Assembly: GCA_977017575.1 (NCBI GenBank)
Contig: CDRNVI010000015.1
Coordinates: forward strand, 310,001 to 374,000
Source: Paramoeba atlantica
Lineage: Eukaryota; Protista; Discosea
DNA length: 64,000 nucleotides
Direction: 5' to 3'
The notes beneath the pieces were generated by a model. That model did no database searches, had not been told where the DNA came from, and saw only the letters and a program-made list of their open reading frames with translations. Both the position numbers and the translations under genes were made by a program. Below, piece by piece: positions 1 through 64,000 of the stretch; the first letter of the stretch is position 1, and every line of letters begins with the position of its first letter.

Positions 1-433
1 TCCCCTCGAGCACGGTGAAACATGGGGTGACGATTCAGATGTGAGGATCGGGGGTGGGGCGGGGGAGAGGGGGGGGGGGGTTTGGGGTGTGGGCGATGGA
101 TTGTGCCTTGGAGGTTTTTTTTTCGTTTAAGGGGTATGTTACTGGTTGGTGCTGATTGTGATTAGGGTTGAATCGGACGGCTCTGTGAAGGAGGCTCTTT
201 TTTTATGGAGAAGGGTGTAAGATTTAGGGATGTTCCTGAAGTTTTGTGTTCTACTAACTTTTATTATCCTAATCTTTTCGATAGCAGGCGTTCTGTCGAA
301 ACTTTGTATTCTAGTGCACAAATGCTGGTTTTTATTTTCTGCAATGTTTTTTTGACAAAGACAGGTATAGATGACATGTATACTTATACTTTAATTAGTG
401 TAGAATAATACGCGCTGTACGTATCCGTTTATT

Positions 434-1303
434 ATGACCGAAATTGCCAAGGATTTGTGTGCAGGCACTATGGCTGGCATGATGTGCAAGGTTGTGGAAT
501 ACCCTATGGACACTGTGAAAGTTCGTCTACAGGATATGCACTGCACCTACCGGGGTACTCTAGACTGCATAGTCCGCATGTTTCGAGAGGAGGGGCCACT
601 TGGGTTTTATCGAGGCCTTCCCGCCCCGCTCTACGGGTGTATGATTGACACTGCGACCATCTTTGTCGTCTACAACGGTCTCTCCAACACATACCGCAAT
701 TGGAAGGGCAGTGCGTTGAATTCTGATCTCCCATTAGCGGGGACGGCGGCCGCGGGGTTTGGCGCCGGTCTTGCCGTCTCTGTCGTGCTCACTCCGATAG
801 AGTTGGTCAAGTGCCGCATGCAGGTGCAGGACACACTGCCTCCGGAGAAGCAAGTCTACAAGGGGGTGTGGCATTGCGCTTGCCGGACGGTGTCCCAGGA
901 GGGTGTACGGGGACTATTCCGGGGGTACACCTCATTTGCCGCGCGCGAGGCTCCTGGGAGTGCATTATGGTACGCAGTGTATGAGGGACTGCGGTCGTAT
1001 CTTGCCCCGCACGGGGGTTCACGCTCAGATGTACCGCTACTTGGCACTGCCATGGCCGGGGCCGCAGCGGGATTCTCGTACTGGACCGCAACCTTTCCTA
1101 CAGATGTGGTAAAAACGCGAATCCAAGTGGATCCAGAGTATGCGAATCACACCTTGAAACAAGGACTTAAGGATGTGTACCGTGAAGGGGGAGTTCGATC
1201 TCTCTACAAAGGCTGGGGTGTGACGGTGGCTCGGGCCATGCCCTCGCACGCGTTGCTCTTTGTGACGTATGAATACTGCAAGAGGTATTTGGACACTTTG
1301 TAG
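434..1303 (+). CDS. Mitochondrial carrier (SLC25), ornithine/carnitine/basic amino-acid carrier type
   Basis: 289 aa with three Px[DE]xx[KR]x[RK] signatures (YPMDTVKVR, TPIELVKCR, FPTDVVKTR), GLFRG/LYKG motifs, and R-E (AREAPG) at contact point II. Confidence 0.9.
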   Translation: MTEIAKDLCAGTMAGMMCKVVEYPMDTVKVRLQDMHCTYRGTLDCIVRMFREEGPLGFYRGLPAPLYGCMIDTATIFVVYNGLSNTYRNWKGSALNSDLPLAGTAAAGFGAGLAVSVVLTPIELVKCRMQVQDTLPPEKQVYKGVWHCACRTVSQEGVRGLFRGYTSFAAREAPGSALWYAVYEGLRSYLAPHGGSRSDVPLLGTAMAGAAAGFSYWTATFPTDVVKTRIQVDPEYANHTLKQGLKDVYREGGVRSLYKGWGVTVARAMPSHALLFVTYEYCKRYLDTL

Positions 1304-1849
1304 CGCGCTCGAGTAGTCCTTGGGGAAATCACATGATGTGGAACGCGCAGTATTGCATCGAAAGTTTGTGGCATCACACATGAATCATTTCCTGCAAATT
1401 GTTGTTTGCTCTATCCTCTGATTTCCTTGTTTCGTCTGATTCTTTTTTTAATTTTGTACCTTTTTTGGCCTAAATTTTTCATGGTGTTATTCATAGTGGC
1501 TGTTAAGTTCATGTTCAGATAAATGGGCGGCATTGATTCTACACTACAATTCCTAGTAAAGGGTTACTAAGAGTCGATATCCTTCTAATTATGTAGTAGC
1601 TTAATTATGTAATGGTTTATTAATTATGTAATAGCAAAAAGAAAGAATAGCATTTACTGTACTGAATAACAATCTAAAATAATACAACGTAACAACGGAC
1701 ACGCTACTGTTGTATGTTGTCCAAAATCGTACCATCAAGGGAAATGATCCTAATTTTAAATATACAATGTATGTATAAATCATAGATGTATAAATTAGAG
1801 TACGTTCTAGAGTATGGAGATTTCCAGCCATTAAAAGCGCGGTACGAAG

Positions 1850-2887
1850 ATGCAGATACTTTCATCTACCATTGAAGACAATTCGAAGGATACACCGTTT
1901 TCCTCTCTGCCAATATTAGCGGAGTTTACGGATGGGTCATCTAAAAACGTGGAGGTAGAATCACACACGAATCTTTCTGGTGTTATTATCGATTTGATTT
2001 CCGGAACGATGGCTGGCACAACCGCACATCTTCTCGAACACCCCTTCGACACCGTGAAAGTGCGCCTGCAAGATGAGCGATGCCTCTACCGCGGACCTCT
2101 GGATGCTGTGTTCCGCATGTCACGTCAGGAAGGCTTGTTTAGTTTTTACAGTGGTGTGCAAGCTCCACTAGTTTCCAGCTGTGTCGAGACTTCTCTTCTT
2201 TTTGCAGTATACGGCCTGCTGACACGTACTATGCGGGATTGTTACGGATACTCAGATGTCACTGAATTGTCCCCTGTACAATTTTCACTTGCAGGGGGCG
2301 TCGCCGGTGGAGTGGTTGGGTTTGTGCTCGCCCCGCTGGATCTTGTAAAGTGTCGTCTACAAGTTCAGGACGCTCATAACCACCCTAGCCATGCGCGAAC
2401 CGTCCCACACCAATACGGCGTCACGAATCCACGCTACCGGGGATTACTGCACTGCACGTTTCATGTCGCACGCAAGGAGGGTATTCGCTCGCTTTTTCGG
2501 GGCGCCACTCCAGCATTGCTACAGCAAGCTGTAGGGACTACATTCTGGTACGGTAGCTATGAGGCGACCCGTGGAGTGCTCGCTCAACGTGAAGGCATCA
2601 CACCTAGTGAACTCTCGATGAGTAAAGTCGCGTTCGCGGGTGCCGTCGCGGGGGTGTTGGATTGGGCTGTTCTGTACCCCGCTGACGTGGTTGCTACACG
2701 CATGCGAGTAAATCCGCAATACTCTACACACTCCGTCCGTGGTGTGTTTCAGGCAGTATATCGCGAAGGAGGTGTGCGAGCACTCTACAAAGGGTGTGGA
2801 ATTACCATTGTTCGCGCAATTCCTGCCCATGCGCTGTTATTCGTGACATATGAGTGGTCTCGTAAACACTTGGAGAGAATTCTTTGA
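1850..2887 (+). CDS. Mitochondrial carrier, tandem paralog of 434..1303
   Basis: Signatures HPFDTVKVR, APLDLVKCR, YPADVVATR. C-terminus nearly identical to the neighbour (RAIPAHALLFVTYE vs RAMPSHALLFVTYE). Has an N-terminal extension and a loop insertion. Confidence 0.88.
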   Translation: MQILSSTIEDNSKDTPFSSLPILAEFTDGSSKNVEVESHTNLSGVIIDLISGTMAGTTAHLLEHPFDTVKVRLQDERCLYRGPLDAVFRMSRQEGLFSFYSGVQAPLVSSCVETSLLFAVYGLLTRTMRDCYGYSDVTELSPVQFSLAGGVAGGVVGFVLAPLDLVKCRLQVQDAHNHPSHARTVPHQYGVTNPRYRGLLHCTFHVARKEGIRSLFRGATPALLQQAVGTTFWYGSYEATRGVLAQREGITPSELSMSKVAFAGAVAGVLDWAVLYPADVVATRMRVNPQYSTHSVRGVFQAVYREGGVRALYKGCGITIVRAIPAHALLFVTYEWSRKHLERIL

Positions 2888-3110
2888 TTTATCACTAGTC
2901 CATCCAACAAAAGTAGACGCATTTCTTAGAAATGCGTCTACTAGTAGAAATTCTACTAGATTCTAATCTAACAGGTTCTAATAGGAACTGATAAACTAAA
3001 AGTCGGTATTGTACTTAATAATGGATATCCATGGGGATATTAAGGGAAGAAACACAATGAAACACTAAATTTCAGTTAGTTTTAATTTATACCGTTTTGT
3101 CGACACTATC

Positions 3111-3566
3111 ATGACAATAGAGTTTGAGCCCTGCGTGGAAGACTTATATTCTTTTGAAGAGATACCTGAAGGTTCTCTTCTTATTCTTCTTCAATTTGGT
3201 TTCGCTGGTTGCTTATCTATCGCTCTTCTCCTTGGCATGATTTCATTGATTCGACACCAATGTTTTTGTCGCGCATGGAAGAATGTACTATGTGTAGTGG
3301 CTGGAGTGCCTATTTTCTTTACAATACTAGATAGATTGCGACAGTACCTCATAACAATGGCCAATTCTACAATTTTGATACTTTCAATCTCTCAAATGGA
3401 ACAGAAATGGCGCGAAAGCATAACACTTCAGAATTCTTTACTACTAGGGATTATGTTTTCCGTTGCAGGCTTCTTTGCGAGTTTGGAACGTCATTTAAAA
3501 TATGTATCACTGCATCTAGAGAAAACCCCTGTTAAGACTTCATCGAAAACAACAGGTTCTTTATAA
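3111..3566 (+). CDS. Hypothetical membrane protein
   Basis: 151 aa ATG-initiated ORF on the cluster strand with about 3 hydrophobic segments; no family recognised. Confidence 0.5.
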   Translation: MTIEFEPCVEDLYSFEEIPEGSLLILLQFGFAGCLSIALLLGMISLIRHQCFCRAWKNVLCVVAGVPIFFTILDRLRQYLITMANSTILILSISQMEQKWRESITLQNSLLLGIMFSVAGFFASLERHLKYVSLHLEKTPVKTSSKTTGSL

Positions 3567-4026
3567 GCAATAAATCAATAGTGCTGAAAATATCATTGTT
3601 GTGTACAATGATGTATACAGTGCAGTACAATGCTGAAAATGCTGTGTTAATACAATGTTATAAAATGCTGTGTATAATTTATACTAACACATCTTTATAA
3701 TAAAGATCTTTGTGGTGCACTATATCATTTTTTTCTTGCATACGAATTCTCATACACTTGTATGAGATATACTCGTATAAAACTCTTCCCAGAAATTTAT
3801 TCCTTACGCTTCTTTAAAGACAGAAAATAGGGAAAGGTACAGAAAGTTGAAGTTTCGATACATTAATAATTTATTTTATAGTATGTTTTTGAGTTGCTCA
3901 CACAATTAAAAGTGACAATACATTTCTAAAACGGAGTACGACTTTCGTTACATGTTTCCCAATTCGTGTATATGAATAAAGTCTACATTTTTCTGCATTA
4001 CTTTTCATTGGTATTGATTTAGATCA

Positions 4027-5067
4027 ATGTACCTTCGGCCGCTATGGCGCCCCGCGGGACACATCCGTGTCCCCATCGTACTTCGCGGTAACCTTGATTC
4101 GAAATTCGATCTTTCCGACTTTGGCAACAGTTGTCATGCACCTACTCATTGCTTGACTTCTTATTCTGCAAAGTCCTCTCTCACTACTCCTTTCAGCGCA
4201 CCAGTAGAAGTTGTCCCGCTCGGGACATATCATGAGAAACCTCTCACTGATGAAGATATGCCCGATACGTTTTCTCTTGCGGAGAGCCAATTAGAACTTA
4301 GTCATCCACTAGAGAATGGAATGTTGGACTTTGACGGCGAATTTATTGATGCAGCGGAGGAGGAAATGTTGCCTGAAGAGGTTGTAGGATATCCCACAAC
4401 AATCGAGAGTCACGAAGACGACGACCGTGGTGTGTCTTCCGTATTCCCAACTTTCGTTGGCAATAAAGATACAACACTTCTTATCGACACGCTTTCGTCC
4501 TCTTCAGTAGATATTTTGCAGCCCTTTGACGACTCCTCCAGGAAATCAAAATCGAAATGTGTTGATAACACGACGAATTATACTTTGCGATCACCTAGCA
4601 CGCCTTACCGCGAAAATTATCCAGCGGAATTCTCCTTTGAAATTTCTTCTTCGTGCGGCATACACAACATTCAGAAGCTCTCTCTAAACGATAGATGCGT
4701 CACATTCTCGGAGTCATCATCGCCCTATGACTCTCTGGTTCCTGGATTTTTCTTTCCTCGTTCATTTCCACGCACCAAAGTGAAGAAATGGTGGATGGAC
4801 AATGATAGTTCACCCTACTTGGAACACATAACGGGATTCATTACTTTGCTTTCATTGAGATCACTTTTATTGGATCTTACCCGCGAGCAGTGTCTGATGG
4901 GTTCGCAAATAGATGCACTGTCAAAAGCTAGTAGTGAAAAGCCAACAGATCGGCGTTACTTTTCTAACATGCTAAGATTACAGAGTACAGCGTTAATTCT
5001 TAAGGAAACGATAAACATCGTGAAAAAACGCTTAGAAATTATAAACCGGCGTATTCTCAATCAATAG
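4027..5067 (+). CDS. Hypothetical protein (acidic/Ser-rich, helical C-terminus)
   Basis: 346 aa ORF on the cluster strand; no family recognised. Confidence 0.6.
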   Translation: MYLRPLWRPAGHIRVPIVLRGNLDSKFDLSDFGNSCHAPTHCLTSYSAKSSLTTPFSAPVEVVPLGTYHEKPLTDEDMPDTFSLAESQLELSHPLENGMLDFDGEFIDAAEEEMLPEEVVGYPTTIESHEDDDRGVSSVFPTFVGNKDTTLLIDTLSSSSVDILQPFDDSSRKSKSKCVDNTTNYTLRSPSTPYRENYPAEFSFEISSSCGIHNIQKLSLNDRCVTFSESSSPYDSLVPGFFFPRSFPRTKVKKWWMDNDSSPYLEHITGFITLLSLRSLLLDLTREQCLMGSQIDALSKASSEKPTDRRYFSNMLRLQSTALILKETINIVKKRLEIINRRILNQ

Positions 5068-5579
5068 CGCCGATTATTGATAGCTTAGAGTTTCTGAATG
5101 AGTTATGAATGTCATACAGTAATTCGTCTTGCTATGCATTTTTGTAAACGGAATAAGTATCATATTTTTGTGCATACAGATACCCATTTTTCTTGTTTTG
5201 CTTTTATCATACCTTTTGTGGTTTATCTTTGTGGAGAAGTGTTTCATGCTTTACCTGGCTTTTCATCAATGTCGAATAATTTAAGCTGGAGATACAGTGT
5301 ATGTGGAGATATAGTGTATGTGCACTGCTTAAAAATCGTATTTTTTAATCAATTTAACAAAAATATGAACGAAAAGATACCTACAAGCACTCCCTTGTCC
5401 ACTTTGGTCGGAATAATATCGTTTGAATATTTGTTTACAAGCCTGCGCATTTTGTGTAGTCTATTTCGTTTTATCTAGTCTATATTCTTTTATCTTTAAA
5501 TATGCACTGTGCTAATGACAGTAAATGTGATACGAACCACAGTAGGCCTACTGTTTAGGAAGGACTATTTGAACAACCA

Positions 5580-6509
5580 ATGCAAAGCATATTGGCTCTG
5601 CTCAAGGAAAATCAATGGCAACTGGCCCTTAATTCGATGGGACAAATAAAAATAGCCCCAACTATTCGGATGAACGCCGAACTTATCGCGTTGGATCAGG
5701 CTTCCACTCTTGAATCGTCAGTGATATCAGTTTTCTTGGAAAAATTTCTCCCTTTAAAGCGTCAGGCCTTTATTTGGGGACGTAGTCCAGGGTCACCCTC
5801 CCAACCCTGTCTTAGCTTTCAAAAATGTTTCCATCCATTAACCTGTGACGATACACCCAAGAAAATTTCCACATGGTATGATCCCGAACTACAAAACAGC
5901 TTAATGACATCAGGCATGAAAAACACCTTGACCAATCATTTTGCTACCGTAATAAAACGGTTAGAAAAGTCCGGGATTCGCTACTGGATTACAGGTGGGA
6001 CCCTTCTAGGTGCAGTAAGACATAATGGCTTCATACCATGGGATGATGACGTCGACGTATGCGTTGATGCAAATTATGAAGCCCAACTCTGGCAAGCATT
6101 TGAGTTTCCTCGCTATCTCGAATACAACCCCTTTGTTGGATACAAAATTTATAGTGATATCGCACCTCCAGAAGTTATATCACAGACTTGCTATGGTGTT
6201 TTTGTTGATATTTTCCTGATGAGTGCTCACAATGGATTGTCATACATACAGACAAGAAAGAGTGCTCGGGAGACGTGGCCGAAAGAAATATGGAGTCCTT
6301 CGGAGCTGTTTCCTTTGCGTCGTTATCGCTTTGAGAATTTGAATCCATGGGGTCCTGCACAACCGGAGACGTACTTACGAAACATGTATGGCTCTGAAGT
6401 AATGAATCTCGGCGTAGTACCGAGGGAACAACACGGTCGTTTCCTCTCAAAAAACATTTTACATATCCCTCTCTCCATATTTCCGAACCGAAAATGCAAC
6501 AACGATTGA
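5580..6509 (+). CDS. LicD/fukutin-family nucleotidyltransferase-fold protein
   Basis: Motif [26 protein letters not shown], plus downstream VDIF and P...E.YL...YG motifs typical of LicD. Confidence 0.85.
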
Positions 6510-6713
6510 TCTTATGTGAGCTCTTTTTGATCTTTTTAAAATTTCTTTAAAATCTAAAAATATTCCTTCAGGAGGAAGGATATTCTTGCTGTTTTAAAAG
6601 TATATTTTTTTAAACTTGAATAATGTTAATCACGTGAATTGTACCAAATAAATTTTCTATACTGTAACGAGCGACGTGAAAGTTAATACCTCATTCTAAT
6701 AAACAGTAGTGTA

Positions 6714-6820
6714 CAGGGGTGAAAACTTCCATCTGGGGGGGGGGGTCTAAAATTTGTAAAATTTGCTCAATTTTATAAAATAATAGCGCATTGGACAGCT
6801 CTCGCAGAGTTGTATGTCTT
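6714..6820 (+). repeat. Left terminal inverted repeat of Tc1-like element
   Basis: Reverse complement of 8185-8287 apart from a few substitutions and G-run length (11 vs 7). Confidence 0.92.
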
Positions 6821-6922
6821 TGGCGTATTCGGAACGCTCGACTTGAAAGATTTAATCTGATGACAAAAAAATAATTTTTTTTTCTTGTGAAAATATGGCA
6901 ATTTTTTGTTTTTCCCCATTTT

Positions 6923-8044
6923 ATGCCTCAAAAGCGAGTTCGCTCAAGGACTTCCCGTGGTGTTTTGAGCGCACGCTCCTATGCCTCACCAGGGAAGATT
7001 AAGGAAAGTCACAGGATGCTTCTTGTGGCGGACTTTGAGAAAACAGAGTCTTATTCCCGGACTGCCCAAAATTTTGGTGTCCACGAGGGAACTGTGAAAC
7101 TCTGGGTGGAAAGATTTAATTGCACTGGCGACGTGGCCAGTCCATCCCTTACGCGTCAACCTAGGGTCACCACCTCTGATCTTATGAAAGTATCTTTAAA
7201 GCTTATTGATGACGCTTATCGTGACCTTCCTTATGGTATCTCCACTTGGAGCGAGCTCTGGAGAGAGGTAAAGCGACGTGGCTTCACATGTTCAATAACA
7301 TCCCTAAGGAACATGCTGAAAAACTCAAAAGAAAAAATTGTGCTCAGAACAACTTTAAAGACCCCTTTCTTATCTAATAATCATAAGGAGCGCAGAGTGC
7401 AATTAACCACTGAAATGCTACAGTGGAGCGACGCTGCGCTGGAAAATATTATTTTCTGCGACGAAAAAAAATTTACGTGCAAAAGATCCACCCGACCCAC
7501 GTACCTTTGCCGAAAGTCTGACCCCCCCAAAGAACAAACAGGGGAATTAGAACCCTATCATGGTGGAGAAGGTATTATGGTTTGGATGGGGGTGAGCTTA
7601 AAGCATGGGTTTCATTTACATGTCTTTCCTACCCATGATTCTCAAGGAAACAAAGTAACTGTAAAGGGACAAAATTTTTATGAAGCCATGAAAAAAAGGG
7701 GAGGTCTGTTCCAATATTTAAGGAGACATCGGGCCACAATAGTGATGGACAATTGCCCGGCACATAATAAGGCTCGTGCCGCGGCCCAAGAAAAGGGTTA
7801 TTCTTGGCTCCGATGGCCAGCACGATCCCCTGATCTAAACCCCATAGAAAATCTTTGGTCAATAATGGACGGGACAAAGGACCAAATTCAACCTAAAAAT
7901 CAACAACAATTACACTCCGCAATTCATGATTCCTATGATAAACTTAAGACAGAACAAATATCCAAATTTGAGAATACGCTAAAAAGCTTCAGAAAGCGTT
8001 GTAGAATCATTGTAGAAATGAACGGTGCACATTGCGGATACTAA
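6923..8044 (+). CDS. Tc1-like transposase (DD32E)
   Basis: N-terminal HTH (YSRTAQNFGVHEGTVKLWVERF), catalytic IIFCDEKKF, VMDNCPAH and WPARSPDLNPIENLW. First ATG at 6923; the ORF track starts at GTG 6887. Confidence 0.92.
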   Translation: MPQKRVRSRTSRGVLSARSYASPGKIKESHRMLLVADFEKTESYSRTAQNFGVHEGTVKLWVERFNCTGDVASPSLTRQPRVTTSDLMKVSLKLIDDAYRDLPYGISTWSELWREVKRRGFTCSITSLRNMLKNSKEKIVLRTTLKTPFLSNNHKERRVQLTTEMLQWSDAALENIIFCDEKKFTCKRSTRPTYLCRKSDPPKEQTGELEPYHGGEGIMVWMGVSLKHGFHLHVFPTHDSQGNKVTVKGQNFYEAMKKRGGLFQYLRRHRATIVMDNCPAHNKARAAAQEKGYSWLRWPARSPDLNPIENLWSIMDGTKDQIQPKNQQQLHSAIHDSYDKLKTEQISKFENTLKSFRKRCRIIVEMNGAHCGY

Positions 8045-8184
8045 CAGGGGTTACTAACAATCTTTTTGGGGGGAAAAAACGTTATTTTTTAACTTTTTTG
8101 TATCATTTTTCAAGTGACAATTCGAGTTTTTGACCTATTCGTCATTTGTAGTTCCACTTTGATATGTTAAAAGCTACCAGTACG

Positions 8185-8287
8185 AAGACATACAACTCTG
8201 CGAGAGCTCTCGAATGCGCTATTATTTTACAAAATTGAAAAGTTTTTACAAATTTTAGACCCCCCCAGATGGAAGTTTTCACCCCTG
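8185..8287 (-). repeat. Right terminal inverted repeat of Tc1-like element
   Basis: AAGACATACAACTCTGCGAGAGCT...GGAAGTTTTCACCCCTG followed by TA. Confidence 0.92.
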
Positions 8288-8406
8288 TATGTAGTAAGAT
8301 CATCTATTGGTTTTAGATAATGAACGAAAGATTGAGTGGTCAGTCTTTTTATCTCGTAGCTTCTGAATCTTTTTTACGTCGTGCAACAATATTCTGCCTT
8401 TAAATT

Positions 8407-11283
8407 ATGAACGTCTCCCACTCAAACATGCTACGGTCCTTATTTGAGGGTTCTATGGAGATCGAACGAGAGAAGCGCGAAGCGTCGGAAAAGGCGTTAC
8501 GATCGCTAGCGGATCAAGTTTCGTCAAGGACAGGGCTACCTGAGGCTCTTCTTCAATTGATCTCCGAAAAGAATACTCCTGGAGAAACGTGCCAATGTGC
8601 TGCAGTATTCCTGAAAAACTTGATAAAAACTCATTGGGATGAGTCCAAAGCGGATTTTCCTCTCCAGCACGAAGACAAGGTATACATTCGAAAAAATATT
8701 CTTGAAACAATGCTTCAGTCTCCTCGACATGCGCGTAAGCTTCTTAGTCAAGCCATATACCTAATTTGTGAAACCGACTTCCCAGCAATGTGGTCTGAAT
8801 TAGTTCCATATTTGGCCGACAAGCTACAGGATACGGAAAATGTGGATGTCATACAAGCCACACTCGAAATACTGCATAGCATCCTTACTCGGTACAGAAA
8901 TCAACATTGTCTCAGTGAGTCAATAATTCCTGAACTCCTAGAGATAAATCGGCGAATCGCGATACCTTTGTTGAAAAACCTGGAGCAATCCCATCTAAAA
9001 TGCCGTGTGTCCATCTCCATAATATGTACCGATGTATTTTATGATCTGTGCTCCCTAGATTTCGGAAACGAAGTAGAATCCACATTATCCAGATGGATGG
9101 ATTGCTTTTTGAAGCTTTTAAATCTTGAAGGTACACATGAGCATGATCTTTACTGCACCTTACGAAAAAGTATCATTGCCACGCTCGCTCTTTTTTTGAC
9201 CAAATATGACGAAGAATTTAGTCCATACTTACAGCCCTTTGTTGAGATTGTGTGGAAAATGCTTCAAGGTAAAGTCAGCGAGACGGATGACGAAACTCTC
9301 ATTTCAGCCATGGATTTCTTAACTGCAGCTATGAAAGGTATGCATTGGCGTCTCTTTACGGAAATCAGCATGCGTCGCGCAATCTGTGAACATGTAGTAC
9401 TTAGCAATGTTATGCTACGTCCTGCCGATGTAGAATTATTTGAAAATGAGCCAAAAGAGTACGTGCAACGAGACATTGAAGGTAGTGATGCTCACACACG
9501 AAGGCGGTCGGCATGTGATCTTGCACGTGCCTTACTATCTGATCGCTTCCAACCAACAACAATAACTATTCTTCAAGAATTAATACAATTTAATTTACAA
9601 GAAGCAAGCCCTTCGAATGTACCTCGTTGGATAAAAGTTGACGCCGCTTTATATTTGATAGCTACCTTGAGCTCTGGTCAGAAAGCGTCCAGTCGTGCTT
9701 CCGTCACATTATGCGACGTCACTCAGATTTACGAAACATATGTGGTGGATGAGATCAAAAATATAGTTATTCAAGAAGGGGTGTCACATCCAGTGTTGAA
9801 AGCGGCGTGCCTTAAATATGTTTGTTGCTTTCGTCACCTTATTGGCAAGCAACGGCTTTTGAATATATTCCCATTTCTCTTAAAATGGGTATCTCATCCG
9901 CACGAAGTGCTTGTGACTTATTCTGCGCATTGTGTAGTGCAGGTGCTCAATCGGAAGGAATCCATATTACGTTTTTCAGACATAGCGCCATACTCGCTGT
10001 CCTGCACGGAAAATCTTATGCAGAGCATGGCAACGCATGAGATCCACAATGAGAAAGTTGCTAAGGCATTGTTATGCGTTATTTCGATTTCTGAGGGCGG
10101 ACTTGAGAAGGTTGTGGAACCCCTATGTTACGCCTTACAAAAACAAATAGTAATTTTCGTAAAAACCCCAAGCAATCCGCTTTACAATCACTACATATTC
10201 GAAATTCTATCGAGGCTTATGGATAGCTACAATAAAACTCATTTAAATACTCTGGATACCGTTTTGTGGGAAACATTGATGGGCATCTTAACCAACGACG
10301 AACACATTTTTATGCCGTACGTTTTTCAGATCATTGCTCAGTTCGTACACTTCACACCTTCGTTACCTGCCAAGTACGGACAACTATTAGGTCCGCTCTT
10401 GGATGCCAAACTATATACTCAGAAGCGACTTATTCCGTCTCTCGTAAGACTTCTCGAGGCCTATCTTGAGCGTCACGCTACAGCTTTGTACGAAGCTGGG
10501 CACGCGCCCTCTGTTTTGAACATATTTCGTATGTTGGCTCTTTCAAAATTGACAGATCACGAAGGCTTTAACCTTTTGGCTGCTTTTTCCCGTTATTCGT
10601 CAGCTGATTTAACCATTCAATACCTTCCTGAGATATTTCGCGTTATTTTCGAGCGCCTATCGAGCGCAAAAACTACGAAACTAATTCGTTGTGTCATTCT
10701 CTATTTAAGCCTACTTGTGGTTCATCTAGAAAAGGGCCCGCATATACTCTTTTCTACCATGGAAGGCATTCAGCAAGGAATTTTTTCCAATCTTGTGATG
10801 AACATTTGGCTACCAAATGCAGGAAAAATTATTGGTGGATCTGAGCGTAAGCTTGTTATTGCTGCTCTTGGGCTAATCGTTACCGATTGCGCAGAAATAC
10901 AAGCTCCGACGAACCAGTTCGTTGACCTTTGGCAGCACTGCGTGTATACCCTCTGTCGCGTGCATCATTGCGGACACGACCCCACTGAAACGCAGGGAGT
11001 AATTGATACTCCAGAAAGCGTATTGACATCTGCACCTGTTGATGTCGGTCAAAATCCTGAAGAACAAGACGAATTGGCTTTGGGTACCGGAACACTACTT
11101 TCTTTTCACAGTACGCCGCATGACATTTTGCCTCTTGTGACTGATCCGTGGTCAGACTTCATAAGAAACCTTAGCCGTTTTCTGACTCCTGACTGTCCAC
11201 ATAGGCAATGGTATCTAGACTCTCTTCGCCGTTTACCTCTTGAAGCATGTAAAATTTTTAAGAATATTTTTCCCGAATTATAG
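8407..11283 (+). CDS. CSE1: Exportin-2 / Cse1 (importin-alpha export receptor)
   Basis: 958 aa. IBN_N region (AAVFLKNLIKTHW), ELFENEPKEYVQRDIEGSDAHTRRRSACDL, and CAS C-terminal LALSKLTDHEGFNLL. Confidence 0.93.
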   Translation: MNVSHSNMLRSLFEGSMEIEREKREASEKALRSLADQVSSRTGLPEALLQLISEKNTPGETCQCAAVFLKNLIKTHWDESKADFPLQHEDKVYIRKNILETMLQSPRHARKLLSQAIYLICETDFPAMWSELVPYLADKLQDTENVDVIQATLEILHSILTRYRNQHCLSESIIPELLEINRRIAIPLLKNLEQSHLKCRVSISIICTDVFYDLCSLDFGNEVESTLSRWMDCFLKLLNLEGTHEHDLYCTLRKSIIATLALFLTKYDEEFSPYLQPFVEIVWKMLQGKVSETDDETLISAMDFLTAAMKGMHWRLFTEISMRRAICEHVVLSNVMLRPADVELFENEPKEYVQRDIEGSDAHTRRRSACDLARALLSDRFQPTTITILQELIQFNLQEASPSNVPRWIKVDAALYLIATLSSGQKASSRASVTLCDVTQIYETYVVDEIKNIVIQEGVSHPVLKAACLKYVCCFRHLIGKQRLLNIFPFLLKWVSHPHEVLVTYSAHCVVQVLNRKESILRFSDIAPYSLSCTENLMQSMATHEIHNEKVAKALLCVISISEGGLEKVVEPLCYALQKQIVIFVKTPSNPLYNHYIFEILSRLMDSYNKTHLNTLDTVLWETLMGILTNDEHIFMPYVFQIIAQFVHFTPSLPAKYGQLLGPLLDAKLYTQKRLIPSLVRLLEAYLERHATALYEAGHAPSVLNIFRMLALSKLTDHEGFNLLAAFSRYSSADLTIQYLPEIFRVIFERLSSAKTTKLIRCVILYLSLLVVHLEKGPHILFSTMEGIQQGIFSNLVMNIWLPNAGKIIGGSERKLVIAALGLIVTDCAEIQAPTNQFVDLWQHCVYTLCRVHHCGHDPTETQGVIDTPESVLTSAPVDVGQNPEEQDELALGTGTLLSFHSTPHDILPLVTDPWSDFIRNLSRFLTPDCPHRQWYLDSLRRLPLEACKIFKNIFPEL

Positions 11284-11865
11284 CATATACATGCTGTACA
11301 TCATGCGGATAACGTGCAGAATACGCACCGAACCTTTTACATTTTCTATGAGTTTTACATTTTCTATGAATTCGAATAAAACGTTTTTTGCCAAGCTCGT
11401 ACAAAAACAAGACATTCGGATTAGTAATGTCATGGGCTCAACTCACAAAGTAACTATTTTGCGTTGAAGATAACGAAAATTTCATATAGGCCACGAACCT
11501 TGGAGTGACTTTTCAAATGTTTTTTTGAAAATGTTTTTGGGTGGTGAATCTTCTATTGCGAATCTGTCGTTCATCTCTCTTATTCGTAGTGTTTCTCATA
11601 TACATGGATGTAGAAACGTTCATAAAAACTTGTGGCTATATGACGCATTCATTATTCAGTATCACAGGATAGCAATGTTACTAGTAATGCAGTATTCGTA
11701 TCACAATTGCTCTGGTTATTGCTCAGGTTATAGTACTACAGTTATAGAACCTATACCTCTTGTTTTAGAATTTTTAATTTCTGTAAATTCGAAAAAAATT
11801 AAATTTACTGCATTCTAAAAATGTAAGCATTTGATATCTTAACCTGCACTTTTCATCTGAAAACT

Positions 11866-12030
11866 ATGTATCAATCCGTCTTAGAGTGTTTTCACGAGAA
11901 ACTTCGCGCCTTGGAAAATCGAATCCAACGAATTAACAATCAAAAAGATGAACTTGAAATGTCTCCGCGATCTCTGCAAATCAGAAGCGATACGTCTCCT
12001 CTCAGCGCTGCGGAAACTCACAATGCATAA
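11866..12030 (+). CDS. Possible 54-aa coiled-coil microprotein
   Basis: ATG...TAA ORF MYQSVLECFHEKLRALENRIQRINNQKDELEM..., below the ORF-track cutoff, on the cluster strand in a 1.2 kb gap. Confidence 0.3.
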   Translation: MYQSVLECFHEKLRALENRIQRINNQKDELEMSPRSLQIRSDTSPLSAAETHNA

Positions 12031-12497
12031 TAAAGCGTGTTCAATTCTATTCTATTAGCTTGGACAGATCGAGTATTATTGGATGTGGGAGGACGACGTA
12101 CCGCTCATGATGTGCAAATAACCAAATGGAGAATAACCAATGGAGCTACAAAACAACAAGGGAGTCAAAATCAATTAAAGTGCGTTTGCTTCTTTTTACT
12201 TTTAAAATGCGCCTCCTCGCCGTAGTTCTTTTCCACAAGACCTTAAACTTTTTACGCAAGACCTTAAAAATAGTCTATATGACTCTTGCAGGGTTTCAGT
12301 GCTCTCGAAGTTTTATGAGTTCCTCAAGTTAGTGAGTTATCTTACGAATAAGTTTTGCTTCATTAAGGCGTCACTCTTTTGAAAAAGGAATTTAAAAAAC
12401 GCTCTTTTAAAAAAACTTTAGTGCTCAAGTATTGTGTAACTAAACGTGGCATGCGCAAAGAGAAATACGTCTATGTATTACATCATTTTTCCCTTAC

Positions 12498-14897
12498 ATG
12501 AATGTTTCATCTGTCGATGAATGTAACGAAAAAATATCCTTTGAAGGCATATCGTTACGTGAAGCTATCGCCAGATACTCGTTGATATTTAGGCAGGCTT
12601 TAGAGGCTCAAGACTCTGACTCGCTATACGAATTATTTTATCAACACGACGAAAGTGTGAGAGCAGCTTTAACGCATTTTCCTCATTCATATCGACTCTG
12701 GAAACTATACCTTTCATTAAGAGTACAGCTTCAACGATTATCTACAGCAAGGGTCGGCGGATTTATCGAAAGGACCGCAGAAGACTTTGAGCAATGCCTT
12801 TCGAGCACAAAGTTACGAAGATTTCCGTGGCTCTGGGTTATGTACGTGAAGATGTACATGGATTCTCTTTGTTTCACGAGCGCTCGCCACGTGTTCGGCA
12901 GAGCATTAGAATCACTTCCATGGACTCAGCATGCTTTCCTTTGGCGACGCTACGTCGGCTTTCTTTTAGAGGAGTCATTAGACTCGGACTATATGGTTAT
13001 TTCAGCGCTTAAACGAGCAGTCGAATTCAGTCGCAAATATGTCACTCCTCTGTACGATAACTATATCGCACGCAAGGGATACGTCGATGCTTTTGTTCTT
13101 CTTGTTTCTTACCCGGATTACTTCGAATTTGGTCCTCTTGACTTTCTGTCAAAGTATCGCGCTACTCCTTTTCAGAGTATTGTGAAAGATTATTTTACCA
13201 CGGCAGTCGACGTTGTTCCTGGTAAGTGTTCTACTATCCTGGCACTTGGCAATACAATTACCGAGTATTTTTCCTATCACAAAGAATTTAATGAAGCCCG
13301 AAGGCTGTACGAAACGTTGTTCCAGAGAGCTGACTATGTTTTCTTTGCTGCGGTTTATGAAAATTGTACTCTTCTCTTAGTTAACGCCGCCCATTGGCAT
13401 AAATATTCAATTGACAGTGTCCGAAATTTAGAGTCCTTACTGCAGCAGCGAGAAGACTATGATATAGCTGCCGCACTACGTAAATATCCCACCCTAACTT
13501 CCTTATGGATTCGAAAAGCAGCAAAAATGGGGGAGGATGTGGGGGGGAGGGAATCAGTTTTCTTAGAAGCAGTGAAACAATGTGCACACAATAATGATGT
13601 TCACAAAATTTGGTACGAGTTTTCTCTTTGGTACGAAGCCACGAAGGACTATTCTTCTGCTGAACATGTTTTGATAACAGCTTTAAGGCAAAAATTTGTA
13701 AATGCGGAAAGCTATGCATACTTAACTTGCGCATACGCTGAACTGCTTATACGTTGTTGCAAGCATGCAAAGGCTATTAAACTTCTTCGCTGCGCGACGG
13801 CGACTAATGATGCATCCATCGCAACATCCTTTAGCAGTGATACTGCGCTCTCCAAAGTGACGTGGAAGTCGAATCGGGTATGGAATTTGTATCTCGATCT
13901 TGTCGAACAATACGGCGACCGTGAAGCTATAAAATCATCCTATGGTCGCATGTTTTCGTTAGGTATCGGCGGATCTAAACATTTCATCAATTATGCCAAC
14001 ATTCTGAAGGAAAATAAAGAAGACGTGAGTTCCATAGTACGTGTCATCGAAGACGCTAGACAAAAGTTTTCAAGTGATCCGTCCATATGGAAAATGTACC
14101 TTAGCGCAATTGCGGATACATGTGGTTTTGAAATCGAGTTTTCTAGGCACTATTTCCGTCACTTCGCAGCACGGTTTGTTCGAGGTCACGATTATTGGCA
14201 ACTTAGTTCAAATCAGTCGCCAGGGAAATCCATCTTATTTCTGTTTAATCTTTGCGCCTGTTTTTGCGCCATTAAGGAGGATGAGTACAAGAAGGGCAAT
14301 CGCTTAATTAGTTTTGAAATGCAACGTAACGAATTGTTTTGTTCAATACGCCTGTACATCGCTACGCGAACTTGTATTACTGGTATAGCAGAGTCTGGGA
14401 AAACTCTATTACCGGGTGAAGACCCAGTCAAACGTGATGCAATCATCTATACAACGCTTTCTAATGTGATGGGACGCGTGGTTGACTACATTAAAGAAGG
14501 GGACAAAATCTTTGGATGCAATTCAGGGCGCACTGCCTTTCACAGCATTATTCAATATGTAGAAGCAGCCGTTGAAAAAGAACACTCCTTTGTCATCGTT
14601 CCTTTTATTTTGAATATCACCATGTGGTTGATTGATTACGAACTGATAGGTATTCATATCAAAGAAGCGCGAAACGCGTTTAAAATTGGTGCCCAGTGGC
14701 TTATTGTCTTAAACTCAGTTTCTTGCATCCGTAATGACATTGAATGGAGTACACTTCAAATAACGTTTTGGAAGAAGTGGGCTGAATTTGAGGAAATGTA
14801 CGGTACGGATGCCAAGCAACGCGGTGTTCGTAAAATATGGAAGACAGTTACTCAAGCAAGCTTTAAAACTGCACCTCTTTTCAGGGAAGAAAAGTAA
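12498..14897 (+). CDS. SYF1: Pre-mRNA splicing factor SYF1/XAB2 (HAT repeats)
   Basis: PHSYRLWKLYL, ARHVFGRALESLPWTQHAFLWRRY and KSNRVWNLYLDLVEQYG...INYANIL match SYF1 HAT repeats. Confidence 0.85.
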   Translation: MNVSSVDECNEKISFEGISLREAIARYSLIFRQALEAQDSDSLYELFYQHDESVRAALTHFPHSYRLWKLYLSLRVQLQRLSTARVGGFIERTAEDFEQCLSSTKLRRFPWLWVMYVKMYMDSLCFTSARHVFGRALESLPWTQHAFLWRRYVGFLLEESLDSDYMVISALKRAVEFSRKYVTPLYDNYIARKGYVDAFVLLVSYPDYFEFGPLDFLSKYRATPFQSIVKDYFTTAVDVVPGKCSTILALGNTITEYFSYHKEFNEARRLYETLFQRADYVFFAAVYENCTLLLVNAAHWHKYSIDSVRNLESLLQQREDYDIAAALRKYPTLTSLWIRKAAKMGEDVGGRESVFLEAVKQCAHNNDVHKIWYEFSLWYEATKDYSSAEHVLITALRQKFVNAESYAYLTCAYAELLIRCCKHAKAIKLLRCATATNDASIATSFSSDTALSKVTWKSNRVWNLYLDLVEQYGDREAIKSSYGRMFSLGIGGSKHFINYANILKENKEDVSSIVRVIEDARQKFSSDPSIWKMYLSAIADTCGFEIEFSRHYFRHFAARFVRGHDYWQLSSNQSPGKSILFLFNLCACFCAIKEDEYKKGNRLISFEMQRNELFCSIRLYIATRTCITGIAESGKTLLPGEDPVKRDAIIYTTLSNVMGRVVDYIKEGDKIFGCNSGRTAFHSIIQYVEAAVEKEHSFVIVPFILNITMWLIDYELIGIHIKEARNAFKIGAQWLIVLNSVSCIRNDIEWSTLQITFWKKWAEFEEMYGTDAKQRGVRKIWKTVTQASFKTAPLFREEK

Positions 14898-15842
14898 GCC
14901 GAACTACTATTTGGGCTAATTACTTAGTATATTATATTCTAAATATTGCGGTGGTTGTATTACTACCTCTCTACGCTCGATTATCGAAACAACAGTGAAC
15001 TAAAACCGAAAAAATACTGCAAAATCGAAAGACAGTATCGAAATAATTGGGGGTTCAGGGGGTCATGGTCGACCAAAACGTTTTTAGAAAAAAGAAATAT
15101 CGTTCCTCCTATTGTAGTATGGGGCCTCTACTAGCATTCTGCAACGTTGTTTTCACAACATACGTTTCAGTACCATTTCTTGCAGCTGGGACCACCCACA
15201 GTGGCCCTTTTTCGACCGAAATACGCGAAAAAATATTTTTTGGACCCAATAGGGTCCGTTTTCCTTTCACAAATAGTTTGGTCTGAGATGCATTTTGTAC
15301 GCATTACGTTCTGTAGGCTTTTATTCTTGCGAATCGGAGAACTATGAAGTGGGACAATCTGAAAATGTTAAGAAACGTACAGAAAAAAGAGTAGATTTTA
15401 TCTCAATAGTGCACAATGGGACGACACACTATAAATAGTTTTGAAAGAAATCGCAAAAACAAATCGGAACGGCTTCGCGGCACCCGTTTTCTCCGACTGA
15501 CAAATAAGTAGGGTCCCTACTTATTTACCCTCCCTAGGGGGGGTGAAGTTAATATCATTTCCCAGAACTGAGAATAAGTAGAGGGCGGTGACAATTATGT
15601 AGGGGGGATAGTATAAGGGGGATAGTATACTGTATTTCTCAAGAGAAGTCTTTACGCAGTTTAAGCTTGTTTAATGGCAAATAATTACTCACACCCTCGA
15701 ATAAAATACAACTCTGCTGCGACAATTGCAATTCAGTAGGTAGGGTTGGAGCCAAAAAGTATTCAACCCATCTCATTGAGTGAATTCCGGCGTTTACAAA
15801 ATGAATTATTTTTTGGGGAGTACGTAGGAGCCTTTTTTTGGT

Positions 15843-16316
15843 ATGAAAAATATCATTATAGACTATGCGGGTCTCACAGATTTGCTAATTGGTGTGTTAG
15901 GAAAGACTTTCTGTCTTGCTGCTCTTTTTCGTGCATATCAAAATATTGGAGGAGACCTAAAACTAGATTGCGTTCTACATGCGATTGTGATAGGATTTGG
16001 TCCGCTTAGTATAGCAGCTTATTTTCTGCCTGGCTTCGTAAAAGCAGAGCTGGTAGTAAGTGCCTCACTTCTCTTCATATGTGTCAGATGGTGGATTAAA
16101 ATGTATTGCACTCAAAACGTTGAACAGACCGAAAATTCTTGTGAGAAAATACCTTCAGATAACTATTGTTCGGAAGGAGCCCGGACCACGATACAATCCC
16201 TAAAATTACTTAGAAACAAATGCTTGAAAAATCCGCACCTGTTTTCACGATTACAAAACATTTCCCGTTTCCGGCGCTTCCTGTGTGATCCTAATGACTA
16301 CGGGATTTGGTTTTAA
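15843..16316 (+). CDS. Hypothetical small membrane protein
   Basis: 157 aa, 2-3 hydrophobic segments, cluster strand. Confidence 0.45.
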   Translation: MKNIIIDYAGLTDLLIGVLGKTFCLAALFRAYQNIGGDLKLDCVLHAIVIGFGPLSIAAYFLPGFVKAELVVSASLLFICVRWWIKMYCTQNVEQTENSCEKIPSDNYCSEGARTTIQSLKLLRNKCLKNPHLFSRLQNISRFRRFLCDPNDYGIWF

Positions 16317-16612
16317 GTCTTTTGTTGTATTTTAAATCCTGTTTTTTCAAATCTTACTCTAGAAGTAAATTTATTGCTTACTTACTCTAGAGGTATTAAA
16401 ACTTACTTTAAGAATTATAGAATCTAGTAAATCGTCGTCATTTTTACTCACAAAATTGTAAAACTTTATTTGTTAACTCATGATTCTTTGAGCAACCAAT
16501 TATTCTAAGTAGTAGTACGTCGAATCGCTACCTTTTAAATCACGTTCCTTTCTACGATTTTTGTCGTACAACGGCCATGTGCCACCTTTTTCATAACATG
16601 GTCTTTCGCTAG

Positions 16613-18682
16613 ATGAGTGTTGCAAAGGAAACATGGAGGTCGCAACACGGGGTAGGAGGTATTTCTGCGTCTCAAGTTGGTTCAGCTCTTGGTCTTCGCG
16701 GGTGCATTAGTGATTTTTTACACTACGAAAGACATCTTAAATACACTAGTCTTGCATTCGAAGGAAACAGCCACACTAGGCACGGAATTCGATTAGAGCC
16801 ATTTGCGCGAACACTCTACGAGTATTGGACTGGATACAAAGTTTGTGATGGCGGTTTTCATATTCACAAAGACCACAGTTTCCTGGCATGTTCTCCAGAT
16901 GGCCTCGTTCACCGATCCGGTGATACCACTTTGTTGCTTGAAATTAAATCCCCGGTACATGGGCTATACAAGCCCGCCACAACGGAGAATATGATTTGTG
17001 GAATTCCAAAGTGCTACATGTGTCAGATACAATGCCAAATGGAAATATATAATGCCGACGTATGTGACTTCTTTGCTTATGTGCAGTGTACTGGAACTGT
17101 TGCTGCTTGGCGAGTGCATCGCAATACTTTATGGTGGGCGTGGGCTCTACCCAAGTTGAAACTAATTAGTCATGCGTTGAATGACGTGGTCGTTCCCGAA
17201 GCATTGTGTAGCCGTAAATTTCACTTTATTCCGTTCGATTATGATCAACTTGTGGTCAAATTTCTTTTTTTGGATAATGGTTCGTCTTCTTCTTCGATAA
17301 CTTTCTGCAGACCTTTGGTATTAGAGCCTCAAGGCGCGCGTTTTGAAAAGGGGGAGATGTGTTTTTTGATTCCACAGAATGAGGTTCAAAAAGCTGAGCG
17401 GTCACAATACCATTCTTTGAATGTTGATTCAGAAGAAGAATTGGACACAATGTGGCTTTCGGCCGTTCAATATAATGAACGAAGAACCATGTTAGTGTGT
17501 AGGCCCCCAACTAGGGCATTTCCGTATTCCATAGTCCAGGACATGAACAATTCTAAGTTTTATCACGTTCCTGAGAAGTTTCTTGAAAAGGAGCACTGTG
17601 AAGAAAGCGGTCCTAATAAAAAGGATATGAAAAGCAGACTATTAAGATCATTTCCTGAAGAGGACATCCCCAGGGAAATCAGTTCATTGCAATCTACCGT
17701 AGATTCGGATGACCTCTGCAGTGCTACTCTACCTCTTCTGCTCAGTCTAAGAGACTTTTCGGAATATTTCGCATCACTTCCTGAAAAAGCAAACATTGGT
17801 CTTATTCAAGGAAGTATCCGAAAAAGGGATGTGTGTGCAGTAAATCATCTCATAGAACGTTTTTCTGAACGATTTCCCCAGTGTCACATGATGTCCTGGA
17901 GCGAATTTCTTGTTTTGGGAAAATGCGATTCTCTCCCAGGCACAATTACTATGCAGACTGAATCCGAGTTGTGTTCTCCGGAATCAAGTTCCCCATCAAG
18001 TACGGCATCAACTGCGTCATGTTCTGCTGATTCACTTGATAGAACATTCGCAAAAGGCAAATACAGTTTCTCGTGTTCTGCCATGCTAATATTTATTGGA
18101 GACATTCCCTTAGAATCACTTCCTTCGAAGGATGTCCCTTGCTCTTTTTTGCGAGATGAATGGTGTCGCGTCTTGCGCAAACACCATGTACAACTACATA
18201 TTCCAACTCTATATCTTCCATCGGCATATACTAATTTGGCTAGGCCGTATGATGCCGAAACTATTGAACATAGACCACCCAAGAAAAGATTTCTTTCACC
18301 TTTACGGACTCCCGTCGTAAGAATACATAAAAATTTATCCTCACAAAATTCGACGAATTCGCAATCCGAAAAATGCACATCATCACCTTCAAATCCAAAA
18401 ATTAATTTTTCTCAAAGTTTTGATTCAACGATCCCCACCCAGATAGAGTCGCTGGACCTTACAGGATGTATTGAAGAGATGCAAATGATAGAGGAAAATG
18501 CTGTTGCACATTCTACATGCCCAAATGAGGAAATTTTGGAGGCAGACCCACAGAGAAGAAAAGTTTCAAAATATAAAGATGGCGCTTGTTCAGGAATTTT
18601 AGTACCAAGTTGTAACGGTTTGATGTGGAGTGACGGTCTCCTGAGTCTTCGATGCCGAATAATCAGGCAATATTGGATTTAA
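16613..18682 (+). CDS. YqaJ-like (lambda-exonuclease family) domain protein with long C-terminal extension
   Basis: W......ISASQVGSALG, HGIRLEPFARTLYE, LACSPDGLV, LEIKSP, YMCQIQCQM and CDFF motifs in the first ~190 aa. Confidence 0.85.
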   Translation: MSVAKETWRSQHGVGGISASQVGSALGLRGCISDFLHYERHLKYTSLAFEGNSHTRHGIRLEPFARTLYEYWTGYKVCDGGFHIHKDHSFLACSPDGLVHRSGDTTLLLEIKSPVHGLYKPATTENMICGIPKCYMCQIQCQMEIYNADVCDFFAYVQCTGTVAAWRVHRNTLWWAWALPKLKLISHALNDVVVPEALCSRKFHFIPFDYDQLVVKFLFLDNGSSSSSITFCRPLVLEPQGARFEKGEMCFLIPQNEVQKAERSQYHSLNVDSEEELDTMWLSAVQYNERRTMLVCRPPTRAFPYSIVQDMNNSKFYHVPEKFLEKEHCEESGPNKKDMKSRLLRSFPEEDIPREISSLQSTVDSDDLCSATLPLLLSLRDFSEYFASLPEKANIGLIQGSIRKRDVCAVNHLIERFSERFPQCHMMSWSEFLVLGKCDSLPGTITMQTESELCSPESSSPSSTASTASCSADSLDRTFAKGKYSFSCSAMLIFIGDIPLESLPSKDVPCSFLRDEWCRVLRKHHVQLHIPTLYLPSAYTNLARPYDAETIEHRPPKKRFLSPLRTPVVRIHKNLSSQNSTNSQSEKCTSSPSNPKINFSQSFDSTIPTQIESLDLTGCIEEMQMIEENAVAHSTCPNEEILEADPQRRKVSKYKDGACSGILVPSCNGLMWSDGLLSLRCRIIRQYWI

Positions 18683-19032
18683 GCTATGCATTTCATAGCC
18701 ATTGTTGTAACGAAAGCAAAAAACATGCTATCATTTTTCAAGACGTCTTGAGGTACACCATGATGTGTACATGTTTACAACATATTTACAAAGCATATTT
18801 ACAACACGTCTTTACAACACGCGTGTGGACATGAAATTCATATCGATTCATTGAATCGGGACCAGAATACTCTCCAAACGAAAAAATGGAAAACTACCGT
18901 TACCCCTCCTAGACAGATCCGGACAAAAGTGTCTAAAATGGCAAAATTTAGGATATGTTACGTACTAGGATATGTTACGTACTAGTAAGGTGAGACGAAA
19001 AAATGTTCGAGGTAATCGAATGAGACCCACAA

Positions 19033-19113
19033 AGAAATATCAAGCTCAAAAAGATATCAAGCTCAAAAAAATATGAAGCTCAAAAATGTATGAAGCTCAA
19101 AAAGATATCAAGC
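19033..19113 (+). repeat. ~17 bp tandem repeat (GATATCAAGCTCAAAAA x ~5) inside the pogo element
   Basis: Visible directly in the sequence. Confidence 0.85.
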
Positions 19114-19146
19114 AGGCTCTCATCAGGAACCTAGCGTTACGCCGTC

Positions 19147-20681
19147 TCATTCGTTATCCCCTGAGTCGGAGTCGACGATTACCGCTTGTTCGAGAAACGT
19201 TGATCGAGCCAGGCGTGAGCAAAGCTCTGCCTCATTATCAGCGCCACGCGAAGGCTCTGTCACCACAAGAGTGCTTGCACAAAGCTCTGATGCACGCTCG
19301 TAGGAAATCTGACGGATGTTTTTCTCCAATGCCGTCTTATAAATAACTTCGAAAGCCTTCCCATAGGCTTCAGTGCCAATAGAATGAAGAGATCGAACAA
19401 CAAAGCGCGTAATGTTCCCACGTGACGGTTTCGGAAATGTGTTGGACGTTGCTGCTCGCCAGTAAGTATACTGCTCACTGTAGTTGTGCTTAAAGCTTCG
19501 ATTCACTGTAGGTCCATAAGCTGCAAGATTGAAGTACATCCACCGGAATGAGAGCTACATCAATGTCTCGCCGTTTAAAAAATAAAAGCACTTCATCTGT
19601 TCGATGTGCGGCATATAAATCCATAATCAAGATAGTTTTCCGGGGTGGGTACTTCGAATGATCGCTAAAATTCATGCTTCGCCCAAGCAGAAAAAGCTTC
19701 TGATGTTGTCCATCCGCTTGGAGTTGTAGTTGCGGTGCAGCCATATCCTTCGGCTGCCGCGTGCACCTCTTTGGAAACTAATCCAGTCGAAGAATGCGCG
19801 GACCAAATAAGGTGAGGTGGATGTATTTCATGTTCCCATTTCCCCGATTCTTCCTGTCGCGTCCCCGATACATAGGAGGAAGTTCCCCAAAACCAGGCAG
19901 TGCCCATGGACCGTTCCTTCCCCCTTTGTTCGCACCTTAATTCGTTTTGTGCCACGCTGCTCATAAGTGATCTCAGATACCGGTTCCCAAAGTATGGACG
20001 TTTCCTCGCCCGTTACGATGACGGTGTAACGTCCTCTGTCTTTGTTCATGAGTGTAATCATATCGCGAAACTTTAAAGCTTTTTCATCAGCATCTTTTGG
20101 GACAAGCTGGGAGTATCCGTTTACTCTTCGGCGTGAAATATTAACGTATTTGCAGAATCGAAGCCAAAATGTTTCTTGCCCATAATTGCTAAGCTCGCGA
20201 AAATGTTCAGATGCTTCCTCGAAATATCGAAACATCATCTTCTTTGTAACTGCAACTAGCGTTTCTCGAAGCATGTTCATCGTGTGGATACCTCCATTGT
20301 ACAATTCGCTATTCTTCTTGGGGGCATGGTATTGAAGAGTTTTTCCATAGCCAATGCGTACAAGTCTTTGCCATTCTTGCTTCTTTTGATATATTTTTCG
20401 CAGAGTACTAGTATCTATTTTGTATTCCCGAGGAACACTGACCAAGGGCAACCATCATCCAGGCAGGAACACATGTTGCATTTTTGCTGAATCATTAAGT
20501 CCACACGAACCTTACGCTCATTGTGGAGTACAGCACTCTGCTCGGTAGCTATTTCTGCAGTCGGTGGAGTTGTAGACACTTCCTCGGAATCCGGTAGAAT
20601 GGTCACCGGTGTCTCCACTGGAAGAAAGCGCTGTCGCACAAGGCTTGCATTGAACAGTAGGTGATTTAATGGCCCAGGCAT
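19147..20681 (-). pseudogene. Frameshifted pogo/DDE_1 transposase (DD35D when restored)
   Basis: Pieces in several frames: HTH (REYKIDTSTLRKI), ETSILWEP...RGTKRIKVRT, PSGWTTSEAF, ILIMDLYAAH, IP[G]GCTSILQLMD, VNRSFK. Multiple 1-nt indels and stops. Confidence 0.85.
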
Positions 20682-21184
20682 TTGAATTGTAGCGAAATGA
20701 TATTGAGGGAATAATTGTTGGATAAGACGTTACACTACGATTGAAAGACAGAGAACAAAATTTTCACATTGGATATAAAGCTAGTACGTAACATATCCCA
20801 TATTTTCGGGAAAAAAGGGATATGTTACGTACTAGGATATGTCTAGGGGGGTAACAGTATATTAATATTTTTGACTAAAGTGTTAGCTGATTTATACTTT
20901 TCAAAAAAATAATCCTTGCAAAAAAGATTTCTCGAATGCGGCGAAAAAATACGGCATGACGATTACGAGAATATAGAGAGTGCGGTACGGGTAGTATTTT
21001 TGTTTTGTTTTTTAAGACACCTCACATAAGATTTTGATTGATATGAACCTGTGTTTCTACGGTTATATGAAACGGCATATAAGATCAATAAGTGGTCAAA
21101 AGAGGATATCCGTGCAAAGGAATTTTCTTCCATTGAATTGCTTTCTGCGGCTAATTAGTTCCGCGGCTAATTAACCAAGTCGTG

Positions 21185-23059
21185 ATGAAAGGTACAGGAA
21201 GTCAATATTTTCGGTTGATTTTTCAGGGATTAACAGTCCCAAAAGTAGTGAATCCATACCATATCCGTTCTCTGCAAATTGCAAAAGACATCCAAAGTGG
21301 AACAATGCCCGAGTTGGAACTTCATCAGAGAAACATAATGAAAAAAGAACCTATGAGGCGATGCTATATTACAAAGTTTTTGCGACCAGGGATACATGGA
21401 TTTCAATGCTTTCACCATTGTGATCCTAGAGATACAGTAATTGAAGAGCTCGATACCGATGGAGTATGCGTTTCAGAATACTTGAAAAGGTCTTCTTCGA
21501 ATCCTCCTGCTTCGAAAGCAAAGGGCAAAGCATTTAGTAAAGCATTTGATAAAGTCGAAATCGGGAAACATTTTGTTTGTTTGGGAAAAAAACCTTACGT
21601 ACAAATGGTAATTAAGAGCTCTGGTTTAGTCGAAGAGTGTCTTCCCCCATGTCTGCAAACGTGCTACCGAGTTACTGAGCGTAGAAATGACTTGGCCATT
21701 GTAACACAACGTGTGACTGTTCCGTATGAAGCGTACAAGGTCTTTGAACAAGGAAAAATAGGAGGATATCCTCATCTATCTTGTTTCACTCCAACTGATC
21801 GAGAGTTGAGTCCAAGCCATTATTCTGGAAATCGCTATCAAGTAGTTTTGCGAAGAATTCCATTTCGGGAACAGAAAGCGGTGATCTGCGCTATTGACTG
21901 TGTACGGCAAAGTGGGTTCTTAAATTATTTTCCTCCTAATTATTTTTCACATCTGACACGCAACAAAAATTTTTTCGGGGGGCACGTACTCAGAAGAGAA
22001 TTTCGAGCTATCGTACAACATCTGCTTGAAAATACATCTTCCAGACATTCGTTACAAAAAGGACGTCACGCCTCTAGGCAAGATGCCGAACTATCTGATA
22101 CAGACTTTGGTCATTCAGAACCAAGGAATTCAACGTTGAAAAATACTTCTAGTCCATTGTTTAGTGCCTTAAGCAAGCATATCTTTCAACGAATCCAAGA
22201 TTCTAATCGAATATTTGCTGGAACTGCTTCGGATTATTTGACGATAAGAAATAATAGTCATTCAAATATACTGGAATGTGAAGCAGCTGATATACTCCAA
22301 AAAAACGTATCTTTGCGAAGTATGATGCACTGGCTGGCTGACCTATCACGCCTTGTTTGGAATCGTGTTGTTGGGCTTCGTATAGATCGCATAGGTGCTT
22401 TTCATGTTCTTCCTGGAGATATTATTATTCGAAACGGGAATTATGAATATGCTACAAGAGATCAGATACAAAAGGGGGAAATTACCGCTCACGACGTGTT
22501 ACTTCCCGTTCCTGGTACTGAAGTAAGCGTGCCGGAGAACGAGACGTCGATCATTTATGAAAGTGTTATGCAAGAGCTAGGATTGCCTCGTTCCTTTGAA
22601 AAATGGAAGTGCCGTGATCTGTCACTTGAACACCACGGTTCATACCGGCCGATGCTGGTCAAGCCGATATCGCTTTGCCATAAGCTGAGTATGGGACCAC
22701 AAGATGCCATTCTTGATCTGCGGTTTAGTTTACCACCCCAGTGTGACTTAACAATGATGCTGCGCGAGCTGTGCAAGTATGAAGAAAACACCCCGCTGTT
22801 ATGCCCTATTAAAGTTCCTACAGCAATGACCGAACAATCACTTGAAGAAACTCCTTCCCCCGTGAACGGTGAGCTCAAATGGAGGCACTTAACTGATTCT
22901 GAGAAAAAGACATACAATACTCAGCTATCGCCGCGAAAGAAGAAAATAGTGCACGGATCAGCCTTATTGCGTGGACGTTTAACTCACAAAATATTTCACC
23001 GAATTCTGCCTTTAGGAACACAAAGGTGGAGCTCCAGAAAAATAGGTAAAAAGATATAG
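21185..23059 (+). CDS. TruD/PUS7-like pseudouridine synthase homolog (catalytic motif degenerate)
   Basis: AIVTQRV, GNRYQVVLR, GFLNYF, VWNRVVGLRI, GDII, DVLLPVPG, GSYRPM and LRFSLP...TMMLREL match the TruD fold. Confidence 0.75.
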   Translation: MKGTGSQYFRLIFQGLTVPKVVNPYHIRSLQIAKDIQSGTMPELELHQRNIMKKEPMRRCYITKFLRPGIHGFQCFHHCDPRDTVIEELDTDGVCVSEYLKRSSSNPPASKAKGKAFSKAFDKVEIGKHFVCLGKKPYVQMVIKSSGLVEECLPPCLQTCYRVTERRNDLAIVTQRVTVPYEAYKVFEQGKIGGYPHLSCFTPTDRELSPSHYSGNRYQVVLRRIPFREQKAVICAIDCVRQSGFLNYFPPNYFSHLTRNKNFFGGHVLRREFRAIVQHLLENTSSRHSLQKGRHASRQDAELSDTDFGHSEPRNSTLKNTSSPLFSALSKHIFQRIQDSNRIFAGTASDYLTIRNNSHSNILECEAADILQKNVSLRSMMHWLADLSRLVWNRVVGLRIDRIGAFHVLPGDIIIRNGNYEYATRDQIQKGEITAHDVLLPVPGTEVSVPENETSIIYESVMQELGLPRSFEKWKCRDLSLEHHGSYRPMLVKPISLCHKLSMGPQDAILDLRFSLPPQCDLTMMLRELCKYEENTPLLCPIKVPTAMTEQSLEETPSPVNGELKWRHLTDSEKKTYNTQLSPRKKKIVHGSALLRGRLTHKIFHRILPLGTQRWSSRKIGKKI

Positions 23060-24287
23060 TAAATCACACTGATTATGCTGTCACGTAAACCGCGCAACAT
23101 CTTTTCAGTCAAAACAAAAACAATATTGCGTATTACATTTTTCAAAAGACGTAGAAGTATTACTGATATCGTCCCGTAACGTCTAGCACTGTACTCGCTT
23201 GATTGTATTCGCTTGGTTGTATTCTCTTGATTGTTAGGATTTTCCTTTGTCATCAGAATACAGTATGGGCCTAGGGGGAAATACAATATACGTAGCAGAA
23301 TTTCCATGTTTATGGTTATTTTTGCGCCTTCTTTTAGCGTGATGTTTTCTTCACCATAGCTCTCATCATATGACCAGTAGGCAAGCTATTCTTTAAATAC
23401 AAGTAGTAAATGAAAGTAGTAAGTCGGGCAAAATGCTTTTCTAAATTTAGAATTTTGTTCCATTAAGTGTTCCTCTCGTTAGCTTAGTTAACCAGAACGT
23501 GTTCTTGTTCTCACAACAACAATGTATGTAACTAGCAATGTATGTATATTTGAAACTGGGTTTTATTTTGGGCTGGACAATTGCTAGTTATTATTATACG
23601 ATTTTATTTATTTTTCTATCATCCATTCCCTTCGTTTTTCTTCACTTCTTCTGCCTACAAAGGCGTGTCACGATTTCGTCTTCACCCAAATGGGACACGA
23701 TAACTAAGAAAAGTGATGCAGCACATGAAATTGTGGCGCGCAAACCAAGCAAAGCTATTTTTTGTGCAATTTAGGTACAGTGCGCCAAGTTGTTCAAGTC
23801 CCAGAAAGTGGTTTTCTCAAACGGTAAAAACATTTTTGTAGTCACCTTTTTTTATACTTTTTCTTTCTTTTTCGAGGGTTTTTGTCCAAGGCAAATTGTC
23901 AGTCTGTCATTGATTTCATTTCATCTCCTTTTTTAAGTTATGACAACGGATATCCGCATACAACTCGCATTAGAAAGCTCGGTGCGTCAACGACATTTGA
24001 TTATGGCAACAATTTTTCATCAAAAAATGAAAGGACTTGACTAGTGCCTCCAGTAATAGATCCCAAATGGTAACGTTTTTTGTAGTTACCCAGAACCGGT
24101 GGTAACTACTAAAAACCACTTTATTTTTTTGGGCGCACTGTACTCTTACTCCAAAATATTTTGTATCAGTTTTTGGCGCAATATGCTATTTCATATGCTA
24201 TTTCACCTTTTTGTACTAAAGTCGTGTACTAGAGCCGTAATATATATTGCTAAGTCCGTTATGCGAATCTATGAATTTTCGTAGTCT

Positions 24288-27200
24288 ATGAACACAAGGT
24301 CATCAAGAAATAGTTTACAGGATCATGACAGCATCAGGTCCGATATTCATGGTTTGCCCAATGAACACAGGAACTTCGAGCTTCATAGTAGTGCGAGTAC
24401 AGAAGTTTTTGAAGCCAGGGAAGTGACCAAAGACACTAGTCTTAATAAAAAAGCAACTCACGGAAACGAGTCGTCAAAAAAGCTTTTATCAGCACGTGCA
24501 GAACCCTTTTACGCGAGGAAATTGGTATCCTCATCTTCATATACTTATAATGGTAGCAATGTGAAAGAAATTAGTTTATATTCAGAAGTACCATATCTTA
24601 CCCAAGATTCTTGGATACCCTACGATGTGTCTTGCAAGGAATTAGCGAATACTAAAAAAACCTCTTCAAAGCAACAACGCACTCCTCGGCGCTGCAGTCA
24701 AGCTGACAATCTAACTCCAATACAATTCAAAGTACAAGATAATCCTGTGCAGACACTTTCTATTGATGCAGCGACGCGCAAAAAACAACCAAAGCAACCA
24801 TGTCCCTTTACTTCTTGCGCTACTGATTTTAATTTTGATGGAACACAATTGCACGCTACAAAACCACAAACAGAGGTCAGTTCCACCAGTGTATTAAACG
24901 TGGATCAGTTCAATGATAATCATCGTCATTTCCAACCTGTTAATATGCCACGCACTGAATGCGTCGGACATCAAACCAAAGAAATCTGGCAGGAAGAGCA
25001 AGGTGAATCACTTGGACATAGTAATAACAGTATATTAGGCACCTCAGCATGTTTATCCTCAGATCCTATTCCACATGTGCCGCGCACAATGTTGCCTCTC
25101 GAGAATACTCCTCTGGCTCCTATAACGTGGGTACGTCCGGTACATAATTATGAAGATATTCATAATCCTAGCTACCTTCCTCGTGTTAACTACTGTTCAC
25201 GTGAATATATACCTTTTAAAACTCATGTTCGAGGCGAAAAACAGCTCTCAGATAATTTCAACAGCCAAAGCAGACCCTATTTTTACCCTGACACTATTGA
25301 AAACAAACCGAAACGTGCATCAATAAAGTATCACGGAAACAACTCGACTCAATGTGCAGACAAAAAAGAAGCATTGGCCACGGAGCAATCCGAATCAAGC
25401 AGCGCTATTTCAAAAAATGAACGAAAGCATGATCAGAAAAAAGCTGGACGAAAGCATGGAAAAATTTCTCTTGAATTATCTTCTAGCTGTAACTCTATTG
25501 ATAGAACTTCAAACCGAACAATATTGGATTGCTCACCTGAGGTGTCGAAAAAGCCTCTAACTTCCGACAATACATTTTCAGATTTCTCGAAAAAGATCGA
25601 CATGCAAGAGGCGTTTGTCGCAGAAGATGGAACATCTTTATTCTCTCAAAAGCTAAATCCAGAACAGCTTCGTTCGACCTGTCAAACTTCGCCAATTAGC
25701 AATTCAGAGTCTGAAGTTACTCAAAACTCATCATACTTTTCCTCAGCTATAAATCGAGAAACTGAAGAAACAAGTTGCTCGAAAACGCTTCCCACAAATT
25801 GCGCATGCGTATCGTGTCCTCTCAAGTTGGAACATACAGATATAGTACATTCCAATAAAAAAGAAGACAAATCACATGCCGGTGAAACGAAGAAGAGGGA
25901 GCCCAACGGTCACAATGTGTCTCAAAAGCATAAACATAGGGAGCAGTGCGTATGTATTCTTGGCAGGCCTTGTTCCAGTGGCGCTAGTGGGCAAGATATA
26001 TATTTGGAAAGGAATTCACCATCAGCAGGTGTGCACTTAAGAAATGTTGTGGCTGATAGCACTGCAGAAACACCACTTTATCGCACAAAGACGTGCGAAA
26101 TAGGCAAATCTATGGCTCAAACGTCCTTGCAAGACAAATTTTGTTCTAGAACTCAACACTTTCCCACTGAACATTCTGAGAAACTCTTGCACCAATCTAA
26201 GTTACAGATTTCTGAAGATTTCGTTTCAGATGAGGAAAATTCAGAATCTGATCCACTTTGGATAGACACTTCACCGCAAAAAGATCGAAGCAAACGGAAC
26301 AACAAGTCAAAAAAAAATCAAGTCTTGAAAAATTCAACAATGAGGGAGCAATGTCTAACATCCGGTAAAGAATTTAACATTTTTCTTCGCACCATGTCGA
26401 CGGTAAAGAGTAAAAATTCTTCACCTAATGTTTCCGTAATTCAAAAAAAGAACAAAATCAAAGCACACAAAAGTGGTTTCTTCCGTGCTGAAATAACAGC
26501 CTTAATACGTGATTACGCAGCTTTGGTGGAGAAAGCGGATGCGTGTCGAAAATCTCCTGCAGCCCGCTTGCTGTTGTTGCAGGAAGCTCTTCCTCTTGCT
26601 GAAGAGATTAATGATATTCCTATGTTGCATGAGCAACTTTTAGATATGTCAGAATTATATAACGAAGTGGGAGAATTTCGGAAAGCACAAGAATGCGCTG
26701 AGCGCGTGTTACTCTCTGAAGAAACGTGTTCGTCACAGAAGCAAAATAGAATTGTTCTTCTTCGTTGTAATGCAGTTCTTGGCAGAAGTTTCGAAAGTCT
26801 TGTACAACCTGAGAAAGCTAAGCCATTCCTCGATGCTGCCATTCGTTTATCCCGAGAAATTGGGGATAAGCATCGTGAAGCTGCAGTTATGGGACACTTA
26901 GGTATCGTCCATGAATTAATGGGAGACTATACAACTGCTTTTCTGCTCTATGCTGAAACACTGCGCATGGCCCAATCGTTGAAAGACCTTCGTATACTAT
27001 GCGAAACTACTGCAAACCTTGGACTTGCTCACCTTTCGATAGGGGATCTCGATGCCGCTCACAAATTATTAATGAATAATGTACCTGTGGCTCGATCACT
27101 CCGCGACTACACGCTCGCATCAAGAGCACTTACCAACGTGGCCCACGTGCACCTGTTACGTGGTGACCTTGAAAAGGCTAAATACTTTCACCGGGAAGAA

Positions 27201-29396
27201 CTCCTTGTCAATGAAGAAAATCAAGACTCACAAGGTGTTGCACAAGCCTTAAGCTGTCTTGGCAACGTTTGTAAAACTCAAGGAGAGTACGACGAAGCCT
27301 CTTCATACTTTCTCCAAGAATTGTGCGTCGTTCAGCGACTTGGAAACGATATTCGTGTACTGGAGAGTCTTAGTAATTGTGGTACAATTTTTCGTTTGAT
27401 GAAAGATTTTAATAGGGCACGTGATTACCACCGCAGGGAGCGGGTTTGTGCAGGAAGTACATCTGACGTCGTTGTACTAGCCAAAGCTATTTTGAACCTC
27501 GCTGACGTTGATTCTCAAGAAGGTATGTATCAAAAGATGCCCGTTCTCCTACAAACGGCTATAGAACGTTATCATCGAACTTTGTATCTAGTATGTGAAG
27601 GAGTACCGCACGACGAAAGGCAGTTGTACATGATTAAAGTAGGTTGTTGCGAGGCTGAGTGGCGTGCATTAGACGGACTTGAAACTGCACATCGTTATAT
27701 GGACGACATCGAGAGCGCTGTATGGAGAGCGGACGCTAAACATCTACCTTTGGTCACACAAATACTGCGCCGCGAGTTGGATAAGCCCATGAGTGATAGT
27801 TCTGGGGACCTTGTTAGCAGACTTTCCATAGACGTTGAAAAACGAATTTCTTCAATAATGAGTACAGAACCTATTTCGCAAATCTCTACACCTTCCACTG
27901 ACCAAATACGAAGTTTTCTTGCACGCAAATTCTTATCATATGATATTCGTTTCGCGTTAAACGAAATGGAACTAGATACCATAGTACTTTATTCAATGTA
28001 TTGGGATGACGGGCACGATCTACATGCGTATGTGTTTCATCGTACTGAACAAATATGGCATACAGTCCCGCTCATATTCTCCACCAAATCAAGCAAAGTG
28101 TTAGCCGCTCAAAACGGGACTTATCGGCGACTTCTCGTTGACACTGATCTCGATATGCCTTTACTTCCGCACACCATTTACAGCAAGGGCGAGCGTCTCG
28201 CAGCCGAAGAAACACCTGAAAACTTGCAGGAATCCATGACAGTGATCTACAATGATTTTATTTATCCCCTAGAGACAGTTTTGAAGCGTTCTGGCGAGTC
28301 GAACTCTATATGTTTTGTTACCGATGGTCTACTGATAAATATACCTTTCGCTGTTCTTCAGGATTATGAAGGGAGATATTTGATCGAACGCTATGCGATA
28401 AACACAGTACCCAGTTTGGAACAATTGGTGTTGCTTCATGAGCGTCGAAAAAGCAAACGCCTCCCCGCGCAAAATTGTCCCGCGCAAAATTTATCTATTC
28501 AACGTAACTTCAAATTGTTGTGCCTTACAGGGTCAAGCAATTCCTTTCCGAGTACATCAATATTCGACTTTACGAACCAGGGGGAGAGTTTCGACATAAA
28601 TGAAAAAGATCCAAAATGTTCTAACAGAGCTCACGTGAATAGTCGACTGGTCAACGAATCTGATTGGTTTCAGCACCACTATTGTTGTTCTGTCGAATAT
28701 CTCCATCAGGTAATGATGGAACCTCGTGAACTTGTGTTATTGCATTTTCCTACTGATTGCGAAATGCGGGAAGATTACACAGGTTCGTTCGTTACCGGCG
28801 AAAATCAAATCAGCAGCGAAGAAATTGTAACGTCGTGGAAATCATTAAATATTGGAACCATTGTATGCGATGGATTTAGTTCCTTCTCCTATCGCGTTAT
28901 ACATGAGTCCTGTGTGGGACTAACCCGCTCATTGCTTGCGGTCGGGGCGGATCGTATTCTTGGTTTGCATTGGCTTTCAGACGAAAAATTTGAAGAATTT
29001 GAATCTAACCTAGTGCAATCAAGTTGCCGACATGCACCTGAAACGGAACCAGGGAACTCTGAAAGAACCTTGCAAATGCCTGAAGACCCTTGGGATGCAG
29101 CACAAAGCTATATTTCCAAACAATTCCAGTACACGCAAGCGTCAAATTCGTGCCACAAACGAAAAACAGTACCTCAAGTAGTTCCTAAGGACCTCTTATA
29201 TGATATTTGGAGCGCGCACACGCCACTGACGCCTTGCGAATCCGGTCAGGATAAAGCATTGACGTCAAATAGCGAAGACACTGAAAAATCTCCCCTTTGC
29301 ATTGCACGCATATTACAAAAATACCAAATCAAATGCATCAAGGATGGCATTTCTCCTTGGATTTGGGGGAGATATACTATTATAGGTCTTCCATAA
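24288..29396 (+). CDS. TPR + CHAT domain protein (TTC28-like) with ~750 aa low-complexity N-terminus
   Basis: About 7 TPRs (e.g. EAAVMGHLGIVHELMGDYTTA, AQALSCLGNVCKTQGEYDEA). CHAT motifs FVTDGLLINIPFAVL...YLIERYAINTVPS and GLTRSLLAVGA. Confidence 0.85.
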   Translation: MNTRSSRNSLQDHDSIRSDIHGLPNEHRNFELHSSASTEVFEAREVTKDTSLNKKATHGNESSKKLLSARAEPFYARKLVSSSSYTYNGSNVKEISLYSEVPYLTQDSWIPYDVSCKELANTKKTSSKQQRTPRRCSQADNLTPIQFKVQDNPVQTLSIDAATRKKQPKQPCPFTSCATDFNFDGTQLHATKPQTEVSSTSVLNVDQFNDNHRHFQPVNMPRTECVGHQTKEIWQEEQGESLGHSNNSILGTSACLSSDPIPHVPRTMLPLENTPLAPITWVRPVHNYEDIHNPSYLPRVNYCSREYIPFKTHVRGEKQLSDNFNSQSRPYFYPDTIENKPKRASIKYHGNNSTQCADKKEALATEQSESSSAISKNERKHDQKKAGRKHGKISLELSSSCNSIDRTSNRTILDCSPEVSKKPLTSDNTFSDFSKKIDMQEAFVAEDGTSLFSQKLNPEQLRSTCQTSPISNSESEVTQNSSYFSSAINRETEETSCSKTLPTNCACVSCPLKLEHTDIVHSNKKEDKSHAGETKKREPNGHNVSQKHKHREQCVCILGRPCSSGASGQDIYLERNSPSAGVHLRNVVADSTAETPLYRTKTCEIGKSMAQTSLQDKFCSRTQHFPTEHSEKLLHQSKLQISEDFVSDEENSESDPLWIDTSPQKDRSKRNNKSKKNQVLKNSTMREQCLTSGKEFNIFLRTMSTVKSKNSSPNVSVIQKKNKIKAHKSGFFRAEITALIRDYAALVEKADACRKSPAARLLLLQEALPLAEEINDIPMLHEQLLDMSELYNEVGEFRKAQECAERVLLSEETCSSQKQNRIVLLRCNAVLGRSFESLVQPEKAKPFLDAAIRLSREIGDKHREAAVMGHLGIVHELMGDYTTAFLLYAETLRMAQSLKDLRILCETTANLGLAHLSIGDLDAAHKLLMNNVPVARSLRDYTLASRALTNVAHVHLLRGDLEKAKYFHREELLVNEENQDSQGVAQALSCLGNVCKTQGEYDEASSYFLQELCVVQRLGNDIRVLESLSNCGTIFRLMKDFNRARDYHRRERVCAGSTSDVVVLAKAILNLADVDSQEGMYQKMPVLLQTAIERYHRTLYLVCEGVPHDERQLYMIKVGCCEAEWRALDGLETAHRYMDDIESAVWRADAKHLPLVTQILRRELDKPMSDSSGDLVSRLSIDVEKRISSIMSTEPISQISTPSTDQIRSFLARKFLSYDIRFALNEMELDTIVLYSMYWDDGHDLHAYVFHRTEQIWHTVPLIFSTKSSKVLAAQNGTYRRLLVDTDLDMPLLPHTIYSKGERLAAEETPENLQESMTVIYNDFIYPLETVLKRSGESNSICFVTDGLLINIPFAVLQDYEGRYLIERYAINTVPSLEQLVLLHERRKSKRLPAQNCPAQNLSIQRNFKLLCLTGSSNSFPSTSIFDFTNQGESFDINEKDPKCSNRAHVNSRLVNESDWFQHHYCCSVEYLHQVMMEPRELVLLHFPTDCEMREDYTGSFVTGENQISSEEIVTSWKSLNIGTIVCDGFSSFSYRVIHESCVGLTRSLLAVGADRILGLHWLSDEKFEEFESNLVQSSCRHAPETEPGNSERTLQMPEDPWDAAQSYISKQFQYTQASNSCHKRKTVPQVVPKDLLYDIWSAHTPLTPCESGQDKALTSNSEDTEKSPLCIARILQKYQIKCIKDGISPWIWGRYTIIGLP

Positions 29397-29887
29397 CCTT
29401 GCATTGGTGCAAAAAATACGTTTATATTATTTTGTAAATCTGCTGCAAACCTTTTTTCGTACAGAATACATATAAATATTAACATAATAATATTAATATA
29501 TGCTCACACAAAATTTTACGGCGGAAGAGCTAGAGGGAGTTCGTTTCTTCGCGTCCCTTATTTATTCATTCAACACACATGTAGTATACTTAATATTGTC
29601 TTATTTCGCACTCCTATTAAGGGAGAGAATTGTATATGTGGATCTTTGTGGCAGCTGATGCTGCCAGAGCAATACAAGACAGTTTTATCTTGAAGTGTTT
29701 CTTGCTAGCATCTTGCGTTGGCAAGATAATCACATATTACATCACAAGCTTTTTCAGTGTTCTTTGTTAGGTATTAAATACAGCAATCGTAAACATCTCA
29801 GTATCACTGTATTTTTCATTGGCGAAATTCATTCACAAAAACCGTTCAAAAAAATATATGCTGATCTATTCGTTGTACAGTATCTGA

Positions 29888-30646
29888 ATGTTTCTAACCG
29901 TTCATAGTGCACAAGGTGCCGATCCTTCTAAAAGAAGGAATCGCCCGGGAAAAGTTTCAAATGTAGTTCTATCATTCGAATGTGAAATGGAGCGTCTTTT
30001 ATCTGGTGTGGAGGATCCTCACAGTACTTGGAATTCTCATGTGCCGCTTGACGAATGGTATGCAGTACGGTTTTCCGGTTCTACGGAGAGACCAAAGCTT
30101 TGTCTAGGACTCGGAAATTTTCAAGGAAAATTGAATGCAATGTTTCTTCCAAGATCATTGTTTGCTTTTCGCGCATCAGGAAATCAATTTTATGGTCCAT
30201 TTGATTTCTCTGTGCTACCGTCTGGGCTTTGGGAAATTGATATCTCTAAAAACAAGTTTACCGGTGGGGTAAATCTTAATCAACTCCCGTCCTCGCTTCG
30301 AAATTTGTATGCATCGTCGAATATATTTACGGGGCCCATAGATCTAACACAACTTTCTCAAGGTTTGGCTATTTTAGATCTTTCCTACAACCTTCTTGAT
30401 GGTGGGTTAAAGTTGGATTGCCTTCCATCTCGACTTCAGCAACTGGTACTGGACCACAATAGATTTTCTGGAAGTCTTGTACTTTCGTCACTCAATAAGG
30501 GACTTCGTGGTTTGGGGTTATCGCACAATCAGTTCGTAGGAGAGGTAGATCTTTCGAGCATTACATCCGCTTTACACACGTTACATCTGAGCGGAAACAG
30601 TGTTGAGGTATGCGGCGACCGACGTTCGCTATTGGGACTCCTTTAG
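29888..30646 (+). CDS. Leucine-rich repeat protein (LPxxLxxLxLSxNxFxGxVDL type)
   Basis: About 7 repeats of ~23 aa, e.g. LPSGLWEIDISKNKFTGGVNL and LPSRLQQLVLDHNRFSGSLVL. Confidence 0.85.
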   Translation: MFLTVHSAQGADPSKRRNRPGKVSNVVLSFECEMERLLSGVEDPHSTWNSHVPLDEWYAVRFSGSTERPKLCLGLGNFQGKLNAMFLPRSLFAFRASGNQFYGPFDFSVLPSGLWEIDISKNKFTGGVNLNQLPSSLRNLYASSNIFTGPIDLTQLSQGLAILDLSYNLLDGGLKLDCLPSRLQQLVLDHNRFSGSLVLSSLNKGLRGLGLSHNQFVGEVDLSSITSALHTLHLSGNSVEVCGDRRSLLGLL

Positions 30647-30925
30647 GATAAGCTGGTCCACTTCCTATACTTTTCTAAGTGTACCGCCGTGGTGTGCGCT
30701 GATAATAATGTAGTTTGTTGATATTTCACCAAAACAAAGGTACAGCATTGGAGTCTGTGCTAAACTTGGTTTTCACGAATTTTCACAAATTTTCACCTGT
30801 AATTCATTTTATCTATTTTGGTGCAATTCTCAACTTTTCTTTTATCATGGAGTAATATTTCGAATAAACTTTATTTTTTATGTCCGTGCAGTCCTCAATC
30901 ATTCGTCAAGTGTTTGGCGAAATGC

Positions 30926-31213
30926 ATGAAAACTACACCATTCACTATTCCTCGTGCAGGTCGCCCTAGCTTTTGTGTGTATTGTAAGTGGTGCCCCACT
31001 CCTGACGAACAAAGGGATAGATGTGTGTTTTGACTCGAGGACGGCGTCCTACAGGGCACTGAAGTCTGCGTTCATTGTGGACAAAGTCAAGTTGTTGAAG
31101 CATTGAAATACGACAGCGAATTGCTGCCTGAGAAAAGGGCTGCAACAGATGCCAAGATTTTTTCAGCTCGGATGCAGCGTAAGGTATCCCCGACCAAATT
31201 CAACATCCCGTAA
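30926..31213 (+). pseudogene. Small CxxC...CxxC zinc-ribbon-like ORF interrupted by an in-frame TGA
   Basis: MKTT...CVYC...RCVF*LEDGVLQGTEVCVHC...FNIP*. The frame stays open for 59 codons after the TGA at 31031-31033. Confidence 0.35.
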
Positions 31214-31832
31214 CCAGCGTACCTTGGATGGATTCGTATATTCTAACAATCAACATTCCAATAGCCGTTGGTTACAAATAGGCACGGAAGGTAATTCTGA
31301 TAATGAGGAAGATGTTGTTTTAACTTAATTTACGGTTTTAGTGTAGTGTATTTCCAAACATGATAGTTTAGACTACAGTTTGGGGCTTTATTACGGGACA
31401 CTAAACCCCACCCCCACATTGTCCCTTAACTCTGTGGCTCAATGGGGATTTTTGGTTTTCACGAATCTTCACAAAACTTCACGAATGTTCACAAGATTTC
31501 ACTTGATATTTGCACAGACTCTATTGATGTCAGCTGGCTAGGGTGCGTGAAAGCAGGCTAGGGTGCGTGTTTTTCATGAAATTGTATTCTGTTCTATTAT
31601 TGTTCAATTTGCTTTTGCTAATATATTTTCACATGAGAAGTAATACATCAAGCACATGTACAGTATGCAAAAAAACTGTTCATATGTTTGACACTTTTTT
31701 GTTCTTGGTGTTTCCCTGTGGCCAGGTGTGGTGTGCATTGAAGTAGTATATCAGAGTAGTGTACGCGTGGGTACTACGTATATGCCATAGAGCTTCCGAC
31801 TATATAGGCTTTCTAATAAACGTATGATTGTA

Positions 31833-33042
31833 CGCAACTCAAAAAAAAACATGTCAACAGTTTTTTTGCAATTTTGAAAAAACATATTTTTGGCGGAGAA
31901 CACTATATGCTTGGTCAAAGGGGCATAGCTCTTTCACTCTCTCTCAAAGGGGCATAACTCTTTCACTTTAAACTTAATTTTGGACTTATCCCTTAGTACT
32001 TCGTGACGCCCCCTTTCGCCTTGATTACAGCCTTCATTCGTCGAGGCATGCTTTCTACCACAGAGTAACATAGACTTTCTGGAATTTTAGCCCATTCTTC
32101 TTGGGCCCACTTCCAGAGTTCCAAAACTCCTGTTGGTGCGATGGAACGACCTGCAATCGCTCTTTTGATTCCAAATATTCTCAATGGGATTGAGATCGGG
32201 GGACTGCGGAGGCCACTCCAGAAGCGTGTACGACTCATCAGCAAAGAATTTCTTTGCCAATTTGCTCGTATGCTTCGGATCGTTATCCTGTTGAAAAATC
32301 ATACAATCTTTCTTCAGACCAAGGTCTTCTAGAGAATTTTCCAGATTGTCACGAAGAATGCGAACGTATTGTTCTGCATTCATGTTATCATCAACAAGAA
32401 CGATCTTCCCCACACCAGTAGGTGCCATGCAGCCCCATAGCATGATGGACCCCCCTCTGTACTTGACTGTCCCACGGGTGGTCCTGTCATTCAAACCTTC
32501 CCCTGGAGACTTGTAGACCCAATTGTCTCCCACATTCTCGAAGCGACAAAGTTTTGTCTCGTCCGACCATAACGCCTTTGACCAATCTGCGAAGGTCCAA
32601 TGCTGGTGTCGGAAAGCAAGCTTTAATCGCAGTTTCTTTTGACGGCGAGTCAACTTCGGCTTTTTTATACGTTTACCGGCTTGTAGCCCATTTGAACGCG
32701 GAGCATTGCGAACTGACTGGGGAGTTAAATTAATGATACGCTCTTCGCGGAGTCTCCGGCTTACAGTACCAGCGTTCTTTTCATCACCGCATACAATAAG
32801 AAGTTTCATGCGTCGAGAGCATGTCTCTGTGATTTTGCAGGGGCCGCCTTTTGATGTTTCTATATGTGAAAGATTTGTTTTGCTTATCTTAGAAACATAA
32901 CCTACGCTGAGCTTGTGTTCACCGCAAATTTGCGTACAGACTTTCCCAACTTAAGAGATTCAATGACTCTGGTGCGTATTTCGCGGGGTATTGATTTCAT
33001 TGTATAGTAAATTTAAAGTTTTAGTCCTAAGGTTCGTTTCCT
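31833..33042 (-). mobile_element. Decayed Tc1-family transposon (DD34E), 5' end rearranged
   Basis: Frameshifted transposase. Probable TIR TA|CGCAACTCAAAAAAAAACATGTC at 31831-33 and a 24 bp direct repeat at 31915/31944. No matching partner TIR seen. Confidence 0.8.
31993..33000 (-). pseudogene. Tc1 transposase with two frameshifts
   Basis: ATG at 33000 (MKSIPREIRTRVIESL), shift near 32930, WSDETK, MLWGCM, QQDNDPKH, WPPQSPDLNPIENIW, shift near 32170, then WAKIP...SMPRRMKAVIKAKGGVTKY. Confidence 0.9.
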
Positions 33043-33086
33043 ATGAAATCAATACCCCGCGAAGTACGCACCAGAGTCATTGAATC
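32957..33086. repeat. 44 bp inverted repeat (1 mismatch) with 42 bp spacer
   Basis: 33043-33086 ATGAAATCAATACCCCGCGAAGTACGCACCAGAGTCATTGAATC is the reverse complement of 32957-33000. Confidence 0.95.
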
Positions 33087-33683
33087 CAGAGTTCGATCCA
33101 TAATCAAGGAATAGCTGTAATTAGTGCGAAAGATTTTAAGAGATTACTTTTTGCACTAATTAAATTTTGTCGCTTCGTTAAAGTTTCACCCGAATCCCCT
33201 CATACCATTATTTTGAAAGTGCAATGTGAAACCGCAATGTGTACTAATTAAATGCGGAATTTTATCTTTTGGAAAACTAGCGAAAAGCAGTTCGCACAAC
33301 ATAATTCAGAAGATCAACGGTTAACAAACAACGTGCCGTGATGCGCGATATTTTTGAGGCTAGTGTCGACTACGACGACGCCATAAGAGGAACAAATAAT
33401 CTGAAATGAAGATTTCACAAAAAATAGAAATAAAATTTATTTCACTAATTAAATGCACAATGATTTTTCACCACAGTAATTATGGATCGGACGGTATTTC
33501 CACCTTAAACAAAAATAATTTTTTATCAGGGTTCGCGGAAACTTTAAAACTTTCAAGAAAGTACGTTAAAGTTACTCTATTTTTGTTTTTCTAAAAACTT
33601 TCAAAAAAAAATTTCTTTATTCTTTTTTTCTATTACACAATACACGATACGCCTCTATACAATGCACGACACTTTTTTTTCCG

Positions 33684-34100
33684 ATGGAAAAGCTCACCCG
33701 GGGCACTTTTTGTAAAGAATTCTTTGCTCAAGTACCTAATGCAGAGGGCGACAAGCAGATGGTGGAATGCAAATTGTGTCCTGAGAATAGCAAAAACGTT
33801 TTTTGACGGCACGAGGTCTGCAGACCGATTACATATCGGCAGAAAGTCATCTTCGAGAGCCCCATAAAACTTTTATCATAGCTTTTAAAAAGCTATGATG
33901 CGTGGTGCACGGAACAAAGGGAGAAATATCGCCGTGAAAATCCAACGTTGCACGTAAGTTCCCAAACCGCGACGCCTGAGCACCACAAGGATATAATAAT
34001 CTGGAAATCGGAATGTGACATTCCAACCTCGGCCCTTGAGAGCCCAATATTTCGTCACAAAATGGAATGTGCCCCACCCCACCTCGAAGAGAAAAGCTGA
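33684..34100 (+). pseudogene. Probable hAT transposase N-terminal remnant (BED finger)
   Basis: Broken frames give EFF...VECKLC...SHLREPH and IIIWKSECDIPTSALESPIFRHKM, resembling the hAT BED finger and the following WI..D..PFS.VE..F block. Confidence 0.5.
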
Positions 34101-34680
34101 ATAAACTTACCATTGAGTACGCCAAGCAAATCCGTACAAAACATGCATTGACTTTGCATTTGAATTTTCGGATTTAAGTGTATGTATGGATACATCCACT
34201 ATTTTGCATGCTGGCGAGTATGATTTGGATCACAAGAGGCGTGGGTGCTGGGAAAAAGTTGATTTATCTGCAATTTTGTGAAATTTATATAATAAAAGTT
34301 TGAAACTATTTGTTTAATTCAAGGATTTTTGAGCTTGTATGCGGGACGAATTTGAACCGTTCGTGTGTTTCGTATTTAATTAAGCCATTAGGCTGGTATC
34401 TATGTGACTTACTTATCTACATTACGTTTCTACATTGCTTATGTATGGGAAGATTTTCAACAGTTAAAGTTTTTCGTGTCTAAGTTATCATTTGGGCTGA
34501 TATCTAACTGATTAAGAGTTCGAACTTTCTGATCTCTCCAAGTGTCTACATTGTTGTATTTATTCAATAAACAAGTTTTATTGAATTCCCTTTTTGCAAC
34601 ATATTTTGTCTCTTCCAAATAGGTAAGGTTCTTCTTATACTTAACAGTAGTTGTTTCAGTAAGGTTTTTTCAAGTTTCTT

Positions 34681-35253
34681 ATGCCACGCTCTCTTATTGG
34701 AGAAAAGCTTTTGCGCAATCAAGGGTGGGACGGTACCGATACTATACTTGGAACATCTGGTTTTGGACTTTCGAAGCCTTTGGATGGGATAACGTTGGCT
34801 ACAGGAGGTTTAAATTCTGGACTCGGTGATTCTAAGCTTGGTTCATTTTCAAGGCAAGAGGAGTGGAGTCGGTCTCACCTAGAACCTTTTCACAATGTAC
34901 TCTCACGAGTAAGTGGCTTTCGAAAAAGGGCTTTATCTTCTCCGAATACAGAAATGCAACTGCCTAAAAGTGAAGAAAACAAGAATGAGCACCGATCTGC
35001 GAAAGTTAGTTCAAGAAAGCGCAAAACGAAAATGGCAATGAATGATTCAATCAATTTAAAAGGCTCACAAGTACACGAAGTTGAAGATGACGCAGATTTT
35101 CCTTTGGTTTTTTCACCACATGATACCTGCAAGAGTCGCATCTCACCTATCCTGGGATCTCGCCGAGTTGTCTATCAAAGGCAAGTGAATATGCGCACTA
35201 AGGTTCACCGGTGTAAAAAAAGTTTAAATGAAGTTCTTGGGAAATCAGAGTAG
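34681..35253 (+). CDS. G-patch domain protein
   Basis: N-terminal IGEKLLRNQGWDG...LG..G.GLSKPL, followed by W...F..VL and a Lys-rich tail (PINX1/GPATCH4-like layout). Confidence 0.65.
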   Translation: MPRSLIGEKLLRNQGWDGTDTILGTSGFGLSKPLDGITLATGGLNSGLGDSKLGSFSRQEEWSRSHLEPFHNVLSRVSGFRKRALSSPNTEMQLPKSEENKNEHRSAKVSSRKRKTKMAMNDSINLKGSQVHEVEDDADFPLVFSPHDTCKSRISPILGSRRVVYQRQVNMRTKVHRCKKSLNEVLGKSE

Positions 35254-35631
35254 TTTTTTTGTTTTCGTCAACGTTCTTTTTATTATTTATTGCAACGCGC
35301 TATTCCAATTGTAGTATTAGTACTAGCATTCATATTTCTTTTCGTCGAATAGATTTCGGGGCGCCAGTATTACTTATGGACGTACATGCATGTCACGCTT
35401 TTTCCTATTTCTTGATCAATTTGCATTCTTGTTTTAGCTAAAAAAAATTTGTTTTCTTTTTCTTTTTATCATAATAAAAGTTTTTATCATATTAAAAATC
35501 TGAGAATTATTCCAAAAAGGAATGGGGCGCCAAAGAAGTCTGCTCCTTCCCTCAGATTGTACTTGCACTCACAGTTGTACACTCAGGATGTAGTTATCTG
35601 CTTAGTTTTCTGTTGAAATATTTAATCCATT

Positions 35632-38394
35632 ATGGAGGACGCAGCTATTGGAGTACTTTTTGAGTTCGAACAATCGCTCTTAGAAGATAAGAATTGCGTT
35701 AGAATTCATCGCAAAAGCTCTGCACCTGCGCAATACGTAGTGTTTTCAGCCTGGGCGGAAAAGATTACTCGTTCTGTCACCCGAACCTCGGGGACTTTGC
35801 GTTATCTGCGCAATGAAGACGGAGCGACTCCGTATCTTCTTTTTTCGGATTCAATTTTTCGCGAGATTGTGCTTGATGTGATGGATGAAGGGGGACACAT
35901 CCTGGAATTATATGCTGATAGAAAGTTGATAAAGAAGGCTACTCCGTCTCGAATGGAAGAATTCGATGACATCATTTTTGCTTCAAATGTTTCTATTATT
36001 GCTCTACACCTCTCTCGGTCGTCCCCCAGTACAATACAAATTGCATGTGCCGTCCTAAATTCTTCTCTTCGCACTTTCAACACATGCACTTTTCTGGATC
36101 ACACTCTTACGTTTCAAAATTTAAAGGTTTTGTTCATATCTAATTCAGCTAAGGAGGTTGTGTTACATCCGCTGCGAACCAAAGGAAGCCCTATCAATGA
36201 TGGAGGACTTGGAAATATTCTTGATGAGGAAGAATGTGCACGTTTTAGCGATGTGTGTTCCAGGCACAGTATTCGTATTTCGGATTACAAGGGATCAATA
36301 CGCGCCTGGCATGCAGATTACGCAACAGTTTCGATAGATAGAATAATACGCCGCTCTGAAACAGTATCTAAATGGTCACGGGAGAATCCAATCGAAGTAT
36401 CCTTATGTGGAGGGTTAATCGATCACCTCGCTCTTCTTCAAGAGGAGTGTAATTTCGGTCAATATCGTATTACTCCTGTAGTACTTGGCTCGTTTATGAA
36501 ACTGGATGCAAGTTCGATTGATGCTTTGCACATATTCCCACAGCAACAGAGCGCTTGTGATACGTCCTTATATGATTTGCTAAAAAGGCATTGCAATACA
36601 AGCATGGGTATGAGGCTTTTACGGTTTTATCTTACTCAACCCCTCACCAAAGTTGATACTATTACTAGCAGGCAAAATATGGTTTCTCTGTTTCTGGAGG
36701 ATGCGATTCTACGAGAAGGCATTAAATCCGAAGTGCTGAGCTCTCTTCCGGACATGGACCGATTCATGAAAAAAATGCAACGACAAAAAACCTCTCTAAA
36801 AGAGATTTTTGATCTGAACAGTTTTCTTACTGGCATGTTTCGGTTAGCTACTCTTCTTGAAAACTATGCGGGAGAACAGCAGGAAATGCTGCAATGCGAT
36901 TGGCACATACCTCTAAAAGCTATGTGTGTACATTTCGAAAAATTGAGCAAATTGATAGAAAACGTCATAGAAGTGGACGAAGATCGTGGAATTAGCGCTC
37001 GTATTCGACCTCAGTTTGACGCAGCGTTGGCGGAATTGGAGGAAGCACGTCAAAGTACTTATGAACAGATCAACATAGAATACCAAAAGGTGTTGACGAA
37101 GTACAACTGGACGGAGCGTTTCGCAAAATTGGAACCATATGCACCCACTGGGGGGTTTACGTTTCGAGTTTCTAGGAAAGATGACAAAGAAGCGAGGCAA
37201 AATAAAAAATTTAATGTTCTTCAAACCTCTAAAGATGGTGTACGCTTCGTAAATTCTGAACTCTCGGCACTTAGCTCAGAATATCGAAATATATCTTCTC
37301 AGTATTCCCAGAGGCAGCGTCAGTTGGAAGAAAAATTATTAGAAACAGTGCGTTCATATCGGCCTGTTCTTGATGATGCTGTAGACCTAGTTGCTCAAAT
37401 GGATATTTTTATTTCGTGGGGAACACTTATTGCACGAAGCAGAAACGGTTTTTGTCTTCCTTCGTTTAACAGTCATCGAACTCGGCTAACGCAATTAAGA
37501 CACCCTCTGATTCAAGATCAAGGAGATGCGGTAGCAAACGGCATAGATTTTGAGCATTTTGAAGCTAGCGATACAACGTTCGCAGAGGTTAACTACGGAT
37601 CCGAGGCTGCTGAAATGTATATTATTACGGGACCCAATATGGGAGGGAAGTCAACTTTTATGCGAGCCGTTGCACTTGTCCATATATTAGCTCAAATTGG
37701 ATGCTTTGTTCCTTGTGAATGCGCGGAAATCGTCATACGTGACAGCATTCTATGCCGCGTTGGAGCGGGAGATATTATGGCTCACGGGGTCAGCACCTTT
37801 ATGCGAGAAATGCAAGAAACAGCTCACATAATAAACTGTGCTACGCCCGATTCACTTGTGATTATTGATGAACTCGGGCGGGGAACATCAACTTATGATG
37901 GATTCGGAATCGCCTGGGCAGTGGCGGAGCATATAGCCACAGAGATCCATAGTTTTACACTGCTGGCGACGCACTTTCATGAGATGACAGCATTGCCTGA
38001 CATGCTCAAAAATAGTCGCTTGGTTCGCAATCTTCATGTGACCGCGATATGTGAAACGGGGTCCTTGAGTTTTCCATACAAGCTGTTACCTGGTCCATGC
38101 TTTAAAAGTTTCGGACTGCATGTGGCAGAAATGGCACGTATGCCGGAAGAAGCCTTAAAAGTAGCTCGCGAGAAGTCACTCGAACTGGAAGGAAAAAACA
38201 CTGGCTTTAATGCGAAAGATTCTCAGAGCTCCAATGTACATTCCAATATGTGTAATATTCCTCTTGAAAAGCTAACTTCATACGCAGAGGAGTATACTCG
38301 CAATCCAAATAAGGAGATGCTACGTGCTCGTATCTTGGCCGACGGAGAAATGTGTCCTGAAGTGCTAGCGTTATTACCCCAAGGCGCCGCATGA
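35632..38394 (+). CDS. MSH2: DNA mismatch repair protein MSH2
   Basis: MKLDASSIDALHIF, IITGPNMGGKSTFMR, RVGAGD, GVSTFMREM, IIDELGRGTSTYDGFGIAWA, ATHFHEMT and SFGLHVAEMA. Confidence 0.95.
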   Translation: MEDAAIGVLFEFEQSLLEDKNCVRIHRKSSAPAQYVVFSAWAEKITRSVTRTSGTLRYLRNEDGATPYLLFSDSIFREIVLDVMDEGGHILELYADRKLIKKATPSRMEEFDDIIFASNVSIIALHLSRSSPSTIQIACAVLNSSLRTFNTCTFLDHTLTFQNLKVLFISNSAKEVVLHPLRTKGSPINDGGLGNILDEEECARFSDVCSRHSIRISDYKGSIRAWHADYATVSIDRIIRRSETVSKWSRENPIEVSLCGGLIDHLALLQEECNFGQYRITPVVLGSFMKLDASSIDALHIFPQQQSACDTSLYDLLKRHCNTSMGMRLLRFYLTQPLTKVDTITSRQNMVSLFLEDAILREGIKSEVLSSLPDMDRFMKKMQRQKTSLKEIFDLNSFLTGMFRLATLLENYAGEQQEMLQCDWHIPLKAMCVHFEKLSKLIENVIEVDEDRGISARIRPQFDAALAELEEARQSTYEQINIEYQKVLTKYNWTERFAKLEPYAPTGGFTFRVSRKDDKEARQNKKFNVLQTSKDGVRFVNSELSALSSEYRNISSQYSQRQRQLEEKLLETVRSYRPVLDDAVDLVAQMDIFISWGTLIARSRNGFCLPSFNSHRTRLTQLRHPLIQDQGDAVANGIDFEHFEASDTTFAEVNYGSEAAEMYIITGPNMGGKSTFMRAVALVHILAQIGCFVPCECAEIVIRDSILCRVGAGDIMAHGVSTFMREMQETAHIINCATPDSLVIIDELGRGTSTYDGFGIAWAVAEHIATEIHSFTLLATHFHEMTALPDMLKNSRLVRNLHVTAICETGSLSFPYKLLPGPCFKSFGLHVAEMARMPEEALKVAREKSLELEGKNTGFNAKDSQSSNVHSNMCNIPLEKLTSYAEEYTRNPNKEMLRARILADGEMCPEVLALLPQGAA

Positions 38395-38733
38395 AATATG
38401 CGAAGAAAACGTCCAGACAAACATGGTGAGACGCGTAGTAACGCACAAGAAATTACCGTAGATTTATTTTACTGTATAAGTATTTGTAGTACTGCGATTG
38501 CCTATTGAGACAGATGAACCTTCACAATACCATATACAGGAACATACGCAACAAGTTGTATATTCTAGTGTATATTGTGGTTAGTATAAAAGATATTACG
38601 TACAGTACGTAAAGACCTGCAATTACTCTGTACGTAAAGACCTGCAATTTTATTACTGTAGAGCACACGGCTGCCAATATAGTGCATCATTTACCTCTTG
38701 TATGTACTTGTCTCGCACTCTTTCCTTCTCAGT

Positions 38734-39873
38734 ATGAAAACACCTTTGCTTGCTCTCGGAAGCCTTCCTTCAAAAAAACGTAACCCCCTATGGAGGACAC
38801 GGAGGCATAGAAGCTTCTACCCCCAGCTTCCTTGGCTCATGACGAGTACACCGAATTTCATGGACAACGCTGAGCACCTCTACGGACGACGTGAGACCTG
38901 GGCTCGCCTCTACCAAAGTGACACCCCAGGTACCCCCAAAAATTGTCACAGGCTTGAGGACCCACTCCAGCTCATGCTGCAGTACATTGACTATCTGGAA
39001 GGGGAGTACAAGGAACTTTTCCGCCAATCCGAGCGGCTGGAACACAAAATTGCTGTCGCGGAGACTGTGTACGAAATGTGGCTCGCGAGAGCATTGAAAG
39101 AGGGTACCTACGTGCTACGCGAATGGCGCCACCCTCAAATCCCCCCACACGCGGAGTACATTCCCCTTCGTCTGCGACGACGACTCGAGGAACAACAAAG
39201 ATGTGAGGCGGAGGGACTTCCCCTTCCCCGGGGGTATGGTGCCACGCTGCGTCGGGAACTTGAGACCCGCACCCCGGCCGATGCTCCGGTTCCCCCCGAT
39301 GGCCCTGAACAAGAGGACCAGCTCTCGGGAAATCTACCCCACGACCCGTTGTTGGGGGCTGCACTGGCCCGAGAGGTTCCACCGGAGCCCAGTGAGATGC
39401 CGTTTCTACGTCGTCGTGTGATCTCTTCCCCCGACTCACTGCACCCTGCACTCGCGCGGTGGACGGAAAGGTGGTATCCAGAGGGCGATGATGGAATTAA
39501 ACCCCTTGCAGGAGCAGCTGCTCCCGGGGTCTCGCGTCGGGAGGAGACGCCCTACGACGCGAGCCTGGAGGACCCTCCCCGATCATCGTCTCGTGGGAGA
39601 GGAAAAGATGGTGAGCTACGCAAACAGCTCGTAGGCCGACGCGTGGAGAAACGCCCACCGGTGGCGAAAACACTTCATGAACTACGTTCGCGCACACCGA
39701 CATTTGATGCTACGCATACGTATCGTCAGAAAGGGGCACGGGATGCGCATTCCAGTGCCACAGCCGTCCGTGTGGACTGGGATACCCTCCGTCAGTCACA
39801 GGGGGACTCGAGCTATGACCGAAAACGTGCACAGGAACGGAAAATTCGACTGCAGCGTGGAGAAGGTGTATAG
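38734..39873 (+). CDS. Hypothetical protein (coiled coil, Pro/Arg-rich; possibly mitochondrial)
   Basis: ~380 aa ORF on the cluster strand with an Arg-rich N-terminus; no family recognised. Confidence 0.7.
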   Translation: MKTPLLALGSLPSKKRNPLWRTRRHRSFYPQLPWLMTSTPNFMDNAEHLYGRRETWARLYQSDTPGTPKNCHRLEDPLQLMLQYIDYLEGEYKELFRQSERLEHKIAVAETVYEMWLARALKEGTYVLREWRHPQIPPHAEYIPLRLRRRLEEQQRCEAEGLPLPRGYGATLRRELETRTPADAPVPPDGPEQEDQLSGNLPHDPLLGAALAREVPPEPSEMPFLRRRVISSPDSLHPALARWTERWYPEGDDGIKPLAGAAAPGVSRREETPYDASLEDPPRSSSRGRGKDGELRKQLVGRRVEKRPPVAKTLHELRSRTPTFDATHTYRQKGARDAHSSATAVRVDWDTLRQSQGDSSYDRKRAQERKIRLQRGEGV

Positions 39874-39989
39874 CGTTTATTTCTCTCTGCAGGATTCAAT
39901 AGCGATAAATCATTATCCATATTGATCGTTAATCCTTTTTCATATTCCATAATGGTCATTTTTTTAACTTTTCCCATTCACAACACGTA

Positions 39990-41070
39990 ACATACCCTAC
40001 CCACCTACCTCTTCTTCCGCCTTTTCACCCCTTTCCACTCTCTACCCCTCTCCCCCCCCCACCACCACCACCACCCTCCCATGGATTTCCTCCTCCACGG
40101 CACCTTCGTCACCCTCCACAAAACCCTCGAGACCCCGTTCAACCGCATCTGGTCCCTCTACCTTAACCAATCCGGTCTCCGTGCCGAGCACGCCCTCCCC
40201 CCCTCCCCCCCCCTCTCCCTCCCCCAAACCCTCTCCTACCTCCTCCACGCCCCCTCCGGCAAACCCCACGCCTTCTTCCACTCCACCCGGTTCGCCATCC
40301 TCGGCAACCTCACCCTCCCCTACGTGGGCTACGGGCTCCACCTGCTGTGGTCCGCCACGGGGCTCGCCCCCACCCGCCCGGCCCCCCTCCTGCTGCTACG
40401 GCTCACCACCGCGGTGGGCTCCACGCTGCTCGCCTACCCGCTCCACCTCATCCACTTCCGTATGCTTACGGACTTCAGCGACGCCCCCGTGGGGGCGTGG
40501 GCCACGGTGAGAGGGGTGTGGGCCCGGGAGGGGGTGCGGGGGCTGTACCGCGGGTGCGGGGTGAGTGTGCTCGGGGGGGTGGGGTACCGTGTGGTGTATG
40601 GGGCGCTGGCGAAGGGGGCGGAGAGGGGGCTGGGGGCGTACTACTATGGGGGAGGAGGGGGGGGAGGGGGGGAACAGGGGGGTGGGTTTCCCCTCAGTAC
40701 GACCACCGCGTTTGTGGTGCAGTACGGGTTGACGGTGGTGGCGGGGTTGGTGGTGTACCCGTTGGATGTGGTGCGGCGGAGGGCGATGTTGCGGGGTCGG
40801 GGAGGGGGGGAAGAGCGAAAGGGGGAGAGGGGGGAAGAGGGTGGGGGGAGGGGTAAGGAGGAGAAAAGACGGGTGGCGGAGATAGAGGCGAGGGCGGAGA
40901 CCCGCGCTGGGGGAGGTGGAAATGTCACCCTTGCGGTGGCTCGTGAGATGTGGCAGAGAGAGGGGATTGGGGCTTTCTGGGACCACGCGTTGGGGTCGGT
41001 TCTGAAATCGGTTTTACGGGGTGCGCTGATTCTGGCGTGGGATGTGTTAACGCATGATCTGCGGTACCAA
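39990..41070. other. C-rich to G-rich strand-skew inversion island
   Basis: + strand is almost G-free and C-rich from ~39990 to 40450, then G-rich from ~40490 to 41070. Third codon positions follow the flip. Confidence 0.9.
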
Positions 41071-41157
41071 GGGGATTCGGAGATTGAGCAAATTTTTCAA
41101 GAGGGAGAGACACATGAGGGGAAGCTGAAGGCAGCGAACGGGGATGTCTCAGTGTAA
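40081..41157 (+). CDS. Divergent mitochondrial carrier, ADP/ATP-carrier-like
   Basis: TPFNRI, YPLHLIHFRM, GLYRG and YPLDVVRRRAM (cf. the AAC RRRMMM motif); poly-Pro and poly-Gly/Glu inserts. Confidence 0.75.
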   Translation: MDFLLHGTFVTLHKTLETPFNRIWSLYLNQSGLRAEHALPPSPPLSLPQTLSYLLHAPSGKPHAFFHSTRFAILGNLTLPYVGYGLHLLWSATGLAPTRPAPLLLLRLTTAVGSTLLAYPLHLIHFRMLTDFSDAPVGAWATVRGVWAREGVRGLYRGCGVSVLGGVGYRVVYGALAKGAERGLGAYYYGGGGGGGGEQGGGFPLSTTTAFVVQYGLTVVAGLVVYPLDVVRRRAMLRGRGGGEERKGERGEEGGGRGKEEKRRVAEIEARAETRAGGGGNVTLAVAREMWQREGIGAFWDHALGSVLKSVLRGALILAWDVLTHDLRYQGDSEIEQIFQEGETHEGKLKAANGDVSV

Positions 41158-41466
41158 GAACGTGTGTTGCGAGTTTGTTTCAAATATAGAAAGTTTTTTT
41201 TGTAAATTAGTGTCTGAATAGAAAAGGTGAACAATATGTGACGAAGGTATTGCTTTCTACTGAAGTTTTGAGCTGAAGCCGCTGTCTTAGAGAACGAGAA
41301 TATTTGTTTTTGCAAGACTTTCTTTGGTAGTATCACTTGTTTTCATTGTGGCACACGAATCCATCATAGATTATTGCATAAGGCCCCTTAGTTTCGTATT
41401 TTTAGTTCGTGTTTCTGTCTTATTTCTTTTCAGCATTTTAACAAAGTTTCGGAATTCTTTTTGGAA

Positions 41467-43617
41467 ATGGAACTAAAGGAATTGGAGGACATTCTTCGCA
41501 CGTCAAATCACGAGATTGCAGGCCTATTTACTGGGGTATACACTAAGCCATCTCTATTGAAGACTCACGCGTGTGTCATCAAGTATATTCTGAACATACT
41601 TCAGTCACAGACTAATTCTCATGAAAGAGTGGAAAATGATCAGGATCTTATGGATACTGTTGCTCTTTTTTTGACAGAATATGGTGTGTACGACGATTTA
41701 GCAAGGGCTCAAGAAGACACTCGCAGTCTGTTTAATATTATGGATCAGCGAGACCTCCTAGCAAAATTCATGCATCCTCGGATCTTGGATACCCCTGTTA
41801 TTATAGGAAAGGTTACGCATGTGAACTCGCAAAATCTTGAAAAAAAGATCAGTGCTAATTTTAACGAGGAACTTGATTGGGAAAAGAGTAGGGAAAGATC
41901 TCGAGCTGAGAGGCGCAAGAAAAAAGATGATGAGCAGAGGCAATGCGTACAGAAGGAGTACGACGCTTTCATTAAATCCAAAGGTCTTCCACAAACACGT
42001 CACAATACATGCATTCACCGCGAAGGCGTTGGAAAACAACATGGGGAAAATATTGTCTGTGACAATATTCATGTGAATATGGGGAAAACTGTTCTTCTTG
42101 ACGGTACAAAATTACAACTTTTTTGCGCCCACAAATATGGTTTTGTTGGTCCCAATGGCTCTGGTAAAACCACGTTGCTTCGCATGCTCACCGCAAAGGA
42201 ACTTGAAGGAATCAATCCTTATTTGCAAATTATTCACGTGGAACAAGAAATATCTTCAAGCGATCAATCTCCTTTAAAAATTATTTTGGACAGCGACGTA
42301 GAGCGCACACAGCTTCTTGACGAAGAACAAGAATTATTGGCAGCTGAAAATTTAAATAGCGAACGCCTTGCACAAGTATATGCACGTATGGAAGAGATCG
42401 ATGTCCAAACTGCTGAAAATCGGGCTCGCACTATCTTGCGTGGACTGAGCTTTACAGATGAAATGATGACAAGTCCTTCGAGTAAACTATCCGGAGGGTG
42501 GCGAATGCGCGTTGCACTTGCACAGGCTCTTTTTATTAAACCTGATGTTCTCCTTCTTGACGAACCAACAAACCATCTTGATCTTCACGCAGTACTTTGG
42601 CTAGAGAAATTTCTAAAGAAGTGGGATAAAACATTAGTCGTAGTCTCTCATAGTCGCTCTTTTTTGAACGAAGTCTGCACCGAAATAATCCACCTTGAAG
42701 ATAGAAAGCTAATTTATTACAAAGGGGATTACAACACTTTCGAGCGCTCTAGGACAGACAGAATGCAGCAAAGAAAACGAGAATATGAGGCTCAGGAAAG
42801 AAGCAAATCACACATGCAAGCATTTATTGATCGTTTTCGCTATAGCGCGGCACGAGCTGCCCAGGCTCAAAGTCGTTTGAAAGCAATTGATCGCCTAGAT
42901 AAAATTGCTCCTGTTGTAGAGGAAGCAAGGTTAAAATTTGACTTTCCTAGCCCCGAGTGCGCAGAGAGAAATTTGCTTCAAGTTTCCGGTCTTTCTTATC
43001 GATACAAGCTAGGGGGAAGACTTATCATTTCTAAGGTACATATGAACGTAGACTCCGATTCACGCATCGGTATAGTGGGATCAAATGGCAGTGGTAAATC
43101 CACTTTCCTCAAATTGTTGAGTGAAAAACTACCCTGCGGATTGGGTCAAATTACGCGTAATCCAAAGGCTCGGATATCGATGTTCTCACAGCACCATATC
43201 GACGGATTAAATCTGGCACAGACACCATTAGAATCAATGCAAGCAGCGTTCCCTAAGGTAGAAATTTCGCGTTTGCGTGGACACCTTAGTCGTTTTGGAT
43301 TATGTGGTGAAAAGCATCTTCAATCAAACTATACACTTTCTGGTGGTCAAAAGAGCCGTCTGGCATTTGCATTAATGACTTATTTTACACCAGATCTTCT
43401 TTTACTTGATGAACCCACAAATCACTTAGATATTGACACAGTAGACGCTTTGATTATGGCGCTCAATGCGTACCGTGGTGGTGTTGTCATTGTGTCCCAT
43501 GATGAGCACTTTATTTCGTCGGTTTGTGACGACTTGTGGGTTGCGGAAGCAACATGTCTAAACAGGTTTGACGACACGTTCGCTGTTTATAAGAAGCGCA
43601 TACAATCTCTCATGTGA
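41467..43617 (+). CDS. ABCF3: ABC-F family ATPase (ABCF3/GCN20)
   Basis: Two ABC cassettes (GPNGSGKTT, LSGGWRMR, LLLDEPTNHLD; GSNGSGKST, LSGGQKSR), no TM domain, GCN20-like N-terminal region. Confidence 0.9.
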   Translation: MELKELEDILRTSNHEIAGLFTGVYTKPSLLKTHACVIKYILNILQSQTNSHERVENDQDLMDTVALFLTEYGVYDDLARAQEDTRSLFNIMDQRDLLAKFMHPRILDTPVIIGKVTHVNSQNLEKKISANFNEELDWEKSRERSRAERRKKKDDEQRQCVQKEYDAFIKSKGLPQTRHNTCIHREGVGKQHGENIVCDNIHVNMGKTVLLDGTKLQLFCAHKYGFVGPNGSGKTTLLRMLTAKELEGINPYLQIIHVEQEISSSDQSPLKIILDSDVERTQLLDEEQELLAAENLNSERLAQVYARMEEIDVQTAENRARTILRGLSFTDEMMTSPSSKLSGGWRMRVALAQALFIKPDVLLLDEPTNHLDLHAVLWLEKFLKKWDKTLVVVSHSRSFLNEVCTEIIHLEDRKLIYYKGDYNTFERSRTDRMQQRKREYEAQERSKSHMQAFIDRFRYSAARAAQAQSRLKAIDRLDKIAPVVEEARLKFDFPSPECAERNLLQVSGLSYRYKLGGRLIISKVHMNVDSDSRIGIVGSNGSGKSTFLKLLSEKLPCGLGQITRNPKARISMFSQHHIDGLNLAQTPLESMQAAFPKVEISRLRGHLSRFGLCGEKHLQSNYTLSGGQKSRLAFALMTYFTPDLLLLDEPTNHLDIDTVDALIMALNAYRGGVVIVSHDEHFISSVCDDLWVAEATCLNRFDDTFAVYKKRIQSLM

Positions 43618-44017
43618 GCTCAAAATTTATTTTAGAAAGATACCTTTAGCAGAGTGGCGACTTGCGCTTCAGGAGCCATATATATATATACACTTCTGCA
43701 CTTCTTTCTTATTAGGTTTTCCTTTTTAACGTGTTTAAGTTCGTTTTCTTCTTATTTTAGATACTTGGGTATTGTATTTTTTTCATTATTTAAGAGAACA
43801 CAGAAACTGTAGTAATAAAGAGGGATTACAAAAATACTTATGCTTCCTTGGTCACAGTATACAAAAACTGAGAACAGTGTCAAGGAATTTAGAGAAACAC
43901 TACTACACAATAGTGTAGAATAGTACATGTAGGTAATAAACTAATACGACAAAGTACTAAAAATAGACTGTCTGCCAAGAATTCTAATTGCATAATGTCG
44001 AAAATTGCTATCCAAAC

Positions 44018-45526
44018 ATGATTTTCTACTGCACGTTGACAAGGAGCGAGATGAAACCATTGAAGCTTGGTCGATTTGTTTATTCATTGTCGAGATTATC
44101 TCATGTGATACATGGATGTGACGCTCAGAAATTTGAAAAGGTACGTTGCTTCTCATCAAAAAGTGACAACGAATATAGTCGATACAGTAATCGAAAGGAT
44201 AGAGATTTTAAATATGCCCAAAGAAGACCCGGTGACTGGAAATGTAGTGCGTGCAACTCTATTAACTTTCGCTCAATAACAATTTGTCGCAGATGCGAAA
44301 AGCCTGTAAATAAAGACGATCTTCGCTGGAATAATGAAGATGGGTCTCCTTTCGTTGAACACAGAAACAGCTGGCCATGCCCTGTCTGTAATGTTTTGAA
44401 TAGGCAAGGGCGTATGCAGTGTTTCCGTTGCAATGAAAAAATTCCTAGGGAAATAGCGGCTCAATACAATTTCCATGATGGATCTTTCGTATGCACTCGA
44501 TGTCACGTTCTGAATTTTGCCGGAGCCGAATCTTGTAAGTTTTGCGGCGAGGCACCTCCAGCAGAGCTTAATTCAAGCGGCAATTCCGATCATCGCTTAA
44601 TTTTACAAAAGGCCAAATGGTTGTCCAAGTCTTGGAACTGGCAATGCCCCATTTGTGAATATCGCAATTTGAAATATCGGTGGGAATGCTACAAATGTCG
44701 TCATCAACGAGATGCCACTTGTGTGTACACGCCGAGTAACGAAGTTGGTGAGTATCCAGTGACCAGATTTCCAGGCTTACCGTGCGATTGGATATGTGGT
44801 GCATGTTCTAGGGTGAACTTTAAACATTCGAAAAAATGCACAAGGTGTAAGGCAGACAATGACTTAACTTCTCGAACTATTCCTTTGCCCGAGAGTGCGT
44901 ACTTTGGGGGACACAAGGATTATCGTCTCTCTATGGTCCTATTGCCTCCCGGTAGTTGGAGATGCGCCACATGTGAAGTTGTTAACGAACCAAGAAATAA
45001 GTATTGCCATCGATGCAAAAAGCGTACAGGAAATGATAGCAGAGTTTGCACTCTGTTGCAAGAATGGGGTGTAGGCGAGGCGGAAAGCCTTAATACGCTT
45101 AACTCATTGCGAAATATTATTAAGAAAACTGAATCTTTCATATCACAAGATTTGGATTCAGATTCTCTAGATTCGCTGAAAAATGGTCAGTCGTCTCATT
45201 CGTTATCTGACGGTGTGGTTACAGAGTCGAATTTAAGCGATTCTACTCTAGATACACGTGAGACTCGTATAAGAGTTGATACCGTTCCCGAGTACATGTC
45301 AGCAAGCTCAGCGCCACCACCGAGGTTTCCATTGTGGGAATGCAATGACTGTCACATGCACAATACATGCTTGAGATGTAGTTGTATTAGTTGCGGATCC
45401 CGATCTTCCCAACTACCTCCTCTTCCTGATGATTTCAAACACTGTTCCAAGTGCTCTCATGTTAACAACCGGGCGCGAATCAAATGTCTCCGCTGTACCG
45501 GTCTGGTGGAGGAAAAGAGACCATGA
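44018..45526 (+). CDS. Multi-RanBP2-type zinc-finger protein (8 fingers), mitochondrial-like N-terminus
   Basis: Eight W-x-C-x2-C-x3-N-x6-C-x2-C type units, e.g. GDWKCSACNSINFRSITICRRC. Confidence 0.88.
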   Translation: MIFYCTLTRSEMKPLKLGRFVYSLSRLSHVIHGCDAQKFEKVRCFSSKSDNEYSRYSNRKDRDFKYAQRRPGDWKCSACNSINFRSITICRRCEKPVNKDDLRWNNEDGSPFVEHRNSWPCPVCNVLNRQGRMQCFRCNEKIPREIAAQYNFHDGSFVCTRCHVLNFAGAESCKFCGEAPPAELNSSGNSDHRLILQKAKWLSKSWNWQCPICEYRNLKYRWECYKCRHQRDATCVYTPSNEVGEYPVTRFPGLPCDWICGACSRVNFKHSKKCTRCKADNDLTSRTIPLPESAYFGGHKDYRLSMVLLPPGSWRCATCEVVNEPRNKYCHRCKKRTGNDSRVCTLLQEWGVGEAESLNTLNSLRNIIKKTESFISQDLDSDSLDSLKNGQSSHSLSDGVVTESNLSDSTLDTRETRIRVDTVPEYMSASSAPPPRFPLWECNDCHMHNTCLRCSCISCGSRSSQLPPLPDDFKHCSKCSHVNNRARIKCLRCTGLVEEKRP

Positions 45527-45813
45527 GGTTGTTCGTCAAGTACAGAATACCGAAGTTATTAAATACATGCCAATGAAACATTGCGGGCACTTTTCCCTTT
45601 TAGATGAGTACAAGCAGCATAAAATTTGAGTGAACACGGCATATCTTTTGGTGGTCATGAATCCACTTGTAAATTGTTTATTTGTTTTACTAAACGTACC
45701 GAGATTCAATTTCTTTTCTACCTCCGGGCCTTAAGACGAATTCGGTGCATTGTTTTCTGTACCCTTTGTTTCATTTGTTTTTCTTAGAAGTTCTAAGAAT
45801 AAAAGCATAGTAA

Positions 45814-48321
45814 ATGTGGAGGAAAGCTGCTTATCGCACTGCATCGAAACTTTCCGACCTTCGGCACCCGATCACAACTAAGTCAGGTTGGGAATTCGAG
45901 CATGTAGGAATAGACATTCAGAACTACATCGAGATTTCAGTTTCAATTCACAAAGATGAATGGGCCAATACTGATAAAGATCAACAGAAACTATTGAATC
46001 AGACTAGTAGCTATGGGGTAGACGCTTTGCGAACACAAATTTTTGGTCTTGCGAAACCAACTAAATCAGTTGGTATATTTCTTGATGGTTCTCTTCCGCT
46101 TTGGTGCATTCGAAGTTTTCGCAGGGGTAAAAAATCTTACAAGTTGCAGCACTCACCAGGTTCAGAGCTTTTGGTGGCAACTGAATGCAAATTGGCAAGT
46201 GACATGAAGCGTCGGCTTCGGGAGCAAAATCGCTCTGTCGGTGAGATGGTTCTCTCAGGAACTCGCACGCCAGGATCCTTAGAGGGCAAAATGGCAGGTT
46301 GGTTTCAAGATTTGGTCGCTCGAGGAAGTGTTAGAAATGAACGAATAGCAATTATAGCTCAAGGAGCTCATCATTTTGCAACAATGATGGCAATGGTGCC
46401 ATTTCACAATATCAGCTTTCTTTCACTTGTGCAGCAAAACAGCTCACAGTTCTACTTTTATGACATGATGGAATACTTCGGACTATTAGAATACATGGAC
46501 TCGCCGGATCTCTCACGCATTCGTATTGATTTAACTTTTCTCATTATATTAACGTACGGAATAAGTTGGGCCCAGCTTAATGCCTTAAGCAATGTCTCTT
46601 TAAAGGACATCTTGGATAACTATCACCAAATATCTATCCCGAAACGGAAATTTCTTTTTACAGAAAGCTTAAAGCTTGACGTAAAAAACTTTAAATTAAT
46701 ACTCCCATCTAGTAAAGTGCAACGCCGAAGCATGGCTGACAATGTGTTGATAGTATGCAAAGAATATACGGAGATGTCTCTTCAAACACACCACACCTTG
46801 TGCACCGGACGCGTCTTAAATTATTATTACGTTCCAACAGAATATTTAAATTCCGAAAAACCACTAGCACTTGGACTCCAACATATTACAGCTTGGCTTG
46901 ATGGGGTAGACCAGCCGTATATTACTCCCACCGTTGATTTAAGACCCGCAATATCCGCCCTACACTTCGGAATATCTTGCATCGGTAGTGAGTTTGCGGG
47001 ATCATGCACAACACTGGGAAAATGGATGAAGGCGCATCCAGAACCTAAAGAGGCCTATGGCGTTTTTAAGCAATTAATTAGCCAAAGTGAAATTCCTGAT
47101 GTTCTTACAAAAGCAAACGATTTGATACAGACTTTAAAGCAACAAATTCCCCCAATCTTGCAGGAAACTCATAGAGCCAAGGTTTATTCTCGTATTTACC
47201 ACCATACTCGGGCATCAGCAACGAGCGATTCGTGCCGTCACGAATTTGATATCGGAGCCTTAAGCCAGTCTAAGAAAGGTTTGCGATACGTCCCACAGAC
47301 AGTCCCGATTGTGTTTGATCCCCTCTTGCGTAGGCAAGTCAAACTCCTGGTGGAGTACGACCCTTTTCAAAAGGTATGGGCCATGAAGAATTCGACTCAT
47401 GCTTTGTCATTGTCCACTCAAACCCATTTAAGCTCTTTGCGGTTTATTACTTGGAATGTTCTTTTTAACAAGTACAACAACGAAGACACTGTAATGGGAA
47501 AACCTGCAATTGATCGATGTTCTTCACAGAGATACGTTGCCATTGCGCATGAATTGAGTCAACGGAAAGCCGATGTTATAGCGCTTCAGGAAGTTATGCC
47601 AGAGTTTTGGGAATACCTTGCGAATCAGACTTGGGTGCGTGAGAACTACATTTTAACCTGTGATAAGAGCGGAACAGACATTAACCCATGGGGTATTTTC
47701 ATGATGTGTCACAAGCGACTAACGATAGCAGAAACAAATACGCACAATGTTCCAGGGTACAACGGGCATATTTGTCCTATGCCCGAAGTGGCAATATCAA
47801 TAAAGGGTGTTGGTCCAGAGGGTATTCTAAGAATCAGCTCCATCCATTTAAATTCTTCACTGAACGAGAACATGATATCCGTTCGCAAAACGCAAATTGC
47901 GAATTTCATGAAGCTATGCGATGAGAAACGTACCGGGATGCACTGCATTGTTGGCGGAGATTATAATCAGGAGTGGAGTATGCCATCAAATACCTACTTT
48001 CGAGATGCTTGGACCACGGCTGGCCTTTCAGAGCGCTCCGGGTGGACTATAGACAACGAACGAAATGGTTTATGCGCTCGATTGATTGAAGATCAATTCC
48101 AAGGTCGGTATGATAGAATCTTTTTTAGATCACCAGTTCTTCACCTAGAGGGCGCTAGCTTAATTGGCGATCGCAGTGTTAATGAAATTTTGGGATCACC
48201 TCCTAGTTCGCTTGCACCAAATATGACCTGGCCGGAATGGTTGTATCCATCGGATCACTTCGGGGTTGAGTGTTCTTTTTGCATTAATTTTCCTCGCGCC
48301 GGGAAGTTTAAAAAGGAATAG
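45814..48321 (+). CDS. KREX1/KREX2: Editosome exoUase KREX1/KREX2-type protein (degenerate XRN-like N-terminus + EEP nuclease)
   Basis: N-terminal FEHVGIDI, IFLDGSLP and SGTRTPGSLEGKM (XRN-N-like). C-terminal LRFITWNV, ADVIALQEV, IVGGDYN, RDAW, RYDRIFF and PSDHFGV. This fusion is the kinetoplastid KREX architecture. Confidence 0.8.
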   Translation: MWRKAAYRTASKLSDLRHPITTKSGWEFEHVGIDIQNYIEISVSIHKDEWANTDKDQQKLLNQTSSYGVDALRTQIFGLAKPTKSVGIFLDGSLPLWCIRSFRRGKKSYKLQHSPGSELLVATECKLASDMKRRLREQNRSVGEMVLSGTRTPGSLEGKMAGWFQDLVARGSVRNERIAIIAQGAHHFATMMAMVPFHNISFLSLVQQNSSQFYFYDMMEYFGLLEYMDSPDLSRIRIDLTFLIILTYGISWAQLNALSNVSLKDILDNYHQISIPKRKFLFTESLKLDVKNFKLILPSSKVQRRSMADNVLIVCKEYTEMSLQTHHTLCTGRVLNYYYVPTEYLNSEKPLALGLQHITAWLDGVDQPYITPTVDLRPAISALHFGISCIGSEFAGSCTTLGKWMKAHPEPKEAYGVFKQLISQSEIPDVLTKANDLIQTLKQQIPPILQETHRAKVYSRIYHHTRASATSDSCRHEFDIGALSQSKKGLRYVPQTVPIVFDPLLRRQVKLLVEYDPFQKVWAMKNSTHALSLSTQTHLSSLRFITWNVLFNKYNNEDTVMGKPAIDRCSSQRYVAIAHELSQRKADVIALQEVMPEFWEYLANQTWVRENYILTCDKSGTDINPWGIFMMCHKRLTIAETNTHNVPGYNGHICPMPEVAISIKGVGPEGILRISSIHLNSSLNENMISVRKTQIANFMKLCDEKRTGMHCIVGGDYNQEWSMPSNTYFRDAWTTAGLSERSGWTIDNERNGLCARLIEDQFQGRYDRIFFRSPVLHLEGASLIGDRSVNEILGSPPSSLAPNMTWPEWLYPSDHFGVECSFCINFPRAGKFKKE

Positions 48322-48861
48322 TTTGTTTTTTAAATAATATTTAAGCCACACTTCCTGTGTATGAACTATTAAGGAGAAATAGCTGACTCGATATCTCTTT
48401 AAATATGGGCCAAAAAAAGTTACGCAACCTTAAGTGTTCATTGTGAACAACGTACATGTATTTTCATCTGCTGATGAAGGATTATACAATTCACTTATGA
48501 TCAGAAGGAAACATCAACTGCGCTACAACATTAATACACTTTGAACCGTGCTGCGTGGGCGCAGCGTATTAGAATATTTTTGTCGCATTGTAACGCTACA
48601 TGATCAATTACGTGGCACTTTATACCTGTATGGATATTTATTTATTATATTGCGTGCCCATAGTTGTAAATTCTTCTAATTCTACGAATTTCGTTTAATT
48701 TTATCATAATCATACTCGTCTGGATACATTTTAATTTTTGGCGTTTTCATTATTGTCAAAGATGGAAGTTCGTTTAGGTTCACCTACATAAAAGAACTCA
48801 GCTATCCTAGAGGACCGGCAGAAATTGTAAAACGAATACAGTGCAATCGCATATTTAGGTC

Positions 48862-49740
48862 ATGTCGGATCCCATTCGCCGTGACCCGGGAGAATTTTTA
48901 CGCCAGTTAAAGCGCATGTGTTCGAATTCCCACTGGCAGAAAGCGATGTTCTTCGCTTCACGCGGTCGCATGATAGGATTTCAGCTTGATGTCCGACACT
49001 ACAACTTATGTCTCTACAGCCAAGCGGTATGGGGAAGGGCCCTTGAAATCGTACAACTCATTGACGCCATGAATCATGACAAGGTCAAGTTGGACGCTAG
49101 CAGTTACTACTACATCGTCAACGGTATGGCGAATGTGGATCACGGGTACTCGGCTGATTTTAACGTAAACCACCGTCTCGAGCGGCTACAGCACTGGCGA
49201 GTTGCCATCAATGCTTTGCTTGCGTGTGAGGCCAATGGTCATGAGCCCACCGCCACCATGTACAACAGTGCCATTGTGGCGTGTACCATCCCTACCATGG
49301 AGCGCTGGATGGAAGCTACCTACCTGTTTCACCGCTTACTGTCTGAGGAGCATAAACCTCATCCCCAGATGGTACAGAAACTGGAGCTTTGTTTGCTCCG
49401 AGCACGACGACCGTTTGATATTCAGCGCCTGCTGAATCTCGCAGTCACTCATCACACTCAAGGGTATCATACCCGGGAGTGTGTGGTGGGGGGTGGGCCT
49501 CGGGTGGCGCTGACCCCAGAGGAAGAGCAGGCGTACGAGGCGGAGTGCGATCTCCCGGCCTATGGTACCGGGGGGGTGCCGCTGCACGCTCACGGTATTT
49601 TCCGCCCCATGGTGTGGAGAGGGCTGTGGTGGCGCTGGCACGCGGTAGCGAATAAGTACCGCCCGCGACAGGCGCTGAAACGAAGGCAGCTCTGCCCGAG
49701 GTGGTCTCCTTCTGGGATTCCGGGGTGGAATAAGAAGTGA
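48862..49740 (+). CDS. Small pentatricopeptide repeat (PPR) protein
   Basis: 35-aa PPR-like units: LDVRHYNLCL..., LDASSYYYIVNGM, PTATMYNSAIVAC...WMEATYLFHRL. Confidence 0.8.
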   Translation: MSDPIRRDPGEFLRQLKRMCSNSHWQKAMFFASRGRMIGFQLDVRHYNLCLYSQAVWGRALEIVQLIDAMNHDKVKLDASSYYYIVNGMANVDHGYSADFNVNHRLERLQHWRVAINALLACEANGHEPTATMYNSAIVACTIPTMERWMEATYLFHRLLSEEHKPHPQMVQKLELCLLRARRPFDIQRLLNLAVTHHTQGYHTRECVVGGGPRVALTPEEEQAYEAECDLPAYGTGGVPLHAHGIFRPMVWRGLWWRWHAVANKYRPRQALKRRQLCPRWSPSGIPGWNKK

Positions 49741-49941
49741 GAACGGAAGGAGGGTGATCACTGTGATTGAATATTTATTTTATGGTATACAATACCGCAT
49801 TGTTTGCTTTTAATGACATACACGTACTACTTTGTTTTTTGTTCTTTTTGTCCAATAATTTTTTCCGCGTCCCATATATTTTCACGATAGATTTATTGGT
49901 ATTTTTCCCAGGATCTCCTCTACACCTTACCATATTAAGGA

Positions 49942-51198
49942 ATGACTGATCACATTAGAGTTCAATTCTGGACTCACTGCACGAATTATCGAATCGAGGA
50001 CAGCTCGAGTCGAACCTTTACGGTGCCTCCGAATGTACTCCCGGAAGGTCTTTCCGAACTTGTAGGTTCGCTTCTTTCCACTTCGGCAGTTCCAATGGCA
50101 TTCTTAATTGGGGGCACTCTGCTTACTACTGCGCTTGGGCAGTACCTGAGGGATCACCCAGAGGAGTCCACCCCGGAACATGTGATTCGGATCCAATACC
50201 TCCCGAAGTTGCATCCCGAAGTTACGGCCTCCATGCCGCAGGAGGACTGGGTGAGTTGCGTCCGTAGTGTATATCCGGCATCAGGATTATTCGCGACGGG
50301 ATCCTATGACTACATTGTGCGTGTGTGTCACATAGCCGCAAGCGGTTCCCAGGAGGTGGCACGCGGAGTAGCACACCAAGCCCCTGTCAAAGAGATTTGT
50401 GTTTTAAATGCGCCCGAGTCCCTTCAAGAGCATGTTGGAAAGGAACAACACGAGATGTTGTCCCGGCTGAAAGGTATGCAAATTGTTTCTGCCGTCCAAG
50501 ACGGCTCCGTCGGGTTGTGGGATTTTCCTTCCCAAAGTGCCTCTGAACACGAAACCTTGAAGACACCACTTTCACTTTCGTTGACCAGAGAATTTCGCTT
50601 TCACACAGAACCTGTCGAGACTGTGTGTAGCACTGGAGAGTCTAATCTAGTCGCCAGCGGGGGCTGGGACAACCAAATATGCGTGTGGGACCCTACCCGA
50701 GATTTCTTGGAACCACGAGTACGGCTCCAGGGGCATATACGCGCCGTAACAAAATGCGGTGCCTCCTTGCTTACAGGGTTGATCAGCACCTCCCTGGATG
50801 GTTCTCTTCGCCGCTGGGATATCGAAACAGGACAGTGTGCACTCACACAGCACTGTGGACACGCGGCGTATGGGATGGCTTGCCGTGGGGAGTACACTAC
50901 CACGGCGCATACCGACGCTAAGGTACGGCTTTGGGTCGGGCAAAGCCCTGACCCCACACACATCCTGAAAGGTCACACGAGATGGGTGTATAACGTTGCG
51001 TTTTATGGTGACAGTCATGTGGCGAGTGCATCCGAGGACGGGACGATTCGCTTGTGGGATGTACGCGTCCCAAATGAGCCTTTATCCATTCTGTCACATG
51101 TTCATGCAAATGGGGTGTTGGATGTAATCAATGCAGGCGAGGGCTTTATTGCTTCTTCTGGTAAAGATCATTTTATAAGAGTAACTCAAATAGGATGA
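49942..51198 (+). CDS. YTM1: Ribosome biogenesis WD40 protein Ytm1/WDR12
   Basis: N-terminal NLE/ubiquitin-like domain (FLIGGTLLTTALGQYL...EHVIRIQY), DWVSCV, TGSYD and seven WD-type repeats. Confidence 0.8.
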   Translation: MTDHIRVQFWTHCTNYRIEDSSSRTFTVPPNVLPEGLSELVGSLLSTSAVPMAFLIGGTLLTTALGQYLRDHPEESTPEHVIRIQYLPKLHPEVTASMPQEDWVSCVRSVYPASGLFATGSYDYIVRVCHIAASGSQEVARGVAHQAPVKEICVLNAPESLQEHVGKEQHEMLSRLKGMQIVSAVQDGSVGLWDFPSQSASEHETLKTPLSLSLTREFRFHTEPVETVCSTGESNLVASGGWDNQICVWDPTRDFLEPRVRLQGHIRAVTKCGASLLTGLISTSLDGSLRRWDIETGQCALTQHCGHAAYGMACRGEYTTTAHTDAKVRLWVGQSPDPTHILKGHTRWVYNVAFYGDSHVASASEDGTIRLWDVRVPNEPLSILSHVHANGVLDVINAGEGFIASSGKDHFIRVTQIG

Positions 51199-51535
51199 TG
51201 TCAATGTCGTATGTGCACGACATATAAGTCGATTTCTGTATTAAAACTATTCTTACTACGTTTCGCTGTATTTTATAATACAGAACTTTAAAAGTATCCT
51301 TACATGGGCTAGAAGAATATACATGTACTTCTTGGACAACTCCGTAACTGGTTAGTATAAATTTTTATTCTTCTAAGCCAACTACCATATTATCTAGTAC
51401 AGGCACTGATTTTTGTTTACCATGTCATGGCGCCACAGTGTTAATGTCTTAGTTTAAGACTCTTAAACACGCACCGATGCACCCTTGCACGAATCTGTAT
51501 TTTTGTGCTTAATTTTGGAAAGAAATGGAGTTCTG

Positions 51536-52561
51536 ATGAACATCGAGATGCGACACTATAACTTTATTTCCGTTTCCGAAAAGTGGTGCAAACTGTGTCA
51601 CGAACCCTATGCTTCTTGGAGATCCCACATCAGCGGAAGAGTTCAGTGCCACGCAACACTTGAAGATTTGTTTTACTCTTATACTACTTTGCATTTGCGG
51701 ACTTGGAAACCGCAACTGGTCTATCTTACCATAGGAATGAACCCACATAATATACTTTCTTTCCAGCAGGGGAAAAGAGTCAAATCGTCACGTACTTCAA
51801 CTAAAAAGAAATTTAATGCTACTTCTTCACATATTGTGGATAATAGGAAAGCACATGCTTTCAAAAGATACATGGGCGAAGAGATAAAAAATTCAAGTGT
51901 AGCTCCTGCGAATGAACGCTTTCAAAACCTTGATCACGGCAGGTTTAAACTATTATATAAAACGTATGACTTTGAAAGAGCTAATCACATGCACACTCTG
52001 TATAACTTGATTCTGCATCTGTATGTTAATAAGTGGCTTGCCGGTTGCATTTCGCAAGACACACGTGAACTAACTTTCCGCTCCCTCCATGGTTTAAAAT
52101 GTATAAATTATATACTTGTTAGAATTCTATGGGTTTTATTTTTGAGATCAGACACGGGGTCACTTAGCGTTACTCACCAACGCTGTGTCGACCCTTATAA
52201 CCTCGAAGTCGTCTTTGACAGTCTTCGTCTCGGATGTATTTTTCATTTGACGAAACAAACCCCGGAAGCGAAAGCTTATCAAGTTCGAGTGATTTACAGT
52301 GATATATATGGCTTACTCTTTTGGTACACCAAGGCGCCTATCTATATTCGAGAAATAGCTGAATACGTCCTAAAATCTCTATCCGCTTACGTGGTCGAAG
52401 TTCAAATGATTGAACTTAGCAATCGTGCTGATAGGGCTTGGAAAACTTTTGGTTGTCCAACAGAACCGAATACATTTTCCCTAACCCTACAAAACAGAAT
52501 AGGACGAAAAGAGGATGCAGAGATAGTGTTACGCTATCCCAAACTCTTTGAAACGCTTTAG
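51536..52561 (+). CDS. KREPB-family-like protein (U1-like zinc finger + degenerate RNase III)
   Basis: WCKLC...W..H......H finger followed by an RNase III-like helical block (...PYNLEVVFDSLRL...) lacking the catalytic E-x-x-GD. Confidence 0.6.
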   Translation: MNIEMRHYNFISVSEKWCKLCHEPYASWRSHISGRVQCHATLEDLFYSYTTLHLRTWKPQLVYLTIGMNPHNILSFQQGKRVKSSRTSTKKKFNATSSHIVDNRKAHAFKRYMGEEIKNSSVAPANERFQNLDHGRFKLLYKTYDFERANHMHTLYNLILHLYVNKWLAGCISQDTRELTFRSLHGLKCINYILVRILWVLFLRSDTGSLSVTHQRCVDPYNLEVVFDSLRLGCIFHLTKQTPEAKAYQVRVIYSDIYGLLFWYTKAPIYIREIAEYVLKSLSAYVVEVQMIELSNRADRAWKTFGCPTEPNTFSLTLQNRIGRKEDAEIVLRYPKLFETL

Positions 52562-52747
52562 CCAAAACAATAGTCATTAGAATATGATTAGGAATAAGTT
52601 AGTAACTAGAAATAACGTTTGGTTGAATGACGTTGTGCACTTTACGATTCCACTATAAATTATTTATAAATATATTAAGTATCTATAAATATAATAAGTA
52701 TATTTTTGTTTTTTACACCTAAATGTAGGTATACATGTATACCCAAT

Positions 52748-53860
52748 ATGCTGAAAACCCCACGTGTTTCTATAGCGGTAGGTCTAAAGGTTTGTGGACA
52801 ATGTTTTGCAATGCCTTGTACGCCACTGTTGTCTATGTATTCTGCCAATGTACGATACTTTTCGTCCAAAAAAATACTCATACCGAGCTCTCGTAGGGTT
52901 ATAAAACATTCAAATCCTTATCGTAATCGTCCATTCCCACACAAGCTTTTTTTAAGCATTTGCGTTAGCTGCGCTATCATTGGGGTTCTCATCGGTCAAT
53001 ATGCAGAAATTGATGAAAAAACTCTACCGAATGTATTCGTGAAAGAAGACATTGAGCAATCTCTTAAAGAGCATTTTGAATTCCGTCCGGATCTTGCTGC
53101 GGCGCTGATTCGATACGTCTACGTATACATTCTATTTCGAGCACTCGATATTCCTTCCGAGAAACTTCATGCACAGTTTCCTGGTTTACAAGACGCCGAA
53201 GATCTTATCGATACGTTGTGTCAAAGAAATATAATTTCATACGGAGACGCACTGACACTCGCAGCCGCATACGCCGTTACGTTTCTCCGCGGGCCGAAGA
53301 TTAACTGGCGTTGCGGACGTAAAGACAGCGCACGGGTACTTTATGAGTTGTCTCACACAGACTTACCTTCAAGTACGGGAAGTTTGGAAGCGTGGTTGAC
53401 TCTTTTTGAACGACTTGGATTTACACAAGAAGAGTTTGTAGCTCTCCTCGGGGCGCATACTGTTGGTACCGTACGCCATGCCGCAAATTTTCCTCTTCAA
53501 TGGACAGAAGATAAATATCGGTTTAATAATAGCTACTACAAAGTGTTGCGGGAAAAATTGTACAAGGTTCCAATTTATCCAGCGAGCGGCTTTCTTGTTG
53601 CGATATGCTCTCCAGGGGATATGCATAAAAAGAAATTGGCTGCTTTGCCTTGCGAAATTGCTATGATGAATAACCCGGTTACGAAGGGACTCGTCACACG
53701 TTTTGCAGAATCAGAGGAAGACTGGTTCGAGGTGTTCGGTATTTCCTTCATGAAACTTTGCGAGCTTGGTTGGGAGCAACAATCACTTAGAGAATACATT
53801 CCTTTTGGTAGCGCAGACGTTATACGAAACTATATTAAGAAACGGAATAGCACTTCATAA
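52748..53860 (+). CDS. Class I heme peroxidase-like protein (APX/CcP family), distal His absent
   Basis: ISYGDALTLAA, INWRCGRKD, FVALLGAHTVG, WT...FNNSYYKVL, WFEVFGISFMKLCELG. Basic presequence plus one TM segment. Confidence 0.85.
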   Translation: MLKTPRVSIAVGLKVCGQCFAMPCTPLLSMYSANVRYFSSKKILIPSSRRVIKHSNPYRNRPFPHKLFLSICVSCAIIGVLIGQYAEIDEKTLPNVFVKEDIEQSLKEHFEFRPDLAAALIRYVYVYILFRALDIPSEKLHAQFPGLQDAEDLIDTLCQRNIISYGDALTLAAAYAVTFLRGPKINWRCGRKDSARVLYELSHTDLPSSTGSLEAWLTLFERLGFTQEEFVALLGAHTVGTVRHAANFPLQWTEDKYRFNNSYYKVLREKLYKVPIYPASGFLVAICSPGDMHKKKLAALPCEIAMMNNPVTKGLVTRFAESEEDWFEVFGISFMKLCELGWEQQSLREYIPFGSADVIRNYIKKRNSTS

Positions 53861-54300
53861 AATTTGAAATGAAGACAATAGACGAGAAAATGGAGATTAA
53901 TGGTGGAATCTCTCTTTTTGCACCTGATTTTTTTATAAGACAAGTACAGGTGTAACGTCATCCTTTTACTTATCCTGTCAAAAAGGCGGAAAAATGAAAA
54001 AAGAACATGTGATAAGTCGCATGGTACGACAAGTCACGTAGTATTAAGTATGAACGAGTGCCAAGGGACAATGGAAGCATTTGCGGCCTTTATTGTAGCC
54101 CTGAAAAAGATCGGTCGAAACGCAAGTTATTTACTTGAAGTAAATAATTCTAGTATTCAGTGTTCTTCAACATTTAAAAACGGGAAAAATGGAGATTTGA
54201 CCGATTTCGGTAATCAGACGCAATTCTGGTTTTATATGCATATTTATAATCGCATATATATTCTAAATACATATAAAAGATTCCTTTAAAAAGAGCAAAT

Positions 54301-54626
54301 ATTTTACGTGCCTTCATCGGGCAAGGCACTCATATGCTATGTCTGTTTTGCACAAATTTGGCACTAGATTGTTGTTCTGATTCGCAAGGGAAAAAAATGA
54401 GAGATACAGATTTCTGTATACTACATGAAAGGAAGACACATTTCACATGCCTTCATCGGGCAAGACACTCATATGCTATGTCTGTATTGCACAAATTTGG
54501 CACTAGATTAGCACATTTTATATGCATATTTAAAACATGTATAAGTAAAGAACAAACATTTTATGTACATTCATCGTGAAAGGCACTCATATGCTATGTC
54601 TGTATTGCACAAATTTGGCACTAGAT
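54301..54626 (+). repeat. Three ~70 bp direct repeats separated by unique 69 and 48 bp spacers
   Basis: Copies at 54301-54370, 54440-54509 and 54558-54626 share CACTCATATGCTATGTCTGT(A/T)TTGCACAAATTTGGCACTAGAT. Confidence 0.92.
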
Positions 54627-54819
54627 AATCTAAGATTGATGTTCTGATATCACACAGCAAAACATTATGGGACGCAAGGTTTCATCAATAGTCGAATAAT
54701 GATAAATGTGTTTGGCTCAATTTCACCATCATGGACTTTTGCATACATAGTTGTACTGCATGCGCGGTTCTATTCTTCATTTCATAATAGACCGTATATT
54801 GTTTTTCGTACAGTTATAA

Positions 54820-56307
54820 ATGCACTGTCCTCTACACCGTTCCTATGGTAGGAACTTCTTTAGGCCGCGTGCTTACAGTCTCAGCATGAATCGCGTTCCG
54901 ATTTATGGAAACTTTACCTTTTTCCGTTCATATTCGGAGGCGATGATGCTCTCTCAAAGTAATATCGAAAGGCCGCGCTACGATAATAAAGGCAGACAAC
55001 ATGGACTTGATCGAGTATATAAACTTGGAGACTTAGAACCAGGAGACTGGATTTGTGTTGATTGTAAAACTATAAATTACCGTCGTCGAATCGATTGTCG
55101 CCGCTGTGGTAAATTGAATTCCTCAAAAGCATCGCATCCCATGGAAAATGCTGAGGATAAGATGCGAACTTGGGAATGCAAAAGATGTGGCTTACACAAT
55201 GAGATAGGATACGCAAAGTGCCGGCACTGTAACTCTAATTCGCCTCCTGGATTACTTTCCCCACGTGACGGTGACTGGATCTGCTCTTCCTGTTTCTTTT
55301 TCAACTTCGCCAAAGAAGAGAAATGCCAAAAATGTCATAAGGCACTTTCCGACGAAAAACGCATTTCTGTACAAGGGCCGAAACGCACACAAGTGTGTTC
55401 CTGGCGTTGTGTATGTCGACATCGAAATTTACACGGTTGCATGAAGTGCACTAAGTGTTTACTTGATATTCCGGCCGAAATCTCTGCTTTGATTAAGTGC
55501 ACGCCACATTCCTTTACTTGTCACACGTGTCACATGTTAAATTTTATTCCACACCTAGTATGTTCCTTTTGCGGAACAACGCGAGCCGACAAAACGCCAC
55601 CCTACGAAGTTCCTGGGTGCTGGAAATGCTCGCTGTGTAGCATGTGGTCCGCTCCTTTTAGGCCGAACTGTACACGATGCAACCGTCTTCGAGACCTTAC
55701 ATGCTTGGTGACTCCCTCTCAAAATTTAGCAAAATCGCCTCTTTTAGCAGGCAGACCGGGAGACTGGATGTGTCACTGTCGCAGATGTAATTTTTCCACC
55801 ATGCAGCATTGTCCACGGTGTCAAACGCCGAAGTCGGATGTCAGAAACAAACCCTTTGCTCCATCCGGTAATCATTGCCTAGTTAGTGACGAGACGTTTG
55901 CAATTGTGATGTATACCCAATTTTTGTTACCGCAGGGCTTTTGGTCTTGTCATTCCTGTGGGTGCGTCAATGCCATCTGGGTCAGCAAATGCTTGAAATG
56001 CAATGAACCTTACTCGAATAATTCTCTCGCCACGGATGCCTCGTGTCATTGGACACTTCGCGAGTGCAGGCAAAAGAAAACTCCTGAAGAAGTTTATAGT
56101 GGCATGAAAACATGGCAATGCAAATTTTGTGAAATTGAAAACAGTATTTTTCATGCTTTTTGTGTTAAATGCAGATCATTTAAAGTTCAGACTGATTTGT
56201 CGCTCCCTAGAGGCTATAAATATTGCACTTATTGTTCTCACATCAACTCACGCGCTAGAGGAAAATGCTTCAGATGTCCTGGTCTTTTAGAGTCTTCAAA
56301 GTCTTAA
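54820..56307 (+). CDS. Multi-RanBP2-type zinc-finger protein (10 fingers), paralog of 44018..45526
   Basis: Ten finger units (PGDWICVDCKTINYRRRIDCRRC etc.). The last finger CSHINSRARGKCFRCPGLLE matches the paralog's CSHVNNRARIKCLRCTGLVE. Confidence 0.88.
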   Translation: MHCPLHRSYGRNFFRPRAYSLSMNRVPIYGNFTFFRSYSEAMMLSQSNIERPRYDNKGRQHGLDRVYKLGDLEPGDWICVDCKTINYRRRIDCRRCGKLNSSKASHPMENAEDKMRTWECKRCGLHNEIGYAKCRHCNSNSPPGLLSPRDGDWICSSCFFFNFAKEEKCQKCHKALSDEKRISVQGPKRTQVCSWRCVCRHRNLHGCMKCTKCLLDIPAEISALIKCTPHSFTCHTCHMLNFIPHLVCSFCGTTRADKTPPYEVPGCWKCSLCSMWSAPFRPNCTRCNRLRDLTCLVTPSQNLAKSPLLAGRPGDWMCHCRRCNFSTMQHCPRCQTPKSDVRNKPFAPSGNHCLVSDETFAIVMYTQFLLPQGFWSCHSCGCVNAIWVSKCLKCNEPYSNNSLATDASCHWTLRECRQKKTPEEVYSGMKTWQCKFCEIENSIFHAFCVKCRSFKVQTDLSLPRGYKYCTYCSHINSRARGKCFRCPGLLESSKS

Positions 56308-57374
56308 AATTCTTATTACGTAAGTACCGGGTACTACCCTCATTCGTACACTTGGTTACATGCCGTGTCTTGGGAAAGGAACGGTCTGCACAGGGTATGT
56401 TTTTCTGGAAAAGGTCATAATATTCATCAATATTAAGACGGAAATTAAGAAAACTTTAATTAAGGAAATAATTTCGTGTCACAAAGAAATCTTTCTTAAT
56501 TAAAATCTTCCTTGATTTCCGTTTCTACGGTTTTTTGAACTTATAATTATAATTATAATCACTTATGGATGTGAAACTGGTGAACCTGGAGGGGAGTAAA
56601 AGTTGTTATCTTAGCCACTTGCTATCACAAGTTCACATATAAGCGCTTCAAATAGATAATCGTTCTAATCCTATGTCAGTAAGGTTATCAAGCTCATGAG
56701 GCATGGATGTTCTAGTGATTCTTCGGAACGTATATTGCCGATCACTTTGCCAAAGTGAGTTTCTAGAGCGCCTATAATTGTTTGACGTAGAACGCACTCG
56801 TGCTCACAAACGAGTTCATTGAACTTAAGAGTTTCATCCAGAGCGTGCTCTCGGTCACTTTCACTCATTTCGAAAATGGAGCGAAACCAGAGAACTTTTC
56901 TTTCAATCCACCTTTTTTATGGTCTAAAAACAACCTAAGTAAAGTCCACTACAGTAGAAAAGTGGCCGTTGTGGCTTGCACAAGTTGTCACTGGCTTGCA
57001 GTGGCAGTACGCATGAGGTCCATTAAGGAAAGTAGTGACAGAATTCTAGTGACAGGATACTAGAAAATTAATAGAAATCACAAAAAAGAGGAATCGAAAA
57101 AATGAGGTTGACCCATATTCATATTTGGGGATATCTGAATTTGTTTTCCTAAAACAAAAAAAATATCGATCGAATCGGTCGAAGTTGCATTTATAATTAC
57201 TTATGAAAGACATAGGAATTATAAGTCATAAGAGAGTAAAAGTGTGAGTTCAAGGCGTATTTATAATTACTTATGGAGGGGGGAGTAGTATAGTATCATA
57301 ACATAATATATGTTTTTATGAAGAACTGCCCTTTGTGTTGGCTCGGATAAGGCTAATATTGCAACGGATATCTT

Positions 57375-59102
57375 ATGATAGAATCGCTGCAAGATCACAG
57401 TGACAAGTGGAATCGGCCGCACTGGGGTAGCCTTTTGATGTATGTCATGGCCAGTATGGCTGCTGGAGGAGCCTATGCAACAATAATACGATTTCCGGCC
57501 CTAGCCTACCTGCACCACGGCATGCCTTTCTTTACAGCTTACAAAATTTGCCTTACGTGTTTGTGTTTTCCCATGATGATCCTTGAGGTGGGAATTGGTC
57601 AAGTGCAGCAAACCGGGTGCGTTGACGCACTCTCAGAAATTCATCCTCGTCTGTACGGAGCGGCGTTAGCATACGTGCTCGTCGGTAGTATATTCAGTAC
57701 TGCTTATGCAGCTGTTGTTTTCTCGTGGAGCGAAATTTACATTTGGGAGGGCGCTTTTACGGCTAAAGAAAATCTTTTTAGCAACGTGCAACAAGCCGTG
57801 CATTTTTTTGAATCGTACGTGATGAAAGTGGACGCCCGTGCTACCGTGGTAGACGGATGGCATTTTCAATGGCACGTCTTGGTTGCCATATTTTTTCTAT
57901 ACTCTCTCGCAGCATGGGGGGTAGGAACCGGTATCGCCACCTGGCCGCGCACTCTCTTTATCAGCTTTCTCGTACCGTGTCTAGTTGTGCTCGCACTTCT
58001 TGGGGTGGTCCTTGCGGATCCTGGTTACCACCCCGGGCTTCGAGCCTTCTTTGTCATGGAGCCCAGTGTTATGTATAGCACGCAACTCTGGAGCGACGCA
58101 TTTAGCCAAGCGCTACTAAGTCTTGCGTTGGGTAGAGGAATTATGTTAACATATGGTTCCTTTCACAAGCCAAGTCACAACAATCTTAAGTACTGTACCT
58201 GGACAGTTCTATTGCAAAGCCTGCTTAGTTTTGCCGTTGGTCTTTGTACATTCGGTGTTCTCGGCACCATACCACCCGATACGTTGTTGACTGCTCCCTA
58301 TCATGACCTCTATATTGCGTTTATTGTGTACCCTGTCCTGTGTGCTTCTCTTCCGCTCGGGGGTGTACTGCTTTCCGTATTTTTTCTTCTCCTGTTTTTC
58401 CTGGGAGTTGCCGCGCTTACTCCCGCCTTGCATACAATACAATCCCTCTTGCAGGCAAAATTTACTCACACCCATCCAGCTTTACTTTTGTCTCTCATCT
58501 GTGTTCTTTGTGTTTCGATCAGCACGGTCTTTTGCTTTCCGTATTTGGGATATCGCCTACTCTTGTCGTTGGATATGCATCTCGTTGATTTCTGTTTGCC
58601 TTTTCATGCCCTTTCACTTAGCATCGGGGCGGGCTACATGTGGAGCTCGCACAGTATGGCACGAGAGGTACGCGAGCTGGGGCACAACGGTGTTCGACGA
58701 CTCCTTGATTACATTCCTGTGGGAGTGCAACATAGCATAGGGAATCTTCGCGAGGCATTAAGAAAAGTTGGAAAGAGGAACGTCGATGGCTTTCTGTTCC
58801 CTTTACTCATTAAAATGGTTCTTCCGGTGGTGTGTGCCTTAGCCATCACGGTCACGATTCGCACGGCGTGTAAAATATACCTCTGCGGTTCTCCGCAGTA
58901 CTCTACTTCCACATATTTCATTGGCATCGGGATTTCGGGAATTACTGTTCTTCTCACTCTCGGAGGGTTAGTGTTCGGTGGGAACAGAGAAAAATTTCCA
59001 TTGCCTTGGTCAGACGAACTGCGATGGGAGTCACTTGTTCACCACAAACGATTGCTTCCGTTTTCTTCTTTTGAAGCGGACACTTCGCAAGATTTAATTT
59101 GA
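57375..59102 (+). CDS. Sodium:neurotransmitter symporter (SLC6/NSS) family transporter, divergent
   Basis: W.S...Y....IRFP.LAY, LEVGIGQ, LWSDAFSQALLSLALGRG.MLTYGSF and IAFIVYP; about 12 TM segments. Confidence 0.85.
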   Translation: MIESLQDHSDKWNRPHWGSLLMYVMASMAAGGAYATIIRFPALAYLHHGMPFFTAYKICLTCLCFPMMILEVGIGQVQQTGCVDALSEIHPRLYGAALAYVLVGSIFSTAYAAVVFSWSEIYIWEGAFTAKENLFSNVQQAVHFFESYVMKVDARATVVDGWHFQWHVLVAIFFLYSLAAWGVGTGIATWPRTLFISFLVPCLVVLALLGVVLADPGYHPGLRAFFVMEPSVMYSTQLWSDAFSQALLSLALGRGIMLTYGSFHKPSHNNLKYCTWTVLLQSLLSFAVGLCTFGVLGTIPPDTLLTAPYHDLYIAFIVYPVLCASLPLGGVLLSVFFLLLFFLGVAALTPALHTIQSLLQAKFTHTHPALLLSLICVLCVSISTVFCFPYLGYRLLLSLDMHLVDFCLPFHALSLSIGAGYMWSSHSMAREVRELGHNGVRRLLDYIPVGVQHSIGNLREALRKVGKRNVDGFLFPLLIKMVLPVVCALAITVTIRTACKIYLCGSPQYSTSTYFIGIGISGITVLLTLGGLVFGGNREKFPLPWSDELRWESLVHHKRLLPFSSFEADTSQDLI

Positions 59103-59261
59103 TTCAAATGTACACTCACAGTGAGTGTAGTGAGTCACTACACACGAATAAAACAACAAACTTTCGAATTATACGAGCCTTAGAATCGATCTTTGGGGTG
59201 CATTTATTTTTTGGTCAACATTCCTCTTATTTCTTATCTCACATATTGACTTGATATACAC

Positions 59262-59993
59262 ATGCGCAGTAAACCAGAGGCAGCGCGAGACCACAAAAGA
59301 AAGCGATCACAGTTGCCGCCGAAGAATGCTTCCCCTGAGATACAAAGTAGAAAGGTCTCGACGCAGCCTCAACCGGCTCAAGCGCATGGAACATCGAACA
59401 GCTCTGCTAACCTCCTGGAGACCAATTCCACTCACACGCGTCTCTCTATTCCTAATCCCCCTTTGACGTTGCCTTCCACACTTCAGACTCCACAAGGCCA
59501 AATATTGCGACGTCCGCAAACTTATCTTGGTCAGCATCCTGGAGTCATTCGTCAAACGTTCTCCTTGGGTGCGACATCAAAGCGAGCCTCAGAACGTTCT
59601 CCCTCTCCGCTTGTTCCGACCCCGAGAAGTTCTCATCGGTTTGACCCCAAAGGGTCTGCGATTTCGCGTCCTCCGTTTCCCACTCAAGTCTCGCGTCGGC
59701 AACCGATACTTCCGTTGGATTCGCTTGATGCTCAAATGGTTCGCACCGGGCCTCACCCTACCGTATACCGTCACGTGATCGCCGGAGCCGACCCACAGCA
59801 ACTTGAACTGGACAGCACCAGCGCAACCCCCAGTTCTGGAATCCGAAATGTTCTCGGGAATGGACCCTTCTTTCCTAAATGCTCCCAAATAGATCCCGTA
59901 CTCGAGGAACGGGGAAAACAGTGGACGAATGAAGTCGCGAACTTTTTTTCCGAAATTGATAAGCGTTCGTTAAATGTTTGTATATCCGAATAA
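59262..59993 (+). CDS. Disordered S/P/R-rich protein with Sororin-like C-terminal motif
   Basis: 243 aa low-complexity ORF ending KQWTNEVANFFSEIDKRSLNVCISE. Confidence 0.6.
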   Translation: MRSKPEAARDHKRKRSQLPPKNASPEIQSRKVSTQPQPAQAHGTSNSSANLLETNSTHTRLSIPNPPLTLPSTLQTPQGQILRRPQTYLGQHPGVIRQTFSLGATSKRASERSPSPLVPTPRSSHRFDPKGSAISRPPFPTQVSRRQPILPLDSLDAQMVRTGPHPTVYRHVIAGADPQQLELDSTSATPSSGIRNVLGNGPFFPKCSQIDPVLEERGKQWTNEVANFFSEIDKRSLNVCISE

Positions 59994-60497
59994 TGGGGAA
60001 TAGGGCTTCTTTGGCAAACAATTGATCGTGCCTATAAATATGAAGGTACACTATGTGTCGCACAGTGACTAGGGTGTCTCATGACTACACGTTGGGTAGG
60101 CTATCGTTTTGTCAATTAGTCGATTTCTTGGTGAGATGTGTGCAAAGTAAAATTTTAGGCTGGCATTCCGAAGTTGTAGATGAAACCGAAAGCCTACATT
60201 GGTTACAACGAAAGACATGTGCAAAGTTACATGATAAGAGACATTCACCTCATTCTCTAGTAATTAGTAAGTTTTAGTCTGTCTCTGAATAGTCTAGTCT
60301 ATTCTCTGAATAAATTTTGTTCTCCACATTCGGACAGTGATTTCTCAGCATAAAGAGCATTGAGTTATCTACACGGACAATACTACACTCACATTGTATC
60401 AAACTAGTGGGAGCGTGAAGTATTTTATACTTCTCTTTTTTCAAATAGGGAATTAACTTCGAATATTTCTAATAATTTTTGCCTTTGGTCTGGTTTT

Positions 60498-60983
60498 ATG
60501 CCCTGGTTTTTAAGTTGGCGACGTATCGCATGTAGCGCCATGAGCGCGGGCCTTGCCGGCACTCAGTTGTATTGGATAGCAGCCTCTGAACTTCGGTTTC
60601 GCGATTCTCACACGTGGAAAAGCACTAAGGGTACTATAACGCGCAACTATTATGCCCCAGAAATGCTTGGTGCGACAAATTTGGAATATACTTTTGTCGT
60701 AGATGGAAAAGAATACCAAGGGAAACGATTAAGGAGTGGATCGATCTGGAATGAGGAAAGCCTTCAGCAACCACAATTCTTTCGCGAAGGATCTCCGACT
60801 GTTGTCTACTACGATCCGCATGATCCTACACAGAGTGCAATATCTTTAGCCCCGGATCGAGGTACACAATTTTTACTAGTCATAAACGTTCTGTGCGGTC
60901 TAACATTTGCTTATCGCGCTGTCCGATGTCCTGGGATCCTTCCTGGAACAACGCATTACGCATGGAAACGAAACAAAGTTTGA
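60498..60983 (+). CDS. DUF3592-like membrane protein
   Basis: TM, then WKSTKGTIT...YTFVVDGKEYQG...VVYYDPHDPTQS, then TM. Confidence 0.75.
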   Translation: MPWFLSWRRIACSAMSAGLAGTQLYWIAASELRFRDSHTWKSTKGTITRNYYAPEMLGATNLEYTFVVDGKEYQGKRLRSGSIWNEESLQQPQFFREGSPTVVYYDPHDPTQSAISLAPDRGTQFLLVINVLCGLTFAYRAVRCPGILPGTTHYAWKRNKV

Positions 60984-61131
60984 CTTCCAGCTTTAATGGC
61001 TCAATAATTGTGGTTGGAAACTATTCGAAGTTGGACTCTTAAACGTAGTTCTTGTCATAATTTTATTTAATGGCTTTAACCGTCTCATTTAATTCCAGTT
61101 ATACATTATTTTGAAGTATTGGTTACTCTTC

Positions 61132-61473
61132 ATGTCAAAGCATCACTCAGACACACTGTTGTGTCGGAAAAGAGTGGGCACAGCTCTTGGCAAAGTATGT
61201 TCCCGATGTGAAGGTAGATGTCCAATTTGTGACGCTCACTGCCGTTCAGAAACAGCTGTTCAAATATGCGACGAGTGTAATTTTCTAATGGGAATCCAAG
61301 AACCAAAATGCATCATATGCAATGCTAAAGGGGCTAGAGCGCAGGCGTATTACTGCCATGAGTGTACCATGCAAGGACTGGATAGAAATGGGTGTCCTCA
61401 GGTAGTTTCACTTGGTTCTGCTCGTCTAGATGCAATTTTTGAGAAGTCTCGAAAAGATCGCGAAAATAGATAA
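61132..61473 (+). CDS. PHF5A: SF3b subunit PHF5A/Rds3
   Basis: MSKHHSDTLLCRK..G.A.G..C..CEGRCPICD...ICDECN...KCIIC...AYYCHEC...DRNGCP.VV.LGS. Confidence 0.93.
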   Translation: MSKHHSDTLLCRKRVGTALGKVCSRCEGRCPICDAHCRSETAVQICDECNFLMGIQEPKCIICNAKGARAQAYYCHECTMQGLDRNGCPQVVSLGSARLDAIFEKSRKDRENR

Positions 61474-61762
61474 AGAAGTCCACCTAATTTTCTAGCCTCT
61501 ATTGTGACACTTTTGGACACTCTTCACAATGAATCATACTTCACTATCACATGCTTCCTATCGCTCGATGGTGCTCCACAATGCTTGATTTCTCAACAAA
61601 TCCTTCGGAGAGAACAGGCCGTTCTAACTTTTTTTATTTCTCAATAAAATCATAACAAAAACATAGGTTATAATCGGTCATTCATTATTAAATTTATTAA
61701 TGTGTGGCTTACGTCATTCTTAAACTGTTGCCATCTACTTCCGTTTTTCATTCAGACGCCCC

Positions 61763-63205
61763 ATGCTACGACACTTTTCCACAAACCGCCTCTCCTTTGA
61801 GGACTTAAACGACACTACGGAGGATTTCCTCCACGAACGCATCGCTCGCCGACCCTGTGTACTTGGACCCGGAACCGAATTCTTTCTCGATGGCAAACCC
61901 ATCGAACCCATGCTCAGCTCCGCAACCATCACCAAAGCCTTCAGTGGGAGTCACCTCGATTTAAGCGCCTTCAGTCCCGACCTCACCGACGACACCCTCG
62001 GCACCCCCGCCACCCCCCCACTCGGGTCACCCCCTTCCCTCACCCCTCTACGTCAAAACGACCCCTTCCGTTACCCCCACCCCCCCGACCCCCCCTCCCG
62101 TACCCCCGAAAAGCCCCACACCACCGCCGTCCTTGGGGCCCAAAACTACCTCGCGGGGTACACCATCCACGCCCTCCTTGAGCGCGGCCATGAGGTCCGG
62201 GTCATCGTCCCCGACCCCCCGACCCTCCGACGGCTGCGCCCCCTGCAGCAACGCGCCCGGGACGCCCACCGCCTCTCCCTCCACCTCCTCCCCGCCCCGG
62301 GCCCCGATGCGTCCTACGACGAGATCCTCTACGGGGTCGACACCGTGTTCGTTGTCCAGCACGCCGGGGCCGCCCACCTCCCCTCCCCCGGGGCCCTCGA
62401 GGCGTTCACCCGGGTCGTCGGGTCCCTCCGGCGGTGCAGGGAGCCCTCCCAGAGGGACCCGCGGCGCGTGGTGCTGACCGGGCCCTCGGTGAGTGCCGCG
62501 GGGGGGCGTCCGGGGACCGGGGAGGGGGGTGAGGGTCAAACGGTGTGGGAACCGTTCGAGGAGGTCGCGGCGGAGGCCCGGGTGGAGTGGGTGAGACTAC
62601 AGCCCGGGTTGGTGATTGGACCGGTGGGGTGGGGGGATGTGGCGGATGCGACGAGGGTGGTGGAGGATTTGGTGGTGGGTTCGGGGGGGTTTCCGTTTGC
62701 CCCGCGGACGGTGTGGAATTTTGTGGATGTGCGGGATTTGGCCGCGGCGAATGTTGCGGCGATGGAGAGTGCGCGGGTGGTACCGTACGCTTCGGTGGTG
62801 GGGGCGACGTTGACGTTGCCCCAGATTGGGCGATTTCTTATTCAGCTCTACCCCTCGTTGCGCCCCCCTACCAGGGATGCGCCTCATTGGCTTACGATTG
62901 TGCTCACGCTGTGGCGTCACCCCCGGACGAACCTGCGACGGTTGTGGCACAGTCTCGACAATCACCCCTCTGGTCTCGAGGAATCGGAGCAAAAAGATCT
63001 TTGTGTGCGCTATACCCCTTGGCAGCGTACAGTGGAGGATATTGTAGATCAGTTGGTAGCGGAGGAGCTGCTGGTAGTTTCGCCGGAATCCACGAGTTCG
63101 TGGAGTTTTGCGTCGTATGGTGCCGGCATCGCAGCCATTCTTGGAGTGTTGTGCGGTGGTTGGAAGTTTTTAAACTGGCGCAGAAAATATGTGAAATCTG
63201 ATTAA
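61763..63205 (+). CDS. NAD-dependent epimerase/dehydratase (DFR-like extended SDR) homolog with C-terminal TM anchor
   Basis: AVLGAQNYLAGYTIHALLERGHEVRVIV, GVDTVF, RRVVLT, LQPGLVIGP and FVDVRDLAAANVAAME; the catalytic YxxxK is not evident. Confidence 0.75.
   Translation: MLRHFSTNRLSFEDLNDTTEDFLHERIARRPCVLGPGTEFFLDGKPIEPMLSSATITKAFSGSHLDLSAFSPDLTDDTLGTPATPPLGSPPSLTPLRQNDPFRYPHPPDPPSRTPEKPHTTAVLGAQNYLAGYTIHALLERGHEVRVIVPDPPTLRRLRPLQQRARDAHRLSLHLLPAPGPDASYDEILYGVDTVFVVQHAGAAHLPSPGALEAFTRVVGSLRRCREPSQRDPRRVVLTGPSVSAAGGRPGTGEGGEGQTVWEPFEEVAAEARVEWVRLQPGLVIGPVGWGDVADATRVVEDLVVGSGGFPFAPRTVWNFVDVRDLAAANVAAMESARVVPYASVVGATLTLPQIGRFLIQLYPSLRPPTRDAPHWLTIVLTLWRHPRTNLRRLWHSLDNHPSGLEESEQKDLCVRYTPWQRTVEDIVDQLVAEELLVVSPESTSSWSFASYGAGIAAILGVLCGGWKFLNWRRKYVKSD
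61970..62850. other. Second C-rich to G-rich strand-skew inversion island
   Basis: C-rich from ~61970 to 62430, G-rich from ~62490 to 62850, inside the epimerase-like CDS. Confidence 0.88.
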
Positions 63206-63467
63206 TTTTATGACGGTGAGGTGGTCTACGGAGAGACGTTTATGTGTTACGCAATGATCTATCCTTGAATGAAAACTTGAATAATATTCAAGATATCGTT
63301 TTCCCTTCTTTTAGAATAAGATGCAAATGCTTCAATTTTTTTACAGACTATTTTTTTAGTAGGCATCATTATGGCTACAGTTAAATATTGCGGACTAACT
63401 ATATTTTACACTACGGAGACAGCCCCTGGTTGGAAGTTTAGTTTCTTTTCCTCGTACTTTTTCTTTC

Positions 63468-64000
63468 ATGTCCGAGCCAGACAAAGCGTTCATTGTCGCG
63501 CAAGAGTGCGAGGAAATCTTTGATGTGGTAGAAACGGCGAATCTCGCTCGAGCCGCTACATTGAGACTCTCGCATGGGTCCGTTCGGGCACCTGTCTTTA
63601 TGCCTGTTGGCACCCAAGGTGCCATCAAGGGCATTACCTTCGATCAGATGAAAACCCAACTAGATTGCGAAATACTGCTTGCCAACACCTACCACCTGGG
63701 CCTGCGTCCCGGAGAGGAACTACTACGTGACGTTGGTGGTCTTCACAAGCTTGCGGGCTGGAACCGTAGTATGCTAACCGACAGCGGGGGGTTCCAAATG
63801 GTTAGTTTACTTCCGTTGGCGAATATTACTGAGGATGGCGTCTCGTTTGCCTCGAGTCATGATGACACCCGACTTCTGTTACGACCAGAGGATAGTATGC
63901 GGATTCAAAACGCAATCGGGGCAGATATTATTATGCAACTGGATGACGTCGTGCACGTGAGAACGACCGGTCCCCGGGTGGAGGAAGCCATGCACCGTAG
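63468..64000 (+). CDS. QTRT1: Queuine tRNA-ribosyltransferase catalytic subunit (5' part, runs off the window)
   Basis: Manual translation from ATG 63468: [64 protein letters not shown]. Confidence 0.93.

What the first reader, a model, noticed from the sequence alone, without database searches (positions are those of the whole stretch)
39990..41070. Compositionally palindromic island: + strand flips from extreme C-rich to extreme G-rich inside a gene
Seen: in an AT-rich genome, ~500 bp of C-rich sequence (starting upstream of the ATG) is followed by ~550 bp of G-rich sequence. Third codon positions are mostly C before ~40470 and mostly G after, and poly-Pro and poly-Gly tracts have arisen accordingly. 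A perfect 8-bp hairpin (ACGCCCCC-GT-GGGGGCGT, 40481-40498) sits at the switch. Because the bias enters the UTR and synonymous sites, protein selection does not explain it. Inference: a local strand-asymmetric mutational source centred at the switch. Candidates are a fixed bidirectional replication origin (a C-to-G flip is the polarity seen at bacterial oriC), a recurrent DSB/resection hotspot, or an R-loop/G-quadruplex landmark. The transcript could also fold into a long C:G stem.
Basis: partly seen in the sequence, partly recalled or inferred. Interest (0 to 1): 0.8.

Follow-up and report, generated by a model that had tools for sequence, protein, structure and literature searches.

The report
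Mirror-skewed GC island inside a gene
About 1.1 kb covering a mitochondrial-carrier gene of a Perkinsela-related kinetoplastid has been driven to about 70% GC, nearly all C in the left half and nearly all G in the right half even at silent codon positions; it is real, recurs with the same polarity nearby, is absent from the one relative whose DNA I could read, and looks like the scar of a two-sided DNA repair or initiation process that I did not find described.

Summary
Window 39990-41000 is 62-74% GC in a 43% GC window. GC skew runs from -0.76 to +0.66 and flips at about 40485, inside an intact ADP/ATP-carrier-like ORF (40081-41157). Four-fold sites are 75% C on the left and 76% G on the right (background 19% and 18%). 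The 5' flank shares the bias. Contigs from three samples and a second study carry the island.

Two more strong islands of the same polarity lie at 61790-62830 and at the window start (ATOM40). Weaker ones exist. The scan has already noted this on other pieces of the same genome. An orthologue's DNA from an environmental kinetoplastid has no island.

The new result here comes from codon classes. Away from the centre only one base is gained per arm: A->G and T->G on the strand running away from the centre, with no T->C. Within 150 nt of the flip both G and C rise. This excludes ordinary strand-blind GC-biased conversion and points to a two-sided process with 5'->3' polarity.

My best guess (0.4) is a fixed break and recombination hotspot with strand-polar, G-favouring repair. 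A replication origin, a divergent-transcription/R-loop element and RNA-level selection remain open. The long RNA stem follows from composition alone, and the 8-bp hairpin does not recur.

The parts
39985..40080 (+). C-rich, nearly G-free non-coding flank (presumed 5' UTR) of the carrier gene. It includes a (CCA)5.7 repeat at 40059-40075.
   Evidence: 56 C and 2 G in 96 nt; TRF
40081..41157 (+). CDS of a divergent ADP/ATP-carrier-like mitochondrial carrier (358 aa). It is intact and still under purifying selection.
   Evidence: Pfam Mito_carr, 59.9 bits, 2 of 3 repeats. Orthologues P0137-P0140 and P0145 share 16 invariant residues, including the P-x-D-x-x-R-R motif. Four of 5 between-strain SNPs in the island are at third positions.
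39990..40480 (.). Left arm: the + strand is C-rich and G-poor. All minus-strand G4 motifs of this island lie here (40193-40231, 40367-40387).
40481..40498 (.). Flip point, with a perfect 8-bp inverted repeat and a 2-nt spacer.
   Evidence: p about 0.02 locally; not seen at the other two flips
40499..41000 (.). Right arm: the + strand is G-rich and C-poor. Four plus-strand G4 motifs lie between 40513 and 40853.
40642..40692 (+). G-run low-complexity insertion (Gly run) that is absent from orthologues.
   Evidence: alignment A1; TRF 40648-40672
40799..40910 (+). Purine-only (G/A) low-complexity insertion of about 30 codons (Gly/Glu/Arg/Lys) that is absent from orthologues. It contains 23-nt tandem units.
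   Evidence: (47 right-arm residues lie opposite gaps against P0137)
41001..41290 (.). Tail of the right arm. GC falls back to about 0.4 but C stays depleted (skew +0.4) through the stop codon into the 3' UTR.
61790..62470 (.). Left (C-rich) arm of a second island, inside ORF 61763-63205. The ORF is an NAD-epimerase-like protein whose orthologue is P0122 of Papus ankaliazontas PhM-4.
62471..62830 (.). Right (G-rich) arm of the second island.
1..120 (.). End of the right (G-rich) arm of a third island. The ATOM40 stop codon is at 42-44, and the G-richest part (a G12 run at 69) lies in the 3' UTR. The left arm lies before the window (L006 9050-9450).
38698..39873 (.). Weak island of the same polarity in the neighbouring ORF. 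GC3 is 0.55, and four-fold C:G goes from .31:.12 to .22:.30.
48862..49740 (.). Weak island of the same polarity. GC3 is 0.64, and third-position skew goes from -0.18 in the first half to +0.40 in the second.

Best explanation
The island is the evolutionary footprint of a DNA-level process anchored in a zone of about 300 nt around 40485, acting about 500 nt to each side.

On each side it replaces A and T by G on the strand that runs 5'->3' away from the centre. Equivalently, it replaces them by C on the strand running toward the centre. It works against purifying selection on the carrier protein.

My preferred mechanism is a fixed, recurrent double-strand-break (recombination-initiation) hotspot.
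- After 5'->3' resection and synthesis-dependent repair, the outgoing strand on each side is the newly copied, donor-derived strand. It is paired with the old 3' tail.
- Suppose mismatches are normally restored to the old strand, but G.T and G.A mismatches are resolved in favour of G. Then only G on the outgoing strand is transmitted preferentially.
- Over many generations this yields C-left/G-right polarity, a GC peak at the centre, a reach the size of a conversion tract, and the power to fix mildly harmful amino-acid changes.

Shown here: the composition pattern, its codon-class spectrum, its polarity, its recurrence, its absence from the orthologue DNA I could read, and the intactness of the gene.

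Inferred: the break, the repair pathway and the enzymes.
For: (1) The process acts at DNA or synonymous level. Four-fold sites are C .75 / G .18 / A .02 / T .05 on the left and G .76 / C .15 / A .04 / T .06 on the right. Background is A .28, C .19, G .18, T .36. UTRs are affected too.

(2) The spectrum is base-specific and strand-specific.
- More than 150 nt from the flip, right-arm two-fold Y sites are 24% C (background 40%), while four-fold T drops to .07.
- So T is lost by T->G, not by T->C.
- Left-arm two-fold R sites are 57% G (background 37%, p = .07), while four-fold A is .02.
- The model predicts exactly this.

(3) Within 150 nt of the flip the off-drive G or C stands at 75% (21/28), against 40% (17/42) distally (p = .007). 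This is expected if the start point wanders within a hotspot-sized zone.

(4) GC peaks at the flip and decays over about 500 nt each side. Total width is about 1 kb in all three islands. That is the size of yeast conversion tracts, whose median is 1.0-1.3 kb (PMC3649680).

(5) Polarity is constant: 3 of 3 strong islands, and 5 of 5 genes with GC3 of at least .55. Across 29 ORFs, GC3 against the change in third-position skew between gene halves gives Spearman .48, p = .009.

(6) The flip sits at 0.38, 0.49 and 0.85 of the three CDSs, and the arms enter UTRs. The anchor is therefore positional rather than a gene landmark.

(7) The island is not shared with relatives and it erodes proteins.
- Orthologue DNA in L005 has GC .48-.59 and |skew| of at most .3.
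- 22-kb loci from Perkinsela-clade genomes have no strong-skew windows.
- Identity to the PhM-4 orthologue is 62% before island 2 and 26% in its left arm.
- Only a fixation bias or a very strong local mutator does this. Runaway gBGC in gerbils is a precedent for rewritten proteins (PMC7403616).

(8) Two haplotypes differing at 0.4-0.7% exist, so heteroduplex mismatches are available.
Against: - There is no direct evidence of breaks or recombination at the island.
- SNP density in the island (about 6 per kb) is no higher than in its flanks (about 7 per kb).
- The nearest haplotype-sharing boundary is 3 kb away, at about 44.3 kb.
- In yeast, gBGC is attributed to mismatch repair, and a base-excision model was rejected (PMC3649680). 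The enzyme scheme is therefore my own inference and has no precedent.
- Taken as a whole, left-arm two-fold R sites are G-enriched (72%, p = 1e-4) while right-arm Y sites are not C-enriched (41%). Mirror symmetry is imperfect (p = .016) and the model needs the central-overlap argument.
- Hotspots inside coding sequence are unusual.
- Sex or meiosis is unknown in this organism.
- Only three strong islands were examined here.
Confidence: 0.4

Rival explanations
1. The island marks a fixed bidirectional replication origin at the flip. Leading and lagging asymmetry, or base loss on the lagging-strand template followed by dC insertion, makes the outgoing strands G-rich.
For: - The C-to-G flip has the polarity of skew jumps at bacterial oriC and human origins (own knowledge).
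- Lagging-strand templates are the outgoing strands, so a scheme of abasic sites plus Rev1-like dC insertion would give N->G there (inference).
- Strong islands are 20-40 kb apart in about 91 kb examined.
- G4 motifs are confined to the islands.
Against: - T. brucei stranded SNS-seq origins are intergenic. They have plus-strand G4s upstream and minus-strand G4s downstream, on leading-strand templates. That is the opposite polarity (PMC13179062).
- Replication skew should persist to the next terminus, but here it decays within about 600 bp.
- Replication asymmetry does not explain a GC peak of 74% or the fixation of harmful amino-acid changes.
Confidence: 0.15
2. The island is a CpG-island-like zone of divergent RNA polymerase II initiation or R-loop/G4 formation embedded in the gene array. 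The non-template strand is G-rich in both directions. The pattern is kept by selection for function or by damage to the displaced strand, possibly with base J / hmU excision giving T->G.
For: - It has the same geometry as GC-skewed CpG-island promoters, where skew is co-oriented with transcription downstream of the start (PMC3787257).
- It is about 1 kb and GC-rich.
- G4 motifs lie only on outgoing strands.
- In a compact genome with short intergenic spacers (about 200-300 bp either side of this gene), a 1-kb element must overlap coding sequence.
- The left/right imperfection could reflect sense transcription of the array acting on top of the main process.
Against: - There is no evidence of initiation inside these genes.
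- T. brucei R-loops are intergenic and are not dictated by positive GC skew (PMC6294496).
- CpG o/e is about 1 everywhere, so there is no methylation logic.
- Simple deamination of a displaced strand would raise T, which is not seen.
- Selection for an element that degrades conserved enzymes seems costly.
Confidence: 0.15
3. Selection acts at RNA level for a C-rich 5' half and a G-rich 3' half of the mRNA, for example to form a giant hairpin or to bind proteins.
For: - Island 1 roughly coincides with the mRNA, from 5' UTR to 3' UTR.
- Predicted MFE is -0.51 kcal/mol/nt, against -0.25 for control genes, with 261 pairs across the flip.
- Selection for a given base would also yield N->C and N->G.
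Against: - Shuffles that keep local composition fold almost as well (z = -2.2) and make as many cross-flip pairs, so there is little register-specific complementarity.
- Inverted repeats are only slippery C-run/G-run matches.
- The flip sits at 0.38, 0.49 and 0.85 of the CDS. Island 3 covers only the 3' part of the gene and its UTR.
- GC peaks at the flip, like a decay profile.
Confidence: 0.07
4. Self-templated conversion takes place within a hairpin or cruciform. The two arms pair within a strand, and mismatch correction drives them toward complementary C and G runs.
For: - It would give N->C and N->G regardless of the starting base.
- It would give a sharp flip (island 1) and outward growth from a loop.
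- An 8-bp perfect hairpin sits at the flip of island 1.
Against: - It predicts no preferred polarity, yet polarity is constant.
- It predicts true in-register complementarity, which is not found.
- There is no hairpin at the other two flips.
Confidence: 0.05
5. Ordinary, strand-blind GC-biased gene conversion or a general AT->GC mutation bias.
For: There is a GC peak of about 1 kb that affects silent and replacement sites. Both G and C rise within 150 nt of the centre.
Against: - Distal right-arm two-fold Y sites are 24% C and whole-right-arm sites 41% C, against a background of 40%.
- Four-fold C falls to .07 in the distal right arm and four-fold G to .10 in the distal left arm.
- The skew reaches 0.6-0.76.
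Confidence: 0.03
6. Assembly or sequencing artefact.
For: GC-rich homopolymer runs are hard to sequence. The short-read X4 contigs are fragmented across the island.
Against: - Two long contigs from different samples span the island.
- An independent ENA assembly agrees at 99.6%.
- The reading frame and orthologue alignment run through both arms.
Confidence: 0.01

Closest known systems
GC-biased gene conversion hotspots (yeast, mammals, birds; runaway cases such as gerbil genes, PMC7403616)
   Same: A GC peak on the kilobase scale. It overrides codon usage and fixes amino-acid changes in conserved genes. It is lineage-specific. Its width resembles conversion tracts (1.0-1.3 kb in yeast, PMC3649680).
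   Different: Known gBGC is strand-blind (W->S). Here each arm gains one base only, T->G and A->C transversions are required, and the skew is 0.6-0.76 with a flip at the centre.
Skew switches at replication origins (bacterial oriC, human skew jumps; T. brucei SNS-seq origins, PMC13179062)
   Same: The sign of the C-to-G flip matches classical leading-strand G excess. The geometry is two-sided.
   Different: The amplitude is far larger. The reach is about 0.5 kb per side rather than a whole replicon. GC is enriched. The location is intragenic. The G4/purine polarity is opposite to mapped T. brucei origins.
GC-skewed CpG-island promoters and terminators with R-loops (PMC3787257)
   Same: A GC-rich island of about 1 kb. 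The G-rich strand is co-oriented with outward transcription. It has G4 and R-loop potential.
   Different: There is no CpG or methylation logic (CpG o/e is about 1). The island lies inside coding sequence of a polycistronic array. The skew is several-fold stronger. T. brucei R-loops do not follow GC skew (PMC6294496).
Strand-coordinated mutation clusters around resected breaks (the C-to-G coordinated switch of kataegis-type clusters; own knowledge, not checked in a paper here)
   Same: A bipolar, strand-coordinated pattern that switches strand at a break, on a kilobase scale set by resection.
   Different: Those clusters are losses of C on the single-stranded 3' tail in single events. Here the 3'-tail strand has gained C, cumulatively over evolution.
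ADP/ATP-carrier-like mitochondrial carriers (the host gene)
   Same: There is a Pfam Mito_carr match, an N-terminal helix motif and a P-x-D-x-x-R-R-R motif. Orthologues are found in environmental kinetoplastid-like contigs.
   Different: Only 2 of 3 repeats are detected, at 59.9 bits, against 233.7 bits for the neighbouring carrier. About 47 extra low-complexity residues are present, and Gly content is doubled.

Membership tests
GC-biased gene conversion hotspot (classical) | AT->GC enrichment irrespective of strand and of which of G or C is gained | tested here: not met
   Distal arms gain one base only. Right-arm two-fold Y sites are 24-41% C, against a background of 40%. Four-fold off-drive G or C is at or below background.
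GC-biased gene conversion hotspot (classical) | GC peak of conversion-tract size that affects silent and replacement sites | tested here: met
   Width is about 1 kb and peak GC is 0.74. All three codon positions are shifted.
GC-biased gene conversion hotspot (classical) | Coincidence with elevated recombination | tested here: inconclusive
   With two haplotypes only, SNP density in the island is about the same as in the flanks. The haplotype-sharing boundary lies 3 kb away.
Replication-origin skew switch | Skew changes sign from C-rich to G-rich at the origin | tested here: met
Replication-origin skew switch | Skew persists along the replicon to the next terminus | tested here: not met
   Skew returns to about 0 within about 600 bp on the left and about 800 bp on the right.
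Replication-origin skew switch | Kinetoplastid origin topology: intergenic, with plus-strand G4 upstream and minus-strand G4 downstream | tested here: not met
   The island is intragenic. Minus-strand G4 motifs are on the left and plus-strand ones on the right (against PMC13179062).
Replication-origin skew switch | Nascent strands initiate at the site | not testable with these tools
   No nascent-strand data are available. Only assembled contigs of the runs could be used.
GC-skewed CpG-island-type promoter / R-loop element | GC-rich island of about 1 kb with the G-rich strand co-oriented with outward transcription | tested here: met
   (geometry only)
GC-skewed CpG-island-type promoter / R-loop element | Local CpG excess over a CpG-depleted genome | tested here: not met
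   CpG o/e is 0.7-1.15 in the islands and 1.01 in the window.
GC-skewed CpG-island-type promoter / R-loop element | Transcription start or R-loop at the site | not testable with these tools
   No raw RNA reads are available. The only possible RNA contig covers 40863-41287.
Structured RNA / long hairpin under selection | Folding energy or complementarity beyond what local composition gives | tested here: not met
   z = -2.2 against block shuffles, and there are fewer cross-flip pairs than in the shuffles. There is no Rfam hit.
Mitochondrial carrier family (host gene) | Mito_carr repeats and carrier signature motifs | tested here: met
   Pfam PF00153, E = 2e-16, two repeats. Sixteen invariant columns are shared with orthologues.

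The most novel reading that the evidence does not exclude
This prokinetoplastid has a previously undescribed, enzymatically polar 'G-capture' process at fixed chromosomal sites. It converts both A and T into G on the strand leaving the site, within about 500 nt. Candidate routes are strand-resolved biased repair of G.T and G.A mismatches, or base loss (possibly of base-J intermediates) followed by dC insertion. The process has rewritten roughly one gene in six to twenty. The genome sequence alone would then be a base-resolution map of those initiation sites.
Probability: 0.35. Interest if true: 0.9.

Novelty: new variant of a known kind. Interest (0 to 1): 0.78.

Why it matters
If the islands mark fixed break, origin or initiation sites, they give a sequence-only, near base-resolution map of a basic DNA transaction. 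They would do so in a deep-branching kinetoplastid for which no functional genomics exists.

They would also show that a strand-polar repair or transmission bias can overwhelm protein-coding constraint on a tenth or more of the genes. That is an extreme case for the debate on non-adaptive forces in genome evolution.

There are practical consequences too. The islands break gene callers: the carrier and ATOM40 are mis-called in public assemblies. They erase Pfam signals. They will also mislead phylogenies and dN/dS tests that use these genes.

Tried and rejected
- A word-based homologue search with the carrier found nothing useful, because low-complexity words dominated. The exhaustive HMMER search was needed instead.
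- Synteny through ABCF3 did not lead to the carrier's orthologue. The Perkinsela-clade loci L001-L003 have different neighbours.
- Walking upstream in the second strain's contig (L006-L008, 27 kb) found only the ATOM40 island.
- Island 2 could not be fetched from the second strain. Its protein and that of a neighbouring gene are not on record. Polymorphism data are therefore limited to island 1. There the transversion excess (4 of 5 against 27 of 80) is only p = .057.
- The idea that the flip sits at the gene midpoint was rejected (0.38, 0.49, 0.85).
- No motif is shared at the flips beyond G and C runs. GGTGAG occurs near each flip, but at about one per 100 nt in right arms this is probably chance.
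- A true palindrome or foldback was rejected.
- Paper searches for a description of the pattern found none. These covered kinetoplastid skew and origins, Perkinsela and Ichthyobodo genomes, and skew at recombination hotspots.
- All runs were available only as contigs, so no read-level starts, ends or RNA strand could be seen.
- Read laying was given 4001 letters.

Full report
**What is there**

Window 39990-41000 is a GC island of 0.62-0.74, in a window that is 43% GC overall. Its + strand is almost G-free on the left (skew -0.76 to -0.57) and C-poor on the right (+0.54 to +0.66). In 50-nt bins the C:G counts go 25:11, 17:16 and 10:29 across 40401-40550, so the flip lies at about 40485. GC content peaks at the flip and decays over about 500 nt on each side. 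C-depletion without GC enrichment continues to about 41290.

The island covers ORF 40081-41157. This ORF is a divergent ADP/ATP-carrier-like mitochondrial carrier (Pfam Mito_carr, 2 of 3 repeats, 59.9 bits).
- Third positions are 74% C before the flip and 70% G after it, against 19% each in the background. Positions 1 and 2 are skewed too.
- The 96 nt upstream of the ATG hold 56 C and 2 G.

**It is real DNA**

Logan contigs of two samples span the stretch. A third sample's short contigs match inside both arms. A 2015 run from another study covers 40863-41287. An independent ENA assembly (L004) is 99.6% identical over 22 kb and carries the island.

Between the two strains the island has 5 SNPs and one 2-nt indel.
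- Four of the five SNPs are at third codon positions.
- The reading frame and the orthologue alignment run through both arms.
- The gene is therefore functional and under purifying selection.

**Organism and context**

All ORFs of 240 aa or more but one (a DDE transposase) lie on the + strand. In an ABCF3 tree the window is sister to a Perkinsela clade with 100/99 support. The best hit of a second gene is from Papus ankaliazontas PhM-4. This is a prokinetoplastid polycistronic array.

Earlier notes of this scan report the same kind of island on many other pieces of the same genome. This finding is one instance of something the scan has already seen.

**Recurrence and polarity in what I could read**

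- A second strong island lies at 61790-62830, in an epimerase-like ORF.
- A third has its G-rich end at window 1-120. Its body lies before the window, in ATOM40 (L006 9050-9800). The G-richest part follows the stop codon.
- All three run from C to G.
- Weaker islands of the same polarity occur in ORFs 38698-39873, 48862-49740 and 434-1303.
- Over 29 ORFs, GC3 correlates with the change in third-position skew between gene halves (Spearman .48, p = .009). All five ORFs with GC3 of at least .55 are positive.
- In about 91 kb there are three strong islands.
- The flips lie at 0.38, 0.49 and 0.85 of their CDSs and the arms enter UTRs. The anchor is positional rather than a gene landmark.
- Canonical G4 motifs in the window occur almost only in the islands, on the + strand in right arms and on the - strand in left arms.

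**Absent from relatives**

The carrier's closest kin were found by exhaustive HMMER (P0137-P0140 and P0145). The DNA of P0137 lies in an environmental same-strand gene array (L005). It has GC of .48-.59 and |skew| of at most .3. Three 22-kb loci from Perkinsela-clade genomes have no strong-skew windows.

Relative to orthologues, the window's carrier has about 47 extra low-complexity residues in the right arm and twice the glycine. In gene 2, identity to the PhM-4 orthologue is 62% before the island and 26% in the left arm. The Pfam epimerase signal is lost.

**The spectrum**

I pooled the three islands and separated codon classes.

| Site class | Left arm | Right arm | Background |
|---|---|---|---|
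| Four-fold sites (A / C / G / T) | .02 / .75 / .18 / .05 | .04 / .15 / .76 / .06 | .28 / .19 / .18 / .36 |
| Two-fold Y sites, % C | 95% | 41% | 40% |

- T therefore disappears from the right arm by T->G where that change is silent, and not by T->C.
- By symmetry, A disappears from the left arm by A->C.
- More than 150 nt from the flip this is sharper. In the right arm four-fold C is .07 and Y sites are 24% C. In the left arm four-fold G is .10 and R sites are 57% G, against 37% in the background (p = .07).
- Within 150 nt of the flip the off-drive G or C stands at 75% (21/28), against 40% (17/42) distally (p = .007).

So each arm gains one base on one strand, through a transition and a transversion alike. 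A central zone of about 300 nt feels both polarities. This excludes strand-blind gBGC or a general AT->GC bias. It calls for a process with 5'->3' polarity that leaves the centre in both directions.

**Mechanism**

Several transactions share this geometry. I weighed each against the data.

*Break and repair (preferred, 0.4).*
- After resection and synthesis-dependent repair, the outgoing strand on each side is the newly copied, donor-derived strand, paired with the old 3' tail.
- Suppose repair normally restores the old strand, but resolves G.T and G.A mismatches in favour of G.
- Then only G on the outgoing strand is over-transmitted.
- This reproduces the polarity, the A->G plus T->G spectrum, the untouched Y sites, the roughly stable C, the central overlap and the tract-sized reach (yeast tracts are 1.0-1.3 kb).
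- It also gives the power to fix harmful replacements, for which runaway gBGC in gerbils is a precedent.
- Against it: SNP density is not raised in the island. The nearest haplotype boundary is 3 kb away. Yeast gBGC is attributed to mismatch repair rather than base excision. Mirror symmetry is imperfect (p = .016).

*Origin (0.15).* The sign of the flip fits classical skew. However, T. brucei origins mapped with strand resolution are intergenic and have the opposite G4/purine polarity. Replication skew also should not die out within 600 bp.

*Divergent transcription, R-loop or G4 element (0.15).* The geometry matches GC-skewed CpG-island promoters. But CpG o/e is about 1 everywhere, T. brucei R-loops do not follow GC skew, and nothing shows initiation here.

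*RNA-level selection (0.07).* The mRNA is predicted to form a huge C:G stem (-0.51 kcal/mol/nt against -0.25 in control genes). Composition-preserving shuffles fold nearly as well (z = -2.2). The variable position of the flip within genes also argues against an mRNA-architecture role.

*Hairpin self-conversion (0.05).* This does not explain the fixed polarity.

*Artefact (0.01).*

**Novelty**

I found no paper describing such islands. The closest known things are gBGC hotspots, origin skew switches and GC-skewed CpG-island promoters. The island fails at least one defining test of each.

I file it as a new, strand-polar variant of recombination- or initiation-associated compositional footprints. 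I give about a one-in-three chance that the underlying enzymology is new.

Noticed in passing
window 31468-53617 (against L004): The two strains differ at 92 places in 31468-44284 (about 7 per kb) and at none in 44285-53617 (9.3 kb). This looks like a shared-haplotype or loss-of-heterozygosity boundary near 44.3 kb.
   Followed up: partly
L004 8537-9691; L006 8790-9593: Public gene calls fail at the islands. The carrier is called as three wrong pieces: a minus-strand 112-aa piece, an out-of-frame 169-aa piece, and the C-terminal 94 aa (P0136). ATOM40 is replaced by a minus-strand 267-aa call. GC-rich sequence keeps several frames open.
   Followed up: yes
window 40503-40508, 62486-62491; L006 about 9465-9470: GGTGAG, in the frame GTG|AGN, lies 15-20 nt to the right of each of the three flips. 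The hexamer occurs about once per 100 nt in right arms, so this is probably chance.
   Followed up: partly
window 38698-39873, 48862-49740, 434-1303: These ORFs are weak GC-rich islands with the same C-to-G trend at third positions. This suggests a continuum of island strength or age.
   Followed up: partly
window 40863-41287: A 2015 run from a different study, possibly RNA, has a 425-nt contig that ends about 130 nt after the carrier's stop codon. This may mark the poly(A) site. The contig does not enter the GC-rich core.
   Followed up: no
window 40190-40225: Several other contigs of runs X1, X2 and X4 match this C-run tract only partly and then continue as different C-rich sequence. They are probably left arms of other islands elsewhere in the genome.
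   Followed up: no
window 32087-32809 (-): This is the only sizeable minus-strand ORF near the island. It is a DDE_3 (Tc1-like) transposase, and another such ORF lies at 6887-8044. This relative of Perkinsela carries DNA transposons.
   Followed up: no
L008 8600-9500: This 900-nt stretch has no ORF and ordinary GC (0.35-0.54) but a persistent C excess (skew -0.3 to -0.44), with no G-rich partner arm.
   Followed up: no
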